From positions 124,001 to 188,000 of the IMG/VR virus record IMGVR_UViG_3300044646_001937: a DNA stretch of 64,000 bases, one strand, 5' to 3'. Within the stretch, counting starts at the first letter, position 1. Each line of letters opens with the position of its first letter. This document shows, one piece after another, positions 1 to 64,000 of this stretch. The notes under the pieces were generated by a model, which was given only the letters and a program-made list of their open reading frames with translations, searched no databases and had not been told where the DNA came from. The position numbers and the translations under genes are program-made.

Positions 1-2
1 GC

Positions 3-1232
3 GGGTATGGCTCCAAGCAATTTGCAAGAGCGCTAATGCCTCTACAGGTAGTAGAGGCAGACTGCGAAACAATGAACGGTATCAGTGTTTCTGTAGACGA
101 CAAAGAATCAGCAGGGTCCTATCTAGCCAAAGGAGTGTTAGACTATAATAGGAATAACGAAGTGACATTAAAAATGCTCAACGATCTTAGAAATAAGAAA
201 GTTGAGAAGATTGTTATTCGTACACCCATGACATGTCAGTCTAACAAAAAACATCACTCAGGTGGTTTGTGTCAGATGTGTGTAGGTAAAAGAGAAAAGG
301 GAATGGCAGCAATGGACAGCTATGTAGGTCTGGTGGCAGGTACGGCTGTAGCGGAACCATTAACAGAAAGCGCGATGAAGGCCAGACATTCAGGAGGCGC
401 AGCCACGTCACTAGGAGGACAATCAGGCTTTAAGCTAATCAATCAGCTGGCCAACGTACCTAAGACATTTGTAGGCAGAGCCCCCCTAGCTCAAGAGGAC
501 GGATTTGTTACTAAAGTAGAGAAAGCTGACGCTGGAGGTTACTTTATAACCGTGAATAATGAAGAGCATTATATTGGGATTGATCAGGAACCTAAAGTAC
601 AGCAAGGAGACAGAGTAGAACAGGGACAGGTATTAAGTACAGGTCTTGTAGATCCTAGAGAGGTTGTAAAATATAGAGGAATTGGAGACGGGCGTAAGTA
701 TTATATGGAGGCAATGAAGAAAGCATTCGACGACAGCAGTCTTCCTGTAAATCGCAGAAATTTTGAGCTGATTGCGAAAGCTGCTGTAGATCATGTCAAA
801 ATCACAGACCCCGAAGGTATAGGTAATTATCTTCCAGATCAGGTGGTGTCATACTCAGCTATTGAGAAAGACTATAACCCCAGAAGTAACTCTAAGATGC
901 TTAGGATAGATATGGCCTATGGTAAATATATGGAGAAACCTGAGCTTCACTACACCATTGGCACCAGAGTTACCTCCGCCGTAATCAGAGATCTCAAAGA
1001 ACATGAGATTGAATCTGTACTGGTTAACGATCAACCCCCCAACTTTGAACCAGTAATGGTACGTCTGGTGGACGTACCAGAGCATCATGAAGACTGGATG
1101 CATGTATTAAACAGCACCAACCTCGCAAAAAGGTTTGTAAATATGGTCAACAGAGGATCTACATCAGACACAAAAGGCCCTAGCCCTATACCTGGGTTAG
1201 CTATGGGTGTTGGGTTTGGACAGAAAGATTAA
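3..1232 (+). CDS. rpoC: Phage multisubunit RNA polymerase beta-prime-like subunit, C-terminal part (5' end outside the window)
   Basis: The frame is open from position 3 (GYGSKQFARALMPLQVVEADCET, cf. bridge-helix end SGYLTRRLVDV..V.E.DCGT). It has the Zn site IRTPMTC..GLCQMCVG, the trigger loop VGLVAGTAVAEPLTESAMKARHSGGAA (cf. [27 protein letters not shown]), the jaw-like KVQQGDRVEQGQVLSTG, and RNFELIAKA (cf. KHIEVIVRQ). Confidence 0.9.
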   Translation, partial: GYGSKQFARALMPLQVVEADCETMNGISVSVDDKESAGSYLAKGVLDYNRNNEVTLKMLNDLRNKKVEKIVIRTPMTCQSNKKHHSGGLCQMCVGKREKGMAAMDSYVGLVAGTAVAEPLTESAMKARHSGGAATSLGGQSGFKLINQLANVPKTFVGRAPLAQEDGFVTKVEKADAGGYFITVNNEEHYIGIDQEPKVQQGDRVEQGQVLSTGLVDPREVVKYRGIGDGRKYYMEAMKKAFDDSSLPVNRRNFELIAKAAVDHVKITDPEGIGNYLPDQVVSYSAIEKDYNPRSNSKMLRIDMAYGKYMEKPELHYTIGTRVTSAVIRDLKEHEIESVLVNDQPPNFEPVMVRLVDVPEHHEDWMHVLNSTNLAKRFVNMVNRGSTSDTKGPSPIPGLAMGVGFGQKD

Positions 1233-1255
1233 CCTGTTACGGAACAAGAAGGTTC

Positions 1256-1284
1256 TTGATATACAAGTAGAAAGTTTATAAAAT
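1256..1284 (+). promoter_or_regulatory. sigma70-type promoter TTGATA-N17-TAAAAT
   Basis: Near-consensus -35 and -10 hexamers with a 17-nt spacer, in the intergenic gap before 1310. Confidence 0.65.
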
Positions 1285-1309
1285 TGATTTAAATCTAAGA
1301 TAATTTACT

Positions 1310-3520
1310 ATGCGCAAAACAACTCTTAAAAAACAGGCAGCAGACGACCAGATCGAGGGAGCCTTTTTCCAGCTTGCCTACCAAAGACTGCAAGATACTC
1401 TTAAAAATCTTATTCCTTATCTTGTAGGATTTGAAATTGTTAAGAAAAACCCAGAGAATACAAAAGCCCTGGGCGTCTTTGGGTTTAGGTCAAAAAATGG
1501 ACAGATTTTGTTTGTACCTGCCTTTTTCATTAATGGTAAAGTAAAGAACCTGGATTTGCTTTATAGTAAGAACAATGAACAGTTCTACCCCCTAAACGAA
1601 GATTTTGCAGAAATGTTCATTAAAGATGAACTTTTGGGGTTGGGTGAAAACTCTAACGAAAACAGGACTTCAGTCATGCGCGATGCCTCCCAGGGAGACT
1701 ATCGTCAGATGGCTATTCCTCCCAGAACAGGTAGATATGCTATCGCCTCTGTTTTGGATTATGTGGAAAACTCAGATAACAAGACCAAGAAAGCTTTCAC
1801 AGAGCTTATTGAAAAAGACGCTGAGTTCTGTGAGTCACTGCTGAGATTTTACCCTCTTGAGAAAGTAGCAAAAGCTATTGCCCTTGAAGATGGTAAAGAG
1901 TATCGCAAATCAGACCAGGCCGCAAAGAAGATCGAACTGGTTAAGATGAAGGATAAGGAAAAGGTTAAAAAGTTAAACGATTCTCAAAAGTCCACCCTCA
2001 TGACCCAGGGATATGTAATCGTTGACGATAGAGACGCTGGTGAAAAATCCAGCTTTGGCGCTGTAGACTACCTCAAGAAGTTCATCAACCCTGTAGACTC
2101 TGGGTTCTATTCTTACGTAACCAAGATTGGTGGAATTCGCTACGGACTAGTTCTTGTACGCCCTAAGCAGCTTCAACAGGATTTCGCCACAGACGACGTA
2201 TTGGTTATTGACCTTGATTCTAAGGACGGAACTACCTACATAAAAGATCACAAGCAGGTCTTCGTTAAAGATCAGATCAAGGTACAGGACTATTCTACTG
2301 TGCACAAGATGATGGTGGACACTTCTGAAGGAAAGCCAGGATATTCTAATGTCTACGTTTTAATTAATGAAAATCTAAAAGCTACACAGCCATTTAGAAT
2401 TAACGCAAATTTCAAAGACGCTTCAGGCATTCGCAGGATTGCAGTAGAGCCGCACAGCATATGGACAGATTCCTGCTGTGACGAAAAGGGAGGCAAAAAA
2501 GACAGACCTGGTAGCATTCATGATTTACCTAGAGGCAATTTCTATAATCACCCAAAGAAAGCCAGAGAAGTGCATCTCGTCATGACCAAGAGACAGGGTG
2601 ATCGCCTAGACTATCAGGACAACACGATCTATGTTCCTGCAGGATTTAAATTACTAAAGATCTCCCCAGCATGCTGCTTCCCTGGATGGAGGGAGACAGG
2701 TTTCTCTGGTAATGAAAATGACGGAGACGCCAAGGCACACGAACAGAAAATTAAAGGCGAACCAGGAACTCCAGGCAAACTTCACGCTATGCTGGAAGAT
2801 AAGAACATCTTCCCAATGAGTGTTCATACTAACGGTAGCGAATACTTCGTAGACATCAATGGGGCGAAGAAGAAGTATGATGACGCAATCTCTGCAAAGA
2901 TTGCTATGGTGATGGACATTGGTCTTGATGAAAAAGTAGCCGTTGAGTTGATTGATAGCCTTGTGGAAGGCTTCTCCAAGAAAGGGCATATCAAGATGGC
3001 GTTTACAGGGGACATGTATCCAGCACCATTTGAAGAGCAGCCATACACCAATGAGTTTGGACAGCCTACAAGCGTTGGTGTTGGACAGGAAAACACACTA
3101 GCAGGCATGGATAGCTATGTAGGCAACCCTACACAGCAGGATCTCGGAACAAAAGCAGAAGTACAGGGAATTGACCCAAGATTTGTCCAGAACGCTATTC
3201 AGCTCGCTCAGACAGGCCAAAAAGAAATTTTTGACACGCACATGATTGGAGCTCTTGCAAAGTATGTGAGCGTTACCGATAAGGTTTCTGAATATGTCCC
3301 CTCTATGGTTGAAGCCATGGATAGGCTGGGAAGAATTCTATTCCTACTTCATTGGGAGACTGACAAGTTTAAAGAAATGTATGGTCGAGGAGATCTGCCT
3401 GAGCTTGTTGAATTGGTTACGAGCGTGTTCAAGAACCTTGGTGAACTTACAGTTTTCTTGAAGCGTAAATCTCCAGAGTTATCAATCAACATGAGTAAAG
3501 CTGACGGCCTAGACTTATAA
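1310..3520 (+). CDS. Large hypothetical head-module protein (736 aa)
   Basis: Long ORF and first gene of the head cluster. N-terminal LKKQAADD carries the K-x-A motif. No family recognised. Confidence 0.6.
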   Translation: MRKTTLKKQAADDQIEGAFFQLAYQRLQDTLKNLIPYLVGFEIVKKNPENTKALGVFGFRSKNGQILFVPAFFINGKVKNLDLLYSKNNEQFYPLNEDFAEMFIKDELLGLGENSNENRTSVMRDASQGDYRQMAIPPRTGRYAIASVLDYVENSDNKTKKAFTELIEKDAEFCESLLRFYPLEKVAKAIALEDGKEYRKSDQAAKKIELVKMKDKEKVKKLNDSQKSTLMTQGYVIVDDRDAGEKSSFGAVDYLKKFINPVDSGFYSYVTKIGGIRYGLVLVRPKQLQQDFATDDVLVIDLDSKDGTTYIKDHKQVFVKDQIKVQDYSTVHKMMVDTSEGKPGYSNVYVLINENLKATQPFRINANFKDASGIRRIAVEPHSIWTDSCCDEKGGKKDRPGSIHDLPRGNFYNHPKKAREVHLVMTKRQGDRLDYQDNTIYVPAGFKLLKISPACCFPGWRETGFSGNENDGDAKAHEQKIKGEPGTPGKLHAMLEDKNIFPMSVHTNGSEYFVDINGAKKKYDDAISAKIAMVMDIGLDEKVAVELIDSLVEGFSKKGHIKMAFTGDMYPAPFEEQPYTNEFGQPTSVGVGQENTLAGMDSYVGNPTQQDLGTKAEVQGIDPRFVQNAIQLAQTGQKEIFDTHMIGALAKYVSVTDKVSEYVPSMVEAMDRLGRILFLLHWETDKFKEMYGRGDLPELVELVTSVFKNLGELTVFLKRKSPELSINMSKADGLDL

Positions 3521-3537
3521 TCATTGAAAAATGCTAT

Positions 3538-4584
3538 ATGTCATTAGAGCCTCAGCAGAATCCTCAGGTTGAGGATACATCTTTTAAAGACAGACTGCTA
3601 GCGATGAAAATGCTTCGCGAGAACATGTTTCTCGCAGAGCCTGAAAGGTATGGCATGGCTGATGTTGCCGAGGATTTGCCAGGCTCATTAAGACCATTAG
3701 GAGACATTGTAAAAAATGTTCTACCGTCCAGAATGATCATATCTGAGGATCCTGCTCAAAGGAAAAAACAGATAGATGCAGCAATTCAAAGAATAAAAGA
3801 AACAAGGCAAGGAGGCAAAGACCTTGGAAAGGAAATGCTGAGTAGTGCAGGCAGCATGGGGATGCATAGTATCCTTCCCAGTTTTGCGTTTGCAGCTATA
3901 GCCAGACTAATGGGTGGCGGAGGTGGGCTTTCCAGACTACACAGATTGAGAGCATCTGGAAGGAGAGCATTATCAGGCACAGCCGCACAAAGAGCAATGC
4001 ACGGCAAGTCCCAGTTACCCAGCCTAAGCCCAACACCAGACAACTATAATAATAGCCTTAAAAGATTTCTACCTTCTTTTACAGGATTAAAAAGATTAGG
4101 AACGCACTGGAAGCCTTCTTTAAAACATGTCGCAAACGATACATTAACAAATGCAGTCATGGCGGCAACTACAGGAGCGGCAGTACCGTTACTCAGTAGA
4201 TATTCAAATGTTTCTGACGCCGCCCTAGAGCAGGCTAGAAAGATAATGGAAGAGCAGCCTTATATTACAAGTCTACCTACAAATGAAATGCTCAGTGTCA
4301 TCAAAGGCGAGAAAGACAACAGAGGAGACAACAAGGCAAGAAACTTTTTACTAGGAGGTTTGGTTGGTGCTGGCTCTGGAGCTGTAGGAGGAGCTGTACC
4401 TAGTTTATTTAGCGGTGGTGGAGCAGTACTTAAAAGTCTCGTTAAAGGCAAACCCTTATTGTCAGGGATTGATCGAAGAATGACTAGCAAGATGCTTGGC
4501 AACGTCAGAAACTCCGCAATGTTTGGAGGAGCTATCGGGGCCCTCACAGGCCCAGAAGTAGCCATGATGGGTGAAAACGAATAA
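3538..4584 (+). CDS. Glycine-zipper hydrophobic protein, putative internal virion/ejection protein
   Basis: Gly/Ala-rich hydrophobic segments (FLLGGLVGAGSGAVGGAVP, AMFGGAIGALTG). Lies in the head module. Confidence 0.45.
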   Translation: MSLEPQQNPQVEDTSFKDRLLAMKMLRENMFLAEPERYGMADVAEDLPGSLRPLGDIVKNVLPSRMIISEDPAQRKKQIDAAIQRIKETRQGGKDLGKEMLSSAGSMGMHSILPSFAFAAIARLMGGGGGLSRLHRLRASGRRALSGTAAQRAMHGKSQLPSLSPTPDNYNNSLKRFLPSFTGLKRLGTHWKPSLKHVANDTLTNAVMAATTGAAVPLLSRYSNVSDAALEQARKIMEEQPYITSLPTNEMLSVIKGEKDNRGDNKARNFLLGGLVGAGSGAVGGAVPSLFSGGGAVLKSLVKGKPLLSGIDRRMTSKMLGNVRNSAMFGGAIGALTGPEVAMMGENE

Positions 4585-4585
4585 T

Positions 4586-5677
4586 ATGCGCTCCAAGGCA
4601 CTCACTCCGATTAGATTTAACCAGATAGGCTCGTTTTATAACTTTCCTAATTGGAGATATCTTATTTATCTAGAACCTAGCAGAGCCAACTTAGCATACT
4701 GCAAAAGAAAGCCAAAAGATGGAGCTGGCTGTCTCTTAAGATACCTGAAAGAGCATGACGACATCTCAGATCGTTCTGTTGTCTCTTTTTCGTTAACCCC
4801 ATTCATATCCAGAAGCATCACCAAGCTGAGCTATTCAGAAAAAACAGCTTTCTATAAACTGTTTAATAAAAAACTTAAACTGCAAGGAGATAAGAAAATA
4901 TACACACCTACCTACAAGGAAGAACATGTAGAGGTTTGGAGCGCAAAATACATATCGCTAATTACTGACGAGCCTCTCAGGAATTTCTTATATCATGTAG
5001 CAAAGATTAAATACAATCATGATTACGACTTTGCGGTAAAGTTTAGAAACTCTGCAGAACATCAGCGCAACTTCTGCGTCATAGGTTATTGTATATTTGC
5101 CGGATTATCTGATGCAGTCATAGCCCATAGATACAAGCTTTTCCCAGGGCAGATACGAGCAATACGAGAATTGTTTTTTGATTTTAAAAACGCTCCAACA
5201 GATGTAGTAGCTAGGGCAGCATATTTTACACAACTTACAGACAATCAAATTATCAGTGATGTCGACAGAAGGTATTTTAAAATCATTGGCTCTCTTGGTG
5301 AGCTAGGATTAAAAGCAGACGCAGACCCATCAAGCCTGACCATAGAAGAAAAAGATAGGTTGAATAGCTATCTTGCCGATACAATGGTGGACAATGTGAC
5401 TTCCTTATATTTCAGTATTGAAGATAAGAAAGATGCACTAGCCTACAATACGGTTATTAACAACCTGGCCTCCTTCTTTATCAAGAAGGAAGAAATTAAT
5501 TATTACAGAGCCAAAGTTAGACATCTTGACGCCAGCACTACCAGGATTGTTAATGAACGCTCAGATTATGACACAAGTATGCAGGAAGAGGACAGATTGG
5601 CGATAGAAATGATCTCTCAGCTGGCTTTAAAGGAAAATCCTGCCCCTGAATATAAAGTAATTACTGAATTGAAATAA
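4586..5677 (+). CDS. Hypothetical protein, possible helix-turn-helix
   Basis: The likely start is the ATG at 4586 (TAA-T-ATG coupling) rather than the GTG at 4571. GLSDAVIAHRYKLFPGQIRAIRELFFD resembles an HTH. Confidence 0.5.
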   Translation: MRSKALTPIRFNQIGSFYNFPNWRYLIYLEPSRANLAYCKRKPKDGAGCLLRYLKEHDDISDRSVVSFSLTPFISRSITKLSYSEKTAFYKLFNKKLKLQGDKKIYTPTYKEEHVEVWSAKYISLITDEPLRNFLYHVAKIKYNHDYDFAVKFRNSAEHQRNFCVIGYCIFAGLSDAVIAHRYKLFPGQIRAIRELFFDFKNAPTDVVARAAYFTQLTDNQIISDVDRRYFKIIGSLGELGLKADADPSSLTIEEKDRLNSYLADTMVDNVTSLYFSIEDKKDALAYNTVINNLASFFIKKEEINYYRAKVRHLDASTTRIVNERSDYDTSMQEEDRLAIEMISQLALKENPAPEYKVITELK

Positions 5678-5697
5678 TCTAAAAATCATGCTATAAC
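5669..5697 (+). promoter_or_regulatory. sigma70-type promoter TTGAAA-N17-TATAAC with extended TG
   Basis: 17-nt spacer, TGc-TATAAC, 13 nt upstream of the ATG at 5711. Confidence 0.65.
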
Positions 5698-5710
5698 TGT
5701 AAACAATCAT

Positions 5711-7222
5711 ATGGACGAGCCAAACATTCTCATTAAATCAGCATTATCCGAAGCAGTTCAAAAGATCAACGGAGGCATGTCCCCTACGGCAGCTCTCAAG
5801 AAAGTTGCGTCTGATTTTGATCTAAACCCCAATTACATTCAGAGAACAGGGGAAGCTTTAAATGTGGCGCTGCATTATAAGCATTTCAAGACAGCCTCCG
5901 ATAGATCTGACGAATTTGAAATTGCAGACATCCCCAAGGCTATTGAAGAAGTTTTTACAGTGAATGAGAAGACCGCTTCAGAATATATCACTGAAACTTT
6001 TGGAAACAATGACGCTAATGAGACGGTGTTTAACTATAACCGCGCACTGTCCAACCCAATCTATAAGCGAGCATTTCTTGAGGTGGTAGGAGCTACGGAA
6101 ACAAATGATTCTTACCCTACCACGTTTAAGACAGTGTATGAAAAGTCTGCAAATTATATCAGCAAACTTGAAAAGTCGGCAGAGGCAGCGGAAGTTGCTA
6201 AGGTTGCAGCAGAGATTGAGTTAAACGACACCTTTTCCACATTGTCAGATTCTTTCAGGAAAGATGCATCCTACAGATCTACGTTTGAAGAATTTGAGTC
6301 ACAAGTATTTGCTAAACACGGAGAAGCAGCTGTTCCCTATATTGATCTACTACATAAAACAGCTTGTCCTAATGATGAGCGTGGAGTGCATGATGATAAA
6401 TACATGATGTTTTCGCAGAGCAAAGAGGCTCAGTTATTTGACCGCCTAATGACCGCAGCCGCTACACTTGTAGAGGCAGAAAAAACAGCAGAAATTAATG
6501 CTGAAAATCTGGCTTACGAAAAAGCCTTTTTAAAAGAGTGTCACCAAATGCTAGGCAAGCAAGCAGAAGAGGAGAAAGAAGAAGCCTCTGAAAAAGATGA
6601 AGTTGAGGAAAAGGGCGAGACTGAAGAGAAAGGCGAAGCGGAAGAAAAAGAGGAAGAAGACCCGGTTTTAGAACAGATTAAAAAAAAAGTCTTAAATCCT
6701 GACGAGAAACAGGCAGCAGCTCTTTCAGAAGATCCTGTCCTTGAACAGGCTATGGAAAAAGACGCTTTTTTAGGTGGGGCTATAAGGGCAGGTGCAGGAT
6801 TGTTAAATACTAGAAGCTTTGGAAAAATGCTGGCCGGCCCGCTAGCGGAGCTTGTAGGAGATCCTGTGACCGAAGCGTTCCATCACAACTTTAAATCTCC
6901 AGCAAAGGCAGTTAAGCCTAACCTTACACTGGATAATATGGAGCGTAGACTTTTATTGCAGGAGCTGATGCTTACTGACCCTATCCTGTCCAAGGTCAAC
7001 CCAGCAAAAGTAGCCAGAGCCTTTGAACAGCTTTTAAGATTATCGCCAGAAATATCCAAACAGAAAGAGGTAGTCAGGGCAGAATTGCGAGCAATGGTTT
7101 CCAGTCAGGCGCTTAGCAAGTTTGATGCGGACTTGCTAGCCAAGACAGATTTGGGTATGCTTAAAAGAAGAGTTGCTACCCAGCAATATAATATGGGAAT
7201 GTCCGATAACTTTAGAATGTAA
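5711..7222 (+). CDS. Putative prohead core/internal protein, K-x-A rich, with acidic tract
   Basis: 16 K-x-A motifs, an EK-rich acidic tract, a duplicated EDPVLEQ, and a C-terminal domain starting FLGGAIRAGAGLL. Confidence 0.55.
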   Translation: MDEPNILIKSALSEAVQKINGGMSPTAALKKVASDFDLNPNYIQRTGEALNVALHYKHFKTASDRSDEFEIADIPKAIEEVFTVNEKTASEYITETFGNNDANETVFNYNRALSNPIYKRAFLEVVGATETNDSYPTTFKTVYEKSANYISKLEKSAEAAEVAKVAAEIELNDTFSTLSDSFRKDASYRSTFEEFESQVFAKHGEAAVPYIDLLHKTACPNDERGVHDDKYMMFSQSKEAQLFDRLMTAAATLVEAEKTAEINAENLAYEKAFLKECHQMLGKQAEEEKEEASEKDEVEEKGETEEKGEAEEKEEEDPVLEQIKKKVLNPDEKQAAALSEDPVLEQAMEKDAFLGGAIRAGAGLLNTRSFGKMLAGPLAELVGDPVTEAFHHNFKSPAKAVKPNLTLDNMERRLLLQELMLTDPILSKVNPAKVARAFEQLLRLSPEISKQKEVVRAELRAMVSSQALSKFDADLLAKTDLGMLKRRVATQQYNMGMSDNFRM

Positions 7223-7227
7223 AATAT

Positions 7228-7605
7228 ATGCCAGCACTACTTAAAATTAAAAGAACTATAGAAAACGACGTCTTCAGAATTAATTTTTCTCTAGACCTTC
7301 TAACCTTATCCGAAGCAGATAAAGAACTTATCCGTAAGTTTGGAGAACCATCAATAAACATAGGAGGTGTTTACTTGGAAGACACTGAAAACGAGTACAC
7401 GCTGCCTGACAAATATCTGCGTGTGCGTACAGACTTACCATACACTCAAGAATTTGATGCTAAATCAAATGAGATTGGGTTTGTCTCTTCTAGAGCACAA
7501 GCCATGGCTTTTGAAGAAGCATTTGTGGTTAAATTTGAAGATGCTTTCACCGCACTTAGAAGCAATACAGATACCTTCACAGGAGAAAGAATTGTAAATA
7601 TTTAA
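7228..7605 (+). CDS. Hypothetical protein (125 aa)
   Basis: Clean ORF tightly packed in the operon, with a TATATG start context. Confidence 0.6.
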   Translation: MPALLKIKRTIENDVFRINFSLDLLTLSEADKELIRKFGEPSINIGGVYLEDTENEYTLPDKYLRVRTDLPYTQEFDAKSNEIGFVSSRAQAMAFEEAFVVKFEDAFTALRSNTDTFTGERIVNI

Positions 7606-7616
7606 CAAGACCTCTA

Positions 7617-9185
7617 ATGCCAGAGCATATCAAAAAAGGTAGTTTTGCTTTATTAAAACATCTACCGATGTTGGCGGGCAAAACCATGCCTGTGTTAGGC
7701 TCTGTACTTAGCGCAGGATCTGCGGTAAATAGGCTAGGCAGCGGAGATCTTTTAGGTGCAGGCCTGGATATAGGCTCAGCCATAACTTCTCCGTTTGCTC
7801 CAATGCTATCGTTACCTATTGATTTAATAAACACAGGTAGAGACATCATGAAAAGCAACGACAACACCAGCTCTACAGATGCTCTAAATGAAAAGCTTGA
7901 AAGAAAAAATTTTATGAAAAACGCTGCATCTCAATTTGCTCAAGATCTGGCTGACCCTCAAGCTGGATTAGATTCTGATTTATATCAGGCAATATCTCCC
8001 ATTATTTCCGCAGGCACGCAAGGACAGCAAAGTCCTGCGGAAGCAAAAAGATTAAGCGACCTACACAATCAGGTCAGGCAAGGGCTAGTAGGGCTGGAAT
8101 ACATGACAGGCTTGAAAAAGAATAAAGCCGAAACATTCTACGATGCACACCCTGTAGAAGCTACAGCAACTGACGCTTTATCTGGCTCTCTACCTGCCGC
8201 AGGAGTATTAGGACTTGCAGGTGTTGGTGAAAACTACAGACGTCAGTGGGCAAACATGAGGAAAACAGAGCCTGCGCAAATGGCTAGATCTGGTAATCCT
8301 GGGGTAGATGTGACTAATGCATCAGAGCTTCTAGAATCTGACAGACCAGACATTGCTAGGTTGTTTGGTACATTGAAAGATGATTCTGAGGGAATGCAGA
8401 AAAGATTGAAGCTGCTGGATAGACTGCAAAGACAACACGCCCCAGGCAGCCCTGAATCGTTTACAGGAAAATTGCAGGCTTATAATAAGGCTAAAGAAGA
8501 TGCAGTAGCAGCACACACAAGTAAGATAAACGAACTGCAAAGCAAACTGAACACAGGCGCTGTATCAGATAGAGGACAAGTTGAGAGCGTTAAAGCATTA
8601 ATGGCCTCACAGACAGCACAACACCAAAAAGAACTAGAAACACTCGAGGGAGTTAAAAAGAAATTGCTAGCCGAAGCAAGACAGAATCCATCTTCAGCAG
8701 CTTTGGAAAAATACGTAAACCTCCAAGAATCCTTAAGAAGAGGAAACATCAACGGAGGATTATCTTCAGCTATAGGCGAACAGGGTACACACATCCCAGG
8801 GCTTAAAGACCTAGCTCAAAAATATAATGTAACCGGAGCGCAGCAGCATTTTGATCCAGAGATACTGGCAGAGATAGCTAAAGAAAATTCTGGAGGTAAA
8901 TTCACAAGCGAACAGATTAAGAATATTGTTTCAGAGCTGGAAAATCCTGCAAATGCTACATCAGGCTTACGTAGATTTTGGTCTAAAGCAAAGATACCTA
9001 CAACCCGAGCAGCCATCGCTGGAGCTGGAGGGTTATCTCTGTATCATCTTCTTAAAATGATGCAGAATCAAAACTACTCAGGCAGCCAGATGAATGAGTG
9101 GAAGAAGAACTTGTTAAAATCCAGAGGAGATTTTGAAGCAGCTCAAGAATTAGAAAGCAGCCAACCTCAGCAACAACTAAGATAA
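7617..9185 (+). CDS. Putative internal virion/ejection protein with hydrophobic Gly-rich segments and a coiled coil
   Basis: Segments PVLGSVLSAGSAVNRLGSGDLLGAGLDIGSA, AAGVLGLAGVG and AAIAGAGGLSLYHLL. Central helical coiled coil. One KNA motif. Confidence 0.45.
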   Translation: MPEHIKKGSFALLKHLPMLAGKTMPVLGSVLSAGSAVNRLGSGDLLGAGLDIGSAITSPFAPMLSLPIDLINTGRDIMKSNDNTSSTDALNEKLERKNFMKNAASQFAQDLADPQAGLDSDLYQAISPIISAGTQGQQSPAEAKRLSDLHNQVRQGLVGLEYMTGLKKNKAETFYDAHPVEATATDALSGSLPAAGVLGLAGVGENYRRQWANMRKTEPAQMARSGNPGVDVTNASELLESDRPDIARLFGTLKDDSEGMQKRLKLLDRLQRQHAPGSPESFTGKLQAYNKAKEDAVAAHTSKINELQSKLNTGAVSDRGQVESVKALMASQTAQHQKELETLEGVKKKLLAEARQNPSSAALEKYVNLQESLRRGNINGGLSSAIGEQGTHIPGLKDLAQKYNVTGAQQHFDPEILAEIAKENSGGKFTSEQIKNIVSELENPANATSGLRRFWSKAKIPTTRAAIAGAGGLSLYHLLKMMQNQNYSGSQMNEWKKNLLKSRGDFEAAQELESSQPQQQLR

Positions 9186-9186
9186 T

Positions 9187-10629
9187 ATGTACAAGGGTCT
9201 AATTAAATTCAGCTCTACAGACGATTGGAATTGGGATGTCGATCCTGTTCAATTAATTCATAATGTAAATACACTCACAAAAGCAGGAGCAGATAACTCT
9301 GAGCTTAAGACAGAAAAGACAGCTGGGCAGACGGATGCTCTGGTAATTGCCCTTGGAGCTTACGAGGGTACAGGCGCAAACAGAAATGGAGATATTTTTA
9401 AAGAAGCAGAATGTTTAAAACATTACAAAACATTCATTAAATCAGGCAGTCGCAAGTCTGATGGATCATATGATGGAAGAGCTTTAAACAGACATCATAA
9501 GAACAAACCAACAGATCCTAAATACGGCAACATCAAAGCTGCGACGTACAATAATAAGATGAAGCGTATTGAGTTGGTTATTGGACTAGACAACGACAAG
9601 TGCGCAGAAGAAATTCAAAAGCTAGCAGAAGGAAAGCAGATCAATGTGAGCATGGCTGCCAAGGTTGCATATGATAAGTGCACATGGTGTGGACATGACG
9701 CTAAAACAGACAGCGATAGATGTAAGCACATCCCTAAAGATCTTGGTGAGATTAATAAGCGCGGAGAGATGTGTAGCATGGATAATATAGATCCTAAATG
9801 GTTCGAACTTTCTATTGTAGGAAGACCTGCAGACCGTATAGGTATGTCGCTAAAACTTGCTTCAGATAATAACTATATCAAGACAGCAAATGATTATAGA
9901 GACCTGTATCCAGGGTTTACAATTCCTGAAGAAGATAACACATTTCTAAACATCTCAAAATACGCAGATGAAAAAAGAAGCCTTGTCAAGAAACTCGCTG
10001 CAATTGAAAAGCATATTGACGGTGTGATGAAGTCTACGCCAGCAAACTCGAAAGATAAATACCTTAAAGAGCAGCGCTCTAAACTAAGCGAAGCAGATGG
10101 CATATCTGATGACACTATTGAGGAGCTTAGAAAGTTCGAACCATCAAAACTTTTAAAAGCACTAGCAGATCATGGCATTGTCTTCTCTCCAGAAGATTTC
10201 GTTAAATACTTATTTGGAGCAAAAGCTCTAGGGGCTAAGTCAGAAGATATGTTTAGTAAAATCAAGAAGCGCCTACCTTCGATGTTTTCAGACATGGACG
10301 AGTCAGGTGATGATGAAATGAACGATGATAAGTACGAACCTTCTGTGTCTGATATTATGCCTAAAGGTTTACTGAATATGGTCAAAGGACTTTTCGATGA
10401 TCATTCGCTATTTGACAAACCTTCCCATAATCGAATTATGAGAATTACTATTGTAAAAAAATCTCCAAAAGCTAGACTAGCTTTGAAAGAAGAGAATACA
10501 AAAGAGGCTGCAGTAGATGAATTATCTAGGCAATACAGTATATATAAATTGGCTGCATTACGCTATATCAACAGTCAAAACAAGCTAGATGAAGACACAA
10601 TCTTTAATGCTTTGATGCAAAACAGATAA
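9187..10629 (+). CDS. Prohead (capsid maturation) serine protease, HK97/assemblin-type fold, with Zn-finger insertion and C-terminal extension
   Basis: Motifs NRNGDIF, RHHKN (candidate catalytic His), VSMA (candidate catalytic Ser), CTWCGH..CKH, and FELSIVGRPAD (cf. L.EVS.V..PA of HK97-type proteases). Lies upstream of the scaffold and capsid genes. Confidence 0.8.
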   Translation: MYKGLIKFSSTDDWNWDVDPVQLIHNVNTLTKAGADNSELKTEKTAGQTDALVIALGAYEGTGANRNGDIFKEAECLKHYKTFIKSGSRKSDGSYDGRALNRHHKNKPTDPKYGNIKAATYNNKMKRIELVIGLDNDKCAEEIQKLAEGKQINVSMAAKVAYDKCTWCGHDAKTDSDRCKHIPKDLGEINKRGEMCSMDNIDPKWFELSIVGRPADRIGMSLKLASDNNYIKTANDYRDLYPGFTIPEEDNTFLNISKYADEKRSLVKKLAAIEKHIDGVMKSTPANSKDKYLKEQRSKLSEADGISDDTIEELRKFEPSKLLKALADHGIVFSPEDFVKYLFGAKALGAKSEDMFSKIKKRLPSMFSDMDESGDDEMNDDKYEPSVSDIMPKGLLNMVKGLFDDHSLFDKPSHNRIMRITIVKKSPKARLALKEENTKEAAVDELSRQYSIYKLAALRYINSQNKLDEDTIFNALMQNR

Positions 10630-10636
10630 AAAGTGC

Positions 10637-10665
10637 TTGGAACCTCCAACAAATTAAGATAACAT
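10637..10665 (+). promoter_or_regulatory. sigma70-type promoter TTGGAA-N17-TAACAT
   Basis: Intergenic, with a 17-nt spacer. Confidence 0.5.
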
Positions 10666-10686
10666 TTAAGAACAAATTAACCCACT

Positions 10687-11817
10687 ATGTTAAACAAAAT
10701 ACTATCAAAACTCGCTGCTGAACAACCAATTGATCCTGCGGCTGCACCACAAACCGAAGAGATGCATGAAGCTGCAGAAACCCCACAGATGGAAGCAGCT
10801 GAGCACGCTCCAGGCGGATATGAAGAAGCTGGAGAAGGCGGCGGAGATGAGCTTGCACAGATCGAGCAATTGATTTCACAACTTTCCCCAGAAGAAGTTC
10901 AACAGCTGATTCAAGAACTTGAGGGAGGAGGAGCTGGCGCAGGAGGCGACGATACAGCCAACCTCTCGCAAGCAATTGAAGGACATCTCGCAGAAACGCC
11001 TGAAGCCTCAGTCCCTGAAGCTCCAGAAGAAAAGCAGGCAGCTCTTTCTTTTGTTAAGTCTGCGTCATACATTCATGGGTTTTTAAAGTACGCAACCGAT
11101 CAGGGTGTCGATATTCATCAGGCAGTTGACCTGTATGACAGTGCACTATCTCAAGCCATTCACGATCTCAAAGTAGCCTCTTTGAAAGGTAATCAGACAA
11201 AGCTGGATGTTGATAAAGACGGCAAAATCGAAGCATCTGATTTGGCAAAATTGAGAGCAGGCAAAGGCAAGACCGTAAAAAAGGCAAACGTCGGCGACGC
11301 CTTCACCGCAGCAGGAAGAGCTCTTCGAGGAGGTCTTCCTGACAACGTGACAGAAACATTACAGGGGTTACCTCAGCAGGGCGCAGAAGCATTGCGTGGC
11401 GTTGCCGATAAATTAGACCCAGGATTTTTAGAGCAATTAAAAGCGCAAGCCGGCAATGCCGTTAGTGGTGCGGGTAACTTTATGCGAGAGCATGGCATTG
11501 ATCCAACAATCGCAGCAGCGCTTGGCGGAGGTGCTGCTTTAGGCGCTGGAGGCATGGGGCTATACAAACATCTTACTCGTCCAAAGCAAGAGGAAGAAAT
11601 GAAGATGGCTTCTTACTACGATGGATTATTTGAAAGAGCTTCGGAATATGGTCTCTCCCCAGATGAAACGATTAAGCTTGCTGGCTGGTGGGACACTATT
11701 AAAGAAAAAATGCCCCAAAGAGCAGGAATTCCTGGAGCTGTAGGAGGACCCGCACCAATTCCAGGAAGAATGCCTGAAGGCAAGCCTGTTACAGGCGGCA
11801 CAGCTAAAGCTAAATAA
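10687..11817 (+). CDS. Modular internal head protein (acidic region, EF-hand-like loop, glycine zipper)
   Basis: 8 K-x-A motifs, a DVDKDGKIEASD loop, AALGGGAALGAGGMGLY, and two copies of the Y..G...A...G module. Confidence 0.55.
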   Translation: MLNKILSKLAAEQPIDPAAAPQTEEMHEAAETPQMEAAEHAPGGYEEAGEGGGDELAQIEQLISQLSPEEVQQLIQELEGGGAGAGGDDTANLSQAIEGHLAETPEASVPEAPEEKQAALSFVKSASYIHGFLKYATDQGVDIHQAVDLYDSALSQAIHDLKVASLKGNQTKLDVDKDGKIEASDLAKLRAGKGKTVKKANVGDAFTAAGRALRGGLPDNVTETLQGLPQQGAEALRGVADKLDPGFLEQLKAQAGNAVSGAGNFMREHGIDPTIAAALGGGAALGAGGMGLYKHLTRPKQEEEMKMASYYDGLFERASEYGLSPDETIKLAGWWDTIKEKMPQRAGIPGAVGGPAPIPGRMPEGKPVTGGTAKAK

Positions 11818-11830
11818 CAAAAACAAACTA

Positions 11831-11859
11831 TTTACACTGTAATAAAAAAAGTATAAAAT
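11831..11859 (+). promoter_or_regulatory. sigma70-type promoter TTTACA-N17-TAAAAT
   Basis: Intergenic, 17-nt spacer, followed by an A/C-rich leader. Confidence 0.6.
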
Positions 11860-11881
11860 CAAACAATCAACAACCAAATAT

Positions 11882-12781
11882 ATGGCAAAACTAACAAAAC
11901 ACGCAGAAGTATTAAGTCAGCTCCACTCGATGGTTAAAAAGCAGGCAGAAGAAGCTCAGAAGAATATCTCCGGAGTTCCCGGTGGTGATGTTAAATCTGT
12001 AAGCGTTAGCGATCAGCATGAGTCGACTAACAAGAATTCTGTAGGTCCTGAAAATGTGGCGCAGGGTTATCACCAAAAGCCTTCCGAAGATTCCGCAGAG
12101 CCTCTCTCAGGGTCTAAGAGCGCTAGCGATCTTGGTGCAGAAATTCTGGACATCATCCGCAAGCAGGCAGATGCACAGGATTCCGTGACAGGTAAACCAG
12201 GTGACGTTAAGTCTGAAAGCGTTGGAGACGATCAGGAGAATGTTGATAAGAACAGCGTGAAACCCGAGAACAATAAGCAGGACTACAGCCAGAAAGGTTC
12301 AACTGACGACTCCAAGCCACTAGCCGGCGCCAAGAAGGCTGAAGTTGAAGAATTGGCCGCTAAGGTTGCCAGCTATGAATTAGGTCGTCAGTTTTGTGCA
12401 GCCCTTTTAAAGTCTGCATCTGACAGATTTGAACCTAACCAGGAAGAGCTTATGAAGGAAGCAGGTCGCCGTGATTTCGATCAGTTGATCGCGCAGGCTG
12501 CGTCTGAACTTGAAAGCACAGAAGAAGCCGAAAAGCAGGGAGCCGCACATTTTGATGAAATTACAAAGCAGGCCGCACTTAACAAGGCATTAGAAGAAAA
12601 TGCTCTGTTGACTCAGAAAATTGCTGAGTATGAAAACTATATCAAGACCGCCCAGGAGCAGTATCAAGCAGAAACAGCTGCAGCTGCAGCTCAAGAGCAG
12701 CAAGTCAAATTGGCTGAAGCTGTCGCCGATATTGTTTTGAGTAAGTTAAAGTCTGAAGTTGTCCCTGCTGCAGGAGAATAA
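11882..12781 (+). CDS. Putative capsid scaffolding/prohead core protein
   Basis: Acidic and helical with a C-terminal coiled coil. Has 12 K-x-A motifs and two ~60-aa internal repeats. Lies between the protease and capsid genes. Confidence 0.6.
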   Translation: MAKLTKHAEVLSQLHSMVKKQAEEAQKNISGVPGGDVKSVSVSDQHESTNKNSVGPENVAQGYHQKPSEDSAEPLSGSKSASDLGAEILDIIRKQADAQDSVTGKPGDVKSESVGDDQENVDKNSVKPENNKQDYSQKGSTDDSKPLAGAKKAEVEELAAKVASYELGRQFCAALLKSASDRFEPNQEELMKEAGRRDFDQLIAQAASELESTEEAEKQGAAHFDEITKQAALNKALEENALLTQKIAEYENYIKTAQEQYQAETAAAAAQEQQVKLAEAVADIVLSKLKSEVVPAAGE

Positions 12782-12796
12782 CTTTAGTTAGCGTTT

Positions 12797-12958
12797 ATGC
12801 CTGCTGACTCACAAACTAGTGATAGTATTGAGCAGCAGGCATTGAATGCTATAGCTCATTTACCTCCAGAGGATAAAAAGAAGATCCTCGAATATATCCA
12901 CAGCATCATTAATCTAGAAAAAGTTAAAAATGACCAAGGAAGCTCTACACAAGATTGA
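12797..12958 (+). CDS. Small unannotated protein (53 aa, MPADSQTSDSIEQQALNAIAHLPPEDKKKILEYIHS...)
   Basis: Not in the ORF track. Fills the gap, has a TTTATG start, and its helical LPPEDKKKILEYI resembles LSPEEVQQLIQEL in ORF 10687. Confidence 0.55.
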   Translation: MPADSQTSDSIEQQALNAIAHLPPEDKKKILEYIHSIINLEKVKNDQGSSTQD

Positions 12959-13322
12959 AGAATTTGTCAAAATAGCTCTACATGAGATTAATGACCTTAG
13001 GCAGCAGCTAGCTGCCCAAACTACAAAGATTGCATCAGAAGAGCTGCAGAAGGACAAAGAATTGGAAAGCGCTTTAAAGAAAGCTGCTGAAGCTATGTAC
13101 AACTCAGACTTTATTAACGACGAAGAGGAAAAATTCACGTTTGTTAAAAAGGCTAAAGAAGATTCTAAGTACCTAGCAAGAGTTGTTGAGCGTGTGTGTA
13201 ATGCAGCTGATGTAGCTTACATGGGCAAAACAGCCAAAGTAAAATCCTCCAATCACTCTGATGACCCTGTGGTAAGGAGAGCCTTTGGTTACGATAATAA
13301 CTACAGCCTTTTAGACGAATAA
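12930..13322 (+). CDS. Small coiled-coil head/scaffold-associated protein
   Basis: At least 6 K-x-A motifs in 130 aa, and a DDPVV motif like the EDPVL of ORF 5711. Confidence 0.55.
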   Translation: MTKEALHKIEEFVKIALHEINDLRQQLAAQTTKIASEELQKDKELESALKKAAEAMYNSDFINDEEEKFTFVKKAKEDSKYLARVVERVCNAADVAYMGKTAKVKSSNHSDDPVVRRAFGYDNNYSLLDE

Positions 13323-13326
13323 TATT

Positions 13327-13746
13327 ATGAACAACACTCAGCAAGCATATGTTAACGGATTTATTAAAAGGGCAGCTGAAAACGGTTATTCTGAAGACGA
13401 AGCACTTAATCTGCTTAAGCAAGCAGCCGATCCAGCTAATGATGTGCAACCTGGCACAGCTTCTTTAATCTCTCCTGTAGCAGGAGGTTTATTGGCAGCT
13501 CAAGGGTTAGGCGCAATGGTCGGGCATAATTATGCACCTATTAGCGACAAAGAATTACGTGAAGAAATGGCCTACTCTGAAGATCCATCAATCAGCAAAG
13601 CTCTTAAGTATCTTTTAGTTCCTGGCTATTTCGGCTATCGCCAAGCTAAGAACCAAAGACTTGAGTCTGCTTACGATAAATACAGAGATGCGCAGCGTCA
13701 GCAAAACCCGATGATGGGACAGCAATCACAAATACAGCAATATTAA
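13327..13746 (+). CDS. Putative internal head cargo protein with N-terminal leader module
   Basis: N-terminal AYVNGFIKRAAENGYS..LLKQA, followed by hydrophobic PVAGGLLAAQGLGAMVG. Confidence 0.5.
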   Translation: MNNTQQAYVNGFIKRAAENGYSEDEALNLLKQAADPANDVQPGTASLISPVAGGLLAAQGLGAMVGHNYAPISDKELREEMAYSEDPSISKALKYLLVPGYFGYRQAKNQRLESAYDKYRDAQRQQNPMMGQQSQIQQY

Positions 13747-13753
13747 AATATTG

Positions 13754-13782
13754 TTGACTATAGTAATTTTTTTTAACATAAT
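13754..13782 (+). promoter_or_regulatory. sigma70-type promoter TTGACT-N17-CATAAT for the decoration/capsid transcript
   Basis: Near-consensus hexamers with a 17-nt spacer, upstream of a ~110-nt leader. Confidence 0.65.
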
Positions 13783-13899
13783 ATTTGTATAACTTTGCAT
13801 TAGAACATTTCTAGAAAACCTTGATCGGTAGCTGGGGTGGGAAGGCGAAGCGACAAAAACAACAACAAACAACAAAAACAAAATAGGAGATAGATAAAT

Positions 13900-14397
13900 A
13901 TGATTAACTTCAAAAAAGGACCCGCTCTTAGCTTGCACCAAGTAAATTTCATTGGTAAAGCTGTGGACGGCGAAGACATTGAAGCAGGCCATGTGGTTCG
14001 TCTAAATGATAACGATGGAGTTGTTGAAGTTCTCAAGGGCGCTTCCAGTTCCAGTGTTTCCAAAGACGCAGTCTACGGGTTTGCTATTAACAACCAAGAC
14101 GCAGGAGACGTTATCGAATCAGGTGTTATCGGTGTGTATGCACTTGATGGCGCTTCGGTGATCGAAACAGATAAGTTGCCAGAAGGTACAGTACCTAGCG
14201 ATTACGCTCTTGGCGCACAGGTAACCACAAATACCGCAGGTGAAATTATCACACTGCCTGGTGGGTTTACCGGTAAGGTGCTTGGTCAGGTTGAAGGTTA
14301 TCGCGACCTTCCAAAAACCAAGGAAATTATCGTTGACGGCAAAAAGGTCAAAGTTCAGGGACTTGTTTCCTTCTTGGGCATCAAACTCGCTAGCTAA
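13900..14397 (+). CDS. Putative capsid decoration/cement protein
   Basis: 165 aa and beta-rich (IEAGHVV..VYGFA..G..V..G.V pattern). Immediately upstream of the MCP. Confidence 0.6.
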   Translation: MINFKKGPALSLHQVNFIGKAVDGEDIEAGHVVRLNDNDGVVEVLKGASSSSVSKDAVYGFAINNQDAGDVIESGVIGVYALDGASVIETDKLPEGTVPSDYALGAQVTTNTAGEIITLPGGFTGKVLGQVEGYRDLPKTKEIIVDGKKVKVQGLVSFLGIKLAS

Positions 14398-14425
14398 CCT
14401 TAACCAATAGATTAAAATAAAATAT

Positions 14426-15385
14426 ATGGAAAAAATCGCAAATCAAAGAGTGTTCAACGATACGTTCGTTGAAATGGTTAAAGCTGGCGAAGAAAAGAAG
14501 GCAGCAGTGTCTGCACAGTCTTTCACTCGCAACAAGCTTCGTGAAGAAAGCTTCACGGAAAAGATCATCACCCCTATCGACATCAGCAATGATGACCTCG
14601 ACAAGGCTGAGAATCCTGAGCTTCTTGTTAAGTGGAATGATCGTGAGCCTGATACTGCGCCTGCAGTGACAATCCCATTGGGTGTTGTTCCTGACATGTT
14701 CCAGTTCTCTGGTACTCGTTATCCTTCCTACTTCACTCGTATTACGAGTCCGAAGTTCAACAAGGACATCGACCAGCTCCGTAGCTATGATTACGACATC
14801 CGCGCAATCATGCTTGAGTTGAGCACCAAGGACATTGCAACCGAAATCGACACACGCTTTATGCAGCGCGTGGACAGCATCATCGGTCCAGTCAACGCAG
14901 CCAACACTCTCAACGGCATTGGGCTTCCACAGAATGTCACCATCAGCGGTGGTATTACTCGTGAAAACGTCGCAGAAGCATTCAAGGTCATTCAGCGCCT
15001 GAAGGTTCCATTTGGTCCCTCCCAGCCTGATGGCGGCGAAAGCAAGGGCGTTATGCTCATGAACAACGTCACTGCACAGGACTTCGTTAAGATGAGCCGC
15101 AGTGAAGTTGGTGGTGATCTTGCACAGGAAATGTGGGTGAATGGTCTCCCATCCAAGACTCTCTTGGGTGTTAAGCCGATCTACACAATCAAGCGTGACC
15201 TCGTCAAGGATGGCGAAATCTACTTGTTCTCTTCCGAAGAATTCTTCGGTAAGTACTACAGATTGCAGCCATTGACTGTGTTCATGAAGAACGAAGCATA
15301 CTTCTTGGAGTACTTCCAGTACATGAACCTCTCACTCGCAATCGGTAACGTGAAGGGTGTTGTGAAGGTCAGCTTCAACGCTTAA
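14426..15385 (+). CDS. Major capsid protein (HK97 fold)
   Basis: 319 aa. Strong C-ending codon bias (TTC, AAC, ATC, GAC) typical of a highly expressed gene. Spine-helix-like LSTKDIATEIDTRFM and C-terminal LAIGNVKGVVKV. Follows the protease and scaffold genes and is followed by a strong terminator. Confidence 0.85.
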   Translation: MEKIANQRVFNDTFVEMVKAGEEKKAAVSAQSFTRNKLREESFTEKIITPIDISNDDLDKAENPELLVKWNDREPDTAPAVTIPLGVVPDMFQFSGTRYPSYFTRITSPKFNKDIDQLRSYDYDIRAIMLELSTKDIATEIDTRFMQRVDSIIGPVNAANTLNGIGLPQNVTISGGITRENVAEAFKVIQRLKVPFGPSQPDGGESKGVMLMNNVTAQDFVKMSRSEVGGDLAQEMWVNGLPSKTLLGVKPIYTIKRDLVKDGEIYLFSSEEFFGKYYRLQPLTVFMKNEAYFLEYFQYMNLSLAIGNVKGVVKVSFNA

Positions 15386-15411
15386 GCGATACTAGAGTTA
15401 GTGATTTAATG

Positions 15412-15441
15412 AGGGGACCCTTTAACCAGGGTCCCCTTTTT
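15412..15441 (+). terminator. Intrinsic terminator after the MCP
   Basis: Stem-loop AGGGGACCCT-ttaacc-AGGGTCCCCT followed by a T run. Confidence 0.85.
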
Positions 15442-15447
15442 AATGCC

Positions 15448-15475
15448 TTGATATGATGTTTAAATGCATTATAAT
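15448..15475 (+). promoter_or_regulatory. sigma70-type promoter TTGATA-N16-TATAAT, probably giving a leaderless transcript
   Basis: The -10 box ends 6 nt before the ATG at 15482. Confidence 0.55.
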
Positions 15476-15481
15476 AATCTT

Positions 15482-15715
15482 ATGAATAACGAAAACATTC
15501 TAGCAGAGTTCGAAAGTTTCATTGAGAAATCAGCAATGGTGGCTCCTCAGCAATCTACAGGAACTAATATGCAGATGGAAGGATCTGAAGGCATTGCAAG
15601 CACACCAGCCATGGGTGCTCCACAACCAAGGATAATGCCTACAGGTAACTTCAATACAGGAGCGGGCGCACCTCCTCCACAAAAGGCTAAGGCATTAACC
15701 AACAAGCCTCAGTAA
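15482..15715 (+). CDS. Small low-complexity protein with a K-x-A-terminated N-terminal helix
   Basis: MNNENILAEFESFIEKSA followed by a Pro/Gly/Gln-rich tail. Start 15482 preferred because 15464 lies inside the predicted promoter. Confidence 0.55.
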   Translation: MNNENILAEFESFIEKSAMVAPQQSTGTNMQMEGSEGIASTPAMGAPQPRIMPTGNFNTGAGAPPPQKAKALTNKPQ

Positions 15716-15718
15716 TTC

Positions 15719-16165
15719 ATGGCTACACCAATACTCACAAGCGAGGAAGTGAGACTTTTCCTGCAGGACAGGGAAGAGTTAAATCCTCTTTTACTAGGAG
15801 TTAGATTTACTCCTGAAATGATCGAACAGGCAATGATCAACACAGTTGATTATTATAATCTAATGAACCCTCCCACAGGAGTAATGTATTCTCTAGAATC
15901 TTTTCCATACAGATCATTACTTCTATTAGGTACAGCTTCTTACCTCTTAAGATCAGGAGCCATCAATGAAGCTGCGAATCAGTTGTCCTATGCAGCAGAC
16001 GGTGTACAGGTTAACGACAAGGATAAAGCGCAAATATTCTCATCTTTAGCTCAGAGTTTACAAGCAGACTTTAAAGAACTGGGACAGCAGATTAAAATGA
16101 ATCAGAATATAGCTCAAATCTATGGAGTTAAGCATTCGGAATACATTTATCGTCGCAGATACTAA
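15719..16165 (+). CDS. Putative head-tail adaptor/neck protein
   Basis: 148-aa helical protein just after the capsid genes. Pattern EEVRLFLQD...IEQAM...LSYAADGVQV. Confidence 0.55.
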   Translation: MATPILTSEEVRLFLQDREELNPLLLGVRFTPEMIEQAMINTVDYYNLMNPPTGVMYSLESFPYRSLLLLGTASYLLRSGAINEAANQLSYAADGVQVNDKDKAQIFSSLAQSLQADFKELGQQIKMNQNIAQIYGVKHSEYIYRRRY

Positions 16166-16332
16166 TGAGCGATAAAACATTAAAGCAAGGCATAACCCAG
16201 ATAGGAGAAGCCGCAAAGATACTTCAGAATAGGATAGTAGCAGCCAAAGCTAATCCATTTCTGGGATTTAAGCTGTATGTGAAGATACTCATTAAAAAAG
16301 CTAAGAATTTCGTTGGCACAAATCAATACTAA
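16165..16332 (+). CDS. Small unannotated basic protein (55 aa, MSDKTLKQGITQIGEAAKILQNRIVAAKANPFLGFKLYVK...)
   Basis: Not in the ORF track. Overlaps the upstream gene by TAATG, and its stop abuts the ATG at 16333. Confidence 0.65.
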   Translation: MSDKTLKQGITQIGEAAKILQNRIVAAKANPFLGFKLYVKILIKKAKNFVGTNQY

Positions 16333-17151
16333 ATGATTGGAACTAAAAGAGTTTTTAAAAAAGTAGAGATTATCCCAGAGTGGGTTAATGGTCATTTCGT
16401 GCAATGGCAAATAGACCCTTTCTTTAAAGCCCCTCGACCATACAACTTTTCTTTACAGATATCTGAGACAGACAACTTTTCAGATATTTTGAGAGAGAAG
16501 ACAAATCTAGGAGATGTCTTTTTCACAGTAGATGATTTTAAATTGAAACAGTCTGCTGGAGGCTTCTACTACTATCGCATACAGCTAACAACTGGTGACG
16601 GTAAGAAATATAGCTCACAGCCGATAATGTTTGGTTATAGTATTCAAGAGCAGAGAAAGTATGCGATGGCCGCAGACGGTATTCGTAAAGAAATCCTATT
16701 GTGTAGATATGCAGGCACACAGGCTTGGCTATTACGCAGAAAGACATACAGCGCAGCTACCACAGTAACATCCAAGAACATAGACCCTGTGTCAGGAGTA
16801 CCCATAACAGATACACAGCATGAAGATTATGGTGTAGGTATAGATGGAGGATATTTTGATCCTGTGCCCTGCATGTACCATATAGAATCTAGCAGCCAAG
16901 ATAAACAGCTATCCCCTGACGGTATAGGTGTAAAAGAAACATACGCCTTTAACGTCAGAGCTCCGGGCTATCCTTTGTTTGAGATAAGAGATGTGTTGTG
17001 TGATATTAACGGAGGGCTTAGATATAGCATACAAGCCAGAAACTCTAAAAACTTCCCAGGAACGAGTATCACATTGTTTCAAAAAGCCACACTCATGCAG
17101 ATCCCAAGTACAGACACAATCTACTCAATTCCAATACCTGTAACCGTATAG
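16333..17151 (+). CDS. Putative neck/head-closure protein
   Basis: Lies between the adaptor and the tail completion gene. Beta-rich, with an FN3-like N-terminal part. Confidence 0.45.
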   Translation: MIGTKRVFKKVEIIPEWVNGHFVQWQIDPFFKAPRPYNFSLQISETDNFSDILREKTNLGDVFFTVDDFKLKQSAGGFYYYRIQLTTGDGKKYSSQPIMFGYSIQEQRKYAMAADGIRKEILLCRYAGTQAWLLRRKTYSAATTVTSKNIDPVSGVPITDTQHEDYGVGIDGGYFDPVPCMYHIESSSQDKQLSPDGIGVKETYAFNVRAPGYPLFEIRDVLCDINGGLRYSIQARNSKNFPGTSITLFQKATLMQIPSTDTIYSIPIPVTV

Positions 17152-17152
17152 T

Positions 17153-17851
17153 ATGAATACAGATAACACACAAGATTGTACAAATGATATAGGTTACGTA
17201 ACAGCATACGACAGGGAAGTTTACGCTAAAGATGAACGCGTAATGGTACTGACCCCATGGACAGTGCAAAACATTTGCTACGAAGTAATTAAAAACTATA
17301 TGATTGAAAACCCTCCCCAAGATGAAGGGTATAAATTTGCTCAAAAATATAGTCCTGATGATCTAGAGTCAGGAATATCTCTAGAGATAGCATATCATTA
17401 TAAAGATGCTGTAGTTCAAAAACGCCCTGGCATATACGTATCCAGAGGCGAAACCAATTTTGTATTTCCAACAATAAATCAGCTCATAGGTATAAACACA
17501 GCAGAATCAGAAAAGCAAAGATTTGCGATGCTTCAGATGCCTATAAATATTGCTGTAGTAGCTACAAACGTAGGTTTTGCAGAACAGTTGGCAGAGTATG
17601 TATTTAAAATTTTCCTAAGATATCAGGAGGTTATTAAACAGGACTTTTGCATTCGTCAATTTAAGCTGGCATCGCTAGGCGCTCCTCAGTTATACTTGGA
17701 AAGTAAAGATCATATCTTTGTAAACGTTACGCTTTTAGCTACATTTGATATGGGCGCATTGATTAAAGGAGATGATCTCAAGATTAAAACAATGTCTTAT
17801 GCGATTTTTACAAGCTGTGTAGATCAACCACTATCAACTAATCTTTTGTAG
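17153..17851 (+). CDS. Putative tail completion/terminator protein
   Basis: Directly upstream of the sheath. RPGIYVSRG..INIAVVA..AEQLAEYV is typical of tail terminators. Confidence 0.5.
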   Translation: MNTDNTQDCTNDIGYVTAYDREVYAKDERVMVLTPWTVQNICYEVIKNYMIENPPQDEGYKFAQKYSPDDLESGISLEIAYHYKDAVVQKRPGIYVSRGETNFVFPTINQLIGINTAESEKQRFAMLQMPINIAVVATNVGFAEQLAEYVFKIFLRYQEVIKQDFCIRQFKLASLGAPQLYLESKDHIFVNVTLLATFDMGALIKGDDLKIKTMSYAIFTSCVDQPLSTNLL

Positions 17852-17870
17852 TAAATTGTTTCAAAAATTA

Positions 17871-17899
17871 TTGCATTACCCCTCAGTTTCAACTAAACT
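17871..17899 (+). promoter_or_regulatory. sigma70-type promoter TTGCAT-N17-TAAACT for the sheath gene
   Basis: Intergenic, with a 17-nt spacer. Confidence 0.6.
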
Positions 17900-17943
17900 T
17901 AAACTAGTATAAATAAACATATACCGGAGAAATAACTAAACAT

Positions 17944-20769
17944 ATGTACATCACACCTAGAGTATTAATTCAGCAAGAATTCCTGCAGCTACCTGTCTAC
18001 AGTGAATTTCCATTACCTGCTTTCATCATCGGTCCTAACTATTCGCTGCTACGCTACAGCGAACCCAATGAAAAGAACCACACCGCAGCAACTACTAAAG
18101 ACGGCGTGTTACTGGCTACCGAAAACAATTATATTGCTGATGCAGATACTAGCTATGATTTTCCTAATGTTCCTGCAGGCGGAAACATAGACCCTACATA
18201 CACGAAAGTGTATGCTGAGTCTGTTGAAGCGCAATATTTCCCACTACTGTCTTTAGGTAGTGATTCGGGAGACGCCAATGTTGAGTTAGTACCCAGCGTT
18301 TCTGGCGGATACTACAGGAACAAGGTCAGGTTCACTAATCTTGTTATGAAGACCGCAAATAACTACGTCCGTAGCGAATTACTCTCAAATAGAGACGTTG
18401 CGGTGGGTGATGTTATCGAAATTTCCGATCTTGATAATCCTGGAGACACAGCATCTGTCGTACGTGCAAAGATCAAAGCTATTGAACCTGAAACGTACAT
18501 TATTAATGAAGATCTTGCCTCTTATGTCGAAGACATTTACAACAACGAATCTAATACAGCTAACCAGAGCCAAGACTATGGGCTTTCTGGATCTGCCACT
18601 GGCGTTACAGTAGACGTGAACGAAGACTTTGCATATATCGGATATGCAGGGAGAAAGATTGTTACAGATACCTACACAGTCACAGTAACTGTAGGCGGAA
18701 GTCTTACTGCAGCAAGGTTCTCGATTTCTTCAGATAATGGGGCATTTAAAACAAAGACCAATGTAGCATTATCTGCAGGCGTTCTCACGCTAGACGACGC
18801 TTCAGGCAATAATGTTAAACTTGAGTTTTCACTCGCAGAAGGAGTGACATTCACAGCCGCCACAGTGTGGACTTTGAACGTTGAAGCTGCAGTTACACAA
18901 GTCACTCCTACCGTTACAGGCACATACTCCGGAGAAGCAGACATAGTCTACACCCTCACGGTGGAGCGTGGTGGCGCATTCTATGATGGAACTAACTCTA
19001 CAACCTGCGCTAGGATTTTGGTTAAATCTTCTATCGTAGACACCGCCTCGTTAACTTTACCCAGGAAGGCTACACCTGTATTCCAATTGGGAGGCCTAGG
19101 CTTGTCGGCAGTGTTTTCTGCAGGTAGTGTTGGTGTCGGTACGGATTATGAAGGTCTTGTGGCAGGCGATGTGTACTATGTATCAGTTGTTGCAGCTAAG
19201 CACGGCGCAGTCACTATTGTGGAATTTGCTGAAACGTTACCTGATTCTTTATTTGACGCAGCAAATAAAACAGCCTCATTATTCTTGACTCAAAACTCAA
19301 TACAATTGAATGAAGTTAAGAACACACTAACAGACACCAGAAACTGGACACAGGACGAAGCTTACGTGACAGTAAACTCAGGCGCAACCACATCAGTCAG
19401 CTCTATTATCGTTGCAGGATCTCCTGCAGAATTACCTATCAAGAAAGCAAAATTGTTCATTGAATATAGAGCCTTGTTGCAAAACAATATTGTGGCAATT
19501 GACTCTGTGCGTAGTCAAGCAGATGTCCTTGCCAAACTTGGCACAATTCACCCTGACAACCCTCTTGCTCAGGGTGTAAATGACGCTGTCTTAAACGCAG
19601 CCAATCAGCTAGTGTACTTCATTGGTGTAGCTACAGATGATCTGGCTGGCTACCTAAACGCAATCAAAATCTCTGAAAAGAGCGACAAGGTTTACGGGTT
19701 TGTGCCACTTACCTTCGATCGCACAATTCAGGACGCTGTGGTTGCACACGTCAACGCATACAGCACTAGAGAAGTTGGACGCTGGAGAGTTGCATGGCTT
19801 TCCGTACAGGACAATAAAGAGCGCATGATCTATGATAGCGCCGAATACACCGCCACAGTTACCAACGACTTGCTCGGCAGAACAAGATTACTGACAATCG
19901 AAAATGCCAAGTTTATTGAGGATGGGGTACGCGCAAACGACTCAATCCGCATTAATTTTAGCGCTACATCGGACGGCAAGTTAACCTATGATGAGTATAT
20001 TGTTGACAGTGTACAGACCAATACTACACTGTTGTTGACCCATTCATTACCATATGCAATTACACCGAGCGGTGGAGCAAAAGTTCAGGTTGTAAGAAAC
20101 TACACCAAGAGTGAGCGTGCCTACAACCTAGCTAAGATAGGTGGAGACTATAACAATAGACGCGTTCGTTGCGTATTCCCTGATACCTTTAAGTATAAGG
20201 GCGTTACGAAGCAAGGCTATTTCGCCGCTGCAGGCTTGGCAGGTCTCAGGTCTGGTGTTGTTCCTCACCAGGGCTTAACCAACTCCGAATATCTCGGAGC
20301 AGACGACCTTAGCAAGGTTGTTATTGATTTCTCTCAGGATGAGCTGAATGTTATGGCTGAGCAGGGTATCTGGATCATTACACAGGAAGTTATTGGCTCA
20401 ACTCCATATGTGAGGCATCAATTGACCACTGATGAGCGCAGCTTGAACACGTCGGAAGACTCTATCACTACGAACGTAGATAGTATTAGCTACGCTCTCA
20501 AGAAAGTCTTGTCACCGTTTATCGGTAGGTTCAATATTAATCCTGATAACGTGGCTGTTATTAGAGCTGCCGTCGTGGCAGAACTTACATTTAGGTCATC
20601 CAACACATACACTGCCCGCGCAGGAAACCAGTTGGTGTCATTCACTCCAGCAACCGACATCATCAAGCTTGAAGCAAATCCAACATTCAAGGACATGATT
20701 GATATTGAAGTGCGCTTGAATGTGCCTTACCCAATCAACTACATTAACCTGAAATTGATTGTTGGCTAA
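17944..20769 (+). CDS. Contractile tail sheath protein (941 aa)
   Basis: N-terminal YITPRVLIQQ..PAFIIG. C-terminal AAAGLAG..LTN, VRHQLTT, and IDIEVRLNVPYPINYINLKL, typical of sheath C-termini. Confidence 0.85.
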   Translation: MYITPRVLIQQEFLQLPVYSEFPLPAFIIGPNYSLLRYSEPNEKNHTAATTKDGVLLATENNYIADADTSYDFPNVPAGGNIDPTYTKVYAESVEAQYFPLLSLGSDSGDANVELVPSVSGGYYRNKVRFTNLVMKTANNYVRSELLSNRDVAVGDVIEISDLDNPGDTASVVRAKIKAIEPETYIINEDLASYVEDIYNNESNTANQSQDYGLSGSATGVTVDVNEDFAYIGYAGRKIVTDTYTVTVTVGGSLTAARFSISSDNGAFKTKTNVALSAGVLTLDDASGNNVKLEFSLAEGVTFTAATVWTLNVEAAVTQVTPTVTGTYSGEADIVYTLTVERGGAFYDGTNSTTCARILVKSSIVDTASLTLPRKATPVFQLGGLGLSAVFSAGSVGVGTDYEGLVAGDVYYVSVVAAKHGAVTIVEFAETLPDSLFDAANKTASLFLTQNSIQLNEVKNTLTDTRNWTQDEAYVTVNSGATTSVSSIIVAGSPAELPIKKAKLFIEYRALLQNNIVAIDSVRSQADVLAKLGTIHPDNPLAQGVNDAVLNAANQLVYFIGVATDDLAGYLNAIKISEKSDKVYGFVPLTFDRTIQDAVVAHVNAYSTREVGRWRVAWLSVQDNKERMIYDSAEYTATVTNDLLGRTRLLTIENAKFIEDGVRANDSIRINFSATSDGKLTYDEYIVDSVQTNTTLLLTHSLPYAITPSGGAKVQVVRNYTKSERAYNLAKIGGDYNNRRVRCVFPDTFKYKGVTKQGYFAAAGLAGLRSGVVPHQGLTNSEYLGADDLSKVVIDFSQDELNVMAEQGIWIITQEVIGSTPYVRHQLTTDERSLNTSEDSITTNVDSISYALKKVLSPFIGRFNINPDNVAVIRAAVVAELTFRSSNTYTARAGNQLVSFTPATDIIKLEANPTFKDMIDIEVRLNVPYPINYINLKLIVG

Positions 20770-20775
20770 CCTATC

Positions 20776-21015
20776 ATGACTTCGTTTGAAGTAGGATTCA
20801 TTAAATACGCTGAAGAATGTGGGTTATCCAATGAAAGGATAGCCCACATTCTTAAAAGAGCCGCAGATTATCCTGAAGTATCCAGCTTATTCAAACAACT
20901 TCCAGAAGCAGAAGAAGAATCTCCAGAGCATCTCGACGATATGAATAATCTTATGCAGCAGGATTTAATCGACAGACAAATGCTTGAAGACGCACAAAAA
21001 CTGAAAATGCAATGA
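20776..21015 (+). CDS. Small acidic protein carrying the head leader module
   Basis: MTSFEVGFIKYAEECGLSNERIAHILKRA matches the module in ORFs 10687 and 13327. Confidence 0.6.
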   Translation: MTSFEVGFIKYAEECGLSNERIAHILKRAADYPEVSSLFKQLPEAEEESPEHLDDMNNLMQQDLIDRQMLEDAQKLKMQ

Positions 21016-21215
21016 AAGTTGTAGTAACAGGAGATTTTAGAGAACCTACATTATTAAATACAGATAAAGCTACAGGTGTACTAATATATTCTGATGACGG
21101 TAGACCTAACGTAATATTCAGGATGATTGGTAACGGTAAAGGATGGATCAGATACACTAAAGGAGAAGATGCAAATTTTGATGAAATTGCACAATCTCTA
21201 GGCCTCATAAAATAA
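21012..21215 (+). CDS. Hypothetical protein (67 aa)
   Basis: ATGA overlap with the upstream gene. Confidence 0.6.
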   Translation: MKVVVTGDFREPTLLNTDKATGVLIYSDDGRPNVIFRMIGNGKGWIRYTKGEDANFDEIAQSLGLIK

Positions 21216-21227
21216 GACAATCAACGC

Positions 21228-21256
21228 TTGCGATAACTCTACAAATTAGCTATAAT
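21228..21256 (+). promoter_or_regulatory. sigma70-type promoter TTGCGA-N17-TATAAT for the tail tube
   Basis: Perfect -10 box with a 17-nt spacer. Confidence 0.7.
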
Positions 21257-21285
21257 AATAACAGAAACAATTAACTTAAAAATAT

Positions 21286-21708
21286 ATGGCAGACTTATTT
21301 CAATTTGAAACACCAGCAGCAAGAGCTCCATTAACAGCCGACAAGGCCACCATCCAGTGGGGTGGAGTTATTGCAGGCGCGATTCAGGTAAGCATCACCT
21401 ATGCACAGCAGATTAACCGTCGCCGCACAATTGGCAACAAGTCCGCAGCAATCTGGGGATCCCAGCCCAGCGGACAGGTTAACATCCAAAGACTTCTAAC
21501 CTCCGACGCTGGAGCACTCACCAGCGCCCCAGGCTGGAGCGGCTGTAACCCAGGCACAGTAACCCTGTCACTTGGCGGATGCGCTGGCGGAGGCCCAACC
21601 TACACAGCTACCAGTGCAGTTGTTTCTCAATTCTCAGTGTCCGCTGAAGCAGAAAGCCTCACAGTCATGGACAATGTGGTGATCGAGTTCATGCAGTTGT
21701 CTGCTTAA
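21286..21708 (+). CDS. Tail tube protein
   Basis: 140-aa beta-rich protein near the sheath, with its own promoter, a downstream hairpin and C-ending codon bias. C-terminal VMDNVVIEF. Confidence 0.7.
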   Translation: MADLFQFETPAARAPLTADKATIQWGGVIAGAIQVSITYAQQINRRRTIGNKSAAIWGSQPSGQVNIQRLLTSDAGALTSAPGWSGCNPGTVTLSLGGCAGGGPTYTATSAVVSQFSVSAEAESLTVMDNVVIEFMQLSA

Positions 21709-21729
21709 TTATATTAAACTGCTTGCTTA

Positions 21730-21768
21730 TTTGAGCCTCTGTCTTATATATTAAGGCAGAGGCTCAAA
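21730..21768 (+). terminator. 17-bp RNA hairpin after the tube gene (terminator, stabiliser or processing site)
   Basis: TTTGAGCCTCTGTCTTA-tatat-TAAGGCAGAGGCTCAAA, with one U.G pair and no clear U tail. Confidence 0.6.
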
Positions 21769-21802
21769 CTATTTATGCTGTGAGCTATAAAATAAAACAC
21801 AC

Positions 21803-24298
21803 ATGAGTATCAGGCAAAACCCATTACCTTCAGATCATCCAAATTTTAATACTCCGTCTAAAGTATTTGTAGGTGAAATCATTACATCATGCTCAGGCTC
21901 GCACGCCATCACAGTAGCAAGATCTAAGCACGGCGGAGCAAAATCAGCCGACGGCGGATACATGATGCAGGGAACATTGGCCACGTCAGTAATGGCTTCT
22001 ATATTTGGATTTAGAGAGTCAGCACCTCCACAACCAGGAACACAGGTTGTATGCTTAGAAGAGTCTGCAAGTCATTGCTATATTTTAGGTATGCTACCCA
22101 AGCAAAACCCCAACCTGGACAATATGCCCAATAGGGCCGCTCTTGGGGCAGGTAACGCCCTAGAAGACAGCGCCAATAGGAAGGGACATGAAAAATATAC
22201 ACCAAGGATATATGACAACAGAAGACCTACAGACGCGGTAGATGGTGAGCATGTTGTCAGTAATGAGTTTGGGGTTTTGCTTGGGCTGTATCAGCAGTTA
22301 GCTAATCTGAAAGCATCAGAGCTAGCGCAAGTGCAGTGCTTCCTTTTGGATGATCTTGTGCGTGTGATCAGTCATAATTTTCAACACTATACAGCTCTTG
22401 GCGAATATAATATATATCATGACGGTAAAGCATTAATGGCCGAATTTGGAGCCACACACAAGACCTCAGAAGCATATGGAAAACCCGCTGTAAACTCAGA
22501 CTCCTCTTCTGCAACATTCACGAAAACAGGAACGCATACTGCAGATGATGAAAATGACTTTTATAAAATCTCAGGAGATGAGCGAATAAAAGCAATTGAG
22601 CGCTTTAAATGGTTTCTTGGTACTGTGGGAGATTTTTTGCATGTATTCATGGTTAGACCTGATCCGCAAGAATCAAGAGTTTTAGATCCGACTAAAAAAC
22701 CAAACAAACCAGACACAGGGTTATGTGATTTGCATATAGGTACTGACGGAGGACTGCATTTACGTAGTGTAAAAGAAGTATTTATTGAAAAAACTAATTG
22801 GATTAGGGTACCGCTGAGAGTGGCTGCTCCGGATGATGAAGCTGGAGACGACGCAGCTAAAATAAAGTATAAAGAGAAAGAGCTTTTTAAGTTTGATAAT
22901 GAAATTATTGCAACACATAACCCTATTAGGTACGCGTTACAGATAAGGGACTATGTAGCTTATGTAAACGAGAAGCTTAATTATGAGAATTTTAAAAAAC
23001 ATGAAAAAGATTTTTATGTAAACGATGAATTAAGCAAAGAAGAAGCACTTAATAGGATAGGTAAAGTAGATCAAGAAACTTCTCTTAAGCTGAGCGATTA
23101 TAAACTTAGAACTGCTGGAATATATCTAATGCCAAATGGAGGCATAACAATTAGAGATGCATGGAATTCAGCAATAATTATGGAGGGTGGTAACGTTTAT
23201 ATACAGCCAGCAAAAGATCTTATAACTCAACCTTTAAGAAGTATGGTTGTAAAGGCAGGCAAAAACATAAACATGTCTTGCCGCAAACATATAGATCTCT
23301 CCTCAAGCGATGAAGGAATGAGAATCAAGACACACAAGTCTCAATATCTATATAGTCATGAAGGAGGCGTTATTCTTGAAGCAAATGCTGAAAAAGACGT
23401 AGCCTATGCGCCTATACCCTCAAAAGGCGCCTTACAGCAAGTTGGAGGAATCGTACTTAAATCTAGTTTGGGTATATACAACTATGCTGAAAAAAACATA
23501 GTGAACTTTGCTAAAGGAAAAATGCTGCTCCAGTCCTTAGACAATATGGATATCACTGCAGGTTTTGAGGATGATAAAGCCAACAAAACCGCTAATAAGC
23601 CCATCAAACCCAAAAAAAATAACTCTAAGGAATCTTTAGCTACAGACAAAAAAGATGAATCTTCAACTACAAACAAAAAAGCCGCAACTCGAAAAAAACA
23701 AGCAAGCATCACAGTATATAGCCAGAACAATATGACAGTTCTGGCGGACAAGTCTATGCTCCTACACTCAAAGGAATTAGCCACCATGGTATCAGACAAG
23801 CAAATGATATTGGCCGGCGCAGCCGCAACACTGCTTGGAGAGAAAGGCGATTCAATTTCTACTGAAGGCGTTATAGAAACTGAAAAGATGGTAAAAGATA
23901 TATTTAAAAAACCAAGAGAGATTAAAAAAGAATTACTCAAACAAACAGTATTTGAAAAAGCCACTAATTTTGAAGCACTAGAGTTTAAGTTTCTTAACTC
24001 TAAAGAATACGGTAGTGACATAGACAAAGAAAAAGACCCGTTTCCTATTACATTAGCGCAGCAGGATAATTTGTTGACAAACTTATATAAACTAGAAGAA
24101 TGGAAAGAGGAAAAGATTAACGAGTCATATCCGTATCCTGGTAAAGATTTGTTTGAAAAGTTTTATTATATTACTCAAAAACCTAACAATTTACAGAAGC
24201 ATCCCATTGATAAAGATTCACATAGTAAAGCAGACCCGCAGAATATTCCCGCAACTATAACCCTGACATCACTAAGCAAATACAAAGTATTAAAATAA
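21803..24298 (+). CDS. Baseplate spike/hub protein, gp5/VgrG-like
   Basis: OB-fold-like PPQPGTQVVCL near the N-terminus. Short periodic beta-helix-like repeats (GGITIRD..IIMEGGNVYIQPAKDL..VKAGKNINMS). Confidence 0.6.
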   Translation: MSIRQNPLPSDHPNFNTPSKVFVGEIITSCSGSHAITVARSKHGGAKSADGGYMMQGTLATSVMASIFGFRESAPPQPGTQVVCLEESASHCYILGMLPKQNPNLDNMPNRAALGAGNALEDSANRKGHEKYTPRIYDNRRPTDAVDGEHVVSNEFGVLLGLYQQLANLKASELAQVQCFLLDDLVRVISHNFQHYTALGEYNIYHDGKALMAEFGATHKTSEAYGKPAVNSDSSSATFTKTGTHTADDENDFYKISGDERIKAIERFKWFLGTVGDFLHVFMVRPDPQESRVLDPTKKPNKPDTGLCDLHIGTDGGLHLRSVKEVFIEKTNWIRVPLRVAAPDDEAGDDAAKIKYKEKELFKFDNEIIATHNPIRYALQIRDYVAYVNEKLNYENFKKHEKDFYVNDELSKEEALNRIGKVDQETSLKLSDYKLRTAGIYLMPNGGITIRDAWNSAIIMEGGNVYIQPAKDLITQPLRSMVVKAGKNINMSCRKHIDLSSSDEGMRIKTHKSQYLYSHEGGVILEANAEKDVAYAPIPSKGALQQVGGIVLKSSLGIYNYAEKNIVNFAKGKMLLQSLDNMDITAGFEDDKANKTANKPIKPKKNNSKESLATDKKDESSTTNKKAATRKKQASITVYSQNNMTVLADKSMLLHSKELATMVSDKQMILAGAAATLLGEKGDSISTEGVIETEKMVKDIFKKPREIKKELLKQTVFEKATNFEALEFKFLNSKEYGSDIDKEKDPFPITLAQQDNLLTNLYKLEEWKEEKINESYPYPGKDLFEKFYYITQKPNNLQKHPIDKDSHSKADPQNIPATITLTSLSKYKVLK

Positions 24299-24303
24299 AT
24301 TAT

Positions 24304-24819
24304 ATGGAACCTCCACAACCCTTCAACACGTCAATTGAAATGAATAACGAAAAGCCTAAAAATTTGGAAATTACAGATAAAGAAAAAGAGCGGTTTTTCA
24401 AAAGTATTCTAGCCGATAAGCCCCACGAAGAAACTGTAACTTTGTTTGACAATAAATTAAGTGTAACCTTCAGATCGCTTACCGTCCAAGAAAACACTGA
24501 CGTCGTTAATCAAATTATTAGAGATAAGGAAAACGGCATCGCTGTAGACAACGATACATATTACATAACCATATCAGTATATCGTTTGGCACTATCCATG
24601 GTATCTGTAGACGGCAACACCTTTAGTTCAATAGTTAAGGAAGGGTTTTCGCCATCGTTTGAAAAAGATACGTATGTACTAGCTAGGTCTAGACCAATTC
24701 TTGCCTGGGGTACTCCAAAACTATCGGTGTTTCTTGATGCGTTTCAAACATTTGAAAACAAAGCAATCAAGCTAGCCAGCGAGGTTCAAAACGCAAATTT
24801 TTGGAAAGCCAGCACGTAA
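24304..24819 (+). CDS. Tail assembly chaperone (gpG-like)
   Basis: Upstream of the tape measure. Contains VTFRSLT and ends in a slippery site overlapping the next frame. Confidence 0.7.
   Translation: MEPPQPFNTSIEMNNEKPKNLEITDKEKERFFKSILADKPHEETVTLFDNKLSVTFRSLTVQENTDVVNQIIRDKENGIAVDNDTYYITISVYRLALSMVSVDGNTFSSIVKEGFSPSFEKDTYVLARSRPILAWGTPKLSVFLDAFQTFENKAIKLASEVQNANFWKAST
24795..24801 (+). other. -1 ribosomal frameshift heptamer A_AAT_TTT
   Basis: Fits X_XXY_YYZ in the frame of ORF 24304. A -1 shift enters ORF 24801, which has only a TTG start. Confidence 0.75.
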
Positions 24820-25151
24820 AATTGCTAACTTCAGGCTATTTACGTGGCTGGCTTAATTTTGACTACATGCTTCCTTCGTCAAGACTGAGGGAAGAAATCA
24901 TCCTAGCGCATCTACAGGATGAGTATATCTATGAACTGTTGAAGAGTAGGCTTTTCATAGAGACAGTATTGAGGGCTACCTTGGACCAGCGTACATCCTC
25001 AACGCTTGATCCTATATTTGAAGTATCTAGGCAGTTGATTGGATTAAAATTGCCTTCAGCTCTTCCAAAAGATACAATAAAAGAAGAAAAGTTATCAAAA
25101 AATGACCTTAAAGAATGGAAAGAGTTTCTAGATAAAGTAAACAAGAAGTAG
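24801..25151 (+). CDS. Tail assembly chaperone, frameshifted C-terminal part (gpT-like)
   Basis: In the -1 frame relative to 24304, and directly precedes the tape measure. Confidence 0.7.
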   Translation: MESQHVKLLTSGYLRGWLNFDYMLPSSRLREEIILAHLQDEYIYELLKSRLFIETVLRATLDQRTSSTLDPIFEVSRQLIGLKLPSALPKDTIKEEKLSKNDLKEWKEFLDKVNKK

Positions 25152-25154
25152 TAT

Positions 25155-28100
25155 ATGGCTGACCCAGGCAATTTTGACCCTTATGAGATGTACTCAAATT
25201 TTTCCCATATGGGGAGAAATTTTGGCAATCCATTGCTTAATTCTCTAGCCATGATGGCGTTTGGGCATAATTATATGCCAGACACAGAGGAGAGTGGTCA
25301 GGACATGCATGAGGCTTTATTGCAGAGAGAAAGATCTGCAAATTTCATGCAGCTGCAGAGATCATCCTTTGCAAACAATGCACTTTTCCAGAAAATGGGT
25401 ATATCTGGAAATATGGCAACAAGTGTCATGGCTGGTGTTATGTCATCACCAGATAGCGCAGCATCTAAAATGATGTCAGGCGTTTTGGGCGGAAATCCCA
25501 TGGCCGCATCTGCAAAAATATACTCAGGACTCACAGGCGCAAACGTGATGGGGGCCTTTGGCAGGACAGGGAACATCACAGCTGAAGAAACCGAAAGCGT
25601 GATGCAGTCTCTAGCCAAAAACTTCTACACCTCTCAAAACTATGAAGGACCTGAAGGCGTAAAAGAAGACATTAAAAAGAAAAGCAGACAATATATTACT
25701 GATCTAGCTGAACGAAAAGGAGGCTCTGGGCTTATTGAGTTAAAGGAAAAGGCTGGTATAGATTTAACTGACGGGAAAGGAGGTCTGGCCAAAGATTATA
25801 AAGAAAAAATTGCGAAGTTCGATATCACTGAAGGAGATGATGAGCGGGCTGTAAGACACTCTGCAAGTGATTTAAGAACTAAAAGCAACACACTTTCAGA
25901 TAAAATAAGCAAGGCAACTAAAGAGGGTGATGAGAAGCTAAAAAAGAAACTTGAAGAATCTATAGAAAAAGATCTCAAGGATAACTTTAAAATGGCTAAG
26001 GATGAAATTGATAAGCAGTACAAAAAGAATGGAAAGCTGGATTTATCAAAACTAGAAAAAGATGCAAAAGATTCTTTTTCGCAAACATCCCCGCTTGAAG
26101 GTATGCGTAAAGAGGCGGAAGCGGCCAAAACAGCTGGATCTAGAATTACTGGATTTGATTTTGCGAAATCTAGAGGGTTTAAACTAGAAGACATTACCTC
26201 AGGTTTTACAAAAGCCGCAGAACTCAGAATGCTTGGAGATAGTAGAAGCATGACTCCGACCCAGGCAATGGACAAGTTTTCCAAAAACGCAGGAGGGGCA
26301 ATGGATGCAGCTAGAGGTATATTTGGAAACAGGTCAGGCGGAGAATTAATGGAAAAGATTTCGCAATTTGCAGGATCAAATGTGGATTTAAGCACAAAAG
26401 GAGGCAGCGCCGAGATTGAGGGACTATTACGAAAAACAAATGCTACAGCTAGGGTAGCCGGAGTCAGTATAAAAACAATGTTGGCTATCATTGATTCTGC
26501 AAAACAATTGGCCGCAAATAATCCAGCACTGCAACATATGAGCAGCTCAGCAGCTGTAGAAACGTCACTACAGGCAGTCAAGGGTGCTGCTCAGATGGGT
26601 AAGATGATGACTGGTACGGAATTCAGGCAGGCAGGAGGAACACAGGGGCTATCCTCACAAGCAATCCAAGAGTCGCAAGCTTTTTCACAGTCTGAGTTAG
26701 GACAGAGTACATACGCCTTATTAGCGGCATCAAAAGGTACAGATGCTGAAGACTTCGTTAAGGACCTGGTTAAGAATGGTAAACTCACTGCCCAATATTT
26801 AAATAATGGAGGTATTGCTGAGATCGCCAAGAAAATGGGTAAATCGGAAATGGAAGTTATAAATCTTTCGCAGAACAGGCTGCTGTCAGAGTCGGGCATG
26901 AAAGATGACGACAATACTAAAATTGTTTCTGAAGGCGCAGGAAAGACAGGCGTAGAATCTATGTTTGACTATCTGGCTAAATATGGAAAAGGATACTCCA
27001 AAGAAGATTTAGAAAAAAAATATAAAGAAGAGTATTTGGCTAAAGGTAAATCTGTGAGTGATTTTAAAAGAGAAGTGTTGATGCCTAAGCTTGGAAGAAC
27101 TAAACAAGGTATGGAGCTGGCGCGTACATACGATTTCAGTATCACCAAACACATGCTCGAGTCTGCTATGACTCCTGAGGAAAAAGCAGCAATGGACAAA
27201 GAAATCAAGCAGGAGACAGCTAAATCTGCGGAAGTAGCCAAACAGAATGCAGGTAGAAATGCTCCAATGCTTACGCAAATTATGCAGGGTATAGCTGCTG
27301 GAGATAAAAAATTTGATAAGTATGATATAGATGCAGCCAGGGAAGAAATGTCGAAAATTTTTGCAACAGGAGGCAAAAAGCGAGACGATGTGACTGCCGC
27401 AGCAATGCTTAAAGCTGAAGACGCTGGCGAGGTATTAGTGAAGGAGATTTCAAGCGACCAAAGAATGCCTATGAAGAGATCCGCCCAGCTACTGAGTATA
27501 GTGATGGCAGGCAAAAAGCGTGAACTTGAAAGTCAGGGAGACACCGAAGAGGCCGCAAAGCTGGACACTAATATTACAGAACAAGATATTTCAGAGCTTA
27601 GAAAACAAGGATCTGCAGGTAAGTATAATAACAACAACCAAGCCATGAGTGCTCTTGAGCGCCTTGAAGCTAAACCTGACAACGAATTAACTCAACCTGA
27701 GCGTGAAGAAAAAACAAAACTGCAGAGATTGCGTAAAACAGGGATATTGCAAAACGCCGAAGCTTATGAACATCTAAAAAAGGGCGACACCTCTGCAGCC
27801 ATTAGGTCTGTTGGTCAAGCGGCTGTAGAAGATAATCAAAAAGCAAAAGCCAAAGACGATCTTGTTCCTAAAAATCAATCACCTCAATTACAGGCTTCTA
27901 TGAAAGAAGCTGCAGAGGCTGGTAAAAAAATAATAGATCAGACCACCAAAAAGGGAGGCATTCTAAGTTTTGAGGAAGAAAAAATAGCTGAAGATGTTAA
28001 TAAAGTAACTGAAGCGAACAGAAAGTCACTGATTGAGGCTGGTAGAGTAGATGAAGCCAGAGGACTTGGTAAAGTAACCAACCAGGAGCTGGAAGACCTA

Positions 28101-28766
28101 ACTAAACGCGGCAAAGATGTTCTGGGCGGCATGACTGCTGTGGAGGCGGAAAATGAGTTAGAAAAACTAGAGCACGACGACGCAAAAGGTAAGTTGGACG
28201 AAGCATCTAAAGAAAAATTAAAATTGCTGAGAACAACCAGAAAGATGGGAGGTTTCTCAAGTCAAAAGGCCTTTGAGGGAATGACTTCAGGCAAACGTGA
28301 GCAGGTGGCGATGGGTAGCCTAGAGGCATCAAAAGCTATTCAAAACAAAGTTGCTTTTGATAGTCAAAAAGCAAACATAGACGAAAAGCTATCAAAAGAT
28401 TTAGATAAGTACGAACAAAGCAAAGGCATCAGCGCCGAAGGAAAGGCAGCAATAGCTGAAGCTCGACAGGCCTATACTGTAAATGGCAAGATTGACTTTG
28501 ACAAGATGCGCAAAGATCAGGCTTCTGGAGAAGGGATTTTTAAAGGAAATCAAAAGAAATTTGAAGCTCTTGGAGGGTTGCTCCAAGGATCATCAAAACA
28601 AATTGAAGAAGCCAAAGCGCAAACCATCGCTAAAAACGAGCAGACTGGAGCTGACCCCATGAAACAGGCTCTGGACGCTTTAAAAGAAATGATAGGTTTG
28701 CTAAAAAGCGGCGGAGGTATAGGTGACAAATTAAGCGATTTAGCAAAAGCAATAGCACACATATAA
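25155..28766 (+). CDS. Tape measure protein (1203 aa)
   Basis: Long, helical and K/A/E/G-rich. Follows the G/GT pair and has an internal duplication. Confidence 0.8.
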   Translation: MADPGNFDPYEMYSNFSHMGRNFGNPLLNSLAMMAFGHNYMPDTEESGQDMHEALLQRERSANFMQLQRSSFANNALFQKMGISGNMATSVMAGVMSSPDSAASKMMSGVLGGNPMAASAKIYSGLTGANVMGAFGRTGNITAEETESVMQSLAKNFYTSQNYEGPEGVKEDIKKKSRQYITDLAERKGGSGLIELKEKAGIDLTDGKGGLAKDYKEKIAKFDITEGDDERAVRHSASDLRTKSNTLSDKISKATKEGDEKLKKKLEESIEKDLKDNFKMAKDEIDKQYKKNGKLDLSKLEKDAKDSFSQTSPLEGMRKEAEAAKTAGSRITGFDFAKSRGFKLEDITSGFTKAAELRMLGDSRSMTPTQAMDKFSKNAGGAMDAARGIFGNRSGGELMEKISQFAGSNVDLSTKGGSAEIEGLLRKTNATARVAGVSIKTMLAIIDSAKQLAANNPALQHMSSSAAVETSLQAVKGAAQMGKMMTGTEFRQAGGTQGLSSQAIQESQAFSQSELGQSTYALLAASKGTDAEDFVKDLVKNGKLTAQYLNNGGIAEIAKKMGKSEMEVINLSQNRLLSESGMKDDDNTKIVSEGAGKTGVESMFDYLAKYGKGYSKEDLEKKYKEEYLAKGKSVSDFKREVLMPKLGRTKQGMELARTYDFSITKHMLESAMTPEEKAAMDKEIKQETAKSAEVAKQNAGRNAPMLTQIMQGIAAGDKKFDKYDIDAAREEMSKIFATGGKKRDDVTAAAMLKAEDAGEVLVKEISSDQRMPMKRSAQLLSIVMAGKKRELESQGDTEEAAKLDTNITEQDISELRKQGSAGKYNNNNQAMSALERLEAKPDNELTQPEREEKTKLQRLRKTGILQNAEAYEHLKKGDTSAAIRSVGQAAVEDNQKAKAKDDLVPKNQSPQLQASMKEAAEAGKKIIDQTTKKGGILSFEEEKIAEDVNKVTEANRKSLIEAGRVDEARGLGKVTNQELEDLTKRGKDVLGGMTAVEAENELEKLEHDDAKGKLDEASKEKLKLLRTTRKMGGFSSQKAFEGMTSGKREQVAMGSLEASKAIQNKVAFDSQKANIDEKLSKDLDKYEQSKGISAEGKAAIAEARQAYTVNGKIDFDKMRKDQASGEGIFKGNQKKFEALGGLLQGSSKQIEEAKAQTIAKNEQTGADPMKQALDALKEMIGLLKSGGGIGDKLSDLAKAIAHI

Positions 28767-28773
28767 TAAGCAT

Positions 28774-29211
28774 ATGCCAGCATCACTAGTAACTTTAGGA
28801 GGAGGAGATCTATTTAAAAGCGGAGGAGGAGCCGACTCGCTTGTAAACATACCAATGGTTAATAGCGTCATAGGACCTGGCGGACTAGCTGTGTATGACA
28901 GCGTTAGCGCGCAAGTGGCAGAAACTCTTCAGTTTTTTATTACGTTTGACGACGTAATTAAGTTCATCCATTTTGGAAAAGGTCTTGGTAATGTCACAGC
29001 TCAAGGTACTTTATTTTGTGATTGCAGCGGAGATCTACCAGGAGCCGGCCAAATAGCCGGAGCCATCAAAGGGCTTAGAGGCTCAAAGCAACAGTTATCA
29101 GTAGGAAAACTGCAATGTACTGGAGTAATGACAAGCGCATCAATTACTGTAACAGGTGGAGATGACACCATGGGAATATTTAACTTTCAATTTGCTATAG
29201 TGAACTATTAA
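28774..29211 (+). CDS. Putative tube-initiator/tube-like baseplate protein
   Basis: 145 aa, beta-rich, immediately after the tape measure, with composition similar to the tube. Confidence 0.45.
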   Translation: MPASLVTLGGGDLFKSGGGADSLVNIPMVNSVIGPGGLAVYDSVSAQVAETLQFFITFDDVIKFIHFGKGLGNVTAQGTLFCDCSGDLPGAGQIAGAIKGLRGSKQQLSVGKLQCTGVMTSASITVTGGDDTMGIFNFQFAIVNY

Positions 29212-29213
29212 TT

Positions 29214-30176
29214 ATGTTTAATCATTTCGCAACACTGCTTAGCAACATTGATTTACTGCAACTAGAACCTACAGCAAATAGGTTTTTACTAGCCGCAGGA
29301 AAAGACAAGCTACTAGATGTAACTAATAACAGTGTTCTTAAACTGACAGATACTTATACAACTTTAAAAATAGATAGAATATATTCAGATCTATTAAACA
29401 GAAATTATCACAGGATCGAACTGCCTACACAGCTAGAGGGGGTTTATAATCTTCTTTTTCCTGAAGGCAGTTCTGCATATCATAAGCAGTTTCTATTGTA
29501 CTGCTATTTACGTGTAATTTCAGGAACAGATAAAGCGGAGCATGTTAAAAACTATGACAATAGGATAACTTATAGTCTAAACGAAGTGTCGGAGTATTTT
29601 AAATTTAATAAACTCACAAGAACACTTTATAGTGATAGAGGTTTTGAGTTGCTTGTCTCAGGCAGCCTAAAGCCGCAGAATACTTTAACAAATTCATCCT
29701 CAGTGTTTATCATAAGCCAAGAGAAAGATACCTCTAACGTTTATGTCTATAACGCCACACAAAGAGAATATTACAAAGCAGGAAAAGCCTCCACAAACAA
29801 TCCGCAGGGCATGTCAACCGCTTTAGAGTTCAGCTCACTAGGTCAAACTACATCTAAACCTATAGGTCTAGGAGATACAGGACTAACCATAACTCTCACA
29901 GGAGATTTTAATAACCTTACTACAGGATTCACAAAGTCCAGTAATAAGCGCTGGTCATTCATCGCAGAAGCTCCTTTTGTATTCAGTCTTTCTGAAAAAA
30001 TGAATGACTTGAACTTAAAATATCGTTATATTGAGAGTATGTTTGAATACAATAGAAATGCCTGTAATTTAACGTATGAGAATATGTGGAACCAGCACTT
30101 CAATGATGCATATAAACTTACAGGATTACTTTTAGCCTATGTTGAAAGGGTGCATTTGTTATGGCAGGAGATGTAA
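29214..30176 (+). CDS. Hypothetical baseplate-module protein
   Basis: Packed ORF in the baseplate operon. Confidence 0.5.
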   Translation: MFNHFATLLSNIDLLQLEPTANRFLLAAGKDKLLDVTNNSVLKLTDTYTTLKIDRIYSDLLNRNYHRIELPTQLEGVYNLLFPEGSSAYHKQFLLYCYLRVISGTDKAEHVKNYDNRITYSLNEVSEYFKFNKLTRTLYSDRGFELLVSGSLKPQNTLTNSSSVFIISQEKDTSNVYVYNATQREYYKAGKASTNNPQGMSTALEFSSLGQTTSKPIGLGDTGLTITLTGDFNNLTTGFTKSSNKRWSFIAEAPFVFSLSEKMNDLNLKYRYIESMFEYNRNACNLTYENMWNQHFNDAYKLTGLLLAYVERVHLLWQEM

Positions 30177-31744
30177 AAATAAGTACAAGTATAGGTACAG
30201 CGATAGGAGCAACAATTGTGTATCCTATGGGAGGAATACCCTACGCCGCTGTCGACATTATACCGTCAGGAGGGATTAAAATATCTCAAGGAGGACTACC
30301 TGATATAGATTCTCAAAAACGCCAGGAGGCATCTGTGTCAGTGTCAGTGAAGTCAAATGGAGGCAGGGGAGGTAGTTTAAATTTTAAAGGAGTGATCGAC
30401 GGCATGAGTGTAAACAATATGGTCGGGCAGAGCTCGTACCAAGCAATTATTAAAAACGCCGGCGTATGTCTACTTGAAGCCACAACACTAATGCCTGGTC
30501 TCATTCCCTCAGGTATTAATGTTTACAAAATGCCCAACTTTGGGGCCACTCATAACTCACAAGGAGGAGACGACGACAATTTGGAACATTTTGTAGATAT
30601 GCAGGATGTAGATCTGAAAAAATCTCCAATAGAGGTTTACACAGAAATTCTTAAAAAAATATTACAAATGCAAGTCGATGGCTCGTGGGAGAAAAAAGTA
30701 GGGCTTGAAGAGATGGTTTCAGGAGGACAGCCTTTTGAAAAAATATTCAATGGTTCAGCCTACAAAAAAACAGCAACGAACGCATTAAAGTATATATCTA
30801 CCGTAGATTTAAGCGCAGTTACCTCAGGCGCAGCATCCAAGGTAGGCATGAGCGATGACGCACTGGTGACTAGTTTGATGAGAATTTTTAAACTAGGCCC
30901 CCAGGTAGTGCTTGAGAATTATCTAAACTTCTTAAGATTGTTAGGGTGTACAGTAATATTCAGTAACAGTAAAATGTATGTTGTACCGGAAAACTCTACA
31001 CTTAAACAAGGAGGAAAAGGAATAAACAGCGCTACTCCTAATGACTATAATGCTTATTCATATAACGATAATGGTTATAGAGATATAGGTAGCTGTATAG
31101 TACTGACAGATGGAAGTATGGGAGGATTCAACTTAGCTAGCAAGGGGTTTGATTCAGGCACAATAGGCTGCTTTGAAGACGCGAAAGTATCTAAAGCCGG
31201 AGGAACCCTCATAGTTTCAGCAAACCCATTCATGGCCGCATCAGCAAACGCGCCGGCAGCATCAGACAGTAAAAAAATAGCTCAAAAGATGGACAATCCA
31301 GGAGATCCGTTACTAAAATCTCCAGCTACCGCAGCCGAGCAGGGTAAGGCTCAATCAGGCGCAGCCGCACTAGCCAGCGGAATGAAAAATAGATTTAAGA
31401 AAGTCGGATCAGTGCTAGACAATTATGCACAGTCTGTACTATATCAGGCCAGATATGGAGACAGAACAGGCTCTGTGACTATGGAGTTTAATCCGAATTG
31501 GGTACCAGGAACAGGCGGCTCTATATTTATTAAGCAAACAAATACGTATATACATTTTAATGTAACCACTGTAACGCACATGATTAGTACTGCAGCGCCA
31601 ACCACCGGAACAGCCATAACAACAGTGAGCTTCAACTGTGGAAGAGTAGGTCAAAGTCCTGCAGGACTGGATAGCTATAAATATTTTGGATACGACAGCG
31701 GTAAGGAAAAAGGTATTCAAGGGTCATATATAGGAGATTCTTAA
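30161..31744 (+). CDS. Putative baseplate hub (gp27/gpD-like)
   Basis: Motifs FKGVIDG and GSVTMEFNPNWVPG..VTTVTHMI..TTVSF, typical of hub proteins. Confidence 0.55.
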   Translation: MAGDVKISTSIGTAIGATIVYPMGGIPYAAVDIIPSGGIKISQGGLPDIDSQKRQEASVSVSVKSNGGRGGSLNFKGVIDGMSVNNMVGQSSYQAIIKNAGVCLLEATTLMPGLIPSGINVYKMPNFGATHNSQGGDDDNLEHFVDMQDVDLKKSPIEVYTEILKKILQMQVDGSWEKKVGLEEMVSGGQPFEKIFNGSAYKKTATNALKYISTVDLSAVTSGAASKVGMSDDALVTSLMRIFKLGPQVVLENYLNFLRLLGCTVIFSNSKMYVVPENSTLKQGGKGINSATPNDYNAYSYNDNGYRDIGSCIVLTDGSMGGFNLASKGFDSGTIGCFEDAKVSKAGGTLIVSANPFMAASANAPAASDSKKIAQKMDNPGDPLLKSPATAAEQGKAQSGAAALASGMKNRFKKVGSVLDNYAQSVLYQARYGDRTGSVTMEFNPNWVPGTGGSIFIKQTNTYIHFNVTTVTHMISTAAPTTGTAITTVSFNCGRVGQSPAGLDSYKYFGYDSGKEKGIQGSYIGDS

Positions 31745-31746
31745 TT

Positions 31747-32379
31747 ATGAATGACGTAGAACAGATGATTAAGGACAACAAGAAGTTGATTGAACTGGAA
31801 GTGAGTAGATATGCTACTAACCTACCGAAGATAACTGTACAGCTAGAAGCCTATAAGCTAGCCAGAGAGGCAGCCAAAACATATAGCCCCGCCTCTGGAT
31901 TTAAATTTAGCACGCATCTAGTGAACAGTCTTAAAAAACTATCAAGACTTTCCACGCAATATGGTAACGTAGTGAGAATTCCTGAGAATACTCAGTTTGG
32001 TATAAATAAACTGCAGAAACTTGAAAAGGATCTGGAGCACACTCTAGGTAGAGCACCAACCACAGATGAGCTAAGCCATCACTCAGGAATGTCCATGAAC
32101 GCTATAGTTAATACGCTAGGCAGCAAAAAGATAAGCTCAGGTATATCCTCTCTTTTTGAAAGCCCTACACTGTTTGACAGTAACAATGACGAATGGGTGC
32201 ATTTCGTATATCACGATCTGAGCGACAAAGATAAATTAATTTTTGAACATAAGACAGGATTTGGTGGAAAGCCTGTGATGGACAATTCGTCACTGGCCAA
32301 GAAATTAAATTTGTCTACCAGTACTTTAAGTAATAGAATTAAGATGATAAATAATACATTAGCGAAAGGATGGAAATAA
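31747..32379 (+). CDS. Phage sigma70-family sigma factor (regions 2, 3 and 4)
   Basis: YSPASGFKFSTH (cf. FDPERGFKFSTY). Region 3: VRIP..INKL..LEHTLGRAPTTDELS. Region 4 HTH: LSDKDKLIF..LAKKLNLSTSTLSNRI. Confidence 0.85.
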   Translation: MNDVEQMIKDNKKLIELEVSRYATNLPKITVQLEAYKLAREAAKTYSPASGFKFSTHLVNSLKKLSRLSTQYGNVVRIPENTQFGINKLQKLEKDLEHTLGRAPTTDELSHHSGMSMNAIVNTLGSKKISSGISSLFESPTLFDSNNDEWVHFVYHDLSDKDKLIFEHKTGFGGKPVMDNSSLAKKLNLSTSTLSNRIKMINNTLAKGWK

Positions 32380-32796
32380 ATGGCAGTTTTCTCAAAACTT
32401 AAAAGACTTGTAGAGAAGTTCGATACTTGGATGCAAAAAATCCCCACAGCCCGTTTGGGTAATGATGTGGAGGGCAGAGCTTGGTTTGCTAAGAGTATAG
32501 AATATACAAACCCTTTTAAGCTTCAAAACCTGCGAAATATTACAGACAGGGAAGATCTAAATAGTGATTATTCTGCTAAATATGACGTAAAAGACCCTAA
32601 AGGCAGAAAAGGCATAAGTGGTATTAAAGTTGAAATCTCTGCGCTGTACAGTTTTCAAAAATGTTTTGTGCAGAGGTATAAAGGTAGAATGCACTACTAC
32701 AGGGATGACCTCTCACAAAAGGGAGCTAGAAATATGGGTACAGTAAACCAGTCTCTAGGTATACTTGAAGAGTTTAAAAATAACCTTAAAAATTAA
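32380..32796 (+). CDS. Hypothetical basic protein
   Basis: Abuts the sigma stop codon (TAA-ATG). Confidence 0.55.
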   Translation: MAVFSKLKRLVEKFDTWMQKIPTARLGNDVEGRAWFAKSIEYTNPFKLQNLRNITDREDLNSDYSAKYDVKDPKGRKGISGIKVEISALYSFQKCFVQRYKGRMHYYRDDLSQKGARNMGTVNQSLGILEEFKNNLKN

Positions 32797-32798
32797 CC

Positions 32799-33278
32799 AT
32801 GCCGATCAGCTCTATCACCTCAAATTACATAGACAGAAAAAAAGACATTAGTATATTTCAATATCCTAATGCTCTAGCTATTGGAGAGCAGACAGTGGCA
32901 CCTAAGTTTGGTAAAATTTCCAGATACTGTACTGGAGTACAAAAGCTGATCCAAAATTATGCTGTGATGCTTCTCACCAATATAGGTTCTCAACCAAATT
33001 ACCCCACCTTTGGCACAAATTTAATGGGCAAACTTAATGCAGGAATTTCACCTGTAGACAAACTTGCAGCATCTCAGCTTTTTGAATTAGCTAGTTATGA
33101 GACAGTATCAGCGTTAAAAAGCTACCAGCATTATCGCACAGACATTCCAGACGATGAGCTCATTGTTGACGCCACATTGACTGATATAGCTCTCCAGGGA
33201 GGCTTTGCAGCTTTCGAAGTAACAATAACAACCCAAGCCGGTGATGCGGTTGAGTTCGTAGTCCCATTACCTAAATAA
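32799..33278 (+). CDS. Baseplate wedge/sheath initiator, gp25-like
   Basis: GVQKLIQ..LLTNIGS..YPTFGTNL matches the gp25/W pattern. Directly before the J-like gene. Confidence 0.7.
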   Translation: MPISSITSNYIDRKKDISIFQYPNALAIGEQTVAPKFGKISRYCTGVQKLIQNYAVMLLTNIGSQPNYPTFGTNLMGKLNAGISPVDKLAASQLFELASYETVSALKSYQHYRTDIPDDELIVDATLTDIALQGGFAAFEVTITTQAGDAVEFVVPLPK

Positions 33279-33283
33279 ATATT

Positions 33284-34906
33284 ATGGCCGAAAACATAGA
33301 AGCAACAGTAGAGCGCCTCACAGCCTTCATAGAGCAGAACTACGCCGACGTAGAAGCAGGACCAGGGTCAGTCATCAGCGAGCTACTAATAAAGTTGGCT
33401 GCTACATTACACAATGAGCAGTACAATCTTATTACACAACTAGAACAGGGAAATACATTTTTAAAAGTAGCCGAATCGACTGAAGACACATATTCCCCGA
33501 TAATTGACCAGCTGGCGTCAAACTATAACACAGCCAGAAACGCAGGTATTAAGGTCAAAGGCAGAATCAAGGTAACTATTGACGATGATAATGAATACAA
33601 TTTTACAGCACGTCAGATCCAGTTTATTCAACCCAGCTTAAACCTTAGATATTTCCTGACAACAGATGCTCGTGTAAGATTATCTCCATCTCCAACACTA
33701 GCTGAAACGCAGTTGTATCGCGATAACGGTCTTTACTATTTTATATTAGATGTAGAGGCAGAGTATGCAGGCGAGCAGTATCAGGCGTCTTCAGGAACTT
33801 TGTTTACTGTCGGAGAAAACAATTTTATCGATGGTTTTGTAAAAGCAGAAGCTTATGGTAATTTCTCATCAGGTTTGTCACCAGAAACAGATAAAGAGTT
33901 GGTAGCTAAAATAAAATATAATTTAGGTAACACCAGGTTTGATTCGCCTGCAGGTATAGCAAACAGGTTCAGCAGGGAATTTCCAGGCTTTCAATATCTC
34001 TCTGTATGTGGCGCAAACGATATAGAGATGACTAGGTCTAAACAAAACGCGCTAGGCATATCAACATTCGGTAAGGCTGACGTGTATGTAAGGTCAAGCA
34101 TTGGGCCGCAAGTAATGCACCTTAAGAAGCAGGCCACAAAAACTGCAGAAAACACATGGACTATTGATATGTTGAATCATGAAGTTCCAGGCTTTTACAA
34201 TATTGTTAGTATTATTCCTGATGTGGTAGACATGTCACTGGGTGGAACATTGCTACAGAAAACGCCTATAGCCTACAGTTACGCATACTATCCTGAAAAA
34301 AGAAATAACGAGTTGTATAGTGTCATAGATGCAAGGTTTACAAAATATCAAACAGCAACCGTCACACTTGATTATGCCGACCCTGGTAATGCAGAAATAG
34401 GAAGCAATGCTTATTTCTTACTGCAGGTTAACTATCAACCTAATATTGCGGAAATGCAAGACCTGCTATTGTCTGACACTGAAAGATTAGCTTGCGCAGA
34501 CTATCTTGTAAAAGCAGTGATTCCATGTATGGTTTCACTGAATATTCAGCTACTTAAGAAAAGACCAACAGACACGTTTGAGTCACTGAATATTCAGCAG
34601 CTTAAAAAAGATATTTTCTTATATATTAACACAATTCCATTTGGAGAAGAATTGCATGCATCTAGAATAGTAGATATATGTCATAATTACGACATCAGAC
34701 GAGTAGATCTACCGATAAGCATGAAGGGTGTCATCCTATGTCCAGACGGAACCAGCCTACCTATTTCAGGCAATGACGCGCTAACCATCCCAAATAATCT
34801 GGCTAAGGGGGTAACTCCAAAAACAACAGCTTATTTCATAGACTATTACAGAACAGAAAACGGGCAGATCAACCCTATTGATAACATAGGCTTAAATATT
34901 GTTTAA
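33284..34906 (+). CDS. Baseplate J-like wedge protein
   Basis: Motifs GPGSVISELL, IDQLASNY..R..G, ETDKELVAK and GKADVYV. Confidence 0.8.
   Translation: MAENIEATVERLTAFIEQNYADVEAGPGSVISELLIKLAATLHNEQYNLITQLEQGNTFLKVAESTEDTYSPIIDQLASNYNTARNAGIKVKGRIKVTIDDDNEYNFTARQIQFIQPSLNLRYFLTTDARVRLSPSPTLAETQLYRDNGLYYFILDVEAEYAGEQYQASSGTLFTVGENNFIDGFVKAEAYGNFSSGLSPETDKELVAKIKYNLGNTRFDSPAGIANRFSREFPGFQYLSVCGANDIEMTRSKQNALGISTFGKADVYVRSSIGPQVMHLKKQATKTAENTWTIDMLNHEVPGFYNIVSIIPDVVDMSLGGTLLQKTPIAYSYAYYPEKRNNELYSVIDARFTKYQTATVTLDYADPGNAEIGSNAYFLLQVNYQPNIAEMQDLLLSDTERLACADYLVKAVIPCMVSLNIQLLKKRPTDTFESLNIQQLKKDIFLYINTIPFGEELHASRIVDICHNYDIRRVDLPISMKGVILCPDGTSLPISGNDALTIPNNLAKGVTPKTTAYFIDYYRTENGQINPIDNIGLNIV
34535..34598. 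repeat. Direct repeat TCACTGAATATTCAGC, two copies 48 bp apart, each containing the palindrome CTGAATATTCAG
   Basis: Copies at 34535-34550 and 34583-34598, encoding SLNIQ twice. Confidence 0.8.
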
Positions 34907-34907
34907 A

Positions 34908-36722
34908 ATGGATATTAAATTTTTATCTGAAGCGTATCCATCCAATGACCTCACTGACGGACAATATTTATACAGGTCTTTAGGTTCTTTTTGGACACAC
35001 ATATTTCAGGATAAAAAGGCACTGCAAGGCTACACACTAGGCCAAGCGGAAGAATTAACGCAGTCATATTTAAAGCTGGCTGAAATAATTAATACATACA
35101 GCGTCAAAAATATTCCATTGTACGCCAAAGAAAAATGGAAACCGCTGCTCATTAAAAAATCAGCAGCCAACAAAGCTTCTTTTAAGTTTGAAAATACTGG
35201 AGCAGTGTTTGGGGTACAACCGCAAGATGACCCATACTACGCTAATAGACTGTTTAGGTTCGGTTTTCCGAAAGAAACAGGAGATTCTGTTTACGGTTAT
35301 GAGGTAGGTAACAATATTAAAGACTTTGGACTGCTGGCTAACAGAGTAATAGCGCCGTCTTTAGTTTTATTACCTGGAGTCGACTTTACGTTAAGTAATG
35401 GTGTATTGTACTTTAACAAAGATATATTTAATTCAGATTATCTACCTAAATCAAAAATACTTGGAGAGTTTGGCAGCGTGGTACAATTCAAAGACGCATC
35501 AGGCGAGCTAGTTGATGATGAATTAATTATCCTATGGATGCACGATGCTAGTATAGATGTAGACTATCTATACAAAAACTTTGGGATACTTTTTGACTTT
35601 AGATTGAGTACATCTCAAAACTACAAAGATATACTTAAATCTTTTATGCAGCTTGCGGTAGACGGACCTTCAATCGAAGCAATCACACTAGCACTCTCCG
35701 CGTTCTGCGGGCTACCAACAGTTATAGAGCCTACTGAAACAGTTGAGGATATTTTTACAAACTCCAACCATACCCACAGGATTGTAGTCACAGACAAGCA
35801 GGTATACAGATTGCCCATAGATCAAGAACTAGCGAGAAATGTACAAGTAGGTAAAAAGATATACTTAGGACAATGCATTGGAGCTGGGCTTGAAGTCATA
35901 GATGCAGTCATAACACCTGACTGGTGGATAAATAGTATCAAAACAAAGAAGTTAGGTTTACCGGCCCACTTGTTTGCAGCTAATGTAAAACATCAACTGT
36001 TTTTTGAATCTGACGTTACCTTGATTACAAAAACAAATGGCGATATATATTTTCCTGTAACTGGAAACCCCAGGGACGTGCAGGCTTTTCAGGCATATAT
36101 TAACGAACCAGCAAACAAAACAATTATTTCCGAAAAGCTGGGGTTGCTCGATGACAACTCCACAGGATTATACAGCTCTCCTTTGGATTTTGTATTTTCA
36201 AATTTTTTAAAAAACAATACGCTTTTAATTAAGCTGTCGTTTCATTCCGACAAACAACTAAAATTGTTTTTTGATCTGCTGCCTACTATCAAGGATTATT
36301 TACCTGCGCATGTGTGCCTGCTTACATATGTCACCTTAACATTACAGAGCGAAATATTAGGAGGGCTTAATAATGCTCTAAGTATTTCTGATTACCCTAA
36401 TGAATATTTCAGTATGGATGGTTCGGATCCTTTCACAGGCAGTCGTCCAGGCAGCGTGGAAGAATCTGTATACTATAAAGATTATGCAAATAGGTTATTC
36501 TGTATATCTGTAGGACCATATAGGGACGGAAAGCCTTTACATGATGAAGATAACCTGGATACTATTATGATTGATAATGGTACCACAAAGAACACCAGCT
36601 TTTCAGGCATAAAATCAGGACTTTTAAGAACAGAAATACCTGAAATTGTGATACCTCCAGGCGATGCGGCTAGAGGGCCATCTACCAGAGAGGTGCAAAC
36701 TATCTTATTAATCGACTTTTAA
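34908..36722 (+). CDS. Baseplate wedge protein (gpI/gp7-like)
   Basis: Follows J. Motifs LYKNFG..YKDILK..GPSIEAI..L and IKDYLPAHV. ATG 34908 preferred over TTG 34899. Confidence 0.6.
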   Translation: MDIKFLSEAYPSNDLTDGQYLYRSLGSFWTHIFQDKKALQGYTLGQAEELTQSYLKLAEIINTYSVKNIPLYAKEKWKPLLIKKSAANKASFKFENTGAVFGVQPQDDPYYANRLFRFGFPKETGDSVYGYEVGNNIKDFGLLANRVIAPSLVLLPGVDFTLSNGVLYFNKDIFNSDYLPKSKILGEFGSVVQFKDASGELVDDELIILWMHDASIDVDYLYKNFGILFDFRLSTSQNYKDILKSFMQLAVDGPSIEAITLALSAFCGLPTVIEPTETVEDIFTNSNHTHRIVVTDKQVYRLPIDQELARNVQVGKKIYLGQCIGAGLEVIDAVITPDWWINSIKTKKLGLPAHLFAANVKHQLFFESDVTLITKTNGDIYFPVTGNPRDVQAFQAYINEPANKTIISEKLGLLDDNSTGLYSSPLDFVFSNFLKNNTLLIKLSFHSDKQLKLFFDLLPTIKDYLPAHVCLLTYVTLTLQSEILGGLNNALSISDYPNEYFSMDGSDPFTGSRPGSVEESVYYKDYANRLFCISVGPYRDGKPLHDEDNLDTIMIDNGTTKNTSFSGIKSGLLRTEIPEIVIPPGDAARGPSTREVQTILLIDF

Positions 36723-36747
36723 AATAAAACCAATATAATAATAATCT

Positions 36748-37314
36748 ATGCTAACAACAGAAACATTAACTGCCAACAAAGCACTTGCAGGGTTTGTTAA
36801 GATTTGGAGATCTTGCAAAGCTACAGGCAACGTGGATTTGCTTGTAGATAAACAGAACATGATATTGAAGGGTGGTGCAAGGCTTGTGGCTCAAGCACTT
36901 GGAGGAAAACCAGAGGCCAAGATATGGGGCATGTATATCGGGTACAATAATCTTGAATCGTTTAATCCCCCAGCAATTACAGTTGATTACGCAAATCCTT
37001 TTGCAGAGTTTAACGAAGTTAACGGTTTTGGTTATCTCAGAGAGCCACTAACATTCACGCCATCGTACATGTCCTCTGAAGGCTACACAGACAACACAGT
37101 GTTGTTTTCCACAATGATCACATCCGCCACTAACGCCGGCGGCGCAGAGTTTAATACGGATAGTAGAATTTACGAAGTTGCACTTGTGGCTGCAGGAGAT
37201 CCTGATGACAGTACGGAAGATACAGTATTTTCTAGAACTAATTTTACTCCCGTAAAATATGATTCAAGCTACAACTTCACAATAACATGGGGAGTTAGAA
37301 TTTTATTACCCTAA
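36748..37314 (+). CDS. Baseplate/tail-fibre attachment protein
   Basis: NMILKGG..LVA..IYEVALVA..VFSRTNF.P.K..ITW is a common pattern in myophage fibre-collar proteins. Confidence 0.55.
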   Translation: MLTTETLTANKALAGFVKIWRSCKATGNVDLLVDKQNMILKGGARLVAQALGGKPEAKIWGMYIGYNNLESFNPPAITVDYANPFAEFNEVNGFGYLREPLTFTPSYMSSEGYTDNTVLFSTMITSATNAGGAEFNTDSRIYEVALVAAGDPDDSTEDTVFSRTNFTPVKYDSSYNFTITWGVRILLP

Positions 37315-37317
37315 TAT

Positions 37318-39351
37318 ATGAGCGTAACTCCCTGGCTACCTACAGTTAGAAGAATTAAAGACGGAGAGACGGTAGAGCAAACAACCGTAAATCTACCTAT
37401 AGACCAACTTACTCAAAGAGATCAGCATCTTTATGAGAAGTTTGAAGAAATGGCGGGCAAGTCTGTACTGATCACTTTTGGACAGCCTATACATCCTAAT
37501 GAAACATTGCAGGTAGGCGAGCTAAGTCTGGTATATTACAAAAGCGACGCATCTGGGGCTGGTGTAGCAAAAGGAACCACAGGGTTCTCATCAGCCTTTT
37601 CTTCGATGTTCACTCCAAACAATTCAAACTATACGTTTGGGTTGGTGAAGACTGTCTACCCATCAAACAATACAGTAGATCTTTACACTGAAGGCTTCTG
37701 CGATCTTCCGGTGGATTTAGATCATGCAATTTACGGACTAATTCAAAAAGATTCCGCAGGTGTCGTTGAAGAGTTTAGTGTAGGTCCATACTACTTGTCC
37801 ACAAAAACTCCAGGCAAAATAACTAAAGACCCCTCTGGTATACCTGTGTACGTTGGCTACGCTGTCAGTAAAAGACACTTTTTACTGCATACCAATGTTG
37901 ATGAATTTTCACAATTTTTTATAAATTATAGATATCATTTACTAGATAGAGTGGCTGGAGTACCAGCACTCTCAAATGCCACTTGGACTATAGCGTCCTC
38001 TGATATCACAAAACTAGGTTGGATATCAGCTGCAGCGGCAGTAAGTTCAGGAGTAGTTGCACCAGAAGGAGCAGTATTCTATTACAATATACCAGCTCCT
38101 TCAGTTATTGTCACAGACACGTACATCACTGACACAGAAAAAGAGGAAGCCTCACAACTAACTAAATATCTTCCTCCCATACCTGCCAATTTCATACAGC
38201 TCTACGTCAACGGCACCCTAGCCAGATACAATGACATTTATGATACTGCTGGAGATTTTTCAGTAAATGAGTATGGTTTATGGTGGCATAAAAATACCGC
38301 TGGTTTGCAACCCTGGTCCGCAGCCTACCCACAAACAGCCCCCACAGGTAGCCCATCGAACTGGAGTACATTAAAAGCTACCACTATAAGCAGCTCTAGA
38401 AAAAATATCTTTATAAGCTTTTCTAAATTTAACCCCGCCCTCAGAACACAGCTTGTAAGTTCGCTAAGACCTTTTAATACCCTAGGTACAGATTACTCAT
38501 CTAATTTTATAAAATTTTACAGCGTTGATGATTTAGGGGCAGAGTCGCGTACAGGAGATTTAATTGTATCTATAGATCCTAAAACGAACTATGTAGGATA
38601 TAAAACATCGTTTACATCTTCTGACATAAATACGCTTACCGATAATTTTTCATATCCTGCAGTAAGATCTTCATCGTTTTCAGCCAATAGGGCAGTTGCG
38701 GCCATAAAATACGTCAAAGAGGAAGGGTTGTTTAAAGCGGCCCTGACTCCAGTTGTATCGAAGTTAGTGGGCAGCGGGGGAATTAATGTCACTGAAGAAG
38801 AAAATACTGGCGTATGGACTGTAGATTACCTATCTCAAGGACAGACAGGACAGGTAGATTCCATAGAACCAATCAACGCCAGACTGGAGTTCATGGACCT
38901 TACATCTTACATCAAGTTACCAGTTCCTGGCGCCACACCGTTTGGCTTGATAGGTAAAATTGTACTACCCAAAGGCACTTCAAACGATAAAGACCTGAGA
39001 ATTATTTTTCATCTGTTTGGAGATACAACATCCCTTGATACCTCGGTTGCTTTTACTTTTGAATACTCTAGTGTGACCGCAAGCAATAGCGCAGCTAGCT
39101 CAGACTACACTACCGTAAATGCATTGAAGTATACAGCCCCTGAAAATCCGGCAGTGTTCGATTTAGCTGAAGGCCAGTATGTAGCGTACACATCCATAAG
39201 ATTATCGAATGATAATTTTGTGATACCTAAAGCACACATCAGAGAAGACTCTGTAATTAATTTTAAAATACTCAGATTTACTACAGACACCGAAACCAGC
39301 TATTCCGGTAATGTAGGCATCTTGGGTATTTATTGGGAAACTTTAACATAG
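37318..39351 (+). CDS. Putative tail fibre/baseplate structural protein
   Basis: N-terminal VNLPIDQLTQRDQHL (cf. the N.P..QLA.RT.YL fibre anchor). Beta-rich body. Confidence 0.55.
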   Translation: MSVTPWLPTVRRIKDGETVEQTTVNLPIDQLTQRDQHLYEKFEEMAGKSVLITFGQPIHPNETLQVGELSLVYYKSDASGAGVAKGTTGFSSAFSSMFTPNNSNYTFGLVKTVYPSNNTVDLYTEGFCDLPVDLDHAIYGLIQKDSAGVVEEFSVGPYYLSTKTPGKITKDPSGIPVYVGYAVSKRHFLLHTNVDEFSQFFINYRYHLLDRVAGVPALSNATWTIASSDITKLGWISAAAAVSSGVVAPEGAVFYYNIPAPSVIVTDTYITDTEKEEASQLTKYLPPIPANFIQLYVNGTLARYNDIYDTAGDFSVNEYGLWWHKNTAGLQPWSAAYPQTAPTGSPSNWSTLKATTISSSRKNIFISFSKFNPALRTQLVSSLRPFNTLGTDYSSNFIKFYSVDDLGAESRTGDLIVSIDPKTNYVGYKTSFTSSDINTLTDNFSYPAVRSSSFSANRAVAAIKYVKEEGLFKAALTPVVSKLVGSGGINVTEEENTGVWTVDYLSQGQTGQVDSIEPINARLEFMDLTSYIKLPVPGATPFGLIGKIVLPKGTSNDKDLRIIFHLFGDTTSLDTSVAFTFEYSSVTASNSAASSDYTTVNALKYTAPENPAVFDLAEGQYVAYTSIRLSNDNFVIPKAHIREDSVINFKILRFTTDTETSYSGNVGILGIYWETLT

Positions 39352-39360
39352 TATTAGATT

Positions 39361-40239
39361 ATGCCATGGGTAGATAGTTTAGACTGGTTATCATTAAACG
39401 CGTTAAGAAAATACCCAATAAGGGAAGGTCTTAGCGCGTCTAGTGATGACGGTCTATTTTCTATACCAGACACATTGATTGTAGATTTTTCACTTTGTGC
39501 ATCGTCAGATGTGGCAAAAAGATTCTATATATCCAACATATTCAATAAACTTACAGCCATAGTAATCACCATATCAGATGATGAAGATGTTGTTGTAGGT
39601 ACGTTTGAAGCAACCGCACAAGAAGAAGATCTTACATATTATTTAAACGCTACAGCCGCCTATGCTAGAGCCAACGGAAAACTCACTATAGGCTCTTTTA
39701 AAGATTTGCAATATCAGCCATCAGGTAGCTTCACCTTTTCCATAACGGCTACAGAATTTGAACCAAGAACAATTATTCCAGGACTAAAAGGCATTGATCG
39801 TATCAGTTTTACAGATAACATAAACGGCGAACAATCACTAACAGGTAGTGTGCTGCTTACATCCAGAAATAACTTAATTTTTTCATACGCCGACAATAGA
39901 GTGTATATGGATGCTGGTGGAGATATAGGGTTAAATAAGCCATGTGCCACAGGAAATTGTGTTAAGAGTATAAACGGTGTAAAACCTGATCCTTTAACAG
40001 GAGATGTCGGACTTATAGGTATAGACTGCTTGAGTATATTTAGCGATAAAGCACATACTTTAAAGATAGAAGACCTTTGCTGTGTGCCCTGTGCGGGCTG
40101 TAATGATCTGGAAGAATTGACTGCCAGGACGATTGAATTAGAGAATAAACTTTTAGATTTAAGAGATCTCTACAATCAAGCAAACGCCCAATTACAGACT
40201 TATTTAAATACTATAAACTCCAATTGCGCATGTCCTTAG
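39361..40239 (+). CDS. Structural protein with Cys-rich C-terminus and coiled coil, paralogue of the 40264 N-terminus and of 63293
   Basis: Motifs NALRKYPI, CVKSINGVKP, CCVPCAGC followed by a heptad coil and CACP. Confidence 0.55.
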   Translation: MPWVDSLDWLSLNALRKYPIREGLSASSDDGLFSIPDTLIVDFSLCASSDVAKRFYISNIFNKLTAIVITISDDEDVVVGTFEATAQEEDLTYYLNATAAYARANGKLTIGSFKDLQYQPSGSFTFSITATEFEPRTIIPGLKGIDRISFTDNINGEQSLTGSVLLTSRNNLIFSYADNRVYMDAGGDIGLNKPCATGNCVKSINGVKPDPLTGDVGLIGIDCLSIFSDKAHTLKIEDLCCVPCAGCNDLEELTARTIELENKLLDLRDLYNQANAQLQTYLNTINSNCACP

Positions 40240-40263
40240 TTGCTGTTAAAATAACAAAATATT

Positions 40264-43200
40264 ATGGCAGCGCTGGAGTACCTAACGCAGAATAGTCTAA
40301 CATCACATCCTTTTAAAAATTCTTATGGGCTTGAAGAGGGGACAGGTGCTGTCGACGGTTGGTTTTACGACATTCTATTTGTTTCGTATGACGACTCTAT
40401 TCGTAGAGTATACCTCCAAAAAATAGAAAAAAAGGAAAACGGCAGTTTAGAGATAGGGATCAATAACGCTGAAACGCTAGCTAGGCTGCCTGAGGGTCTA
40501 ATAACTATAGCCGCTGAAGATGTTGTAGATCATTATGCCAATAAAATAAAAAGTTTTGTAGGCGTAGCCAAATCAAAGTTTGCTATTAAGTTTGTGATTG
40601 GTCCAACTTTGGCGGCTAAAGAAGCTTTTTCAGAAAATTACCTACCTGCAGTAACCGAACTTTCAAGCGATGTAACAGTATTAAACACTGTCAGGGTGAA
40701 TTCTATTACATTTGAGGCTTATGACGGACCAATTTTAAACACTGTAAAGCTATATACTGGAGAAGAAATAGCCCTAGTCGAGCCCAGATATAATTCAACA
40801 TTTACACTAACAGACACAAGCTCCGGCGAGTTGAGTGTCTCCGCAGGTAGCGGCGCTGGACTGTATGACAATTGTCCAACCCCAGGAAGTATAACCGATG
40901 TTCATACTTTAAATGAAATACCACCAAACTCAGAAGGAACTTTATTTCTACATGCCACAGAGTGTCATTCATTAAATTTATTAACAACTAATGACGAACT
41001 TATATATGGTGATCAATTAGACACCTACAGATCATTTACTTCACCTGGTAATACAGAACCGTTCAATGCAGTTAATCCAGAACACACTATAACTTTAGAG
41101 AATTTTTGCAGCGTTAAGTGTCCCCATGAAAACGTAAAAGCTTTAGCGTATTATATTAATCGTATAACTGACGGAGCTTCTGGACTAGCTGACATAGCGG
41201 TTAGAAATACAGAAACTAGAGGTATAGGTAGTGCTGAAGGAACAGAATTTCATGTAGATAATGCAGATTTCTGTGATGCTGCTGCGAACATATTCTTAAA
41301 ATGCCCTGTAGATAGTGAAGCATTCATTCCATGCAATCAGGGTTTTATTAAATATTTGCACGAAGGACGCACATTGCAGGTGTCCTACGATAACGCCACA
41401 ATTACAAATTACACAATTGTTTCTGTGATTAATGAGAATACTGTATTACTAGACGGCGCTCCGTCTGGAATAATGGGCAAAATCCCATTTAGGGTAATTG
41501 ATAGTGGTGTTATAAGTAATATCAATTGCGCTAGCAGTCTTTATAACAAACAAAATGACGATAAATTAAAACCATACTTTAAAGTAAGATACAGTACCAG
41601 TGAAGCATTCAATTCGGATTTTGAGTATGTCACATACGCAGCAATATCTGTAGGTGTATTTAATCCAGGTCCAGAACCTGTGCGACTCAATATAGCCTTT
41701 AATCCAAATGGACTAGGACAACAAGGCAGTTTTAAAATAAGAAAAACAGATTCAATCTACGTTTCCAGCGAAAGTGTAGTTGACTTAGATTGTAAAGAGC
41801 ACGCATTTGTAGAAGCAGTCTACTATATCAAGTGCGGAGAACCTGCCAGCAATTTTAGTATATTGGTAACAAACATTACAGCCAACCCAGATGAGATATT
41901 AGGAGATGGAGCATATTACCTACCTCCGTTAGTTGGTGTGAGTTGTCCAGGAGACATAGCCGGAGCAATAAACACCGTGCAAATTGTAAAGCAAGACACG
42001 GACACATTTAGCCAAATCATTGGCGTTGATCCGTTAGTTCAAGATGTTAAAATTTATGGAACACTTCCTGATTGGTTGACTATAACATTTCAGCCAGCAC
42101 AATCAGGACAGCCCAGCTCTTCACTAGTGCTTACAGGTACAAAAATATCTACAAATAATTATAATACGGAATATAATTTGTATGCAAGATACACAGGCAT
42201 TGCAATACCTGTGGTATCGCAGCTAGTTATTCAGTATGTGGCTCCGCCCATATTTATATATCCTACAGAGAAGTATTTTACTCAGGAAAAACCTCTAGTT
42301 ATTGACCCGCTCATAATTTATACCGAAGAAAATCCACTAACGCAGCTTACTGTGAAAAACATGGATAAGCCGCTTAGCTGGAACGGTGACAATTTTAGTT
42401 CTTATGGAGTTGACGTAATTGCTGAACGCGAGCTACCTCAGGGACTAACGCTAGACACGGTTACAGGAAAAATAACAGGAAGGTTGTTAGAGGGGGTAAC
42501 GGACGAAGGATACTGGAAAATAGCTTTAACAGCTACAAATCCTGCAGGTATAGTTTCTCAAAATCTTTATCTGGGGGTATCCAAAAGAGCCATCCCTGTA
42601 ATTTCTTTTTTACAGCAGTTACCTACAGTCATAGATAACTACACCCAATATACGATTGAGGAGCCTTTGTGTTCGTTTAAAGCCACAAATGATCCTATCC
42701 TTCTATATCAGACGACAGATAAATTACCGTCAGGACTTAGACTGGACACCACCAAAGGCGTTATATATGGCAAGATTACTGAAACAGCAGCAGGAACCAA
42801 AACAATCAATGTTTACGCTAGGAATTTTTATGGAAAATCCATACTTCCGCTAGAAGTAACGATCTCATATACCATATATAAACAACCAGAAATTCAAGCG
42901 CCTACACAGTTTGCAAGATTTAATGGTGAGGACGGCTCCACACTAGAAGAGCCACTATGTACAATAGTTGCAACACAAGCCTATGGAGGGCTTAATAATT
43001 TTGATCCGCTACTTACAGACGCCACACGCAATCATTACACAGCCACAAATCTACCTCCTGGTTTTTCAGTAGATCTTTATACCGGTAAAGTCTATGGAAT
43101 CCTAGATACTTCTGAAGGTTTTTCAAGAGCCTATGCGGTAACATTAAAAGCCTCTAATCTAGTTAATACCGCAACTGTACAAATTTACATTACATTTCCA

Positions 43201-46200
43201 AATGTAAAATTGCCTGTAATTACAAATTTGGCGAGTGGTAGTTTGTTTAAAGTTACTAGGAACCTAGAGTATTCCGTAGAAGCTGGCCCACTGGCGTCAA
43301 TATATGCGATCTATTTAGACCCTATAATTATCGCCACAGGTTTACCTGCAGGATTAACCTGCCTACCTACCGGAGAAGTAGTAGGTATGGTAGACTCTTT
43401 GCTACCCGCCGGAGATTATACCGTTTCATTTAGGGCACAAAATAGATATGGAGTATCCACCCCAGCTATTGTATGTATCGTACGAGTGGGGATTGAGCTA
43501 CTTAGCCCACTACCTAACTCAATGTTAAACTTATCTGTGAATGCACAGATTACACCAATACAAATTACAACAAGCCAGGGTGTGCCAGTAACACTTACAG
43601 TCAGGAATTTACCGGCAGGGCTAACATTTAATAATTCACAAATATACGGCACACCGGTTACAGTCGGCAGATCTAAAATATACATAACCGCGTCGGCTGG
43701 AGTCTTCGGTATAATAAAAGCCGTCATAAACGTATCCGTGTCAATTCCCACATATAGTCTTTCAGGTGCAGTTGTGGGTGTCGACTTAGCAGCGGCAACA
43801 AATGTTTTTTTAACCATAACCAGTGTAGAAACTGGCGCTATATACACAATAAAAACTACAAGCACGGGCACATACCAACTTAATGGGCTGTATGCAGGGA
43901 TATACAACGTATCCGCCCGTAAGGATCGATTTGAAATAGAGCCAATCACAAGAACAATTACAATTGTAAATACGGATGTTGCATTGCAGAGTTTTTTAAT
44001 TACAGGACCATACAGACTTATAGTCGGTACAGTAACCAACGCAATTAATAAAAGCGGTGTAGAGAACGTGGCGATAATTACATTTAATAGGACTGTGTAC
44101 ACAGATACAGCAGGCAGGTTTTTTATAAATTTATTACAGAACGAAGAAATCACAATTACTGCGGATGCTGTTTCTTATGTGTTTAATCCAAAAACAATAG
44201 ATATACCGATTAGTAATGAAGACTCAGGAGGTTATTCGTTTAAAGCCACTCCCTCGCACAATATTTCAGGAACTATAGTTTCTAAAAACATTGAAGTTCC
44301 TGCAAATATTGGAGTTCTGATAGACAATCAGAACACTGGAGAAAAATATTACGATATAGCACCTGCAGGCAGCATTTCAGTGCAGGCACTTGACGGAAAA
44401 TACAAAATATATCCTAACCCTGAAGCATCAGATTATTATAATAGTATATGGCAATTTAAGCCAAAGTATATACCTGTAGAGGTGAATGGTCTGTCGATTC
44501 AACTAGCGAAATCGTTTAACATATTTTCAGGTAAAACAATATCAGGAAGAGTTATTGCTCCGATATATGAAACAGAAATTGGTCTACCTATTCCTGTTGC
44601 TGGTGTGGCGATTACTGCCGCAAATATTACTCTAGATCAGACAAGGTTTATTTGGCTGAAGTTGGATGCAAACAATCCACCGACTATAAAGCTAGATCTA
44701 AAAACAATTAGAGCTGCCGCAGCATCCACTGAAAACATTCCTGTGACGGTTGATTTTACAACAGGATTTTTTAATCTAAGAGGTACAACAGCAGGACAGC
44801 TTTCAATGGATGGATACACTGCGTCAGTAGAAGAAATAATTCTTCTGAAAGATCAATTTTATCCTGAGTTAAACGGAATATATACAATTGTAAACCCAGG
44901 CTCTGCAACAGAGACGTTCCATCTCGTCAGAAGTACTGAAGCAAACTACAATGAATCTTTAAAAGTTGGTGCAGCAATATATGTAATTGGAGGCATCACA
45001 AACAGCGCTGCTACATATTATTTAACTACTGAAGATCAAGTTACAGCAATTTCAGATATAGATGGAAATTTCACACTGACAAACGTCTACCCAGACACTT
45101 ACAACCTATACGCTCATAAAGAAGGTGTTGGTATATTAAGTATTCCTCAAGTCAACGTATCCACGAATAATGCAACCAATCTAGTAATCGTGCCTAATAC
45201 ATATCAAATCACTGGCACGATACAGTATAGAGCGAATTATTTAAGCACGACGAAGACTCCGCTGACAGATGTTCGCATCAGTCTTTATAGAGCAAAAGAT
45301 TTATTCTTACTTAAAAAAAGCGAGAAATCAAAAGCAGACGGCTCATGGATATTTAGATCTGTACCTGACGGAGACTATATATTGAAAGCTGAATTTAGAG
45401 GAATGACACCTACAGTAGTTGAACAAAAAATTACTGTAGATGATGGCGATGTTAATCTGGTTGCCATGGAAGTGTATATAGCTGTTTTTACAGCACCATC
45501 CGCACCTATAGTAAATAACATACAGGGTGGTTATAGGTCACTAAAGGTGACAGTGAGCGAAAACCCAGAAGACATAGGTACAGAAATCCGCTATTACGAA
45601 TATTCGCTAGACTCAGGCACAACATGGGCAACTGCAGTGAAAACTTCAGACAGCGAGATATTGATCCCCGATCTCCCTCCAGCAGAAAAAACTATCTTTA
45701 AATTAAGAGCCAGAAACTTATGGTCGTATGGACCTGAGGTTGAGCTGCAGGGTGTTGCATTTGACCGCCCTGGCGCACCTACAATTACAAGTATAGCGCG
45801 CAAAAATAAAGAGCTGTTGGTAAATTTTTCACCACCACTATTTTCAGGCGGGCTATACATAGACAACTATGCATATTCCACAGACGGAGGTATCACTTTT
45901 TTACCTATTACTCCAGCAAACATAACTGGCTCATTTAGTATACTTAAAAGATCAAATAATGGGTTGGATTTGGTGAATGGTGAAAAATATCAAATAGTCC
46001 TTCACGCGCTAGCTGGAGAAGCTGCAGGTTTAGACTCAGAGCCGGAAATAACATTCCCTGTAGGTACTCCTGGACCGTCGAGACTTCTGAGTGTTGTCGG
46101 CGGAAGATTGAATGAGCTAGATATAAGCTTTGAACCTCCAGAAATAACCAATGGTGCACCTGTGGCAGATTATGCATATTCTTTAAATGGAGGTCCATTT

Positions 46201-46977
46201 ACACCATTAGGTACAGTTAACAGTCCCGCAACAATAACAAATTTACTCAACGGTACAATCTATAGCGTGAGAGTCGCCGCAATCAATTCTGAAGGCGTCG
46301 GTGATGCCTCTAATTCAATTCAGGCAAGAGTTGGTGTAACTGCTGACGCTCCAACTATATTTAAGGCAGAGCACGCAGGAGGAGGCAAACTAAGAATTTA
46401 CATACAGCCTGGCGCTAATGGATTTTCACCAATAACAGGCTACGTTTATTACATTGATTCCCCTGAAGGGGGCACAGAAAACAGCAACACAGCCACACCA
46501 TTAGGCGGCCTTACACCTGACAACACTGCAATAGTGTATAGTAAACTTGATGGGCAGGGCGGAACAATTGGGACTATGTTTGAAGAGTCAAGATTGTACA
46601 CAATCAGCATAGCTGCCGTTAATGAGTTTGGAACTAGTACAGCTTCTGAAAAAATATCTTTTTTTGTAGTATATACAGCACCTCGCGCGCTAATAGTTAA
46701 TTCGTATATAGAAGAGCATGATAGAGTCATATTCAACTTATCTTTTGAAAACAATGACACAGGAGGCGCTGGAGGATATGTTACAATAACCAGTATAATT
46801 AGAGACTCTGATGGAAATATAATTACGGATACGTATGGAAATCCCTTGGATAATCTTCAAACATACTATAATGTTTTCACTCGTTCAGAGTATACCTATA
46901 CTGTAGCTGGGTTGACTGCAGGGGTTACGTATGATATCACAATTTTAACATCAAATGCTGCAGGCACAGGAGCTTAG
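40264..46977 (+). CDS. Giant Ig-like fibre/adhesin (2237 aa): He_PIG-type Ig repeats, carboxypeptidase-regulatory-like repeats and FN3 repeats
   Basis: About five LP.GL.L...TG.I.G repeats, ISG.V...T...G.Y/F repeats, and Y.YS.D.G / L.NG..Y.V.V.A.N..G.G FN3 repeats. Confidence 0.8.
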   Translation: MAALEYLTQNSLTSHPFKNSYGLEEGTGAVDGWFYDILFVSYDDSIRRVYLQKIEKKENGSLEIGINNAETLARLPEGLITIAAEDVVDHYANKIKSFVGVAKSKFAIKFVIGPTLAAKEAFSENYLPAVTELSSDVTVLNTVRVNSITFEAYDGPILNTVKLYTGEEIALVEPRYNSTFTLTDTSSGELSVSAGSGAGLYDNCPTPGSITDVHTLNEIPPNSEGTLFLHATECHSLNLLTTNDELIYGDQLDTYRSFTSPGNTEPFNAVNPEHTITLENFCSVKCPHENVKALAYYINRITDGASGLADIAVRNTETRGIGSAEGTEFHVDNADFCDAAANIFLKCPVDSEAFIPCNQGFIKYLHEGRTLQVSYDNATITNYTIVSVINENTVLLDGAPSGIMGKIPFRVIDSGVISNINCASSLYNKQNDDKLKPYFKVRYSTSEAFNSDFEYVTYAAISVGVFNPGPEPVRLNIAFNPNGLGQQGSFKIRKTDSIYVSSESVVDLDCKEHAFVEAVYYIKCGEPASNFSILVTNITANPDEILGDGAYYLPPLVGVSCPGDIAGAINTVQIVKQDTDTFSQIIGVDPLVQDVKIYGTLPDWLTITFQPAQSGQPSSSLVLTGTKISTNNYNTEYNLYARYTGIAIPVVSQLVIQYVAPPIFIYPTEKYFTQEKPLVIDPLIIYTEENPLTQLTVKNMDKPLSWNGDNFSSYGVDVIAERELPQGLTLDTVTGKITGRLLEGVTDEGYWKIALTATNPAGIVSQNLYLGVSKRAIPVISFLQQLPTVIDNYTQYTIEEPLCSFKATNDPILLYQTTDKLPSGLRLDTTKGVIYGKITETAAGTKTINVYARNFYGKSILPLEVTISYTIYKQPEIQAPTQFARFNGEDGSTLEEPLCTIVATQAYGGLNNFDPLLTDATRNHYTATNLPPGFSVDLYTGKVYGILDTSEGFSRAYAVTLKASNLVNTATVQIYITFPNVKLPVITNLASGSLFKVTRNLEYSVEAGPLASIYAIYLDPIIIATGLPAGLTCLPTGEVVGMVDSLLPAGDYTVSFRAQNRYGVSTPAIVCIVRVGIELLSPLPNSMLNLSVNAQITPIQITTSQGVPVTLTVRNLPAGLTFNNSQIYGTPVTVGRSKIYITASAGVFGIIKAVINVSVSIPTYSLSGAVVGVDLAAATNVFLTITSVETGAIYTIKTTSTGTYQLNGLYAGIYNVSARKDRFEIEPITRTITIVNTDVALQSFLITGPYRLIVGTVTNAINKSGVENVAIITFNRTVYTDTAGRFFINLLQNEEITITADAVSYVFNPKTIDIPISNEDSGGYSFKATPSHNISGTIVSKNIEVPANIGVLIDNQNTGEKYYDIAPAGSISVQALDGKYKIYPNPEASDYYNSIWQFKPKYIPVEVNGLSIQLAKSFNIFSGKTISGRVIAPIYETEIGLPIPVAGVAITAANITLDQTRFIWLKLDANNPPTIKLDLKTIRAAAASTENIPVTVDFTTGFFNLRGTTAGQLSMDGYTASVEEIILLKDQFYPELNGIYTIVNPGSATETFHLVRSTEANYNESLKVGAAIYVIGGITNSAATYYLTTEDQVTAISDIDGNFTLTNVYPDTYNLYAHKEGVGILSIPQVNVSTNNATNLVIVPNTYQITGTIQYRANYLSTTKTPLTDVRISLYRAKDLFLLKKSEKSKADGSWIFRSVPDGDYILKAEFRGMTPTVVEQKITVDDGDVNLVAMEVYIAVFTAPSAPIVNNIQGGYRSLKVTVSENPEDIGTEIRYYEYSLDSGTTWATAVKTSDSEILIPDLPPAEKTIFKLRARNLWSYGPEVELQGVAFDRPGAPTITSIARKNKELLVNFSPPLFSGGLYIDNYAYSTDGGITFLPITPANITGSFSILKRSNNGLDLVNGEKYQIVLHALAGEAAGLDSEPEITFPVGTPGPSRLLSVVGGRLNELDISFEPPEITNGAPVADYAYSLNGGPFTPLGTVNSPATITNLLNGTIYSVRVAAINSEGVGDASNSIQARVGVTADAPTIFKAEHAGGGKLRIYIQPGANGFSPITGYVYYIDSPEGGTENSNTATPLGGLTPDNTAIVYSKLDGQGGTIGTMFEESRLYTISIAAVNEFGTSTASEKISFFVVYTAPRALIVNSYIEEHDRVIFNLSFENNDTGGAGGYVTITSIIRDSDGNIITDTYGNPLDNLQTYYNVFTRSEYTYTVAGLTAGVTYDITILTSNAAGTGA

Positions 46978-47001
46978 TAGTAAATTAATATTTAAAGCCG
47001 T

Positions 47002-50000
47002 ATGATAATCAAAGTTACTCCAAAATTTACAGCTCCCAAGGGATTGTTTGTAACGCATCAATACGGTAACAGCCAATACCCATTAAACATATATAATTAC
47101 CCAGACAGTGGCAGCGCTGGGCTATTAATTTATGTAAAAGTTGCAACCACGGGCGGACAACCAGTAACAGGATATACGCTTGAAGCATCAGCCTTAGGGA
47201 TACCTACTATAAATAGAGACATCACTTGGATCACCCCTGAAGAGGCGGAGCAGTCATCTATCGGTGAGTATCTTTTAAAAATTACAAATCTCACACCCGA
47301 AAAACAATACACATTAAAAATAGCCTTAAAAAATAGTGTAGGTGCAAGTGAAATTGTAACAATACCTGGAAGTTCATTAACAATTCCGAAAGTTCGCCCT
47401 ACCATACCCAGTGCGGAATTTTATAATTACCAACCTACTGACGCTCGCGTACAATTAAAGGTAACAATAAGCCCTCAAGAATCCTTTGAAAACCTTATAG
47501 TTTTTGGATATTTAAGATACGATGGAGAGCCTCCGTCTGATGAAACTCTTTTAAATGACCTGCGTAACACTCGCACAGACATGGCAGGAGCCGGCGAAAT
47601 TTACACAAGATTCCCACTTGAGTCAGTGCAAAGTTACTCATACAATCAAATATCTGGAATATGTGATCAAAATTTTGGTTCGCCTTATGATCTATATAAT
47701 CTTTGTATGAGATGCTTATGGGGAGCTCCCTACAATTTCTCAGGCTTTGTGCGAAGGACTGTTCCCCTATACCCGCTAATAACCACTCCTGGGGATAAAT
47801 ATTTCTGGATACCTAGCGGGGAAAATACCTATGAGGGAGGTATAACAAAAAACACCACTACGATTGTTTATCCGTTACTGCTACGCAGCGAAGGCGCGTA
47901 TTATTATGGAGAAAATCTTACCTCCACCCCGCAAGCCTATGCAGAATCGGCTGGGCTTTCTAATGTATTTAATATATTCTCATATTTTACAGGAATTCCT
48001 GACCGCATAGATAGTGTACTTGAGCATGGCTGGGAGTATACTTCTAATGGCTGGCGATATGTACTGTCCTTTTACCCTCCGGCAGATGGCGGATTAAGCA
48101 TAACAGAATATGGTTATTATTTTGACCGAACTGCCTACGACAATAATGCATATGCTCCTCCGTATATTCCAAACATAGATTCGGACGATCTGACGTATGT
48201 TAATACTTTTGAGCAACGCTATGACTCTGATTGGATGTCATACATAGCCCTGATTATAGATCCCCCTAGATTCTATCCATCAGGCTCTCAAGACTTAATT
48301 TCTTATCGTATAAGGGTAACAATAGCTGCAAAAAATGCTAACGGAGCAGCACCTGTAGCTCCCGCGACAGAGATAGTCAGAAATACTGGAGGGTATTTCT
48401 ATAATTATTACCTTGGTAATTTTAATATATTAGCCATAGGTATTGTTGACCACTCTGTCACTCTAGAAACAATAGGTGGTCAGCAATATCAAAACATTCA
48501 AATCCTTGAGTATCCTTATTTGAAAGTTTACTACGAAATCGATAGAAACAATCCGGATTACGTAGCCAGAATGAATCATATACTAGCCGACCCTAACTAT
48601 GGCGGCTTGTTTAGCCCACGCTATAAAACATCAGCTTTTAATGGTTGGTTGATGTTTGATAGCGTGGATGAAGATTCTTTTGGTTTTTTTGCGACTAGTA
48701 ATTTTTTATACGAGCTTGCGCCTCAAACTACGTATGATTACACCATGAAACTTGATACGCAGGATTATGTGTACTCTCCTGAAACAAATTTCACATTTAC
48801 CACAGGAGCTATTGTCCAAGTTGTAAGCCTTGTAGCCAAATCACACTACAGCGGAAATGTTGTGTTAGCATATACCGGCGAAACTTACGCATTACTGTCC
48901 AGGCAAATTAATTGGTATTATAAAGAGTTTGGAAGTGAAATTATTAACATAGGCGGAGCAATATACAAAACATTTGATAAAGTATTTATGGTCAATTCTC
49001 CTGCTCTTATAGCAGGAAAATCCTATTACTTTTATATTAAAGTGACTAATATTTTTGGACAGTCGGAATATTCCCCTGCGTCTAACCTAGTCTCAATCAC
49101 ACTACTAACAACACCAGCACTAGCCCCAAGGGTGACAGTAATTCCTTCAGACTCGATGATTACAGTTTATGTGGACAAATTGTCTAATGCTTTAGCTGGA
49201 GGTTTGCCTGTGACAAACTACCAGATGATGTTTTCACCCACCGACGACCCAGATTACCAGTTTACGAGCTTTAACCCACCGAGATCACAATCATCATTAT
49301 ATCCAGCATTTTATTACCCTCCAGGGTCATTTGGAAACCCTTTAGCGGTAATTGATGGACTGGCCAATGGTCGTGAATATATGATATCGGTGAGCGCAAT
49401 TAACGATAAAGGAGTAGGTCAACAATCACCTATTGTGAAAGCTACTCCACTAGGTGTACCTAATTTTCCTAGAGTATTAGCTACCGTAGGAGACAGAAGT
49501 GTTACGGTCGCTTTTATCCCCCCTTTGGATACCGGAGGGTCACCCATACTAAAATACCAGTATTCTACAGATGCTGGGCAAACCTGGTTAGACGCTTTTG
49601 TAGCAGGAACCACGAATTACGATTTAACTAGTCCTATAGTTATAACCAAACATAGCGTAAATAACCAATCTCTCAACAACGGACAGTTATACCAAGTTAG
49701 ATTGCGCGCAGTTAACGCACAAGGACCAGGAGATGCCTCCATAACAATACAAGCCACTCCTGTGGGCCCACCTTCGCCGCCCGTTATAGATGAAATCGTT
49801 TCATCTGATAAACAATTAGTTGTCAAGTTTACCCCTCCTATAGCTCAAAATGCTGACACACCTGTACTGGGTTATAAATACTCTCTAGATGACGACTATG
49901 AGAATTTTAATAAAGACACATATATCACAGTTGTGCCAACAAACAACCAGTTCACAATATCTGGAGCAACTATCCCAGTTGGACTAGCTCCAAATATAAA

Positions 50001-52323
50001 TTTACGCAACAACAGTACATATACTATAAGATTAAAAGCATACAACGTTTTAGGTGATGGAGAGCCGTATGTTGCAACAGGAACTCCTATGCCATTACCT
50101 CCAGCATTAGAAATAACCCGTATAGTTCCTAGAAGTAAAAAACTAGACGTGTATTTTGTTCGTAATTATGTGATTGGAGGACCTGAAGTAGGTAATATTG
50201 ATAGAATATGGTATACTTTGAACGGAGGAGAAAAGCTTACAGAAACAACTTTAGATTTGGTAAGCCCGTTAACCATTACCGGCGGAGATCCAAGCTCGAC
50301 TGGACTGCTTACAAATAATGTTCCATACACTATAAGACTTTATGGTAAGAACACTGCAGGTTTTGGAGCAGCATATAATGCAGTAACAGGAATACCTACA
50401 GCCACATTACCAACAGCTCCCACCATCACAAGCCTGGTAAGCAACAATCAATCAGGGCAGCTTGTAGTGTCATTTAATCCCCCCACAGACATTGGAGGGA
50501 CAAGCATTATCGACTACGAGTACATAGCCTACACCAGCGGGCAAGAGACATCCGCCATTGCAGTCTCATCTAATAAAACCAGTAGTCCTATAGTTATAAA
50601 CAAGCTAACTAACGGTGAAGTGTACTTTGTCAAAGTGCGTGCTGTTAACGCTGTTGGTGCCGGTCCGTTTTCTAATTATTTATATAGAAGACCGCTCACT
50701 TCTCCTTTGTTTGAGATAACCAGAATAGACCCTGTGGCTACTGATCTGGTATCGCCACAGCTTCAAGTAACATATGATGTACTAGAAGATGGAGGTTATG
50801 GGTTATATAGTAACCCTGAAGGACCCTTCACTATACAGTACAAAGTAAGCAAATTTGCAAATTTTAGCGGAGCCGCGTGGCAGTCGTATAGAACAACTGG
50901 AAACTTATTCAAGTATGTTACAAATCCATTTTATATAGATGTGCCATTGGAGTACGACACTGAGTATTACGTTAAAATAAAAGCAGATCTAGACGTCAAT
51001 CAGACAGAAAATGCAGGTAATTTTATAGAATCAGAGCCTTTTGCTGTCACACCCCAAAAAACAATACCACCGTCAGCGCCAATAATCACGCAAATGCTTG
51101 CCCCAGAGAGAGGCACTGTACATATTTATTTTACACCAGGGCCAGCCAACGGAACAACCGGCACGCTGATTGGCTATAAATGGGTAGATATGAAAGCAGG
51201 CGGTACTACACATTTATTTTCCACAGCCTCAACGTCCCCCCTAGTAATATCCGGATTAGCTGATGCATATTACGTTAATTTAAAACTAGTTGCGTACAAT
51301 GAATACGGAGATAGCGCACCCTCCAACGAGGGTGCGGTGGTTACACCTGGCCTACCTTTTGCACCTACAATATTAAACTCAAAATTTACACAAGAAACAG
51401 GGGTACTTTTGGTAAATTTTATACCACCATACTATGTTATTCCAGAAAACCATAGACCTGTAATAAACTACGCGTACACTGTTACTCAAGAAGGCCTTCC
51501 ATATCCAAATGCAACCGTACTAGCCACACCCACAACAACATCACCTCTGTCGATTAGTGTTAGCGGAATTGTTGGAGACGGTAGTAGATATCTAGTCAGA
51601 TTGGCCGCAATAAACGAAATAGGTGTTGGCGCATTTTCTGCTGTTAACATATTTACGCCACCACTGGGGCCTGAACCACCTGAAATACTGGGATTTGTAC
51701 CAGGACTTAACTCAATAACTGTTAACTACAAAGCACCAGAAAAAAGCGGTTCAGGTAATCTGATAGGGTATACGTGTAAATACTCAAATAACGCTGAACC
51801 ATTTACGTTCAGCTCTACTGGCGAGGCTACTGGAAGTTTTACAATACCAAATTTAACTGTTAATACGTATTATGTACTTATATTGAGGGCAGTGAATGCC
51901 TTAAATGTTGCAGGATTACCGTCAAAAGCAGCTACAGCACATACAGCAATTGCACCAAGCATACAGCAGGTAGGATACGACACACAGACATCCGACATAT
52001 TCTTAATACCTACAGGGTCCACCGGAGCCACCGGAGCATCTACACCCGTTGACGGCAGTTTCTTGTTTATCTCATCTCGTCTATATAGATACGGCTCGTA
52101 CGCCTATTCCGACCAGCTTAAATACGTAAATGGTAAAGCATACAGGCCGTACACAGGATGGTATGACACTACCAGCGATCAGATAATACAAGGTGCTCCC
52201 GGCAAATATTATACTGACGGTGTAGCAGATACAAATTCTCAAGATTTATTAAACGCTAAACCGCTTACAGGTGCAGGGTGGGTCGATTCTTCAACATTGG
52301 TCATTGGAGCTACAGGAGGCTAG
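47002..52323 (+). CDS. Giant FN3-repeat fibre protein (1773 aa)
   Basis: Many P.AP.I....V.F.PP...GG..I..Y.YS...L.NG..Y.V.LRAVN..G.G repeats. Confidence 0.8.
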   Translation: MIIKVTPKFTAPKGLFVTHQYGNSQYPLNIYNYPDSGSAGLLIYVKVATTGGQPVTGYTLEASALGIPTINRDITWITPEEAEQSSIGEYLLKITNLTPEKQYTLKIALKNSVGASEIVTIPGSSLTIPKVRPTIPSAEFYNYQPTDARVQLKVTISPQESFENLIVFGYLRYDGEPPSDETLLNDLRNTRTDMAGAGEIYTRFPLESVQSYSYNQISGICDQNFGSPYDLYNLCMRCLWGAPYNFSGFVRRTVPLYPLITTPGDKYFWIPSGENTYEGGITKNTTTIVYPLLLRSEGAYYYGENLTSTPQAYAESAGLSNVFNIFSYFTGIPDRIDSVLEHGWEYTSNGWRYVLSFYPPADGGLSITEYGYYFDRTAYDNNAYAPPYIPNIDSDDLTYVNTFEQRYDSDWMSYIALIIDPPRFYPSGSQDLISYRIRVTIAAKNANGAAPVAPATEIVRNTGGYFYNYYLGNFNILAIGIVDHSVTLETIGGQQYQNIQILEYPYLKVYYEIDRNNPDYVARMNHILADPNYGGLFSPRYKTSAFNGWLMFDSVDEDSFGFFATSNFLYELAPQTTYDYTMKLDTQDYVYSPETNFTFTTGAIVQVVSLVAKSHYSGNVVLAYTGETYALLSRQINWYYKEFGSEIINIGGAIYKTFDKVFMVNSPALIAGKSYYFYIKVTNIFGQSEYSPASNLVSITLLTTPALAPRVTVIPSDSMITVYVDKLSNALAGGLPVTNYQMMFSPTDDPDYQFTSFNPPRSQSSLYPAFYYPPGSFGNPLAVIDGLANGREYMISVSAINDKGVGQQSPIVKATPLGVPNFPRVLATVGDRSVTVAFIPPLDTGGSPILKYQYSTDAGQTWLDAFVAGTTNYDLTSPIVITKHSVNNQSLNNGQLYQVRLRAVNAQGPGDASITIQATPVGPPSPPVIDEIVSSDKQLVVKFTPPIAQNADTPVLGYKYSLDDDYENFNKDTYITVVPTNNQFTISGATIPVGLAPNINLRNNSTYTIRLKAYNVLGDGEPYVATGTPMPLPPALEITRIVPRSKKLDVYFVRNYVIGGPEVGNIDRIWYTLNGGEKLTETTLDLVSPLTITGGDPSSTGLLTNNVPYTIRLYGKNTAGFGAAYNAVTGIPTATLPTAPTITSLVSNNQSGQLVVSFNPPTDIGGTSIIDYEYIAYTSGQETSAIAVSSNKTSSPIVINKLTNGEVYFVKVRAVNAVGAGPFSNYLYRRPLTSPLFEITRIDPVATDLVSPQLQVTYDVLEDGGYGLYSNPEGPFTIQYKVSKFANFSGAAWQSYRTTGNLFKYVTNPFYIDVPLEYDTEYYVKIKADLDVNQTENAGNFIESEPFAVTPQKTIPPSAPIITQMLAPERGTVHIYFTPGPANGTTGTLIGYKWVDMKAGGTTHLFSTASTSPLVISGLADAYYVNLKLVAYNEYGDSAPSNEGAVVTPGLPFAPTILNSKFTQETGVLLVNFIPPYYVIPENHRPVINYAYTVTQEGLPYPNATVLATPTTTSPLSISVSGIVGDGSRYLVRLAAINEIGVGAFSAVNIFTPPLGPEPPEILGFVPGLNSITVNYKAPEKSGSGNLIGYTCKYSNNAEPFTFSSTGEATGSFTIPNLTVNTYYVLILRAVNALNVAGLPSKAATAHTAIAPSIQQVGYDTQTSDIFLIPTGSTGATGASTPVDGSFLFISSRLYRYGSYAYSDQLKYVNGKAYRPYTGWYDTTSDQIIQGAPGKYYTDGVADTNSQDLLNAKPLTGAGWVDSSTLVIGATGG

Positions 52324-52391
52324 TGTTACTTATCTGGTTAAATGATTGCAAGAAGAGGAGCTATGGCTTATTATCTGTATGATATAGCTGT

Positions 52392-55300
52392 ATGGAAAAA
52401 ACATCATTAATTGAATATAAGCTTAAATCTTATCTTGGCGGGGTATTAGCAAAATTAAAGTATGTGAATTCGCCTTTAACTCCCTTAACTAAGGTAGAAT
52501 ATTCTTTTGATGGTGTTACATGGACCGAACTAAGCTCTCAAGCTTTTTCTAATACTATTATAGCTCAAGATCCGGTTACTCCATATATTTATACTATTGA
52601 AAGAATTTTTGTACCTCTGGCTGAATATAGAGACTATTTAATCTCATTCAGATTGACAAATACTGTAGCTACTGGAGCACAATCTATTCCTGGAATAGGG
52701 CGTAGAGGAGGACCACCTGAAGCTCTTGTGGTAAAACCCACGTTGACACGCTTACCATACATGAATCGGTACACCAACGTAGCTTTCAGCGTTTTTTCAA
52801 CTCTGTCGAGCACCGTGGTAGGAAAAATGATTGTGACATTTGAATATGACCCAATGCTTGATGGTGGTAGCGGATCAACGCCCATAACGGATGTACTCAT
52901 CTCTCTAGATAGTCGGCAAACATGGCTGCAACCGGACACACTTGAAGTGTTCAAAACAACCAAACAAAGCAACGTTGTTGAAACCTATGTTGCTGGTGAT
53001 ACAAATAGGACGTTTTCAGGTATTGGTACTTTTGTAAGAGTTTCTTACACTTTACCTCAAGGTGGAGATTTTACGTATCTGCAAGACTCTCCAATATATT
53101 ACAAAACTATTAATTTCGCAGGAGAATCTCCGGCAATTAAAATAGTGACAAAATTACCTCTAGTAATTGTAACATCCCCAAACAACCCGGACTATCCTAT
53201 ACTAAATAAAATTGAATCTTCCGATTGGTATTTTGGCAGCAACCAAGAAGTCCGCAGAGACCTGCAGGTGTATTTGGAATTACCAGAATCTACAGGTTTT
53301 GGAGAGCCGTACCAATTGCAATCCACGCAATTACTAGATTTAGCTGAGCTTACCCCTGTAAGCGTTACACCGCCAGAAGGGCAGCAGGCTTTAAAAAACA
53401 TAGACCTTACAGTGACTACAGTGGGCGACACATTCAGAAGGGGTGAGCGCTTAAAAATATACAGTCAGGCAAACCCATCTAAAATATGGTTTATAGCTCA
53501 AGTAACAAGTAATTCCAGAGTAAATCCTGTTTTATCTTTAGATATTTTAGAAAAATACGCTGTGACACCTTATAGCATAAGTGTAAATAGCTTCGCTAAT
53601 GGGGCCGATGAATTCCATAAAAATACCCCTTTGTGGAATATACATAATCACCCTATAAACTACCCGCTTTTAGATTTGTATGTTGGTGATCAGTTAAGAG
53701 ATGACGATGTTTTTGTTAGTGGTAGAACTTTATCTTTTTTTAGAAAAGATATAAGTTTTAACGATATATACTTCTATGCAACAATCATAAGCAAAGATAT
53801 AAATATTGGAAAATTAACCATTAAAATAACATCTAAAAGCGATTGCTTGCAGAACAATTGTCACAACAATCAATCTTTCTTAACTTCATGGGAAATAACA
53901 CCGATTATGACTTCTGCGGATACTTTCCCAACAGAAGCAAATGACTGGGTAATTGAGCCGTTATACCCTGTATTAGAGGCAAGATACAACTTAGCTGAAG
54001 CAAGCAATCCGAATTCTATAATTGAAAAAGGTACAGCAGGATTAACCATAATTAAAGACGACAACAACATTCCAACTTTGGGATATTTTACAATACGAGG
54101 CATTTCTGATATTGAAACGTATGCATTAAATATGACCTATGGTCCTGCGGGCGCTGAATTTTTGTCGCGATTATCCCCAACGTCAACAATTCAATGCAGC
54201 CTCTTAAGTATAGCTCAGAAAGTTACTTTTTTACCGATACGTACATACACTGAAGCCGTATACACTAACGAGTTTGTATCTTGGTGGTACTTATCAAAGC
54301 TTACACCGCTAGTGTCACAAACTGAAATAAAATTTAAATTACCTTTAGCTCCAAACGACAATTCCACTATAGCTGTAGCGTATAGAAAAATAGTTCGAAC
54401 TGAAATTGAAAATATCGAAGGAATAACTACCCCAAGTAGCTTGTATGAAGGGCGTGTAGTAGGTGAGTTGAATTTTGTTGCTTTACAGTCCACACCAACA
54501 ACTGACGCACTTAGAGAGATTACATTTCCTATAGATGAGGCTACACATTTAAACAATGAAGGCCGCCGCGTTGAGATAAGTTACGAGATAAGCTTTTTAA
54601 AAATTATTAGAAATTTAACCTCAAATAACGAGGAGCTTCTAACTGAACTAAATAAATTAAAAGATAAAATTCCAGGAGATATTGTAAAAACTACAATTAG
54701 TATTCCTGGAGCGCAGCCAATAGATTTTGTGCTAGGAAGAGAACTGCTGAACCCCACCGCAATAGGATTAACATTAGTCTACAATGATCAGCTTCCAGGC
54801 TACGAATATCTGGATTTTAAAGACACTCAAGCGCAAGATATTACATTAAAGCAGACAGATTTTTACCGCAGTACGATCGAATACTCCACCAACCAAGGCG
54901 GGAGCTGGAGACATGTACTAAAACCTGGAATTCCTGCATATGATGAAAAATTTTCTCAAGTAAATACCACGTATTATCAAAACATCGGGGCTGACATTAT
55001 TACTTTTACAGAAGAAAATTACAATGTATACCCAGCCGGGACTCTTCTATCTGGAGAAACAATTCAGGACTATACCTATGTCGTAGAAGCGCTGGATGCG
55101 TTTAGTGTTAGGATAAGCAAACCGCAAAAAGCATCAGCATTTAGTCCAGCAGTTAAAAGTTCCGTGCTCGCAAAGTATACAGGCACATCTACTACATACA
55201 CTAGATTTCAAAAAGGTACTGCAATCATGTATGTAGATAAGTATCTAGACTACACGACAGACCTGCCAGTCAAGATAGCAAACACCACATTGACCGGCGC

Positions 55301-58300
55301 GGCCAATATAATAGCGCAAAGACCATACATGCTCGGAAATGTAAAAAATTACAATCAATCTACAGGCAGGCTTGAAATTGTTATTACAAGTATCACAACT
55401 TCACCAGTTTCTGGTGCACTTGATAATTTGAGTAGTTGGGAAATAACGCACGCGTTAAGGAAAAAAACATATATAGATAAATTTATTAGTATCCTATACG
55501 GTTACACTAATAATTATTTTAGCTCAGCGAGCAACACAAAAAGACCCACAATTTATGTTGGCAATCTTGCCGAAGCTCAGGCATACAGTATATGGTTACG
55601 TACCAGTAATACACTTTATGGTAAAGGTCCCATAATTAAGCTAAGCGGAACCACAACAGCCTTACCCAGTAGCCCGCCCACAGTTGATGTAAAGCTGACA
55701 ATAGCAGGATTTGATATAGATATTAGTCCAGGATTTGCGGAAAAAGCATGGATACAAGCGCCACAGGCAGCTATTCAAGGTTATGAATATGCAATAATAA
55801 GCGGAAACGTATGGTATGACGTTGATGTAACTCCAACATGGAACACATTAAACAATGGTGTAATTACGGGGTTGACTCAAAATGCCGAATACATGCTCAG
55901 TTTTAGATCTGTTTCGGCTAATGGAGCGGGTCCAGCTACAGTGCCTAAAGTGTATAAAACAGCCTCTTTGCCTCTTAAAATAACCAGTCTGACAGGATTC
56001 ATGCCTTTGATCGGTATTACCGAAATAGTTCTTCCTTCAGAAATAGTTTTATCGGCAATCCCCTACACTATTGAATATGAATTGGAGCAAGGGTATTACG
56101 ATAAATTAGGTAGATATATAGATGACCCTACTTTAGCTGGTAAAACCGGCATTTTAGCAGATAACTCGCTATTGAATCTGTACACAGATTTAACTGCAAC
56201 AGCAATATTCAATGAAACGCAAATTAACAGTATCCGCACGTATTTTGTAAAACTTAGATGTGTTAATGAGGTGGGACAAGGACCTTGGTCCGATACATTC
56301 ATATTATCAGTACTTTCACCAGAAATTAGACCTGTTAAAGTAAAGTGGTCTCCGGGTCCTTCATGCATACTTATTGATGAGATAGGTTTGATGGATACTG
56401 AGCTAAAGTTGAACTTAACTAGAGGTACAAGACCCGCAGAAATAAAGACACTTAATTCTGCGGTAAGATGGCAATACGCAAAAGTAGTAACCGTCGCCCC
56501 CAGAATACTTACAGACAACCGCATATATTACACAGGTAACGAGCAAAAATATACTGATGCAGGGCAAGAAGAGCCCGTCATTCATTTAAAAAATGCCCTA
56601 GCGGCAGTTGAGTGGCAGAATATCGTATCAAACACAATACCCATGGAAGACGAGCAAAGCGTTATACTACTCTTCAGAGCAGCTAACGCAGCCGGAGGTA
56701 TCGAGATGACTGATGTGTTAGGCTATGACGGCGCTTATAGTAGATTTACTTACAATCCCATAGAACCGTACGGATTTGCGTCAAAGTATTTTCAAGACGG
56801 TCCAGAGTTTGATACCTACCATAGAACTAAAAGCATTTATCAGTACGACACTGATCGCCCCAACCGTTGCTATGGAGCTTTATTTAAAAAAACCAGCTTC
56901 TCAGCAAACTGCCCATTACCACGACTTGCCTATAACAAGTATGGTAGATATATCAAATATCAAGAAGAGTTATTTTCACCTTTCTTTAACCTTGAAGAAA
57001 GGACAATTAAGACGCAACCATTTTTGGATTTTGAATTATCTTACGTTAAAAACTATGAGCAACTCGGAGGAATTAACGATACAGTATACACCTCTCCCAT
57101 GCTTACCTGTACAGAATTACCTTGCGAGCTAGGTGTAAGCTCATCTGTGCAGGTTAGTGCAGCAACTGAAGACATTTTGGCCCCCAATGATTTTGTTATT
57201 ATCACCGACTCATTAACTGGAGGGGTTGCTCACCGTTACGCATTAGCTTACGTTAAAAGCGTTGATGAAATTGACGAATCCAACAAAACTAAAAGCGGAT
57301 ATAAAATTTTCTGGCTCAATGAAGAGACGACTGCAGCAGCATTAGGTAGTGGGTTTATGTCACCATGGCCTGAAGGCTTACCCACATCAGTGTATAACGT
57401 TGTGGATAGCTCTTCATTCCGCCTACACACATTAAGTGAACTTCAGCCAAAATTTGCAAAAGATCCATGGACCATAACTTCAGGGTATCTCCCTGTATCT
57501 AACACACCAGGGATAATTGCCGCATTTAAAACTACATCTAATTTATTTTCAGGAGCATTACCTTTTCGTGATGCTGACGGTAAAGACTTTTGGAGCGTAA
57601 CATTAAACATGAGTATGACCAATTATTTTGAAAATACTTATGTAGGTATAAAAGTTTACAAATATAATAATAACCCAAACCAATATGCAACAAACACTTT
57701 AACTTTACTTGGAGAATCTAGGTTTTTCAGATCAGAAGAACCTGATATTAATGTTTTCGCGCAATACAACGCAGTGTTTTTTATACCTGAAGAAGGTATT
57801 ATTTTTGACATATATGACGAGATCTATCTTGAAATATTTGCATGCATTAAGCCAAACACACTTACACATCCCCCCGGTACATTAAGCACGCAACATACAG
57901 TTACAATTAAATTTGATAGCAGTTCTTATTTAAGTACAACGATACCTAAAGATTTTAAATACAGAGATCAAATGGTAACGTTCGACGTTTTAAGGATTGG
58001 TCGACTAATACCGTCTAATAGAGCATTTTATACACCTTCAGCAGGTGCCCGCTCATACATAAATAAGTACGCTGCGAGTGTAGGTTTTCTTATACAAGGA
58101 AACGTTAACTGGGCGTCTCTTCGACAAAGTCTTGAGCAGATGCTGCCTGTATATAGACCATATGATTTATTTCCAGCACAGTCACCCATAGCAATCGAGC
58201 AAGGCCTTGTCGGCGATTCTTGGTCTCAAGGAAATTCCTATGAGCTAGTGACTCTTGTACCTAGTAGGTATTACACTGACCCTTTAACTCCATCGATAGT

Positions 58301-61300
58301 TAATGGTTCAGTTTTTAAGGTAAATGGAAATACTCCGGCAGAGTACTCGTTATTCTCTGACGGGAAATTAACTAGTGTCCCTGCATTAAAAATAATTACA
58401 CCAATATCTACAGCTATAAGTGACAAGTATAGTGTATCGGAATGGTTGCACGGCTATCTAGAAAACAACACATTCAAAGGAGCATCTACGCGTACTGAAA
58501 AAGTTTATCGCGCTACGTACGTAGACCAATTTAATAATGTTACGGAAGAAGGCTATGATGGTATCCCTACATATAAATACGCTAAAGACGATGTAGTTAT
58601 ACATTATATTGATGTTTACGATACGCAAAATCAGCATTCAAGAGAATCAGTACTTTATAAGTCTAAAGTAGACAACAACGACAATCCTATATATGACACA
58701 GACTATTGGGAGCCTATAACATTACCAGGAGTCAGTAAAGTGGACGGTCAACATCCTATACTGCCTGTCCCAGTGATTACCTACTCAATACAACCACCTG
58801 ACCCACCTATAGTCGTAGACATTATTGAAGAGCATAACCGCATAGGTTTTGTAATTAAGCCCCCATATTTTAAAAAATATAAAAATAATTCAACCCAAAT
58901 AGATGACTTTTTGAGTGCGAATTATTATGACGGAGGAATGGCAAAAGACAGTCCACTGGTATTTAGAGCCAATAAATCAATAGGTCTCACAAATCACAAA
59001 TCACCAGAAGCTCAAGGAATAAGCCTTGAATCAATGCTGCCCACCCTGCGCTTTAAGTACCCCGCAGCAGGTATAAGCACTGTACAATTTAATAGAAATA
59101 ATTCAAGTACTTTATTTGCATTTGATAAATACATTGTAGCTGGAGATAACTTATATATAAATGCACCTGGCCAACTTCCAGCTTTATCTAAAGGCTATAC
59201 TATAAAAAGTATTAGTACGTTGCAGAACGGTTTGTGTGTAATTGAATATTATGATGATTTTGCCACGGCGGATAAAAGCTCTTTTGAATTTAACTTTATA
59301 TTTGGTGGAGGTCATAGCGTATATGTGACTCACAATCCTATAAATGACCACGTATTGGTGCCAGACACTACAAAATCAAGATATGAGACAAACACATATT
59401 GGTTAAATAACTGTCTTGAAGACGAAGAGTACCTCATAACTATAAGACTAGATAATGGCTGGAAACCTAAATTGCAAAAAATAGAAAACACCTACACTAA
59501 GGTATATAGAGTTAGAACAAAGAAAATAACGCCACCAGCGCCAGCAATTGATAGTATTCAATATGACGGTAGTGTATTTAAATTAAATTTTACTTACGGC
59601 AGCAGTCCTGTACCCTTGTATTACAATTGGCAAGAGTTGTCCGCTAACGATTATACAGAACTGTCGACCACTGTAAGACAATTACCATTCTACTACGGTA
59701 TTTCGTTTGCAACCGTAAACGAAACAGTTCTCGCAGGAGGGGAGGCAACCATCACAAGGACTAGGTACCGCACAGGATCCTTGGCCCCCATATACAAAGA
59801 TTATGCAACAAATTACTGGCAGCAGTTGCTGGATATGCGTCAGGACATTACATTTTCTGCATATAGATGGCCTACAGACGCAGAATTACAGGATATTGAA
59901 AGTCAATATAGTCCTGCCGTCTGGCCTACAGGTAAAGAAAGTTATTTGAATGATCGAGCTGATAAATGGTTTAGTAGATACAAAATACCTATAGATGCCT
60001 ACGCGAATAAATCTACGCCAGGCAGCGTGACTGATGTAAAATACTACACCCCAAATGCGTCATATCCTTATGATGAACAAGGGGTAATGGCGTTATCTAC
60101 ACAAACAGACATTTACTCAAGCAATCCTATGCTCTTGTCTCCTGTAGGTATTAAAAACGATCCTAGAGGGCGAGCGTATTTAACAGCATACCGAAGATAC
60201 TGGGATGATGAGAATTATAAAATTCCCTCTGACGCAATTAGCTCGCTATCTAGTAATACTGATACATTTGGAGAAAGACCCACACATATACCCATATATT
60301 CTCCAACAGGTAAGACATTGCGTGACGATAATAAAGTTTGCGGTTTATTGTACACTTCTGACGAGTATTTTAACAAACATCCCTATTATCAAGATTATGC
60401 CGATTCAATATACCTCTCAATATATAGGGCACCGTTTAGACGAAAAGCTGCCAACAATGCCGTAAATAACATACATGCAGATATAGATTCATCTGGGTAT
60501 AGCTACAGTCATATTAACTTTCCTGTACGCGCAACACTCGGAAGCTCAAAATATACTAACAATCAACAGATTACTTTAAACTCAAATGGTTTTTATAGTG
60601 TACCCTCGATTTCCTCGATCCCCAACTCAGATACTACATACTACAGCTCTTCCTATGTAGACACATATTTTGGTATACCTGCTGCGATTAATTATTTTTT
60701 AACTACAAACATTGAAGATTACATTCCGTTATATAGAGAAACAGCCGTGGTTAGATCAAATTTAAGTGAGGACCTACTGGAGTCTCAACGTGTACTAGCT
60801 GTAGTTAAATATGATAACTCTCCTTACACAGAAATTATATCCACAGCTTTTCCTGGGCTAGCCTTCAATAGACGTAAAGATTACGAAGCTTCAGAAATAG
60901 ATGTACCCATCACAGATAATTTAAATTTATTTTCAGAAATAGCTGCAAACTACTACACGGATTGGTTTGCAAATGACCTCTATGTACCACCCAAGAAAAA
61001 ATATTCAAACTTTGAAACCTTTTCTGCTATAGAGCAAGAGGAGTTTCACGCTGTGTCAGATTTTGCGGTACTTAAATCTTATAATAGAAATATTCCCACA
61101 TATGCAGTTTATGTCTGCCAGTCCCAGAATATTTGCTGTGTGATGTCTTCAGGCAATTTAAACGGTATAAGTAAGAACGAAAACGACAATCCGTCAGATA
61201 CCTTTTCGTCGCTGCTGCCTTTTGAGCATAGACCTTATATCAGTAATCAGACACCCTTTGTTGAGTGGGGATTTAGGCGTAACTACTTTCAAACTCTTGA

Positions 61301-63242
61301 CTATGGCTATAGTAAAAGCTTTCTTGACTACGACAGGTACGTTTGGCCCGTTCTATCTGAAGGAAATATCAAAGATCCCAATAGGACAGGAGCTGCTCCA
61401 ACATACCCAGCGTCACACATGTCACCCATCGAATTGTCAGGGGCATACGACGCATCATGGTCCGCCAGAAACACCATACAGCTAAACAAGAATATTTCAG
61501 GAGATATGGTTGGGGAAAACATTAAAAATTTAAAAATGTCTCAACCTACCCATGTAGCAATTGACGGGCAAGGTAACATATATATTTCTGATACTGGAAA
61601 TAAAAAGATTAAATTACTCACCAGATCAGAAACAATTAAAGACCCCAACCTGCACGAGAGTGATATTAAAAATTTAATTAATTATACTTCGGCAAGAACG
61701 ATAAGTACTTTAGATGAGTTTCCTGGACAGCTTGAAGTTAGTGACGACGGAAACACCATCACCTTCCTAGCTGGCGGAAAACTATACCGCAGAATCAAGG
61801 GTGTAAATTATTTAATTACAGGTGAAAATTTAAATACCACCAATAAAACACCTGCAAAAAATTATCAATGGCCTGTGTACAGTGCCGCATGGGGTAGGTC
61901 TCTACCGGAAGACTACGGTAAAGAATTTATATCTAGCTTTATTCAGACAACTAATGGAAGTACAATATTCTTCAGTAACGGTAGAGGCAAGGTTGTAAAA
62001 ATTAATTGCATGACTAATTTAGACAAAATTGCTTATGTAGAATACTCTTTTGACAACATAACATTTACGAAATATTCCGAAACCACAGGCATCCCAGTAC
62101 CTAATGTGCAGTTAGGTACAGCTATACCTATGTATTTTAGGACTGTGTCTACGGATAATGTACGAAGCACTACAGTACAATTAACTACAGATCCGTATTT
62201 AAAGGCAAACGAAAGTGTAGCCGTATCCTCAGTGACAGCGGCCCTGCAATTTAAAGCAACCGATTATTTTACGCATAAAGACGGGACTACACAACGCAGG
62301 GCAAGATATCTAGTTACACCACCATCAATAGTTACATCACTTTCCGAAGGGGAAAATTTTCCTAAAAATATAATAACGCTCGTGCAATCAACTAGAGTTA
62401 CATCTGTAAATAATAGCGCATTTGTTATCGCCGAAGCTAAACAAAGATTAAACTATGTACAAAAAATAATGCGGCTAAAATCTACTACAGCAGCAGATCT
62501 AGTTAAACTTAAAAAAGAAGAAGAGTTGGCTCTTAAATTAATTGCAAGCCCTTCACTGGATGTAAGAACCTCCGATGCATGGAGATTCAGAAATGTTTCT
62601 TCTGCCCCTATATCTGGAATTTCTAAATATGATTTCCTCGAAATGGATGTAACGATTAAATTTACGGCAAGCAGGAATACCGGTATCACCTCAATAAACC
62701 CAACGCCAATACCCTACACCGATTACATCGTAATCATCAAAAATATTACAAAGAATAGGGTTTTTGAAATAACAGGCGACGCAACTAAATATAAATATAT
62801 TAAATCAAAAGAAATAGATCCTGCGTCCGGGGTTATAACATACGTTGTCAGATTCTACAACGACACCTACGTTACCGAGAGTAATCCAAGATTTAAACAT
62901 TGGAGAACACGCCCGATATTCACAGATTCAGAGCCTCCAGCGTACGAGTACCATAGAGTGCCTAGACAATTAAAAAAATTCGGCAATTACACCAGTCCAA
63001 TAAATCTAGGCCAATCTTACATTAGACCGGCAGACGCAGCGCTTGATAGAGGTTGGTATTCTAATGAGTATGTGGAGTTTTCAGGTCCTGATTTTTCTAA
63101 AGGAGACACTTTAGAAATATATATTGTTCCGGACAAAACAAAATACTCTAAGCGAGCAAGTTACACACCATATACTATAACTATGAGTGACGCAACTAAC
63201 CTGCAGCTTACTGGAGCTAAAGGACAATCAGTGGTTTACTAG
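52392..63242 (+). CDS. Giant mosaic fibre/adhesin (3616 aa) with FN3-like, NHL-like and phage fibre repeat modules
   Basis: Degenerate FN3 units, an NHL-like QPTHVAIDGQGNIYISDTGNKKI, and repeated G.L.I.IT...SWEIT modules. Confidence 0.7.
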   Translation: MEKTSLIEYKLKSYLGGVLAKLKYVNSPLTPLTKVEYSFDGVTWTELSSQAFSNTIIAQDPVTPYIYTIERIFVPLAEYRDYLISFRLTNTVATGAQSIPGIGRRGGPPEALVVKPTLTRLPYMNRYTNVAFSVFSTLSSTVVGKMIVTFEYDPMLDGGSGSTPITDVLISLDSRQTWLQPDTLEVFKTTKQSNVVETYVAGDTNRTFSGIGTFVRVSYTLPQGGDFTYLQDSPIYYKTINFAGESPAIKIVTKLPLVIVTSPNNPDYPILNKIESSDWYFGSNQEVRRDLQVYLELPESTGFGEPYQLQSTQLLDLAELTPVSVTPPEGQQALKNIDLTVTTVGDTFRRGERLKIYSQANPSKIWFIAQVTSNSRVNPVLSLDILEKYAVTPYSISVNSFANGADEFHKNTPLWNIHNHPINYPLLDLYVGDQLRDDDVFVSGRTLSFFRKDISFNDIYFYATIISKDINIGKLTIKITSKSDCLQNNCHNNQSFLTSWEITPIMTSADTFPTEANDWVIEPLYPVLEARYNLAEASNPNSIIEKGTAGLTIIKDDNNIPTLGYFTIRGISDIETYALNMTYGPAGAEFLSRLSPTSTIQCSLLSIAQKVTFLPIRTYTEAVYTNEFVSWWYLSKLTPLVSQTEIKFKLPLAPNDNSTIAVAYRKIVRTEIENIEGITTPSSLYEGRVVGELNFVALQSTPTTDALREITFPIDEATHLNNEGRRVEISYEISFLKIIRNLTSNNEELLTELNKLKDKIPGDIVKTTISIPGAQPIDFVLGRELLNPTAIGLTLVYNDQLPGYEYLDFKDTQAQDITLKQTDFYRSTIEYSTNQGGSWRHVLKPGIPAYDEKFSQVNTTYYQNIGADIITFTEENYNVYPAGTLLSGETIQDYTYVVEALDAFSVRISKPQKASAFSPAVKSSVLAKYTGTSTTYTRFQKGTAIMYVDKYLDYTTDLPVKIANTTLTGAANIIAQRPYMLGNVKNYNQSTGRLEIVITSITTSPVSGALDNLSSWEITHALRKKTYIDKFISILYGYTNNYFSSASNTKRPTIYVGNLAEAQAYSIWLRTSNTLYGKGPIIKLSGTTTALPSSPPTVDVKLTIAGFDIDISPGFAEKAWIQAPQAAIQGYEYAIISGNVWYDVDVTPTWNTLNNGVITGLTQNAEYMLSFRSVSANGAGPATVPKVYKTASLPLKITSLTGFMPLIGITEIVLPSEIVLSAIPYTIEYELEQGYYDKLGRYIDDPTLAGKTGILADNSLLNLYTDLTATAIFNETQINSIRTYFVKLRCVNEVGQGPWSDTFILSVLSPEIRPVKVKWSPGPSCILIDEIGLMDTELKLNLTRGTRPAEIKTLNSAVRWQYAKVVTVAPRILTDNRIYYTGNEQKYTDAGQEEPVIHLKNALAAVEWQNIVSNTIPMEDEQSVILLFRAANAAGGIEMTDVLGYDGAYSRFTYNPIEPYGFASKYFQDGPEFDTYHRTKSIYQYDTDRPNRCYGALFKKTSFSANCPLPRLAYNKYGRYIKYQEELFSPFFNLEERTIKTQPFLDFELSYVKNYEQLGGINDTVYTSPMLTCTELPCELGVSSSVQVSAATEDILAPNDFVIITDSLTGGVAHRYALAYVKSVDEIDESNKTKSGYKIFWLNEETTAAALGSGFMSPWPEGLPTSVYNVVDSSSFRLHTLSELQPKFAKDPWTITSGYLPVSNTPGIIAAFKTTSNLFSGALPFRDADGKDFWSVTLNMSMTNYFENTYVGIKVYKYNNNPNQYATNTLTLLGESRFFRSEEPDINVFAQYNAVFFIPEEGIIFDIYDEIYLEIFACIKPNTLTHPPGTLSTQHTVTIKFDSSSYLSTTIPKDFKYRDQMVTFDVLRIGRLIPSNRAFYTPSAGARSYINKYAASVGFLIQGNVNWASLRQSLEQMLPVYRPYDLFPAQSPIAIEQGLVGDSWSQGNSYELVTLVPSRYYTDPLTPSIVNGSVFKVNGNTPAEYSLFSDGKLTSVPALKIITPISTAISDKYSVSEWLHGYLENNTFKGASTRTEKVYRATYVDQFNNVTEEGYDGIPTYKYAKDDVVIHYIDVYDTQNQHSRESVLYKSKVDNNDNPIYDTDYWEPITLPGVSKVDGQHPILPVPVITYSIQPPDPPIVVDIIEEHNRIGFVIKPPYFKKYKNNSTQIDDFLSANYYDGGMAKDSPLVFRANKSIGLTNHKSPEAQGISLESMLPTLRFKYPAAGISTVQFNRNNSSTLFAFDKYIVAGDNLYINAPGQLPALSKGYTIKSISTLQNGLCVIEYYDDFATADKSSFEFNFIFGGGHSVYVTHNPINDHVLVPDTTKSRYETNTYWLNNCLEDEEYLITIRLDNGWKPKLQKIENTYTKVYRVRTKKITPPAPAIDSIQYDGSVFKLNFTYGSSPVPLYYNWQELSANDYTELSTTVRQLPFYYGISFATVNETVLAGGEATITRTRYRTGSLAPIYKDYATNYWQQLLDMRQDITFSAYRWPTDAELQDIESQYSPAVWPTGKESYLNDRADKWFSRYKIPIDAYANKSTPGSVTDVKYYTPNASYPYDEQGVMALSTQTDIYSSNPMLLSPVGIKNDPRGRAYLTAYRRYWDDENYKIPSDAISSLSSNTDTFGERPTHIPIYSPTGKTLRDDNKVCGLLYTSDEYFNKHPYYQDYADSIYLSIYRAPFRRKAANNAVNNIHADIDSSGYSYSHINFPVRATLGSSKYTNNQQITLNSNGFYSVPSISSIPNSDTTYYSSSYVDTYFGIPAAINYFLTTNIEDYIPLYRETAVVRSNLSEDLLESQRVLAVVKYDNSPYTEIISTAFPGLAFNRRKDYEASEIDVPITDNLNLFSEIAANYYTDWFANDLYVPPKKKYSNFETFSAIEQEEFHAVSDFAVLKSYNRNIPTYAVYVCQSQNICCVMSSGNLNGISKNENDNPSDTFSSLLPFEHRPYISNQTPFVEWGFRRNYFQTLDYGYSKSFLDYDRYVWPVLSEGNIKDPNRTGAAPTYPASHMSPIELSGAYDASWSARNTIQLNKNISGDMVGENIKNLKMSQPTHVAIDGQGNIYISDTGNKKIKLLTRSETIKDPNLHESDIKNLINYTSARTISTLDEFPGQLEVSDDGNTITFLAGGKLYRRIKGVNYLITGENLNTTNKTPAKNYQWPVYSAAWGRSLPEDYGKEFISSFIQTTNGSTIFFSNGRGKVVKINCMTNLDKIAYVEYSFDNITFTKYSETTGIPVPNVQLGTAIPMYFRTVSTDNVRSTTVQLTTDPYLKANESVAVSSVTAALQFKATDYFTHKDGTTQRRARYLVTPPSIVTSLSEGENFPKNIITLVQSTRVTSVNNSAFVIAEAKQRLNYVQKIMRLKSTTAADLVKLKKEEELALKLIASPSLDVRTSDAWRFRNVSSAPISGISKYDFLEMDVTIKFTASRNTGITSINPTPIPYTDYIVIIKNITKNRVFEITGDATKYKYIKSKEIDPASGVITYVVRFYNDTYVTESNPRFKHWRTRPIFTDSEPPAYEYHRVPRQLKKFGNYTSPINLGQSYIRPADAALDRGWYSNEYVEFSGPDFSKGDTLEIYIVPDKTKYSKRASYTPYTITMSDATNLQLTGAKGQSVVY

Positions 63243-63276
63243 TATTATTTATTCATGTTTTAATTTAGAGTATTGC

Positions 63277-63285
63277 TGATATAAT
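63277..63285 (+). promoter_or_regulatory. Extended -10 promoter TGaTATAAT, probably giving a leaderless transcript
   Basis: Ends 7 nt before the ATG at 63293. Confidence 0.5.
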
Positions 63286-63292
63286 TTAATCT

Positions 63293-64000
63293 ATGTCGAT
63301 AGTCGCCTTAACTCACAACAATAAAAACCAGTACAGGAAGTATCCATTCAAACAAGGAGCTTCACTTAAAACTGTACAAGGGCGCACATTATCGGATGCA
63401 GTAATTGTCAACATATCTCTCACAAGCACTTACGGAAGACACAGGGTTTATGTAAAACAAGTTTTTTACAAAGACAGCACCATGACTGTAACAATAGCTT
63501 CAGTCTTTGATGATACTGTGTTAGGGGCATTTTACGGGGACGTTACAGAAGATTTTACAACATTATCGCTAATACCCTTTGTAAGGTTTGTCAGCGGGAA
63601 TATCACACTAGGATCATTAAACGCACTAGATTCAATTACTGCGATATTGAATTTTACAGCAGCCAATAGTGAATTGGAAGAATCTACGATATTTTGCTAT
63701 AAGGTACCAGGAGTAACCAGTATAAATGACTCAAAGAAAAACCAGGTTAGAGGTAATGTTAATTTCGGTAATTTGACAAATCTAGATAAAGCAACTTCAA
63801 CTGGTAGCGTGCTGTTTACTGTGGTAAACACCACAAGTATTCAAAACACTTCAGATAGGTCTTCTTATTTTGGAAACTGTGCCACGCCAATAATAAAAAC
63901 AATTAACGGCGTCTACCCTATGAGCGCTGTAGAAAACACCCCTACAGACAACGATGGCAATCTGTATCTTGTAGGAGTGAAGCCTGTAGTTTTTTATGGT
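63293..64000 (+). CDS. Structural protein, paralogue of 39361 (3' end outside the window)
   Basis: Not in the ORF track. Open from the ATG at 63293 to the window end: MSIVALTHNNKNQYRKYPFKQG...CATPIIKTINGVYP...GNLYLVG. Confidence 0.75.
   Translation, partial: MSIVALTHNNKNQYRKYPFKQGASLKTVQGRTLSDAVIVNISLTSTYGRHRVYVKQVFYKDSTMTVTIASVFDDTVLGAFYGDVTEDFTTLSLIPFVRFVSGNITLGSLNALDSITAILNFTAANSELEESTIFCYKVPGVTSINDSKKNQVRGNVNFGNLTNLDKATSTGSVLFTVVNTTSIQNTSDRSSYFGNCATPIIKTINGVYPMSAVENTPTDNDGNLYLVGVKPVVFYG

What the first reader, a model, noticed from the sequence alone, without database searches (positions are those of the whole stretch)
11056..20865. Shared ~30-aa leader module on unrelated proteins: candidate capsid-targeting address tag
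Seen: SYIHGFLKYATDQGVD (10687, ~11065), SYYDGLFERASEYGLSPDETIKLA (10687, ~11611), AYVNGFIKRAAENGYSEDEALNLLKQA (N-terminus of 13327) and SFEVGFIKYAEECGLSNERIAHILKRA (N-terminus of 20776). The consensus is [YF]xxG[FL]xxxAxxxG[LYV], then in three of four copies a short helix ending in K-x-A. The sequences downstream are unrelated to each other. Known: T4 internal proteins carry a cleavable capsid-targeting sequence, and encapsulin cargo carry loading peptides. Inference: this is a portable helix-turn-helix tag that docks cargo in the prohead and is then removed by the K-x-A protease. It could predict the virion cargo genome-wide and serve as a packaging tool.
Basis: partly seen in the sequence, partly recalled or inferred. 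Interest (0 to 1): 0.82.

Follow-up and report, generated by a model that had tools for sequence, protein, structure and literature searches.

The report
Scaffold-derived capsid-loading tag in a jumbo phage
A 30-residue two-helix module, built into this uncultured large phage's head-scaffold protein, also sits at the very start of at least ten otherwise unrelated proteins. A conserved Lys-x-Ala motif separates it from each of them, so it is most likely a removable address tag that loads cargo into the capsid, as phage T4 does with a different tag.

Summary
All four copies lie at the stated places. A profile built only from other metagenomic proteins recovers exactly those four in the six-frame window (E 3e-20 to 5e-4; next hit 0.07).

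The module is a helix-turn-helix of about 30 residues (AlphaFold pLDDT 85-95 in the scaffold-like protein). It matches no Pfam, PHROG or PDB family. Copies 1 and 2 are internal modules of the scaffold-like protein encoded just after the prohead protease. Copies 3 and 4 are true N-terminal leaders.

A profile search finds 709 protein clusters with the module. Multi-copy proteins are scaffold-like. 47 of 62 single-copy proteins carry it within their first 12 residues, followed by unrelated sequence.

The same genome holds a second locus, about 60 kb upstream of the window, with seven N-terminally tagged genes and one C-terminally tagged ATP-grasp enzyme.

K-x-A is by far the commonest conserved tripeptide pattern in 19 ortholog alignments (40 sites against 16 for the next). 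All 40 sites lie in eight genes of the head region, none in seven neck and tail genes. K-x-A lies at nearly every tag-passenger junction.

It is a functional analogue of the T4 capsid targeting sequence, not a relative of it.

The parts
11056..11178 (+). Module copy 1 (type A), internal, aa 124-164 of the scaffold-like protein: K-S-A | SYIHGFLKYATDQG-VD-IHQAVDLYDSALSQAIHDL-K-V-A
   Evidence: AlphaFold gives H126-138, a turn, then H143-164, with pLDDT 91-95. Conserved in all 13 relatives.
11602..11682 (+). Module copy 2 (type B), internal, aa 306-332 of the scaffold-like protein: K-M-A | SYYDGLFERASEYGLSPDETI-K-L-A
   Evidence: AlphaFold gives H301-320, a turn, then H325-341, with pLDDT 85-89. 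The K-x-A before it is conserved in 13 of 14 sequences.
13327..13425 (+). Module copy 3, N-terminal leader of the 139-aa protein, ending L-L-K-Q-A
   Evidence: E 3e-20. AlphaFold gives H3-18, a turn, then H23-33. In the family alignment a K-x-A lies between the tag and the conserved C-terminal domain.
20776..20862 (+). Module copy 4, N-terminal leader of the 79-aa protein, ending I-L-K-R-A
   Evidence: K-R-A is conserved in 13 of 14 orthologs.
10687..11817 (+). 376-aa scaffold-like protein carrying copies 1 and 2. It has an acidic N-terminus, is all-alpha with disordered linkers, and has an EF-hand-like loop at 11200-11253.
   Evidence: It lies directly after the protease. AlphaFold model. It has 8 K-x-A against 3.9 expected. 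Weak Pfam EF-hand and dockerin hits.
13327..13746 (+). 139-aa tagged protein: tag, variable linker, then a conserved C-terminal domain of about 70 aa of unknown function
   Evidence: No Pfam or PHROG match.
20776..21015 (+). 79-aa tagged protein, encoded just after the tail sheath gene
   Evidence: Orthologs in 13 of 13 relatives. The neighbouring 941-aa protein is the sheath.
9187..10629 (+). 480-aa prohead protease, the presumed K-x-A enzyme
   Evidence: phrog_18299 head maturation protease, E 2.4e-9. It has 10 conserved K-x-A sites, including K-L-A just after the catalytic domain at aa 223-225.
14426..15385 (+). Major capsid protein. Conserved K-K-A at aa 24-26 (nt 14495-14503) is the likely maturation site.
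   Evidence: 28% identical to the MCP of Salmonella phage Arash. The K-x-A aligns with K-E-A in the Arash and Vibrio phage D69 MCPs.
11882..12781 (+). 299-aa K-x-A-rich protein, a second scaffold or core candidate, without the module
   Evidence: 11 conserved K-x-A sites. 12 observed against 4.3 expected.
12930..13322 (+). 130-aa K-x-A-rich helical protein
   Evidence: 4 conserved K-x-A sites. 7 observed against 1.9 expected.
5711..7222 (+). 503-aa head-module protein whose N-terminal half holds regularly spaced conserved K-x-A sites
   Evidence: 8 conserved sites. 16 observed against 5.3 expected.

Best explanation
The module is a helix-turn-helix of about 30 residues. It began as a repeated element of this phage clade's head scaffolding protein, the gene just after the prohead protease. 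In this subclade it has been copied onto the ends of many other proteins.

Inferred mechanism:
1. The module binds the partner that the scaffold copies bind inside the assembling prohead. That partner is either the inner face of the major capsid protein or the scaffold core itself. Any protein carrying one module is therefore co-assembled into the prohead.
2. The prohead protease then cuts after K-x-A. This breaks the scaffold proteins into short peptides, trims about 26 residues from the capsid protein, and severs the tag from its passenger.
3. The passengers stay in the head with the DNA and probably enter the host. They include predicted enzymes and many short, mostly basic, Ala/Gly/Pro-rich polypeptides.

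Shown here: the module, its predicted fold, its positions, its spread, the diversity of passengers, and the head-specific conservation of K-x-A.
Inferred: binding, packaging, cleavage and ejection.
For: Real and conserved:
- An independent profile recovers all four copies.
- Orthologs in 13 related IMG/VR phages keep the module.
- 709 protein clusters match at E<=1e-3.

Scaffold origin:
- 2-3 copies sit in the protein after the protease in every relative.
- Divergent copies sit in the same gene of Salmonella phage Arash (gp223) and Vibrio phage D69.
- In Arash the module occurs nowhere else in the genome.
- In 27 of 102 multi-copy proteins the last copy is at the C-terminus.

Fold: helix-turn-helix with pLDDT 85-95.

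Tag behaviour:
- 47 of 62 single-copy proteins carry it within the first 12 residues.
- Conservation stops abruptly after L-L-K-Q-A.
- Passengers fall into 35 BLAST clusters of 47 representatives, and 34 of 44 in loci.
- Tagged genes occur in tandem arrays. L028, in this same genome, has seven N-tagged genes and one C-tagged R2K ATP-grasp. L018 has five tagged genes and L019 three.

K-x-A as the protease site:
- 40 conserved sites against 16 for the next pattern. All 40 lie in eight genes of the head region, none in seven neck and tail genes.
- It is enriched 2-3.6 fold in the head genes of this genome alone.
- It lies at the aligned position in MCPs only 27-28% identical.

K-x-A at junctions:
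- 139 of 159 internal copies start with K-x-A.
- 36 of 47 N-terminal tags have K-x-A at module position 28, and 44 of 47 have K-x-[AS].
- The C-terminal tag is preceded by K-L-A, and the DUF3008 fusion has K-K-A before its tag.

Precedent: the T4 CTS targets a diverse set of internal proteins to the scaffolding core and is removed by gp21 (PMC3012670, PMC7411985).
Against: - There is no experimental or structural evidence of binding, packaging or cleavage. No cultured phage carries the tagged genes, and no multimer prediction was possible.
- The 79-aa tagged gene lies in the tail gene block.
- The module holds a nearly invariant K-R-A inside helix 1. So K-x-A cannot always be cleaved, or else the tag is destroyed rather than simply released.
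- Passengers are not specifically depleted of K-x-A: 75 observed against 94.5 expected, but K-x-G and K-x-S are depleted as much.
- Many passengers are short and of low complexity, with no recognisable function.
- Only weak Pfam support exists for the enzyme passengers: R2K_2 at 25.6 bits against a cut-off of 26.2, and Peptidase_M13 at E 0.004.
Confidence: 0.55

Rival explanations
1. The module is only a scaffold self-assembly or coat-binding element. The small proteins that carry it are accessory or decoy scaffold proteins, for example size or nucleation regulators. They would be degraded and expelled like the scaffold, not delivered as cargo.
For: - The module is ancestral to the scaffold-like protein and is confined to it in Arash.
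- Many passengers are short and Ala/Gly/Pro-rich.
- The window's 139-aa protein is a conserved head-module gene.
Against: - Passengers lack the 2-3.6 fold K-x-A enrichment of the scaffold and core proteins.
- Some passengers are large predicted enzymes: an R2K ATP-grasp, and HExxH proteins of up to 800 aa.
- The diversity of passengers (34 BLAST clusters of 44, 28 of them singletons) and the tandem arrays encoded away from the head genes fit an arsenal better than an assembly factor.
Confidence: 0.2
2. The module is a leader peptide for post-translational modification of the downstream 'core' peptides, in the manner of RiPPs, by the neighbouring ATP-grasp ligase and HExxH peptidases. It would have nothing to do with the capsid.
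For: - Tandem genes with a sharply bounded conserved leader and hypervariable C-termini.
- An ATP-grasp gene and HExxH genes lie in or beside the arrays.
Against: - The same module is repeated inside the scaffold-like protein next to the prohead protease.
- The junction motif K-x-A is the motif conserved across the head-region proteins and the MCP N-terminus.
- The ATP-grasp proteins themselves carry the tag.
- Passengers reach 800 aa.
Confidence: 0.05
3. The module is a DNA-binding helix-hairpin-helix or HeH-like motif that anchors internal proteins to the packaged genome.
For: - The profile search of PDB sequences gave weak multi-repeat matches to topoisomerase V HhH repeats and TALE repeats.
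- 33 of 47 passengers are net basic.
Against: - Those matches cover only the generic 'G-L-S/T-x-x-E-A' turn, each repeat scores below significance, and no Pfam HhH, SAP or HeH family matched.
- The tag itself is neutral to acidic (sequence).
- It lacks the G-h-G hairpin of HhH motifs (my knowledge of that motif).
Confidence: 0.05
4. The similarity is a chance resemblance between amphipathic helices.
For: Copies 1 and 2 are weak by leave-one-out within the window alone.
Against: - Recovery by an independent profile.
- Conservation in 13 relatives.
- 99 clusters at E<=1e-10.
Confidence: 0.01

Closest known systems
Capsid targeting sequence (CTS) of phage T4 internal proteins IPI, IPII, IPIII and Alt
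   Same: - An N-terminal detachable address on a highly diverse set of head-internal proteins.
- It directs them to the scaffolding core.
- It ends at the prohead-protease site and is removed at maturation.
(T4 facts from PMC3012670 and PMC7411985.)
   Different: - No sequence similarity.
- The T4 CTS is about 10-20 residues and is removed by gp21. This module is a folded helix-turn-helix of about 30 residues, bounded by K-x-A.
- Here the same module is also built into the scaffold-like protein in 2-3 copies.
- It can sit at the C-terminus.
- Targeting is proven for T4 and only inferred here.
C-terminal helix-turn-helix coat-binding domain of P22-type scaffolding proteins
   Same: - A small helix-turn-helix in a scaffolding protein.
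- In 27 of 102 multi-copy family members, and in Arash and D69, the last copy lies at the extreme C-terminus. That is where the P22 domain binds coat protein (my knowledge of P22).
   Different: - No detectable sequence relation. The profile search of PDB sequences returned no scaffolding protein.
- It is present in several copies.
- It is bracketed by protease sites, whereas P22 has no prohead protease and recycles its scaffold.
- It is exported onto other proteins.
N-terminal propeptides of ejection proteins in giant phages of the SPN3US and phiKZ kind
   Same: - Large phages with a packaged protein bolus.
- Head proteins carry propeptides removed by the prohead protease.
- The propeptides are proposed to target proteins into the prohead (PMC7411985).
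   Different: - Those propeptides are long (111-130 residues), are not reported as one shared portable module, and are cut at A-x-E.
- Here one short module is shared and the motif is K-x-A.
Encapsulin cargo-loading peptides
   Same: A short portable tag that docks cargo to the interior of an HK97-fold shell.
   Different: Encapsulin tags are short extended C-terminal peptides and are not removed (my knowledge). This tag is helical, mostly N-terminal and apparently cleaved. There is no sequence relation.

Membership tests
T4-type capsid targeting sequence | Short propeptide at the N-terminus of head-internal proteins | tested here: met
   47 of 62 single-copy proteins carry the module within the first 12 residues. 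So do 46 of 58 tagged ORFs in 15 loci. It is longer than the T4 CTS: about 30 residues against 10-20.
T4-type capsid targeting sequence | Sequence relation to the T4 CTS | tested here: not met
   No Pfam or PHROG family matched any tagged protein. tblastn of the 139-aa protein against 50,697 phage records found nothing. This is analogy only.
T4-type capsid targeting sequence | Ends at the prohead-protease cleavage motif | tested here: inconclusive
   K-x-[AS] lies at the junction in 44 of 47 N-terminal tags. K-x-A is the head-specific conserved motif. Cleavage itself was not observed.
T4-type capsid targeting sequence | Shared by a diverse, fast-changing set of passengers | tested here: met
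   35 BLAST clusters of 47 passengers, and 34 of 44. By eye, the arrays of two phages whose MCPs are 97% identical show no shared passenger start. I did not test that pair directly.
T4-type capsid targeting sequence | Sufficient to load a foreign protein into the capsid | not testable with these tools
   Needs a reporter fusion in an assembly system.
P22-type scaffolding coat-binding helix-turn-helix | Helix-turn-helix fold in a scaffolding protein | tested here: met
   AlphaFold gives two helices and a turn for each copy, with pLDDT 85-95 in the scaffold-like protein and 58-69 in the 139-aa protein.
P22-type scaffolding coat-binding helix-turn-helix | Sequence or fold match to the solved domain | tested here: not met
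   The profile search of PDB sequences listed no scaffolding protein. Foldseek against PDB and BFVD gave no match with E<=0.001.
P22-type scaffolding coat-binding helix-turn-helix | Binds the major capsid protein | not testable with these tools
   No multimer prediction or binding assay was available.
Encapsulin cargo-loading peptide | Short C-terminal extended peptide that is retained on the cargo | tested here: not met
   The module is helical and mostly N-terminal, and it is followed by a putative cleavage motif.
HhH, SAP or HeH DNA-binding motifs | Match to the family profiles | tested here: not met
   No such Pfam hit at E<=0.1. The PDB matches to topoisomerase V and TALE repeats cover only the turn and are individually insignificant.

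The most novel reading that the evidence does not exclude
An uncultured clade of ~200-kb phages has turned a piece of its own scaffold into a universal loading tag. It uses the tag to pack a rapidly changing arsenal of ten or more effector proteins per genome into the capsid for injection with the DNA, including peptide-ligase-like and metallopeptidase-like enzymes. The tag and the K-x-A rule would then let the injected proteome be read from sequence alone, and would give a second capsid-loading handle of different design from the T4 CTS.
Probability: 0.45. Interest if true: 0.75.

Novelty: new variant of a known kind. Interest (0 to 1): 0.62.

Why it matters
- If the tag works as inferred, the packaged and probably injected proteins of a whole clade of uncultured large phages can be listed from sequence alone. 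That is normally possible only with virion mass spectrometry.
- It shows how such a tag can arise, by copying a scaffold module onto other genes.
- It marks hypervariable tagged gene arrays as a place to look for new anti-defence or host-takeover proteins.
- The K-x-A rule is a new prohead-protease specificity. It can be tested at once in the cultured relative, Salmonella phage Arash.
- A short, folded, self-removing loading tag could also serve for packing proteins into phage capsids, as the T4 CTS has been used.

Tried and rejected
- Pfam and PHROG scans of the tagged proteins and their neighbours: no family for the module. Only the protease, the MCP and weak EF-hand hits appeared.
- tblastn of the 139-aa protein and of an array protein against 50,697 phage records: nothing.
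- tblastn of the DUF3008-tag fusion: it hit cyanomyoviruses only through its DUF3008 part.
- Profile against PDB sequences: only generic helix-turn matches, to TALE repeats, topoisomerase V and a proteasome beta subunit.
- Foldseek of the scaffold model against PDB and BFVD: nothing significant.
- ESM Atlas on the tag: generic two-helix hits only.
- The Arash paper's virion proteome lists 116 proteins and gives no N-termini, so it cannot test cleavage.
- Whole-genome scan of Arash for tagged cargo: none.
- Test for purging of K-x-A from passengers: inconclusive, because K-x-G and K-x-S are depleted as much.
- The search for related loci with the 51-copy alignment failed for lack of a conserved stretch. 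It worked with the N-terminal subset.
- phmmer of the protease against PDB sequences: no hit.
- Cluster names: all members are 'hypothetical protein'.

Full report
**Context**

The window is one strand of the structural region of an uncultured phage of about 200 kb. It matches IMG/VR contig IMGVR_UViG_3300044646_001937 (204,454 bp) at 100%.

Gene order, all on the + strand:
- an RNA polymerase beta fragment, 36-1232
- several unknown genes
- a prohead protease, 9187-10629 (phrog_18299, E 2.4e-9)
- a 376-aa scaffold-like protein, 10687-11817
- two more helical proteins, 11882-12781 and 12930-13322
- the 139-aa protein, 13327-13746
- a 165-aa protein
- the major capsid protein, 14426-15385, 28% identical to the annotated MCP of Salmonella phage Arash
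- neck genes
- a 941-aa tail sheath, 17944-20769 (Atlas score 0.96 with sheath families)
- the 79-aa protein, 20776-21015
- tail genes

**Observation**

- That test is circular. I therefore built a profile from 24 N-terminal modules of other metagenomic proteins. It recovers all four copies, at E 3e-20, 4e-5, 1e-5 and 5e-4, with the next hit at 0.067.
- The regions outside the modules are unrelated to each other.
- Copies 1 and 2 are internal to one protein. Copies 3 and 4 are true leaders.

**What the module is**

AlphaFold2 with alignments gives helix-turn-helix for each copy.
- In the scaffold-like protein: H126-138 then H143-164 (pLDDT 91-95), and H301-320 then H325-341 (pLDDT 85-89).
- In the 139-aa protein: H3-18 then H23-33, at lower confidence.

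No Pfam, PHROG, PDB-sequence or Foldseek match identifies it.

**Distribution**

All 13 related IMG/VR loci keep the module in the orthologs of the three window proteins. Their scaffold-like proteins hold two or three copies.

A 51-copy profile against 1.84 billion representative proteins finds 709 proteins at E<=1e-3 and 99 at E<=1e-10. Two architectures account for the best 150.
- Scaffold-like proteins of 200-550 aa with two or three copies. 139 of 159 internal copies begin with K-x-A. In 27 of 102 proteins the last copy ends the protein.
- Single-copy proteins of 78-800 aa. 47 of 62 have the module within the first 12 residues (consensus MNTQQAYI[EN]GF[VI]KRAxEYG[FL]SxxEAxELLKQA). Their downstream parts form 35 BLAST clusters of 47.

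Alignment of 25 such leaders shows conservation ending abruptly after L-L-K-Q-A.

**More tags in the same genome**

A pattern scan of IMG/VR with the leader alignment returned a second locus on the window's own contig (L028, contig 51,763-71,858), about 60 kb upstream of the window. It contains:
- seven consecutive genes that start with the module, one of them behind a DUF3008-like segment joined through K-K-A
- a 417-aa R2K-type ATP-grasp protein (25.6 bits, cut-off 26.2) with the module at its C-terminus, preceded by K-L-A
- an inserted DUF559/Vsr-like endonuclease gene
- a 512-aa HExxH protein with a DUF5661 end
- collagen-like fibre genes

Relatives have similar arrays. Two short contigs carry five (L018) and three (L019) tagged genes in a row, some with HExxH motifs. 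Over 15 loci there are 58 tagged ORFs, 46 of them N-terminal. The 44 N-tagged passengers long enough to compare form 34 clusters, 28 of them singletons.

**K-x-A**

I aligned 19 ortholog families (window plus up to 13 relatives) and counted every X-x-Z pair conserved in at least 75% of sequences.
- K-x-A is first with 40 sites. The next pattern has 16.
- All 40 sites lie in eight genes of the head region: 5711 (8), protease (10), 10687 (3), 11882 (11), 12930 (4), MCP (2), the 79-aa protein (1) and 4571 (1).
- None lies in the seven neck and tail proteins, despite about 600 conserved pairs there.
- In the window alone, K-x-A is 2-3.6 fold over expectation in most genes from 5711 to 15385, and about 1 fold in most tail genes.
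- The MCP site K-K-A | AVSAQSF at aa 24-26 aligns with K-E-A | GAAMS in the MCPs of Arash and Vibrio phage D69, which are only 27-28% identical.
- The Arash and D69 scaffold-like proteins are also dense in K-x-A | [AS].

I conclude that K-x-A followed mostly by A, E, S, G or N is very probably the cleavage motif of this clade's prohead protease. This is an inference from conservation, not an observation of cleavage.

**Tag and K-x-A together**

- 36 of 47 N-terminal tags have K-x-A at module position 28, and 44 of 47 have K-x-[AS].
- The 139-aa family keeps a K-x-A between the tag and its conserved C-terminal domain even where the linker differs.
- The 79-aa family keeps K-R-A in 13 of 14 sequences.
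- The C-terminal tag and the DUF3008 fusion each have K-x-A on the passenger side.

So whichever end the module is on, a K-x-A lies between it and the passenger.

**Origin**

In Arash gp223 and D69 0271, the genes just after the protease, three shorter copies occur at the C-terminal end (E-K-x-A | A-V-x-x-L-I-x-x-G-x-x-F-x-E-A-V-E-L-V-K-E-A |). A scan of the whole Arash genome finds them nowhere else. The module is therefore an old scaffold element, and its use as a tag is an innovation of the window's subclade.

**Interpretation**

The best reading is a scaffold-derived capsid-loading tag that the prohead protease removes. It is functionally like the T4 capsid targeting sequence. That sequence is the only conserved part of a diverse set of internal proteins, directs them to the scaffolding core, and is cut off by gp21 (PMC3012670, PMC7411985). 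It is not related to the T4 sequence.

The receptor is unknown. The terminal position of scaffold copies recalls the coat-binding helix-turn-helix of P22-type scaffolds (my knowledge). Binding to the scaffold core or to the protease is equally possible.

**Caveats**

- Nothing shows binding, packaging or cleavage.
- The 79-aa gene lies in the tail block.
- The module has an invariant K-R-A inside helix 1. Either structure protects some sites or the tag is destroyed.
- Passengers are not specifically depleted of K-x-A.
- Support for the enzyme annotations of passengers is weak.

**Rivals**

- Accessory scaffold proteins that are degraded rather than delivered (0.2).
- A RiPP-like leader (0.05).
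- A DNA-binding motif (0.05).
- Chance (0.01).

**Novelty**

The principle is known from T4. The module, its scaffold origin, its use at either terminus, the tagged gene arrays and the K-x-A specificity are, as far as these searches show, undescribed. All cluster members are named 'hypothetical protein', and the literature searches found no description.

Noticed in passing
window 11200-11253: An EF-hand or dockerin-like calcium-binding loop, KLDVDKDGKIEASDLAKL, lies in the scaffold-like protein (weak Pfam hits: Dockerin_1 E 0.005, EF-hand_7 E 0.0075). It is conserved in relatives. It also appears directly after the N-terminal tag in some array proteins (P0162; L023 ~4217; L027 ~5766; L029 ~11809). 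It may be a second portable element.
   Followed up: partly
window 5711-7222: A 503-aa protein of unknown function has eight conserved K-x-A sites. Seven of them are spaced about 25-70 residues apart within the first 220 residues, as if its N-terminal half is cut into short peptides.
   Followed up: partly
window 14495-14503: The K-K-A in the MCP N-terminus aligns with K-E-A in the MCPs of Salmonella phage Arash and Vibrio phage D69. This predicts a mature N-terminus at residue 27.
   Followed up: yes
window 17944-20769: The 941-aa protein with no Pfam or PHROG hit is a large tail sheath, by ESM Atlas features and structure. The 79-aa tagged gene follows it directly.
   Followed up: partly
window 36-1232: A fragment-sized RNA polymerase beta subunit gene (phrog_3015, phrog_2962), as in phages with split multisubunit RNA polymerases. 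It carries no tag.
   Followed up: partly
L028 2343-4934 (same genome, outside the window): An 863-aa multi-domain protein with KTSC and MazG domains lies next to the tag array. It resembles the 'polyvalent' injected proteins discussed in PMC7824862. Its N-terminus (FLQKRAASSGI) looks like a degenerate first helix of the module.
   Followed up: no
L028 6860-7228 and 7606-7962: Two paralogous small hydrophobic (apparently membrane) proteins, both ending TTKPKTKTI, are interleaved with the tagged genes. A DUF559/Vsr-like endonuclease gene (8895-9344) is inserted in the array.
   Followed up: no
L028 9636-9992; L018 41-862: A DUF3008-like segment (MPFKSNAQRRWMYANEPEMAKKW...) is fused upstream of a tag through K-K-A. 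The DUF3008 part alone is shared with 144 cyanomyovirus records. One of those hits is annotated as a virion protein.
   Followed up: partly
window 40264-63242: Three giant ORFs of 2237, 1773 and 3616 aa lie at the end of the tail region. K-x-A is at chance level in them.
   Followed up: no
L004, L005, L009, L016 ~1750-2500 and L011, L013-L015 ~3470-3600: Relatives encode an extra small tagged protein between the orthologs of window genes 7228-7605 and 7617-9185. The window phage lacks it.
   Followed up: partly

What the first reader, a model, noticed from the sequence alone, without database searches (positions are those of the whole stretch)
31747..32796. Sigma factor embedded in the baseplate operon and lacking the tryptophan dyad
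Seen: a compact sigma with regions 2, 3 and 4 sits between the hub-like gene and the gp25-like gene, with gaps of 0-2 nt and no promoter of its own. Region 2.3 reads GFKFSTHLVNSLK where primary sigmas have GYKFSTYATWWIR, so the promoter-melting aromatics are lost. Inference: it is expressed late at baseplate stoichiometry. It may be packaged to partner the phage RNAP for the next infection, recognise pre-melted or modified-base promoters, act as a decoy for host core RNAP, or have been co-opted structurally. The coupled basic ORF 32380 may be its partner.
Basis: partly seen in the sequence, partly recalled or inferred. Interest (0 to 1): 0.72.

Follow-up and report, generated by a model that had tools for sequence, protein, structure and literature searches.

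The report
Virion-type sigma for a phage RNA polymerase
A real sigma factor gene is fixed inside the tail-baseplate operon of a freshwater jumbo phage that also encodes its own multisubunit RNA polymerase; in a cultured relative both proteins are found in virions, so the sigma is probably injected with the polymerase to start the next infection.

Summary
ORF 31747-32379 is a 210-aa sigma-70-family protein (sigma2-sigma3-sigma4). It lies between a Mu gp44/VgrG-like hub and gp25-/gp6-like baseplate genes, with 0-2 nt gaps and no conserved promoter. Region 2.3 lacks Y430/W433/W434, but this is a conserved trait (T-H-x-x-N) of a large phage sigma family, not decay.

New context:
- The phage encodes its own split multisubunit RNAP. 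One piece is a fusion of the beta C-terminal half with the beta' N-terminal part.
- All 11 genomes checked with this sigma in this slot also carry that RNAP. They include cultured Vibrio phage D69 and Salmonella phage Arash.
- Published Arash virion mass spectrometry detected the sigma (Gp10) at about the same length-normalised level as the RNAP subunits.
- Co-folding places sigma region 2.1-2.2 on the phage beta' clamp helices (ipSAE 0.77, best control 0.03).

Best reading: a late-made, virion-packaged initiation factor of the phage's own RNAP. This contradicts the review-level rule that RNAP-encoding jumbo phages lack sigma homologs.

Not shown: packaging in this phage, the promoters recognised, any role for ORF 32380, and the host.

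The parts
1..1232 (+). 3' part of the phage RNAP beta' C-terminal subunit gene (616 aa; it starts upstream of the window at genome 123382). The fusion gene for the beta C-terminal half plus the beta' N-terminal part (1001 aa) lies at genome 118825-121830, just upstream of the window.
   Evidence: Pfam RNA_pol_Rpb1_5 (E 5.6e-14) and Rpb1_3/4; PHROG RNAP hits. Fusion ORF: Rpb2_6 E 1.7e-46, Rpb1_2 E 2.1e-13.
21228..21256 (+). Promoter-like site TTGCGA-N17-TATAAT before ORF 21286-21708. This is a possible start of the long tail/baseplate transcription unit.
   Evidence: Best-scoring site of the scan. The close relative G002 has TTGCCT-N17-TACAAT at the orthologous place.
21730..21768 (+). Strong intrinsic terminator hairpin (17 bp stem). 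It is the last one on the + strand before the sigma.
   Evidence: No further strong + strand terminator up to 40.4 kb.
21785..21793 (+). Candidate -10-like element CTATAAAAT, 9 nt before the ATG of ORF 21803. Support is weak.
   Evidence: Not clearly conserved in G002/G004.
21803..24298 (+). 831-aa tail protein, first gene after the terminator, with a weak VgrG C-terminal (DUF2345) signal.
   Evidence: Pfam DUF2345 E 6e-4, below the cut-off.
25155..28766 (+). 1203-aa tape-measure-like protein.
   Evidence: Size, composition and position. Conserved in relatives. No family hit was sought.
30161..31744 (+). Baseplate hub, similar to Mu gp44 / P2 gpD / VgrG. A conserved AGGAG ribosome-binding site for the sigma lies in its 3' end.
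   Evidence: Atlas features and structure, TM up to 0.78 by target, Phage_GPD and Gp44-like families. AGGAG seen in the alignment.
31747..32379 (+). Sigma-70-family factor, 210 aa. Regions 2.1-2.4 span about residues 4-73, region 3 about 80-125, the disordered 3.2 linker 130-144, and the region 4 HTH about 148-209.
32380..32796 (+). Translationally coupled 138-aa basic (pI 9.7) all-helical protein of unknown role. It is conserved within the clade (mean column identity 61%).
   Evidence: No Pfam or PHROG hit.
32799..33278 (+). gp25-like baseplate wedge protein (159 aa).
   Evidence: PHROG 975 at E 2e-4 and PHROG 43 at E 7e-3. Homolog in the distant locus L019.
33284..34906 (+). gp6 / P2 J-like baseplate wedge protein (540 aa).
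   Evidence: PHROG 6 at E 2.3e-5. Homologs in D69 and in all relatives.
34899..36722 (+). 607-aa baseplate/tail protein, conserved out to D69, L018 and L019.
36712..36739 (+). Conserved internal promoter-like site T(C/A)GACT-N16/17-TATAAT, 8-10 nt before the p188 ATG. It served as the positive control showing that conserved promoters are detectable in this operon.
   Evidence: about 10 of 11 relatives.

Best explanation
ORF 31747-32379 encodes a bona fide sigma-70-family initiation factor (sigma2-sigma3-sigma4, no region 1.1). It most likely serves the phage's own split multisubunit RNA polymerase, not the host core, or not only the host core. The gene has no promoter of its own and is transcribed as part of the long late tail/baseplate operon. 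The protein is made together with virion parts, packaged into particles along with the phage RNAP, and delivered with the DNA, so that a ready holoenzyme can start phage transcription in the next cell. Newly made sigma and RNAP could also feed late transcription.

Shown here: sigma identity, gene order and its deep conservation, the phage RNAP, and the co-occurrence of the two.

Shown only in a relative and in the literature: presence of sigma and RNAP in virions.

Inferred: pairing with the phage RNAP (co-fold plus co-occurrence), late timing, injection, and which promoters are read. TATAAT-type elements dominate the genome.
For: (1) Sigma family membership.

(2) Phage RNAP: the beta C-half / beta' N-part fusion has Rpb2_6 at E 1.7e-46 and Rpb1_2 at E 2e-13. 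The beta' C part has Rpb1_5 at E 5.6e-14. A beta N fragment matches Rpb2_3. The catalytic DSDGD triad and a clamp-helix-like segment are conserved.

(3) Co-occurrence in 11 of 11 genomes: G000, five IMG/VR relatives, D69/D181/D148 and Arash, and a 226-kb mis-binned contig.

(4) Synteny hub - sigma - small ORF - gp25-like - gp6-like holds in 11 IMG/VR loci, L054, L018/L019 at 34-36% identity, D69 and Arash. The sigma is the best-conserved protein of the block: 53-78% against 25-43% for the hub.

(5) Arash virion LC-MS/MS (PMC10585845): Gp10 sigma had 100% coverage, 24 unique peptides and 467 spectra. RNAP Gp206 had the most spectra of any protein (3516) and Gp216 had 1210. Length-normalised values are 2.00, 2.31 and 2.00 spectra per residue. 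In Arash the RNAP gene directly follows the portal gene.

(6) Co-fold of the sigma with the phage beta' N part: ipSAE 0.77, best of 3 controls 0.03. That mark was reached by 58 of 80 solved complexes and 2 of 110 mismatched pairs. The interface comprises sigma residues 24-40 (region 2.1-2.2) and the beta' coiled coil.

(7) No own promoter: with the positive control.
Against: Packaging is not shown for this phage. The Arash preparation yielded 116 of 272 proteins, including ribonucleotide reductases and a dNMP kinase, and no CsCl step is mentioned. The authors themselves allow carry-over of abundant infected-cell proteins.

The co-fold reproduces a contact known from solved bacterial holoenzymes, so it may reflect memory of those structures. 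It does not discriminate phage core from host core.

Promoters seen upstream of structural genes look like ordinary sigma70 promoters, which a host holoenzyme could read in Salmonella or Vibrio hosts.

No transcriptome was available. A second, ECF-type sigma in the genome complicates any one-sigma model.
Confidence: 0.55

Rival explanations
1. A conventional phage late sigma. The protein binds the host core RNAP and redirects it to phage middle or late promoters, as T4 gp55 or SPO1 gp28/gp34 do. Its place in a late operon gives positive feedback, and its detection in Arash particles is carry-over.
For: This is the textbook role of phage sigmas. Reviews state that jumbo-phage sigmas act on host core. 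Sigma70-like -35/-10 and extended -10 elements lie upstream of structural genes. The Arash virion preparation looks impure.
Against: A sigma needed for late transcription but encoded only inside a late operon, with no conserved promoter of its own, has a bootstrap problem. It co-occurs strictly with a phage RNAP (11 of 11). In Arash it is as abundant per residue as the RNAP subunits and more abundant than obvious contaminants (2.0 against 0.6 for dNMP kinase). The co-fold fits the phage beta'.
Confidence: 0.2
2. The sigma is the promoter-specificity subunit of the phage RNAP but works only inside the infected cell and is not packaged or injected. Early genes are read by host RNAP or with the ECF-type sigma. 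The gene's position in the baseplate operon is a historical accident that became fixed.
For: Pairing with the phage RNAP is supported, while packaging rests on one non-gradient proteome of a distant relative. The genome has a second sigma in the non-structural region.
Against: In Arash, RNAP beta is the most-detected virion protein and the sigma is near-equimolar with it. RNAP genes sit in the structural module, next to the portal gene in Arash and directly upstream of the structural genes here. The position inside the baseplate core has been kept across Vibrio, Salmonella and freshwater phages.
Confidence: 0.17
3. The protein has been co-opted. It could be a structural baseplate or tail-lumen component with a sigma fold, or an injected decoy that ties up host core RNAP without initiating, because the melting aromatics are gone.
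For: It sits in the slot where Mu-like tails carry the spike gene. Y430, W433 and W434 are replaced. It is present in Arash particles.
Against: All three sigma domains, the 3.2 linker and the C-terminal HTH are kept. The replacement motif T-H-x-x-N and the R-x-P-E segment are conserved across the family, which argues for a working DNA-recognition surface. Many non-primary sigmas initiate without the Trp dyad (general knowledge, not tested here). It co-occurs with a phage RNAP.
Confidence: 0.06

Closest known systems
Salmonella phage Arash Gp10 ('RNA polymerase sigma factor RpoS'), with RNAP Gp206/Gp216 (BMC Microbiol 2023;23:297, PMC10585845)
   Same: Same sigma family: BLASTP E 5e-17, 31% identity over regions 2-3, with the same T-H-x-x-N motif. 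Same slot between a large hub-position protein and the gp25-/gp6-like genes. Same beta / beta' N-part fusion RNAP (98% coverage, E 2e-122). Sigma and RNAP were both detected in virions.
   Different: Arash infects Salmonella. Its beta subunit is whole and fused to the beta' N part (1525 aa), whereas here beta is split. The ORF after its sigma is not detectably homologous to ORF 32380. The paper only lists the protein and gives no analysis of synteny, family or mechanism.
phiKZ gp68 and AR9 gp226, the fifth subunits of jumbo-phage non-virion RNAPs
   Same: A phage-encoded factor that gives promoter specificity to a phage-encoded split multisubunit RNAP. phiKZ-type phages also package a virion RNAP.
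   Different: gp68 and gp226 have no detectable sequence similarity to sigma. Reviews state that these RNAPs have no sigma homolog and that no sigma occurs in RNAP-encoding ('group 1') jumbo phages. Here the factor is recognisable by Pfam and PDB sequence searches. Only one RNAP set was found in the genome.
Bacterial group 3 sigma factors (SigF/SigB/SigG, FliA/WhiG)
   Same: Three-domain sigma2-sigma3-sigma4 architecture of about 210-260 aa without region 1.1. The best NCBIfam matches include SigBFG and FliA_WhiG. No Trp dyad (general knowledge).
   Different: All scores lie far below family cut-offs, for example SigBFG at 28.8 against 234 bits. The region 2.3 motif is family-specific. The gene is phage-borne and sits in a baseplate operon.
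Phage sigmas that redirect host RNAP (T4 gp55, SPO1 gp28/gp33-34, sigmas of 'group 2' jumbo phages)
   Same: A phage-encoded member of the sigma superfamily that controls a temporal class of phage genes.
   Different: Those phages have no RNAP of their own, and to my knowledge their sigma genes are not embedded in the baseplate core. This comparison was not tested by sequence here.
Virion RNAPs of N4 and crAss-like phages
   Same: A transcription enzyme is packaged and injected to read early genes.
   Different: Those are single-polypeptide enzymes without a sigma (listing, plus general knowledge).

Membership tests
Sigma-70 family | sigma2 domain (regions 2.1-2.4) | tested here: met
   phmmer aligns residues 9-124 to SigB 112-229 (E 5.8e-6). 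Foldseek matches sigmaA/sigmaS chains (E 3e-8). The Pfam Sigma70_r2 model itself gave no hit on this ORF.
Sigma-70 family | sigma3 domain (region 3.0-3.1) | tested here: met
   Pfam Sigma70_r3 scores 30.0 bits against a gathering cut-off of 25.3.
Sigma-70 family | sigma4 helix-turn-helix (region 4.2) | tested here: met
   Only sub-threshold HTH hits at residues 178-207, and Sigma70_r4 gave no hit. However, the model has C-terminal helices 148-209 and aligns to full sigma chains over about 220 columns. The relative P0135 hits region-4 models.
Sigma-70 family | Binding of region 2.2 to the beta' clamp helices of a multisubunit RNAP | tested here: met
   In silico only. Co-fold with the phage beta' N part gave ipSAE 0.77 against a best control of 0.03 (mark reached by 58 of 80 solved and 2 of 110 mismatched pairs). 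The interface is sigma 24-40 with the coiled coil. The result may reflect memory of solved holoenzymes.
Sigma-70 family | Promoter-specific initiation activity | not testable with these tools
   Needs in vitro transcription.
Group 1 (primary) sigma | Regions 1.1/1.2 and non-conserved region N-terminal to region 2 | tested here: not met
   The protein starts at region 2.1, about 10 residues from its N-terminus.
Group 1 (primary) sigma | Melting aromatics Y430, W433, W434 | tested here: not met
   H57, N60 and S61 occupy these positions. The family consensus is T-H-x-x-N.
Group 3 sigma subfamilies (SigBFG, FliA/WhiG) | Score above the curated NCBIfam cut-off | tested here: not met
   SigBFG scores 28.8 against 234 bits and FliA_WhiG 20 against 190 bits. 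The architecture is alike but this is not a member.
Virion-packaged phage RNAP systems | Phage-encoded RNAP | tested here: met
   Rpb2_6, Rpb1_1/2/3/5 and Rpb2_3 domains on three ORFs.
Virion-packaged phage RNAP systems | RNAP and its factor present in purified virions | not testable with these tools
   Reported for the relative Arash (PMC10585845), with caveats about purity.
Virion-packaged phage RNAP systems | Host-RNAP-independent early transcription | not testable with these tools
   No transcriptome or inhibitor data exist. RNA runs do not hold the phage.
phiKZ gp68 / AR9 gp226 type specificity subunits | No sequence similarity to sigma; recognised only by structure | tested here: not met
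   This protein is recognised by Pfam, PHROG and PDB sequence searches. gp68 and gp226 themselves were not compared.

The most novel reading that the evidence does not exclude
This clade runs a self-contained, single-RNAP transcription system. A canonical sigma and a split multisubunit RNAP, both encoded in late structural operons, are co-packaged and injected as a holoenzyme that primes an autocatalytic loop, largely independent of host RNAP. The T-H-x-x-N region 2.3 would be a distinct way of engaging TATAAT-type -10 elements. The clade would also be the missing link between bacterial sigma/core enzymes and the sigma-less phiKZ/AR9 RNAPs.
Probability: 0.3. Interest if true: 0.85.

Novelty: new variant of a known kind. 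Interest (0 to 1): 0.72.

Why it matters
Current reviews divide large phages in two. Those with their own multisubunit RNAP are said to have no sigma homolog. Those with sigma factors are said to have no RNAP and to borrow the host core. This clade has both.

The sigma gene is locked into the baseplate gene string across freshwater, Vibrio and Salmonella phages, and proteomics of one member places sigma and RNAP together in particles.

If confirmed, this would be the first virion-delivered RNAP holoenzyme built on a recognisable sigma. It would offer a tractable system for three questions, because Arash grows on S. Typhimurium ATCC 14028 and D69 on Vibrio:
- how a sigma without the Trp dyad opens promoters;
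- how phage RNAPs lost or replaced sigma;
- how proteins are selected for packaging.

Tried and rejected
- Transcript evidence. No public RNA run holds this phage. Two 'RNA' runs found through related proteins gave only scraps of about 250 nt from relatives' sigma genes and were flagged as probably DNA. This was uninformative.
- Internal promoter. A TATAAATA at 31674-31681 looked like a T4-type late promoter, but relatives read GATAAATTT there, which is explained by D-K-F coding. Rejected.
- Late-promoter motif (G/C)TATAAA(A/T). Enrichment in one genome is too weak to use, at 8 intergenic sites against 3 expected.
- ORF 32380. It has no Pfam or PHROG hit, no Atlas feature hit, no Foldseek match (best E 0.96), and no profile similarity to Arash gp11 (probability 1.5%). 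Its partnership with the sigma was not tested, because the single co-fold job went to the RNAP question.
- Host. ECF-sigma affinities hint at Bacteroidota. The only genome-contig hit is a mis-binned phage contig in a 'Ca. Dependentiae' MAG. The host remains unknown.
- The 'moraphage' lineage (PMC12619734) is probably a different group, because its authors report no RNAP.
- Tool refusals and errors. Those rows were not resent, and the job was rebuilt from the window's genome and IMG/VR relatives. The search for related loci with the wide alignment A2 had no conserved stretch to search with.
- Megablast of the region against deposited phages found nothing.
Full report
**1. Observation**

The window lies in a 204,454-bp IMG/VR virus record, at genome positions 124001-188000. 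The 127-nt 'terminal repeat' is probably an assembly overlap.

- hub-like ORF 30161-31744, followed by a 2-nt gap;
- sigma ORF 31747-32379, followed by a 0-nt gap;
- ORF 32380-32796, followed by a 2-nt gap;
- gp25-like ORF 32799-33278;
- gp6-like ORF 33284-34906.

The 210-aa protein is a sigma-70-family member.
- Pfam Sigma70_r3 scores 30.0 bits against a cut-off of 25.3, and PHROG 351 gives E 2e-11.
- phmmer against PDB chains aligns residues 9-124 with regions 2.1-3.1 of SigB/SigA.
- An AlphaFold model (pLDDT 83.7) shows three helical domains joined by a disordered segment at 130-144, as expected of a 3.2 linker. It aligns over about 220 columns with sigmaA/sigmaS chains from holoenzyme structures.

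Region 2.3 reads GFKFSTHLVNSLKK against GFKFSTYATWWIRQ.

The 527-aa neighbour resembles Mu gp44 / P2 gpD / VgrG hubs by language-model features and by structure. The 159-aa and 540-aa ORFs give weak baseplate-wedge PHROG hits.

**2. The gene has no promoter of its own**

- Sigma70-type sites between 20.5 and 40.4 kb are no more frequent than in shuffles (59 against 49.8 +/- 6.3).
- The only strong + strand terminator is at 21730-21768. The unit that contains the sigma therefore starts near 21.2-21.8 kb and runs on without gaps larger than 10 nt.
- A TATAAATA 65 nt upstream of the sigma is explained by coding conservation and is absent from relatives.
- No promoter-like site is shared within 800 nt upstream of the sigma in 11 relatives.
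- As a positive control, a T(C/A)GACT-N16/17-TATAAT element 8-10 nt before the p188 start (window 36712-36739) is kept in about 10 of 11 relatives.
- What is conserved in front of the sigma is an AGGAG ribosome-binding site.

**3. The missing tryptophans are a family trait**

The sigma belongs to a large family:
- 281 clusters at 90% identity, found by the word-indexed search;
- 1751 representatives at 50% identity with E <= 1e-3, and 642 with E <= 1e-10.

Across about 140 representatives the region 2.3 consensus is YDPxKGxxLxTHxxNxLxxLxR, and virtually none has a WW dyad. Nearly invariant positions include R67 and E80, which flank the R-I-P segment at the 2.4/3.0 boundary.

NCBIfam places the protein nearest the RpoD C-terminal, SigB/F/G and FliA/WhiG models, but far below every cut-off. 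Its architecture is therefore group-3-like, in a phage-specific family. The replaced aromatics look like a conserved alternative, not decay. From general knowledge, group 3 sigmas such as SigF and FliA also lack the dyad. I did not test that here.

**4. Synteny is deep**

In 11 IMG/VR relatives (sigma 53-78% identical) the order is invariant: TMP - p145 - p320 - hub - sigma - p138 - gp25-like - gp6-like - p607 - p188. The sigma is the best-conserved protein of the block, with the hub at 25-43% and the gp6-like protein at 43-65%.

The same arrangement recurs in:
- metagenomic relatives at 34-36% sigma identity (L018 and L019);
- a 226-kb contig mis-binned into a 'Ca. Dependentiae' MAG;
- cultured Vibrio phage D69;
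- cultured Salmonella phage Arash.

The slot after the sigma always holds one ORF, but its sequence is not conserved between subclades. It is 138 aa here, 129 aa in Arash with no profile similarity, and an M23 peptidase in L019.

**5. The phage has its own multisubunit RNAP**

- Just upstream of the window, a 1001-aa ORF (genome 118825-121830) joins a beta-type Rpb2_6 domain (E 1.7e-46) to beta'-type Rpb1_1 and Rpb1_2 domains.
- A 616-aa ORF (genome 123382-125232, window 1-1232) carries Rpb1_3/4/5.
- A beta N-terminal fragment (Rpb2_3) lies at about 102 kb.
- The catalytic aspartates (DSDGD) and a clamp-helix-like coiled coil (ADVNELYKD...) are conserved.

Only one RNAP set was found.

The three giant ORFs downstream of the baseplate carry Ig, fn3 and CarboxypepD_reg domains and are adhesins or fibres, not polymerases.

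The genome also encodes a second, ECF-type sigma at 33.6 kb. Its best matches are Bacteroidota-specific ECF families.

**6. Sigma and RNAP go together**

The roughly 1000-aa beta/beta' fusion is present in all five IMG/VR relatives tested, in D69 and in the mis-binned contig.

In the phage database the only full-length matches to the fusion are Arash, D69, D181 and D148. These are the same four phages that give full-length matches to the family sigma. Co-occurrence is therefore 11 of 11.

In Arash the RNAP gene follows the portal gene with overlapping ORFs. Here the RNAP genes sit at the head of the structural module.

**7. Virion evidence from the literature**

The Arash paper (BMC Microbiol 2023;23:297; PMC10585845) reports LC-MS/MS of phage particles:
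- RNAP Gp206 gave the most spectra of any protein (3516; 128 unique peptides);
- Gp216 (beta') gave 1210 spectra;
- the sigma Gp10 had 100% coverage, 24 unique peptides and 467 spectra;
- the next ORF, Gp11, gave 156 spectra.

Dividing by length gives 2.31, 2.00 and 2.00 spectra per residue for the two RNAP subunits and the sigma. The comparisons are 1.51 for the portal, 0.66-1.5 for the neighbouring baseplate proteins, and 0.59 for a dNMP kinase that is probably a contaminant.

Caveats: 116 proteins were detected, no gradient purification is mentioned, and the authors allow for carry-over.

**8. Pairing test**

- The score was ipSAE 0.77 (three runs, 0.76-0.80), against 0.03 for the best of three controls.
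- That mark was reached by 58 of 80 solved complexes and 2 of 110 mismatched pairs in the tool's calibration.
- The confident interface is sigma residues 24-40 (region 2.1-2.2), 71-79 and 122-134, against beta' fragment residues 160-207. That beta' stretch is the coiled coil.

This is the canonical holoenzyme contact. It shows likeness, not proof, and it cannot separate phage core from host core.

**9. Promoters**

A TGGTATAAT(ATATTGA) element is wholly intergenic in this genome (9 of 9 sites). It is largely intergenic in a close relative (7 of 10) and partly so in a distant one (4 of 8). It marks non-structural regions.

Orthologous footprinting shows sigma70-like -35/-10 or extended -10 elements before several structural genes, for example TTGCA(T/A)-N17-TAAA(C/A)T before the 941-aa gene in all three genomes.

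Which enzyme reads which class cannot be told from sequence. If the host is a Bacteroidota, TATAAT-type promoters would not suit the host's primary sigma (general knowledge), but the host is not established.

**10. Interpretation**

The most economical model is that the sigma is the initiation factor of the phage RNAP, made late from the baseplate operon and packaged with the polymerase, so that an injected holoenzyme starts the next cycle (confidence about 0.55).

This model also resolves the bootstrap problem of a sigma gene that has no promoter outside a late operon.

The rivals, in order of weight, are:
- a conventional late sigma for host core, with the virion signal due to carry-over (0.2);
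- a phage-RNAP sigma that is not packaged (0.17);
- structural or decoy co-option (0.06).

**11. Novelty**

Reviews state that RNAP-encoding jumbo phages lack sigma homologs and that sigma-encoding ones lack RNAP. Literature searches found no description of a phage RNAP paired with a canonical sigma beyond the listing in the Arash proteome.

I rate this a new variant of a known kind, namely virion-delivered phage transcription machinery. It has cultured members on which every inference above can be tested.

Noticed in passing
Genome 33629-34213 (L013:1462-2043), outside the window: A second, ECF-type sigma factor (194 aa). Sigma70_r4_2 scores above its cut-off, and the best NCBIfam matches are Bacteroidota-specific ECF families (GFO_1088/PG0214, Sig70_bacteroi1). 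This is a weak hint at the host and points to a two-sigma programme.
   Followed up: partly
Genome 117046-118444 (L024:3046-4444), outside the window: A 1.4-kb stretch without any ORF, between the divergent minus-strand cluster and the RNAP operon. It is about 1.09 kb in the close relative G002 but only 111 nt in G004. It could be a decayed mobile element, an intron or an RNA gene.
   Followed up: no
Genome 38876, 48649, 56726, 90953, 92778, 92839(-), 98504, 191269, 191780: The TGGTATAAT(ATATTGA) element occurs 9 times and every copy is intergenic. It is conserved in relatives (7 of 10 and 4 of 8 intergenic). It is a candidate promoter class for non-structural genes and is absent from the structural module.
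   Followed up: partly
window 36712-36739: A conserved T(C/A)GACT-N16/17-TATAAT lies only 8-10 nt before the p188 start codon in about 10 of 11 relatives. This is an internal promoter that would give a nearly leaderless mRNA. Similar TGnTATAAT elements lie 8-25 nt before the starts of ORFs 5711 and 63293.
   Followed up: partly
window 40264-63242: Three giant ORFs of 2237, 1773 and 3616 aa follow the baseplate genes. The first two carry CarboxypepD_reg, He_PIG, fn3 and Ig-like domains and are probably fibres or adhesins. The 3616-aa ORF has no Pfam hit at all.
   Followed up: partly
Proteins P0144 and P0271 (family members from metagenomes): Some members of this sigma family are 663-834 aa long and carry an N-terminal NUDIX / RNA pyrophosphohydrolase-like domain fused to the sigma. 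Others of 390-490 aa have unexplained N-terminal extensions.
   Followed up: no
L054 (RXKB01000001.1, 226,528 bp): A contig filed under a 'Candidatus Dependentiae' MAG has the full hub-sigma-baseplate synteny and its own 999-aa phage-type RNAP frame, separate from the MAG's real rpoB on another contig. It is most likely a mis-binned phage genome of this clade.
   Followed up: partly
L019:8754-9902: In a distant relative the slot directly after the sigma holds a 382-aa Peptidase_M23 protein instead of a small helical ORF. The slot is positionally conserved but its content varies.
   Followed up: no
window 21803-24298: The 831-aa first gene of the tail unit has a weak VgrG C-terminal (DUF2345) signal. 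It may be the spike that Mu-like tails encode between the hub and gp25, the slot occupied here by the sigma and ORF 32380.
   Followed up: no
Genome ends (1-127 and 204328-204454): The 'direct terminal repeat' is an exact 127-nt overlap, typical of assembler k-mer circularisation. The true genome ends and the first-injected end are unknown.
   Followed up: partly

What the first reader, a model, noticed from the sequence alone, without database searches (positions are those of the whole stretch)
46880..47045. FN3 domain broken at the gene junction: strand donation, +1 recoding or recent fission
Seen: ORF 40264 stops at ...TYDITILTSNAAGTGA*, before the last FN3 strand (intact copies read NAQGPGDASITIQATP). 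The next ORF is in the same frame and begins (SR)MIIKVTPKFTAP, which looks like the missing strand plus the next repeat start. Removing the 21 nt TAGTAGTAAATTAATATTTAA would restore an ungapped repeat. Alternatively, skipping one base at GCT-T-AGT gives SSKLIFKAV*, which also fits the strand and ends in an ATGA overlap with 47002. Inference: the two giant proteins may be chained by donor-strand complementation as in pili, or there is a +1 shift at the stop codon, or an indel/assembly error.
Basis: partly seen in the sequence, partly recalled or inferred. Interest (0 to 1): 0.6.

Follow-up and report, generated by a model that had tools for sequence, protein, structure and literature searches.

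The report
Split FN3 joint between phage fibre genes
In a 204-kb lake phage, one fibronectin-type-III domain of the giant tail-fibre is divided between two neighbouring genes; this split is real, old and conserved, relatives have similar splits, and the two proteins are probably joined when the second gives the first its missing beta-strand.

Summary
Gene 1 (40264-46977, 2237 aa) stops after the FG loop of its last FN3 domain, at position 80 of a 96-position family profile. After a 24-nt AT-rich spacer with three more in-frame stops, gene 2 (47002-52323, 1773 aa) starts in the same frame with a G-strand-like heptapeptide plus linker.

It is not an assembly error. Contigs from three studies carry the identical junction.

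It is not recent. A relative (L038/L039, 70% aa identity, synonymous sites saturated) stops at the same residue. It has a homologous 27-nt spacer and the same N-terminal extension on gene 2.

The +1 reading is not supported: the shift site and the +1 ORF are not conserved, and the +1 peptide does not fit the G-strand profile.

At least three other clades split an FN3 at this gene boundary, at A|B, E|F and F|G. Each has an ATG at the complementary point, and two have fused orthologues that are contiguous across the break. In the E|F clade the two half-domains are the best-conserved parts of both genes.

Best explanation: an ancient gene fission, with the domain re-formed non-covalently by strand donation. 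That last step is inferred, not shown; the one co-folding job gave no verdict.

The parts
39361..40239 (+). Conserved 292-aa baseplate-module gene; upstream boundary of the fibre 'slot'
   Evidence: A 292-295-aa gene sits directly before gene 1 in all relatives' loci. A baseplate wedge hit (phrog_6) lies at 33284-34906.
40264..46977 (+). Fibre gene 1 (P0001, 2237 aa): Cys-rich N-terminal anchor domain (about 600 aa), then He_PIG, CarboxypepD_reg and FN3 domains
   Evidence: Thirty-one homologues share the N-terminal domain (alignment A1).
46672..46974 (+). Last FN3 domain of gene 1, truncated after the FG loop (strands A to F only)
   Evidence: The profile match ends at position 80 of 96. The AF2 model has six main strands and no G strand, pLDDT 69. 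The relative ends at the same alignment column.
46975..47001 (+). Stop TAG plus a 24-nt AT-rich spacer with three more in-frame stops (TAG, TAA, TAA)
   Evidence: The spacer is unique in the genome and homologous to the 27-nt spacer of L038. No terminator-like site is present.
47002..47037 (+). N-terminal extension of gene 2: G-strand-like heptapeptide (47002-47022) plus a Pro-containing linker (47023-47037); proposed donor strand
   Evidence: G-strand matrix score 4.73 bits, rank 1 of 187 ORF N-termini. In L038, 11 of the first 14 residues are identical, with no indel. Residues 1-12 are coil and lie outside gene 2's own first FN3 in the AF2 model.
47002..52323 (+). Fibre gene 2 (P0002, 1773 aa): FN3 string with no anchor domain
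   Evidence: The orthologue is intact at 1750 aa in L038/L039. pN 0.26 against saturated pS 0.71.
47452..48801 (+). Hypervariable stretch of gene 2 (aa 151-600)
   Evidence: 33-39% identity to L038 against 61% for the whole protein. HMMER found no relatives among 1.84 billion representatives.
52392..63242 (+). Fibre gene 3 (P0003, 3616 aa), also without an anchor domain
   Evidence: The orthologue follows gene 2 in the relative: 3624 aa on P0006's contig, cut by the contig end in L038/L039; conserved N-terminus in L038.
63293..64000 (+). Conserved gene with the N-terminal NKNQYRKYP motif; downstream boundary of the fibre slot
   Evidence: The same gene directly follows the fibre gene or genes in most loci where the next gene could be read: after one ORF in class A, after two ORFs in L002/L036/L037, after three ORFs here.

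Best explanation
The giant baseplate-attached fibre of this lake jumbo phage is encoded in pieces. An ancient gene fission cut one FN3 domain between its FG loop and its G strand. Gene 1 ends with a six-stranded, G-less FN3. Gene 2 is translated on its own from ATG 47002, 24 nt after the stop, and probably coupled to termination of gene 1. It has no anchor domain. It begins with a seven-residue G-strand-like segment and a linker, followed by its own complete FN3.

The most likely mechanism is that this N-terminal extension inserts beside strand F of gene 1's last domain and completes the beta-sandwich. That would fasten the 1773-aa distal protein to the 2237-aa proximal protein without a covalent bond. 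The topology resembles donor-strand complementation in pili, and the process is fragment complementation of a split domain.

Shown: the split is real, old and conserved; both genes are intact and under purifying selection; the extension is conserved and lies outside gene 2's own first domain; recoding signals are absent; and the same kind of split recurs in related phages, some of which have fused orthologues.

Inferred: that the two chains actually bind through this strand.
For: The junction is identical in contigs of three studies.

The profile end is at 80/96 in both WIN and P0006, against 87-90 in complete termini. The extension fits the G-strand matrix, and the 21-nt-deleted reading is ungapped.

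Relative L038/L039 stops at the same residue, has a homologous AT-rich spacer with two in-frame stops, an ATG, and the same extension pattern with synonymous and conservative changes. pS is 0.70-0.75 (saturated), while pN is 0.18 for gene 1, 0.26 for gene 2 and 0.12 for the first 14 codons of gene 2.

In the AF2 model of gene 2 residues 1-130, residues 1-12 are unpaired coil and the first FN3 has its own strands A to G. In the AF2 model of gene 1's last domain, there is no G strand.

Family context: FN3 is split at this gene boundary in L008/P0032 (A|B), in L002/L029/L036/L037/P0010 (E|F) and in L004 (F|G). Each has an ATG at the complementary point. Fused orthologues are contiguous across the break: P0012/P0019 at 2442|2444 and L015 at 1473|1475. 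In the E|F clade the two half-domains are the most conserved parts: 93% against 79% for gene 1, and 82% against 57% for gene 2, with dN/dS about 0.05-0.09.

Synteny: the fibre slot between the 292-aa gene and the NKNQYRKYP gene holds one, two or three ORFs.

Precedent: the split nozzle of phage A1002, where strands missing in one gene product are supplied by another (PMC13730344).
Against: There is no direct evidence of binding. The only co-folding job (ESMFold2) gave 'no answer', which is neither for nor against, and a single-chain read-through fold could not be run.

In this lineage the truncated domain is not better conserved than the rest of gene 1 (57-61% against 70%). The 11/14 identity of the extension is not significantly above the 61-65% background, so the extra-constraint signal seen in the E|F clade is missing here.

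No fused orthologue of this particular junction was found. A single seven-residue strand may be a weak fastener for a large distal protein. There are no RNA or proteomic data.
Confidence: 0.6

Rival explanations
1. The fission is real, but there is no strand donation. Gene 2's product attaches to the virion or fibre through other contacts, or acts on its own. The G-less domain is tolerated as a frayed end, and the N-terminal extension of gene 2 is a retained remnant or just a linker.
For: The truncated domain is slightly less conserved than the rest of gene 1. Conservation of the extension (11/14) is not statistically above background. The co-folding job gave no support (which counts neither way). 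In L005/L025, gene 2 starts with a half FN3 for which gene 1 offers no matching half, so half-domains at N-termini can exist without an obvious partner.
Against: Gene 2 has no anchor domain and lies inside the single fibre slot. The extension has kept its length, its strand pattern and its Thr-Pro end while synonymous sites became saturated. In the E|F and A|B splits neither half could fold alone, yet both halves stay under strong constraint.
Confidence: 0.27
2. Recoding joins or extends the proteins. Candidates are a +1 shift at GCT-T-AGT giving a nine-residue tail, stop read-through, or ribosome bypassing of the spacer.
For: The +1 frame is open for 9 codons here and 15 in L038, and it supplies the conserved loop serine (+4.4 bits). 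A hairpin covers the stop (z -2.06). Phages are known to add FN3/Ig domains by programmed frameshifts, for example SPP1 gp17.1* (PMC9022992).
Against: Four in-frame stops here and two in L038 rule out read-through. The shift site, the stop codon and the length and end of the +1 ORF are not conserved. The +1 peptides score -3.6 to -8.7 bits as G strands. For bypassing, the only in-frame GCT landing codon is codon 11 of gene 2, which would delete the G-like strand, and L038 has a different take-off codon with no match. The other split clades use different frames and overlaps, yet every one has an ATG.
Confidence: 0.05
3. The junction is an assembly or sequencing artefact, or a recent inactivating mutation in a single fused gene.
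For: The same frame on both sides and the ungapped repeat after removing 21 nt look like an insertion.
Against: The junction is identical in three studies' contigs. The same split occurs in two further assemblies of a 70%-identical relative. Both ORFs are intact and constrained.
Confidence: 0.01

Closest known systems
Donor-strand complementation/exchange in chaperone-usher pili
   Same: An Ig-like sandwich lacks its C-terminal G strand, and the N-terminal extension of the next subunit in the chain is proposed to fill the groove next to strand F. This gives a linear, non-covalent fibre.
   Different: There is no chaperone or usher, it is not periplasmic, and it is a single joint between two different giant proteins rather than a polymer of pilins. 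The domain is FN3 and arose by fission of a once-continuous domain. Binding has not been shown.
Split nozzle of Pseudomonas podophage A1002 (gp39/gp42; PMC13730344)
   Same: A phage tail component that is one protein in relatives is encoded by two genes, and beta-strands missing from one product are supplied by the other.
   Different: That case concerns a beta-propeller/platform of the nozzle and is shown by cryo-EM. This case concerns an FN3 domain in a fibre and is inferred from sequence. The split here is recurrent at different strand boundaries within one family.
Engineered fragment complementation of FN3 (Dutta et al. 2005, Protein Sci 14:2838; known to me only from its title in a reference list) and SpyTag/SpyCatcher (own knowledge)
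   Same: A beta-sandwich domain is reconstituted from two separate chains, one of which can be a short strand.
   Different: Those systems are man-made, and SpyTag locks with an isopeptide bond. No sign of a covalent lock was examined or seen here.
Programmed frameshift addition of FN3/Ig domains to phage structural proteins (SPP1 gp17.1*, Fraser et al. 2006; via PMC9022992)
   Same: An FN3 domain lies at a gene end in a phage structural module.
   Different: Here there is no conserved shift site or conserved out-of-frame ORF. The downstream gene has its own ATG in every split lineage.
Lambda PaPa stf frameshift (orf401/orf314; own knowledge)
   Same: A side-fibre gene is broken into two ORFs.
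   Different: The lambda case is a laboratory loss-of-function mutation. Here the split is conserved across saturated synonymous divergence, with both ORFs constrained.

Membership tests
Fibronectin type III domain (PF00041) | Significant match to the family profile | tested here: met
   Pfam fn3 E 4e-15 in P0001 and 5.4e-31 in P0002. The last domain matches the own-family profile at positions 32-80.
Fibronectin type III domain (PF00041) | Complete seven-strand sandwich (A, B, C, C', E, F, G) in one chain | tested here: not met
   The last domain of gene 1 ends at profile position 80/96. The AF2 model has no G strand.
Donor-strand complementation (chaperone-usher pili) | Acceptor subunit lacks the C-terminal G strand of an Ig-like fold | tested here: met
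   and the same in the relative.
Donor-strand complementation (chaperone-usher pili) | The next subunit carries an N-terminal extension, outside its own fold, that supplies the strand | tested here: inconclusive
   The extension is present, G-strand-like, conserved and outside gene 2's own FN3. Pairing with gene 1 is not shown (one search gave no verdict).
Donor-strand complementation (chaperone-usher pili) | Dedicated periplasmic chaperone and outer-membrane usher; pilin family membership | not tested
   This is a phage virion protein. No pilin, chaperone or usher family appeared among the Pfam/PHROG hits of the 23 proteins scanned, but the whole genome was not screened. I do not file it as a member; the resemblance is in mechanism only.
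Split-gene fragment complementation (as in the A1002 nozzle) | The two adjacent gene products together equal one contiguous domain in homologues | tested here: inconclusive
   Met for the sister splits: P0012/P0019 and L015 are contiguous across the break. For this window's own junction no fused orthologue was found. Continuity rests on the repeat profile.
Split-gene fragment complementation (as in the A1002 nozzle) | Physical reconstitution of the domain from two chains | not testable with these tools
   It needs a structure or a binding assay. The complex prediction gave no answer.
Programmed +1 frameshift at a stop (prfB-like, SPP1 gp17.1*-like) | Conserved shift site and conserved out-of-frame extension | tested here: not met
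   GCT TAG T against GAG TAA T; +1 ORFs of 9 and 15 codons with different ends; poor G-strand scores.
Translational bypassing (T4 gene 60-like) | Matched take-off and landing codons that give a sensible product, conserved in relatives | tested here: not met
   GCC at 46997 lands out of frame, giving two codons and then a stop. The in-frame GCT at codon 11 would delete the strand. The take-off codon is not conserved in L038.

The most novel reading that the evidence does not exclude
A family of freshwater jumbo phages builds very long fibres from two or three giant proteins in series, joined by naturally split FN3 domains. In this reading the split domain is a selected, non-covalent plug-and-socket. 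It arose several times at different strand boundaries and allows distal, hypervariable fibre modules to be translated separately and perhaps exchanged. Such joints would be natural, covalent-bond-free counterparts of SpyTag-like connectors.
Probability: 0.4. Interest if true: 0.78.

Novelty: new variant of a known kind. Interest (0 to 1): 0.62.

Why it matters
If the strand donation is real, it shows a new way for phages to chain giant fibre proteins: by re-forming a domain that was cut by gene fission. It would add a viral, chaperone-free case to donor-strand complementation. It would also explain how genes of several thousand codons can be broken up without losing the fibre. The phages would offer a set of natural split-FN3 pairs, cut at four different strand boundaries, that could serve as protein connectors. 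For annotation, it is a warning that 'truncated' terminal domains and anchor-less downstream ORFs in phage fibre modules may be functional pairs rather than errors or pseudogenes.

Tried and rejected
- **Complex prediction:** the last two domains of gene 1 with residues 1-130 of gene 2 gave 'no answer' (score 0.29, mark 0.34). This is not evidence either way.
- **Read-through fold:** I named no other genetic code, because the genome uses TAA, TAG and TGA as stops.
- **Searches for relatives of gene 2:**
  - GenBank phages, blastn: no match.
  - IMG/VR with gene 2 residues 1-560: none.
  - Word searches with gene 2: only itself and generic FN3 proteins.
  - HMMER against 1.84 billion representatives with gene 2 residues 1-700: only itself and one weak FN3 hit. 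The reason became clear later: residues 151-600 are hypervariable.
It was obtained instead through two cluster members.
- **Bypassing** was considered and rejected; see the membership tests.
- **Hairpin over the stop** (46956-46982, z -2.06): not conserved in an obvious way and not pursued.
- **Promoter/terminator scan:** nothing above chance.
- **The 21-nt spacer as a mobile or repeated element:** it is unique in the genome.
- **Tree:** the careful tree search did not finish, so the quick IQ-TREE was used.
Full report
**What is in the window**

The window is bases 124001-188000 of a 204,454-bp virus record with direct terminal repeats. It has 40.6% G+C and uses all three standard stop codons. 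All long ORFs lie on the + strand. They form a very divergent structural module, with a head protease hit at 9187-10629 and a baseplate wedge hit at 33284-34906. Shine-Dalgarno motifs are not evident; the sequence upstream of start codons is A/T-rich.

After a conserved 292-aa gene come three giant ORFs:
- P0001 (40264-46977, 2237 aa)
- P0002 (47002-52323, 1773 aa)
- P0003 (52392-63242, 3616 aa)

P0001 has a Cys-rich N-terminal domain of about 600 aa, followed by He_PIG, CarboxypepD_reg and FN3 domains. P0002 is mostly FN3.

**Checking the observation**

The junction reads GGA GCT TAG TAG TAA ATT AAT ATT TAA AGC CGT ATG. There are four in-frame stops, a 24-nt spacer, and the next ATG in the same frame.

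I built a 96-position profile from 65 complete FN3 repeats of this protein family; the G strand occupies positions 83-89. P0001's last domain ends at position 80. Family members whose last domain is complete reach 87-90. Every other FN3 in the three ORFs has the loop serine, a G strand and a Pro-rich linker.

P0002's first seven residues score 4.73 bits in a G-strand matrix. That is the best of 187 ORF N-termini in the genome and is reached by 0.6% of random 7-mers.

**Not an artefact**

Logan contigs from three studies cover the junction with no differing letter and no indel:
- X1, a 147-kb contig that may be the source of this DNA
- X3 record 6 (46901-47073), from a crustacean metagenome
- X5 record 13 (46830-47018), from another lake

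These are contigs, so rare variants cannot be excluded.

**Not recent, and not recoding**

The N-terminal domain of P0001 has 31 homologues. The closest is P0006, at 70% identity over its whole length. It ends at exactly the same alignment column.

Its DNA was obtained through two cluster members, L038 and L039. There, gene 1 ends GGT GAG TAA. A 27-nt AT-rich spacer follows that is visibly homologous to the one here and has two in-frame stops. Gene 2 (1750 aa) starts in the same frame with the same extension: 11 of the first 14 residues are identical, there is no indel, and the changes are synonymous or conservative.

Between the two phages, synonymous sites are saturated (pS 0.70-0.75). pN is 0.18 for gene 1, 0.26 for gene 2 and 0.12 for the first 14 codons of gene 2. 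So the split predates a deep divergence, and both ORFs are under purifying selection.

The +1 reading fails on conservation:
- The shift site and the stop codon differ between the two phages.
- The +1 ORF is 9 codons ending in ATGA here, but 15 codons running into gene 2 in L038.
- The +1 peptides score -3.6 to -8.7 bits as G strands.

Read-through is excluded by the multiple stops. Bypassing has no productive, conserved landing codon.

**The family context**

This was the most informative result. I fetched loci of relatives and read each junction. In most loci where the next gene could be read, the fibre slot is closed by a conserved gene whose product starts with an NKNQYRKYP motif; here that gene is at 63293.

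- **Class A:** the slot holds a single ORF that ends in a complete domain.
- **Other clades:** the slot holds two ORFs, and the boundary cuts an FN3 domain:
  - after strand A in L008/P0032 (14-nt overlap);
  - after strand E in L002/L029/L036/L037/P0010 (TAATG, or an 8-nt overlap);
  - after strand F in L004 (16-nt gap).

The profile coordinates of the two halves are complementary. For L002 they are 2-46 plus tail, then 60-94. For L008 they are 2-15, then 16-96. Joined, each pair gives one full domain. Every downstream gene has an ATG exactly at the complementary point, although frames and overlaps differ, even within the E|F clade. This speaks for separate initiation and against any single recoding mechanism.

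Two of the splits have fused orthologues that are contiguous across the break: P0012/P0019 at residues 2442|2444, and L015 at 1473|1475.

In the E|F clade the half-domains are the best-conserved parts of both genes. The last 60 residues of gene 1 are 93% identical against 79% overall. The first 40 residues of gene 2 are 82% identical against 57% overall. Local dN/dS is about 0.05-0.09.

A quick tree of the anchor domain puts the four split types in different clades. The WIN/P0006 pair sits on its own long branch with 100% support. The careful search did not finish, and fibre genes are mosaic, so the number of independent events (at least three or four) is approximate.

**Structure predictions**

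AF2 was run with alignments of family FN3 repeats.
- The last domain of gene 1 was modelled with six main strands, a three-residue stub after the F strand, and no G strand (pLDDT 69).
- Residues 1-130 of gene 2 were modelled with residues 1-12 as unpaired coil, followed by a complete FN3 with its own strands A to G (pLDDT 69).

These results are compatible with a free donor strand and an open acceptor, but they do not test binding. The one complex job gave no verdict.

**Interpretation**

The fibre gene has been cut by fission inside an FN3 domain. Gene 2 lacks any anchor domain and starts with precisely the missing strand. The simplest way for it to stay on the fibre is for that strand to complete gene 1's last domain.

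This works like donor-strand complementation in pili, and like the strand complementation seen by cryo-EM in the split nozzle of phage A1002 (PMC13730344). It is not a member of the pilus family.

Caveats for this lineage:
- The truncated domain and the extension are not measurably more constrained than their surroundings.
- No fused orthologue of this exact junction is known.
- Nothing shows binding.

I put 0.6 on strand donation, about 0.27 on a real split without it, 0.05 on recoding, and 0.01 on an artefact or a recent inactivating mutation.

**Novelty**

I found no paper that describes split FN3 domains as joints between phage fibre proteins. The principles are known: gene fission with fragment complementation, and donor strands. 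I therefore rate it a new variant of a known kind, and of moderate to high interest because it is recurrent, conserved and testable.

Noticed in passing
window 47452-48801 (P0002 aa 151-600): This stretch is hypervariable. It is 33-39% identical to the L038 orthologue against 61% overall, and HMMER found no relatives among 1.84 billion representatives. It is a candidate receptor-contact or diversifying region in the middle of the fibre.
   Followed up: partly
L005/L025, gene 2 start at 19226: Gene 2 begins with half an FN3 (profile positions 52-83, strands E to G), but gene 1 ends in a non-FN3 module and offers no matching first half. The partner of this half-domain is unknown.
   Followed up: partly
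window 40264-40330 and 63293-63360: The N-termini of fibre gene 1 and of the conserved gene after the fibre slot (NKNQYRKYP type) look loosely similar. This may be a common baseplate-docking element.
   Followed up: no
window 52200-52392 (end of P0002, start of P0003): P0002 ends in a non-FN3 Gly/Tyr/Trp-rich module that looks similar to the C-terminal ends of P0007 and P0026. P0003 follows after 68 nt, begins with an FN3 domain and has no anchor domain. How gene 3's product is attached is open.
   Followed up: no
whole window, gene starts: No Shine-Dalgarno-like motifs are evident upstream of start codons; the leaders are A/T-rich. Many gene ends overlap the next start or lie within a few bases of it. 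The host is unknown.
   Followed up: no
window 46956-46982: A predicted RNA hairpin covers the last codons of gene 1 and the first two stops (fold of 46940-47070, z -2.06). Its significance is unknown.
   Followed up: partly
window 45500-48500 in runs X3-X7: The phage, or near-identical strains (95% identity or more), occurs in lake-water, freshwater and crustacean metagenomes of several studies. Run X6 carries a variant with scattered substitutions.
   Followed up: partly
window 31747-32379: The orthologues of this 210-aa ORF in related loci carry a Pfam Sigma70_r3 hit (weak in some, unmarked in L002). This may be a phage sigma-like factor gene inside the baseplate module.
   Followed up: no
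clade of P0010/P0014/P0020/P0024/P0012/P0019: The fused forms (P0012/P0019) nest among the split forms in the anchor-domain tree, and the split forms use two different junction layouts. This points to repeated fission, re-fusion, or recombination of fibre modules.
   Followed up: partly
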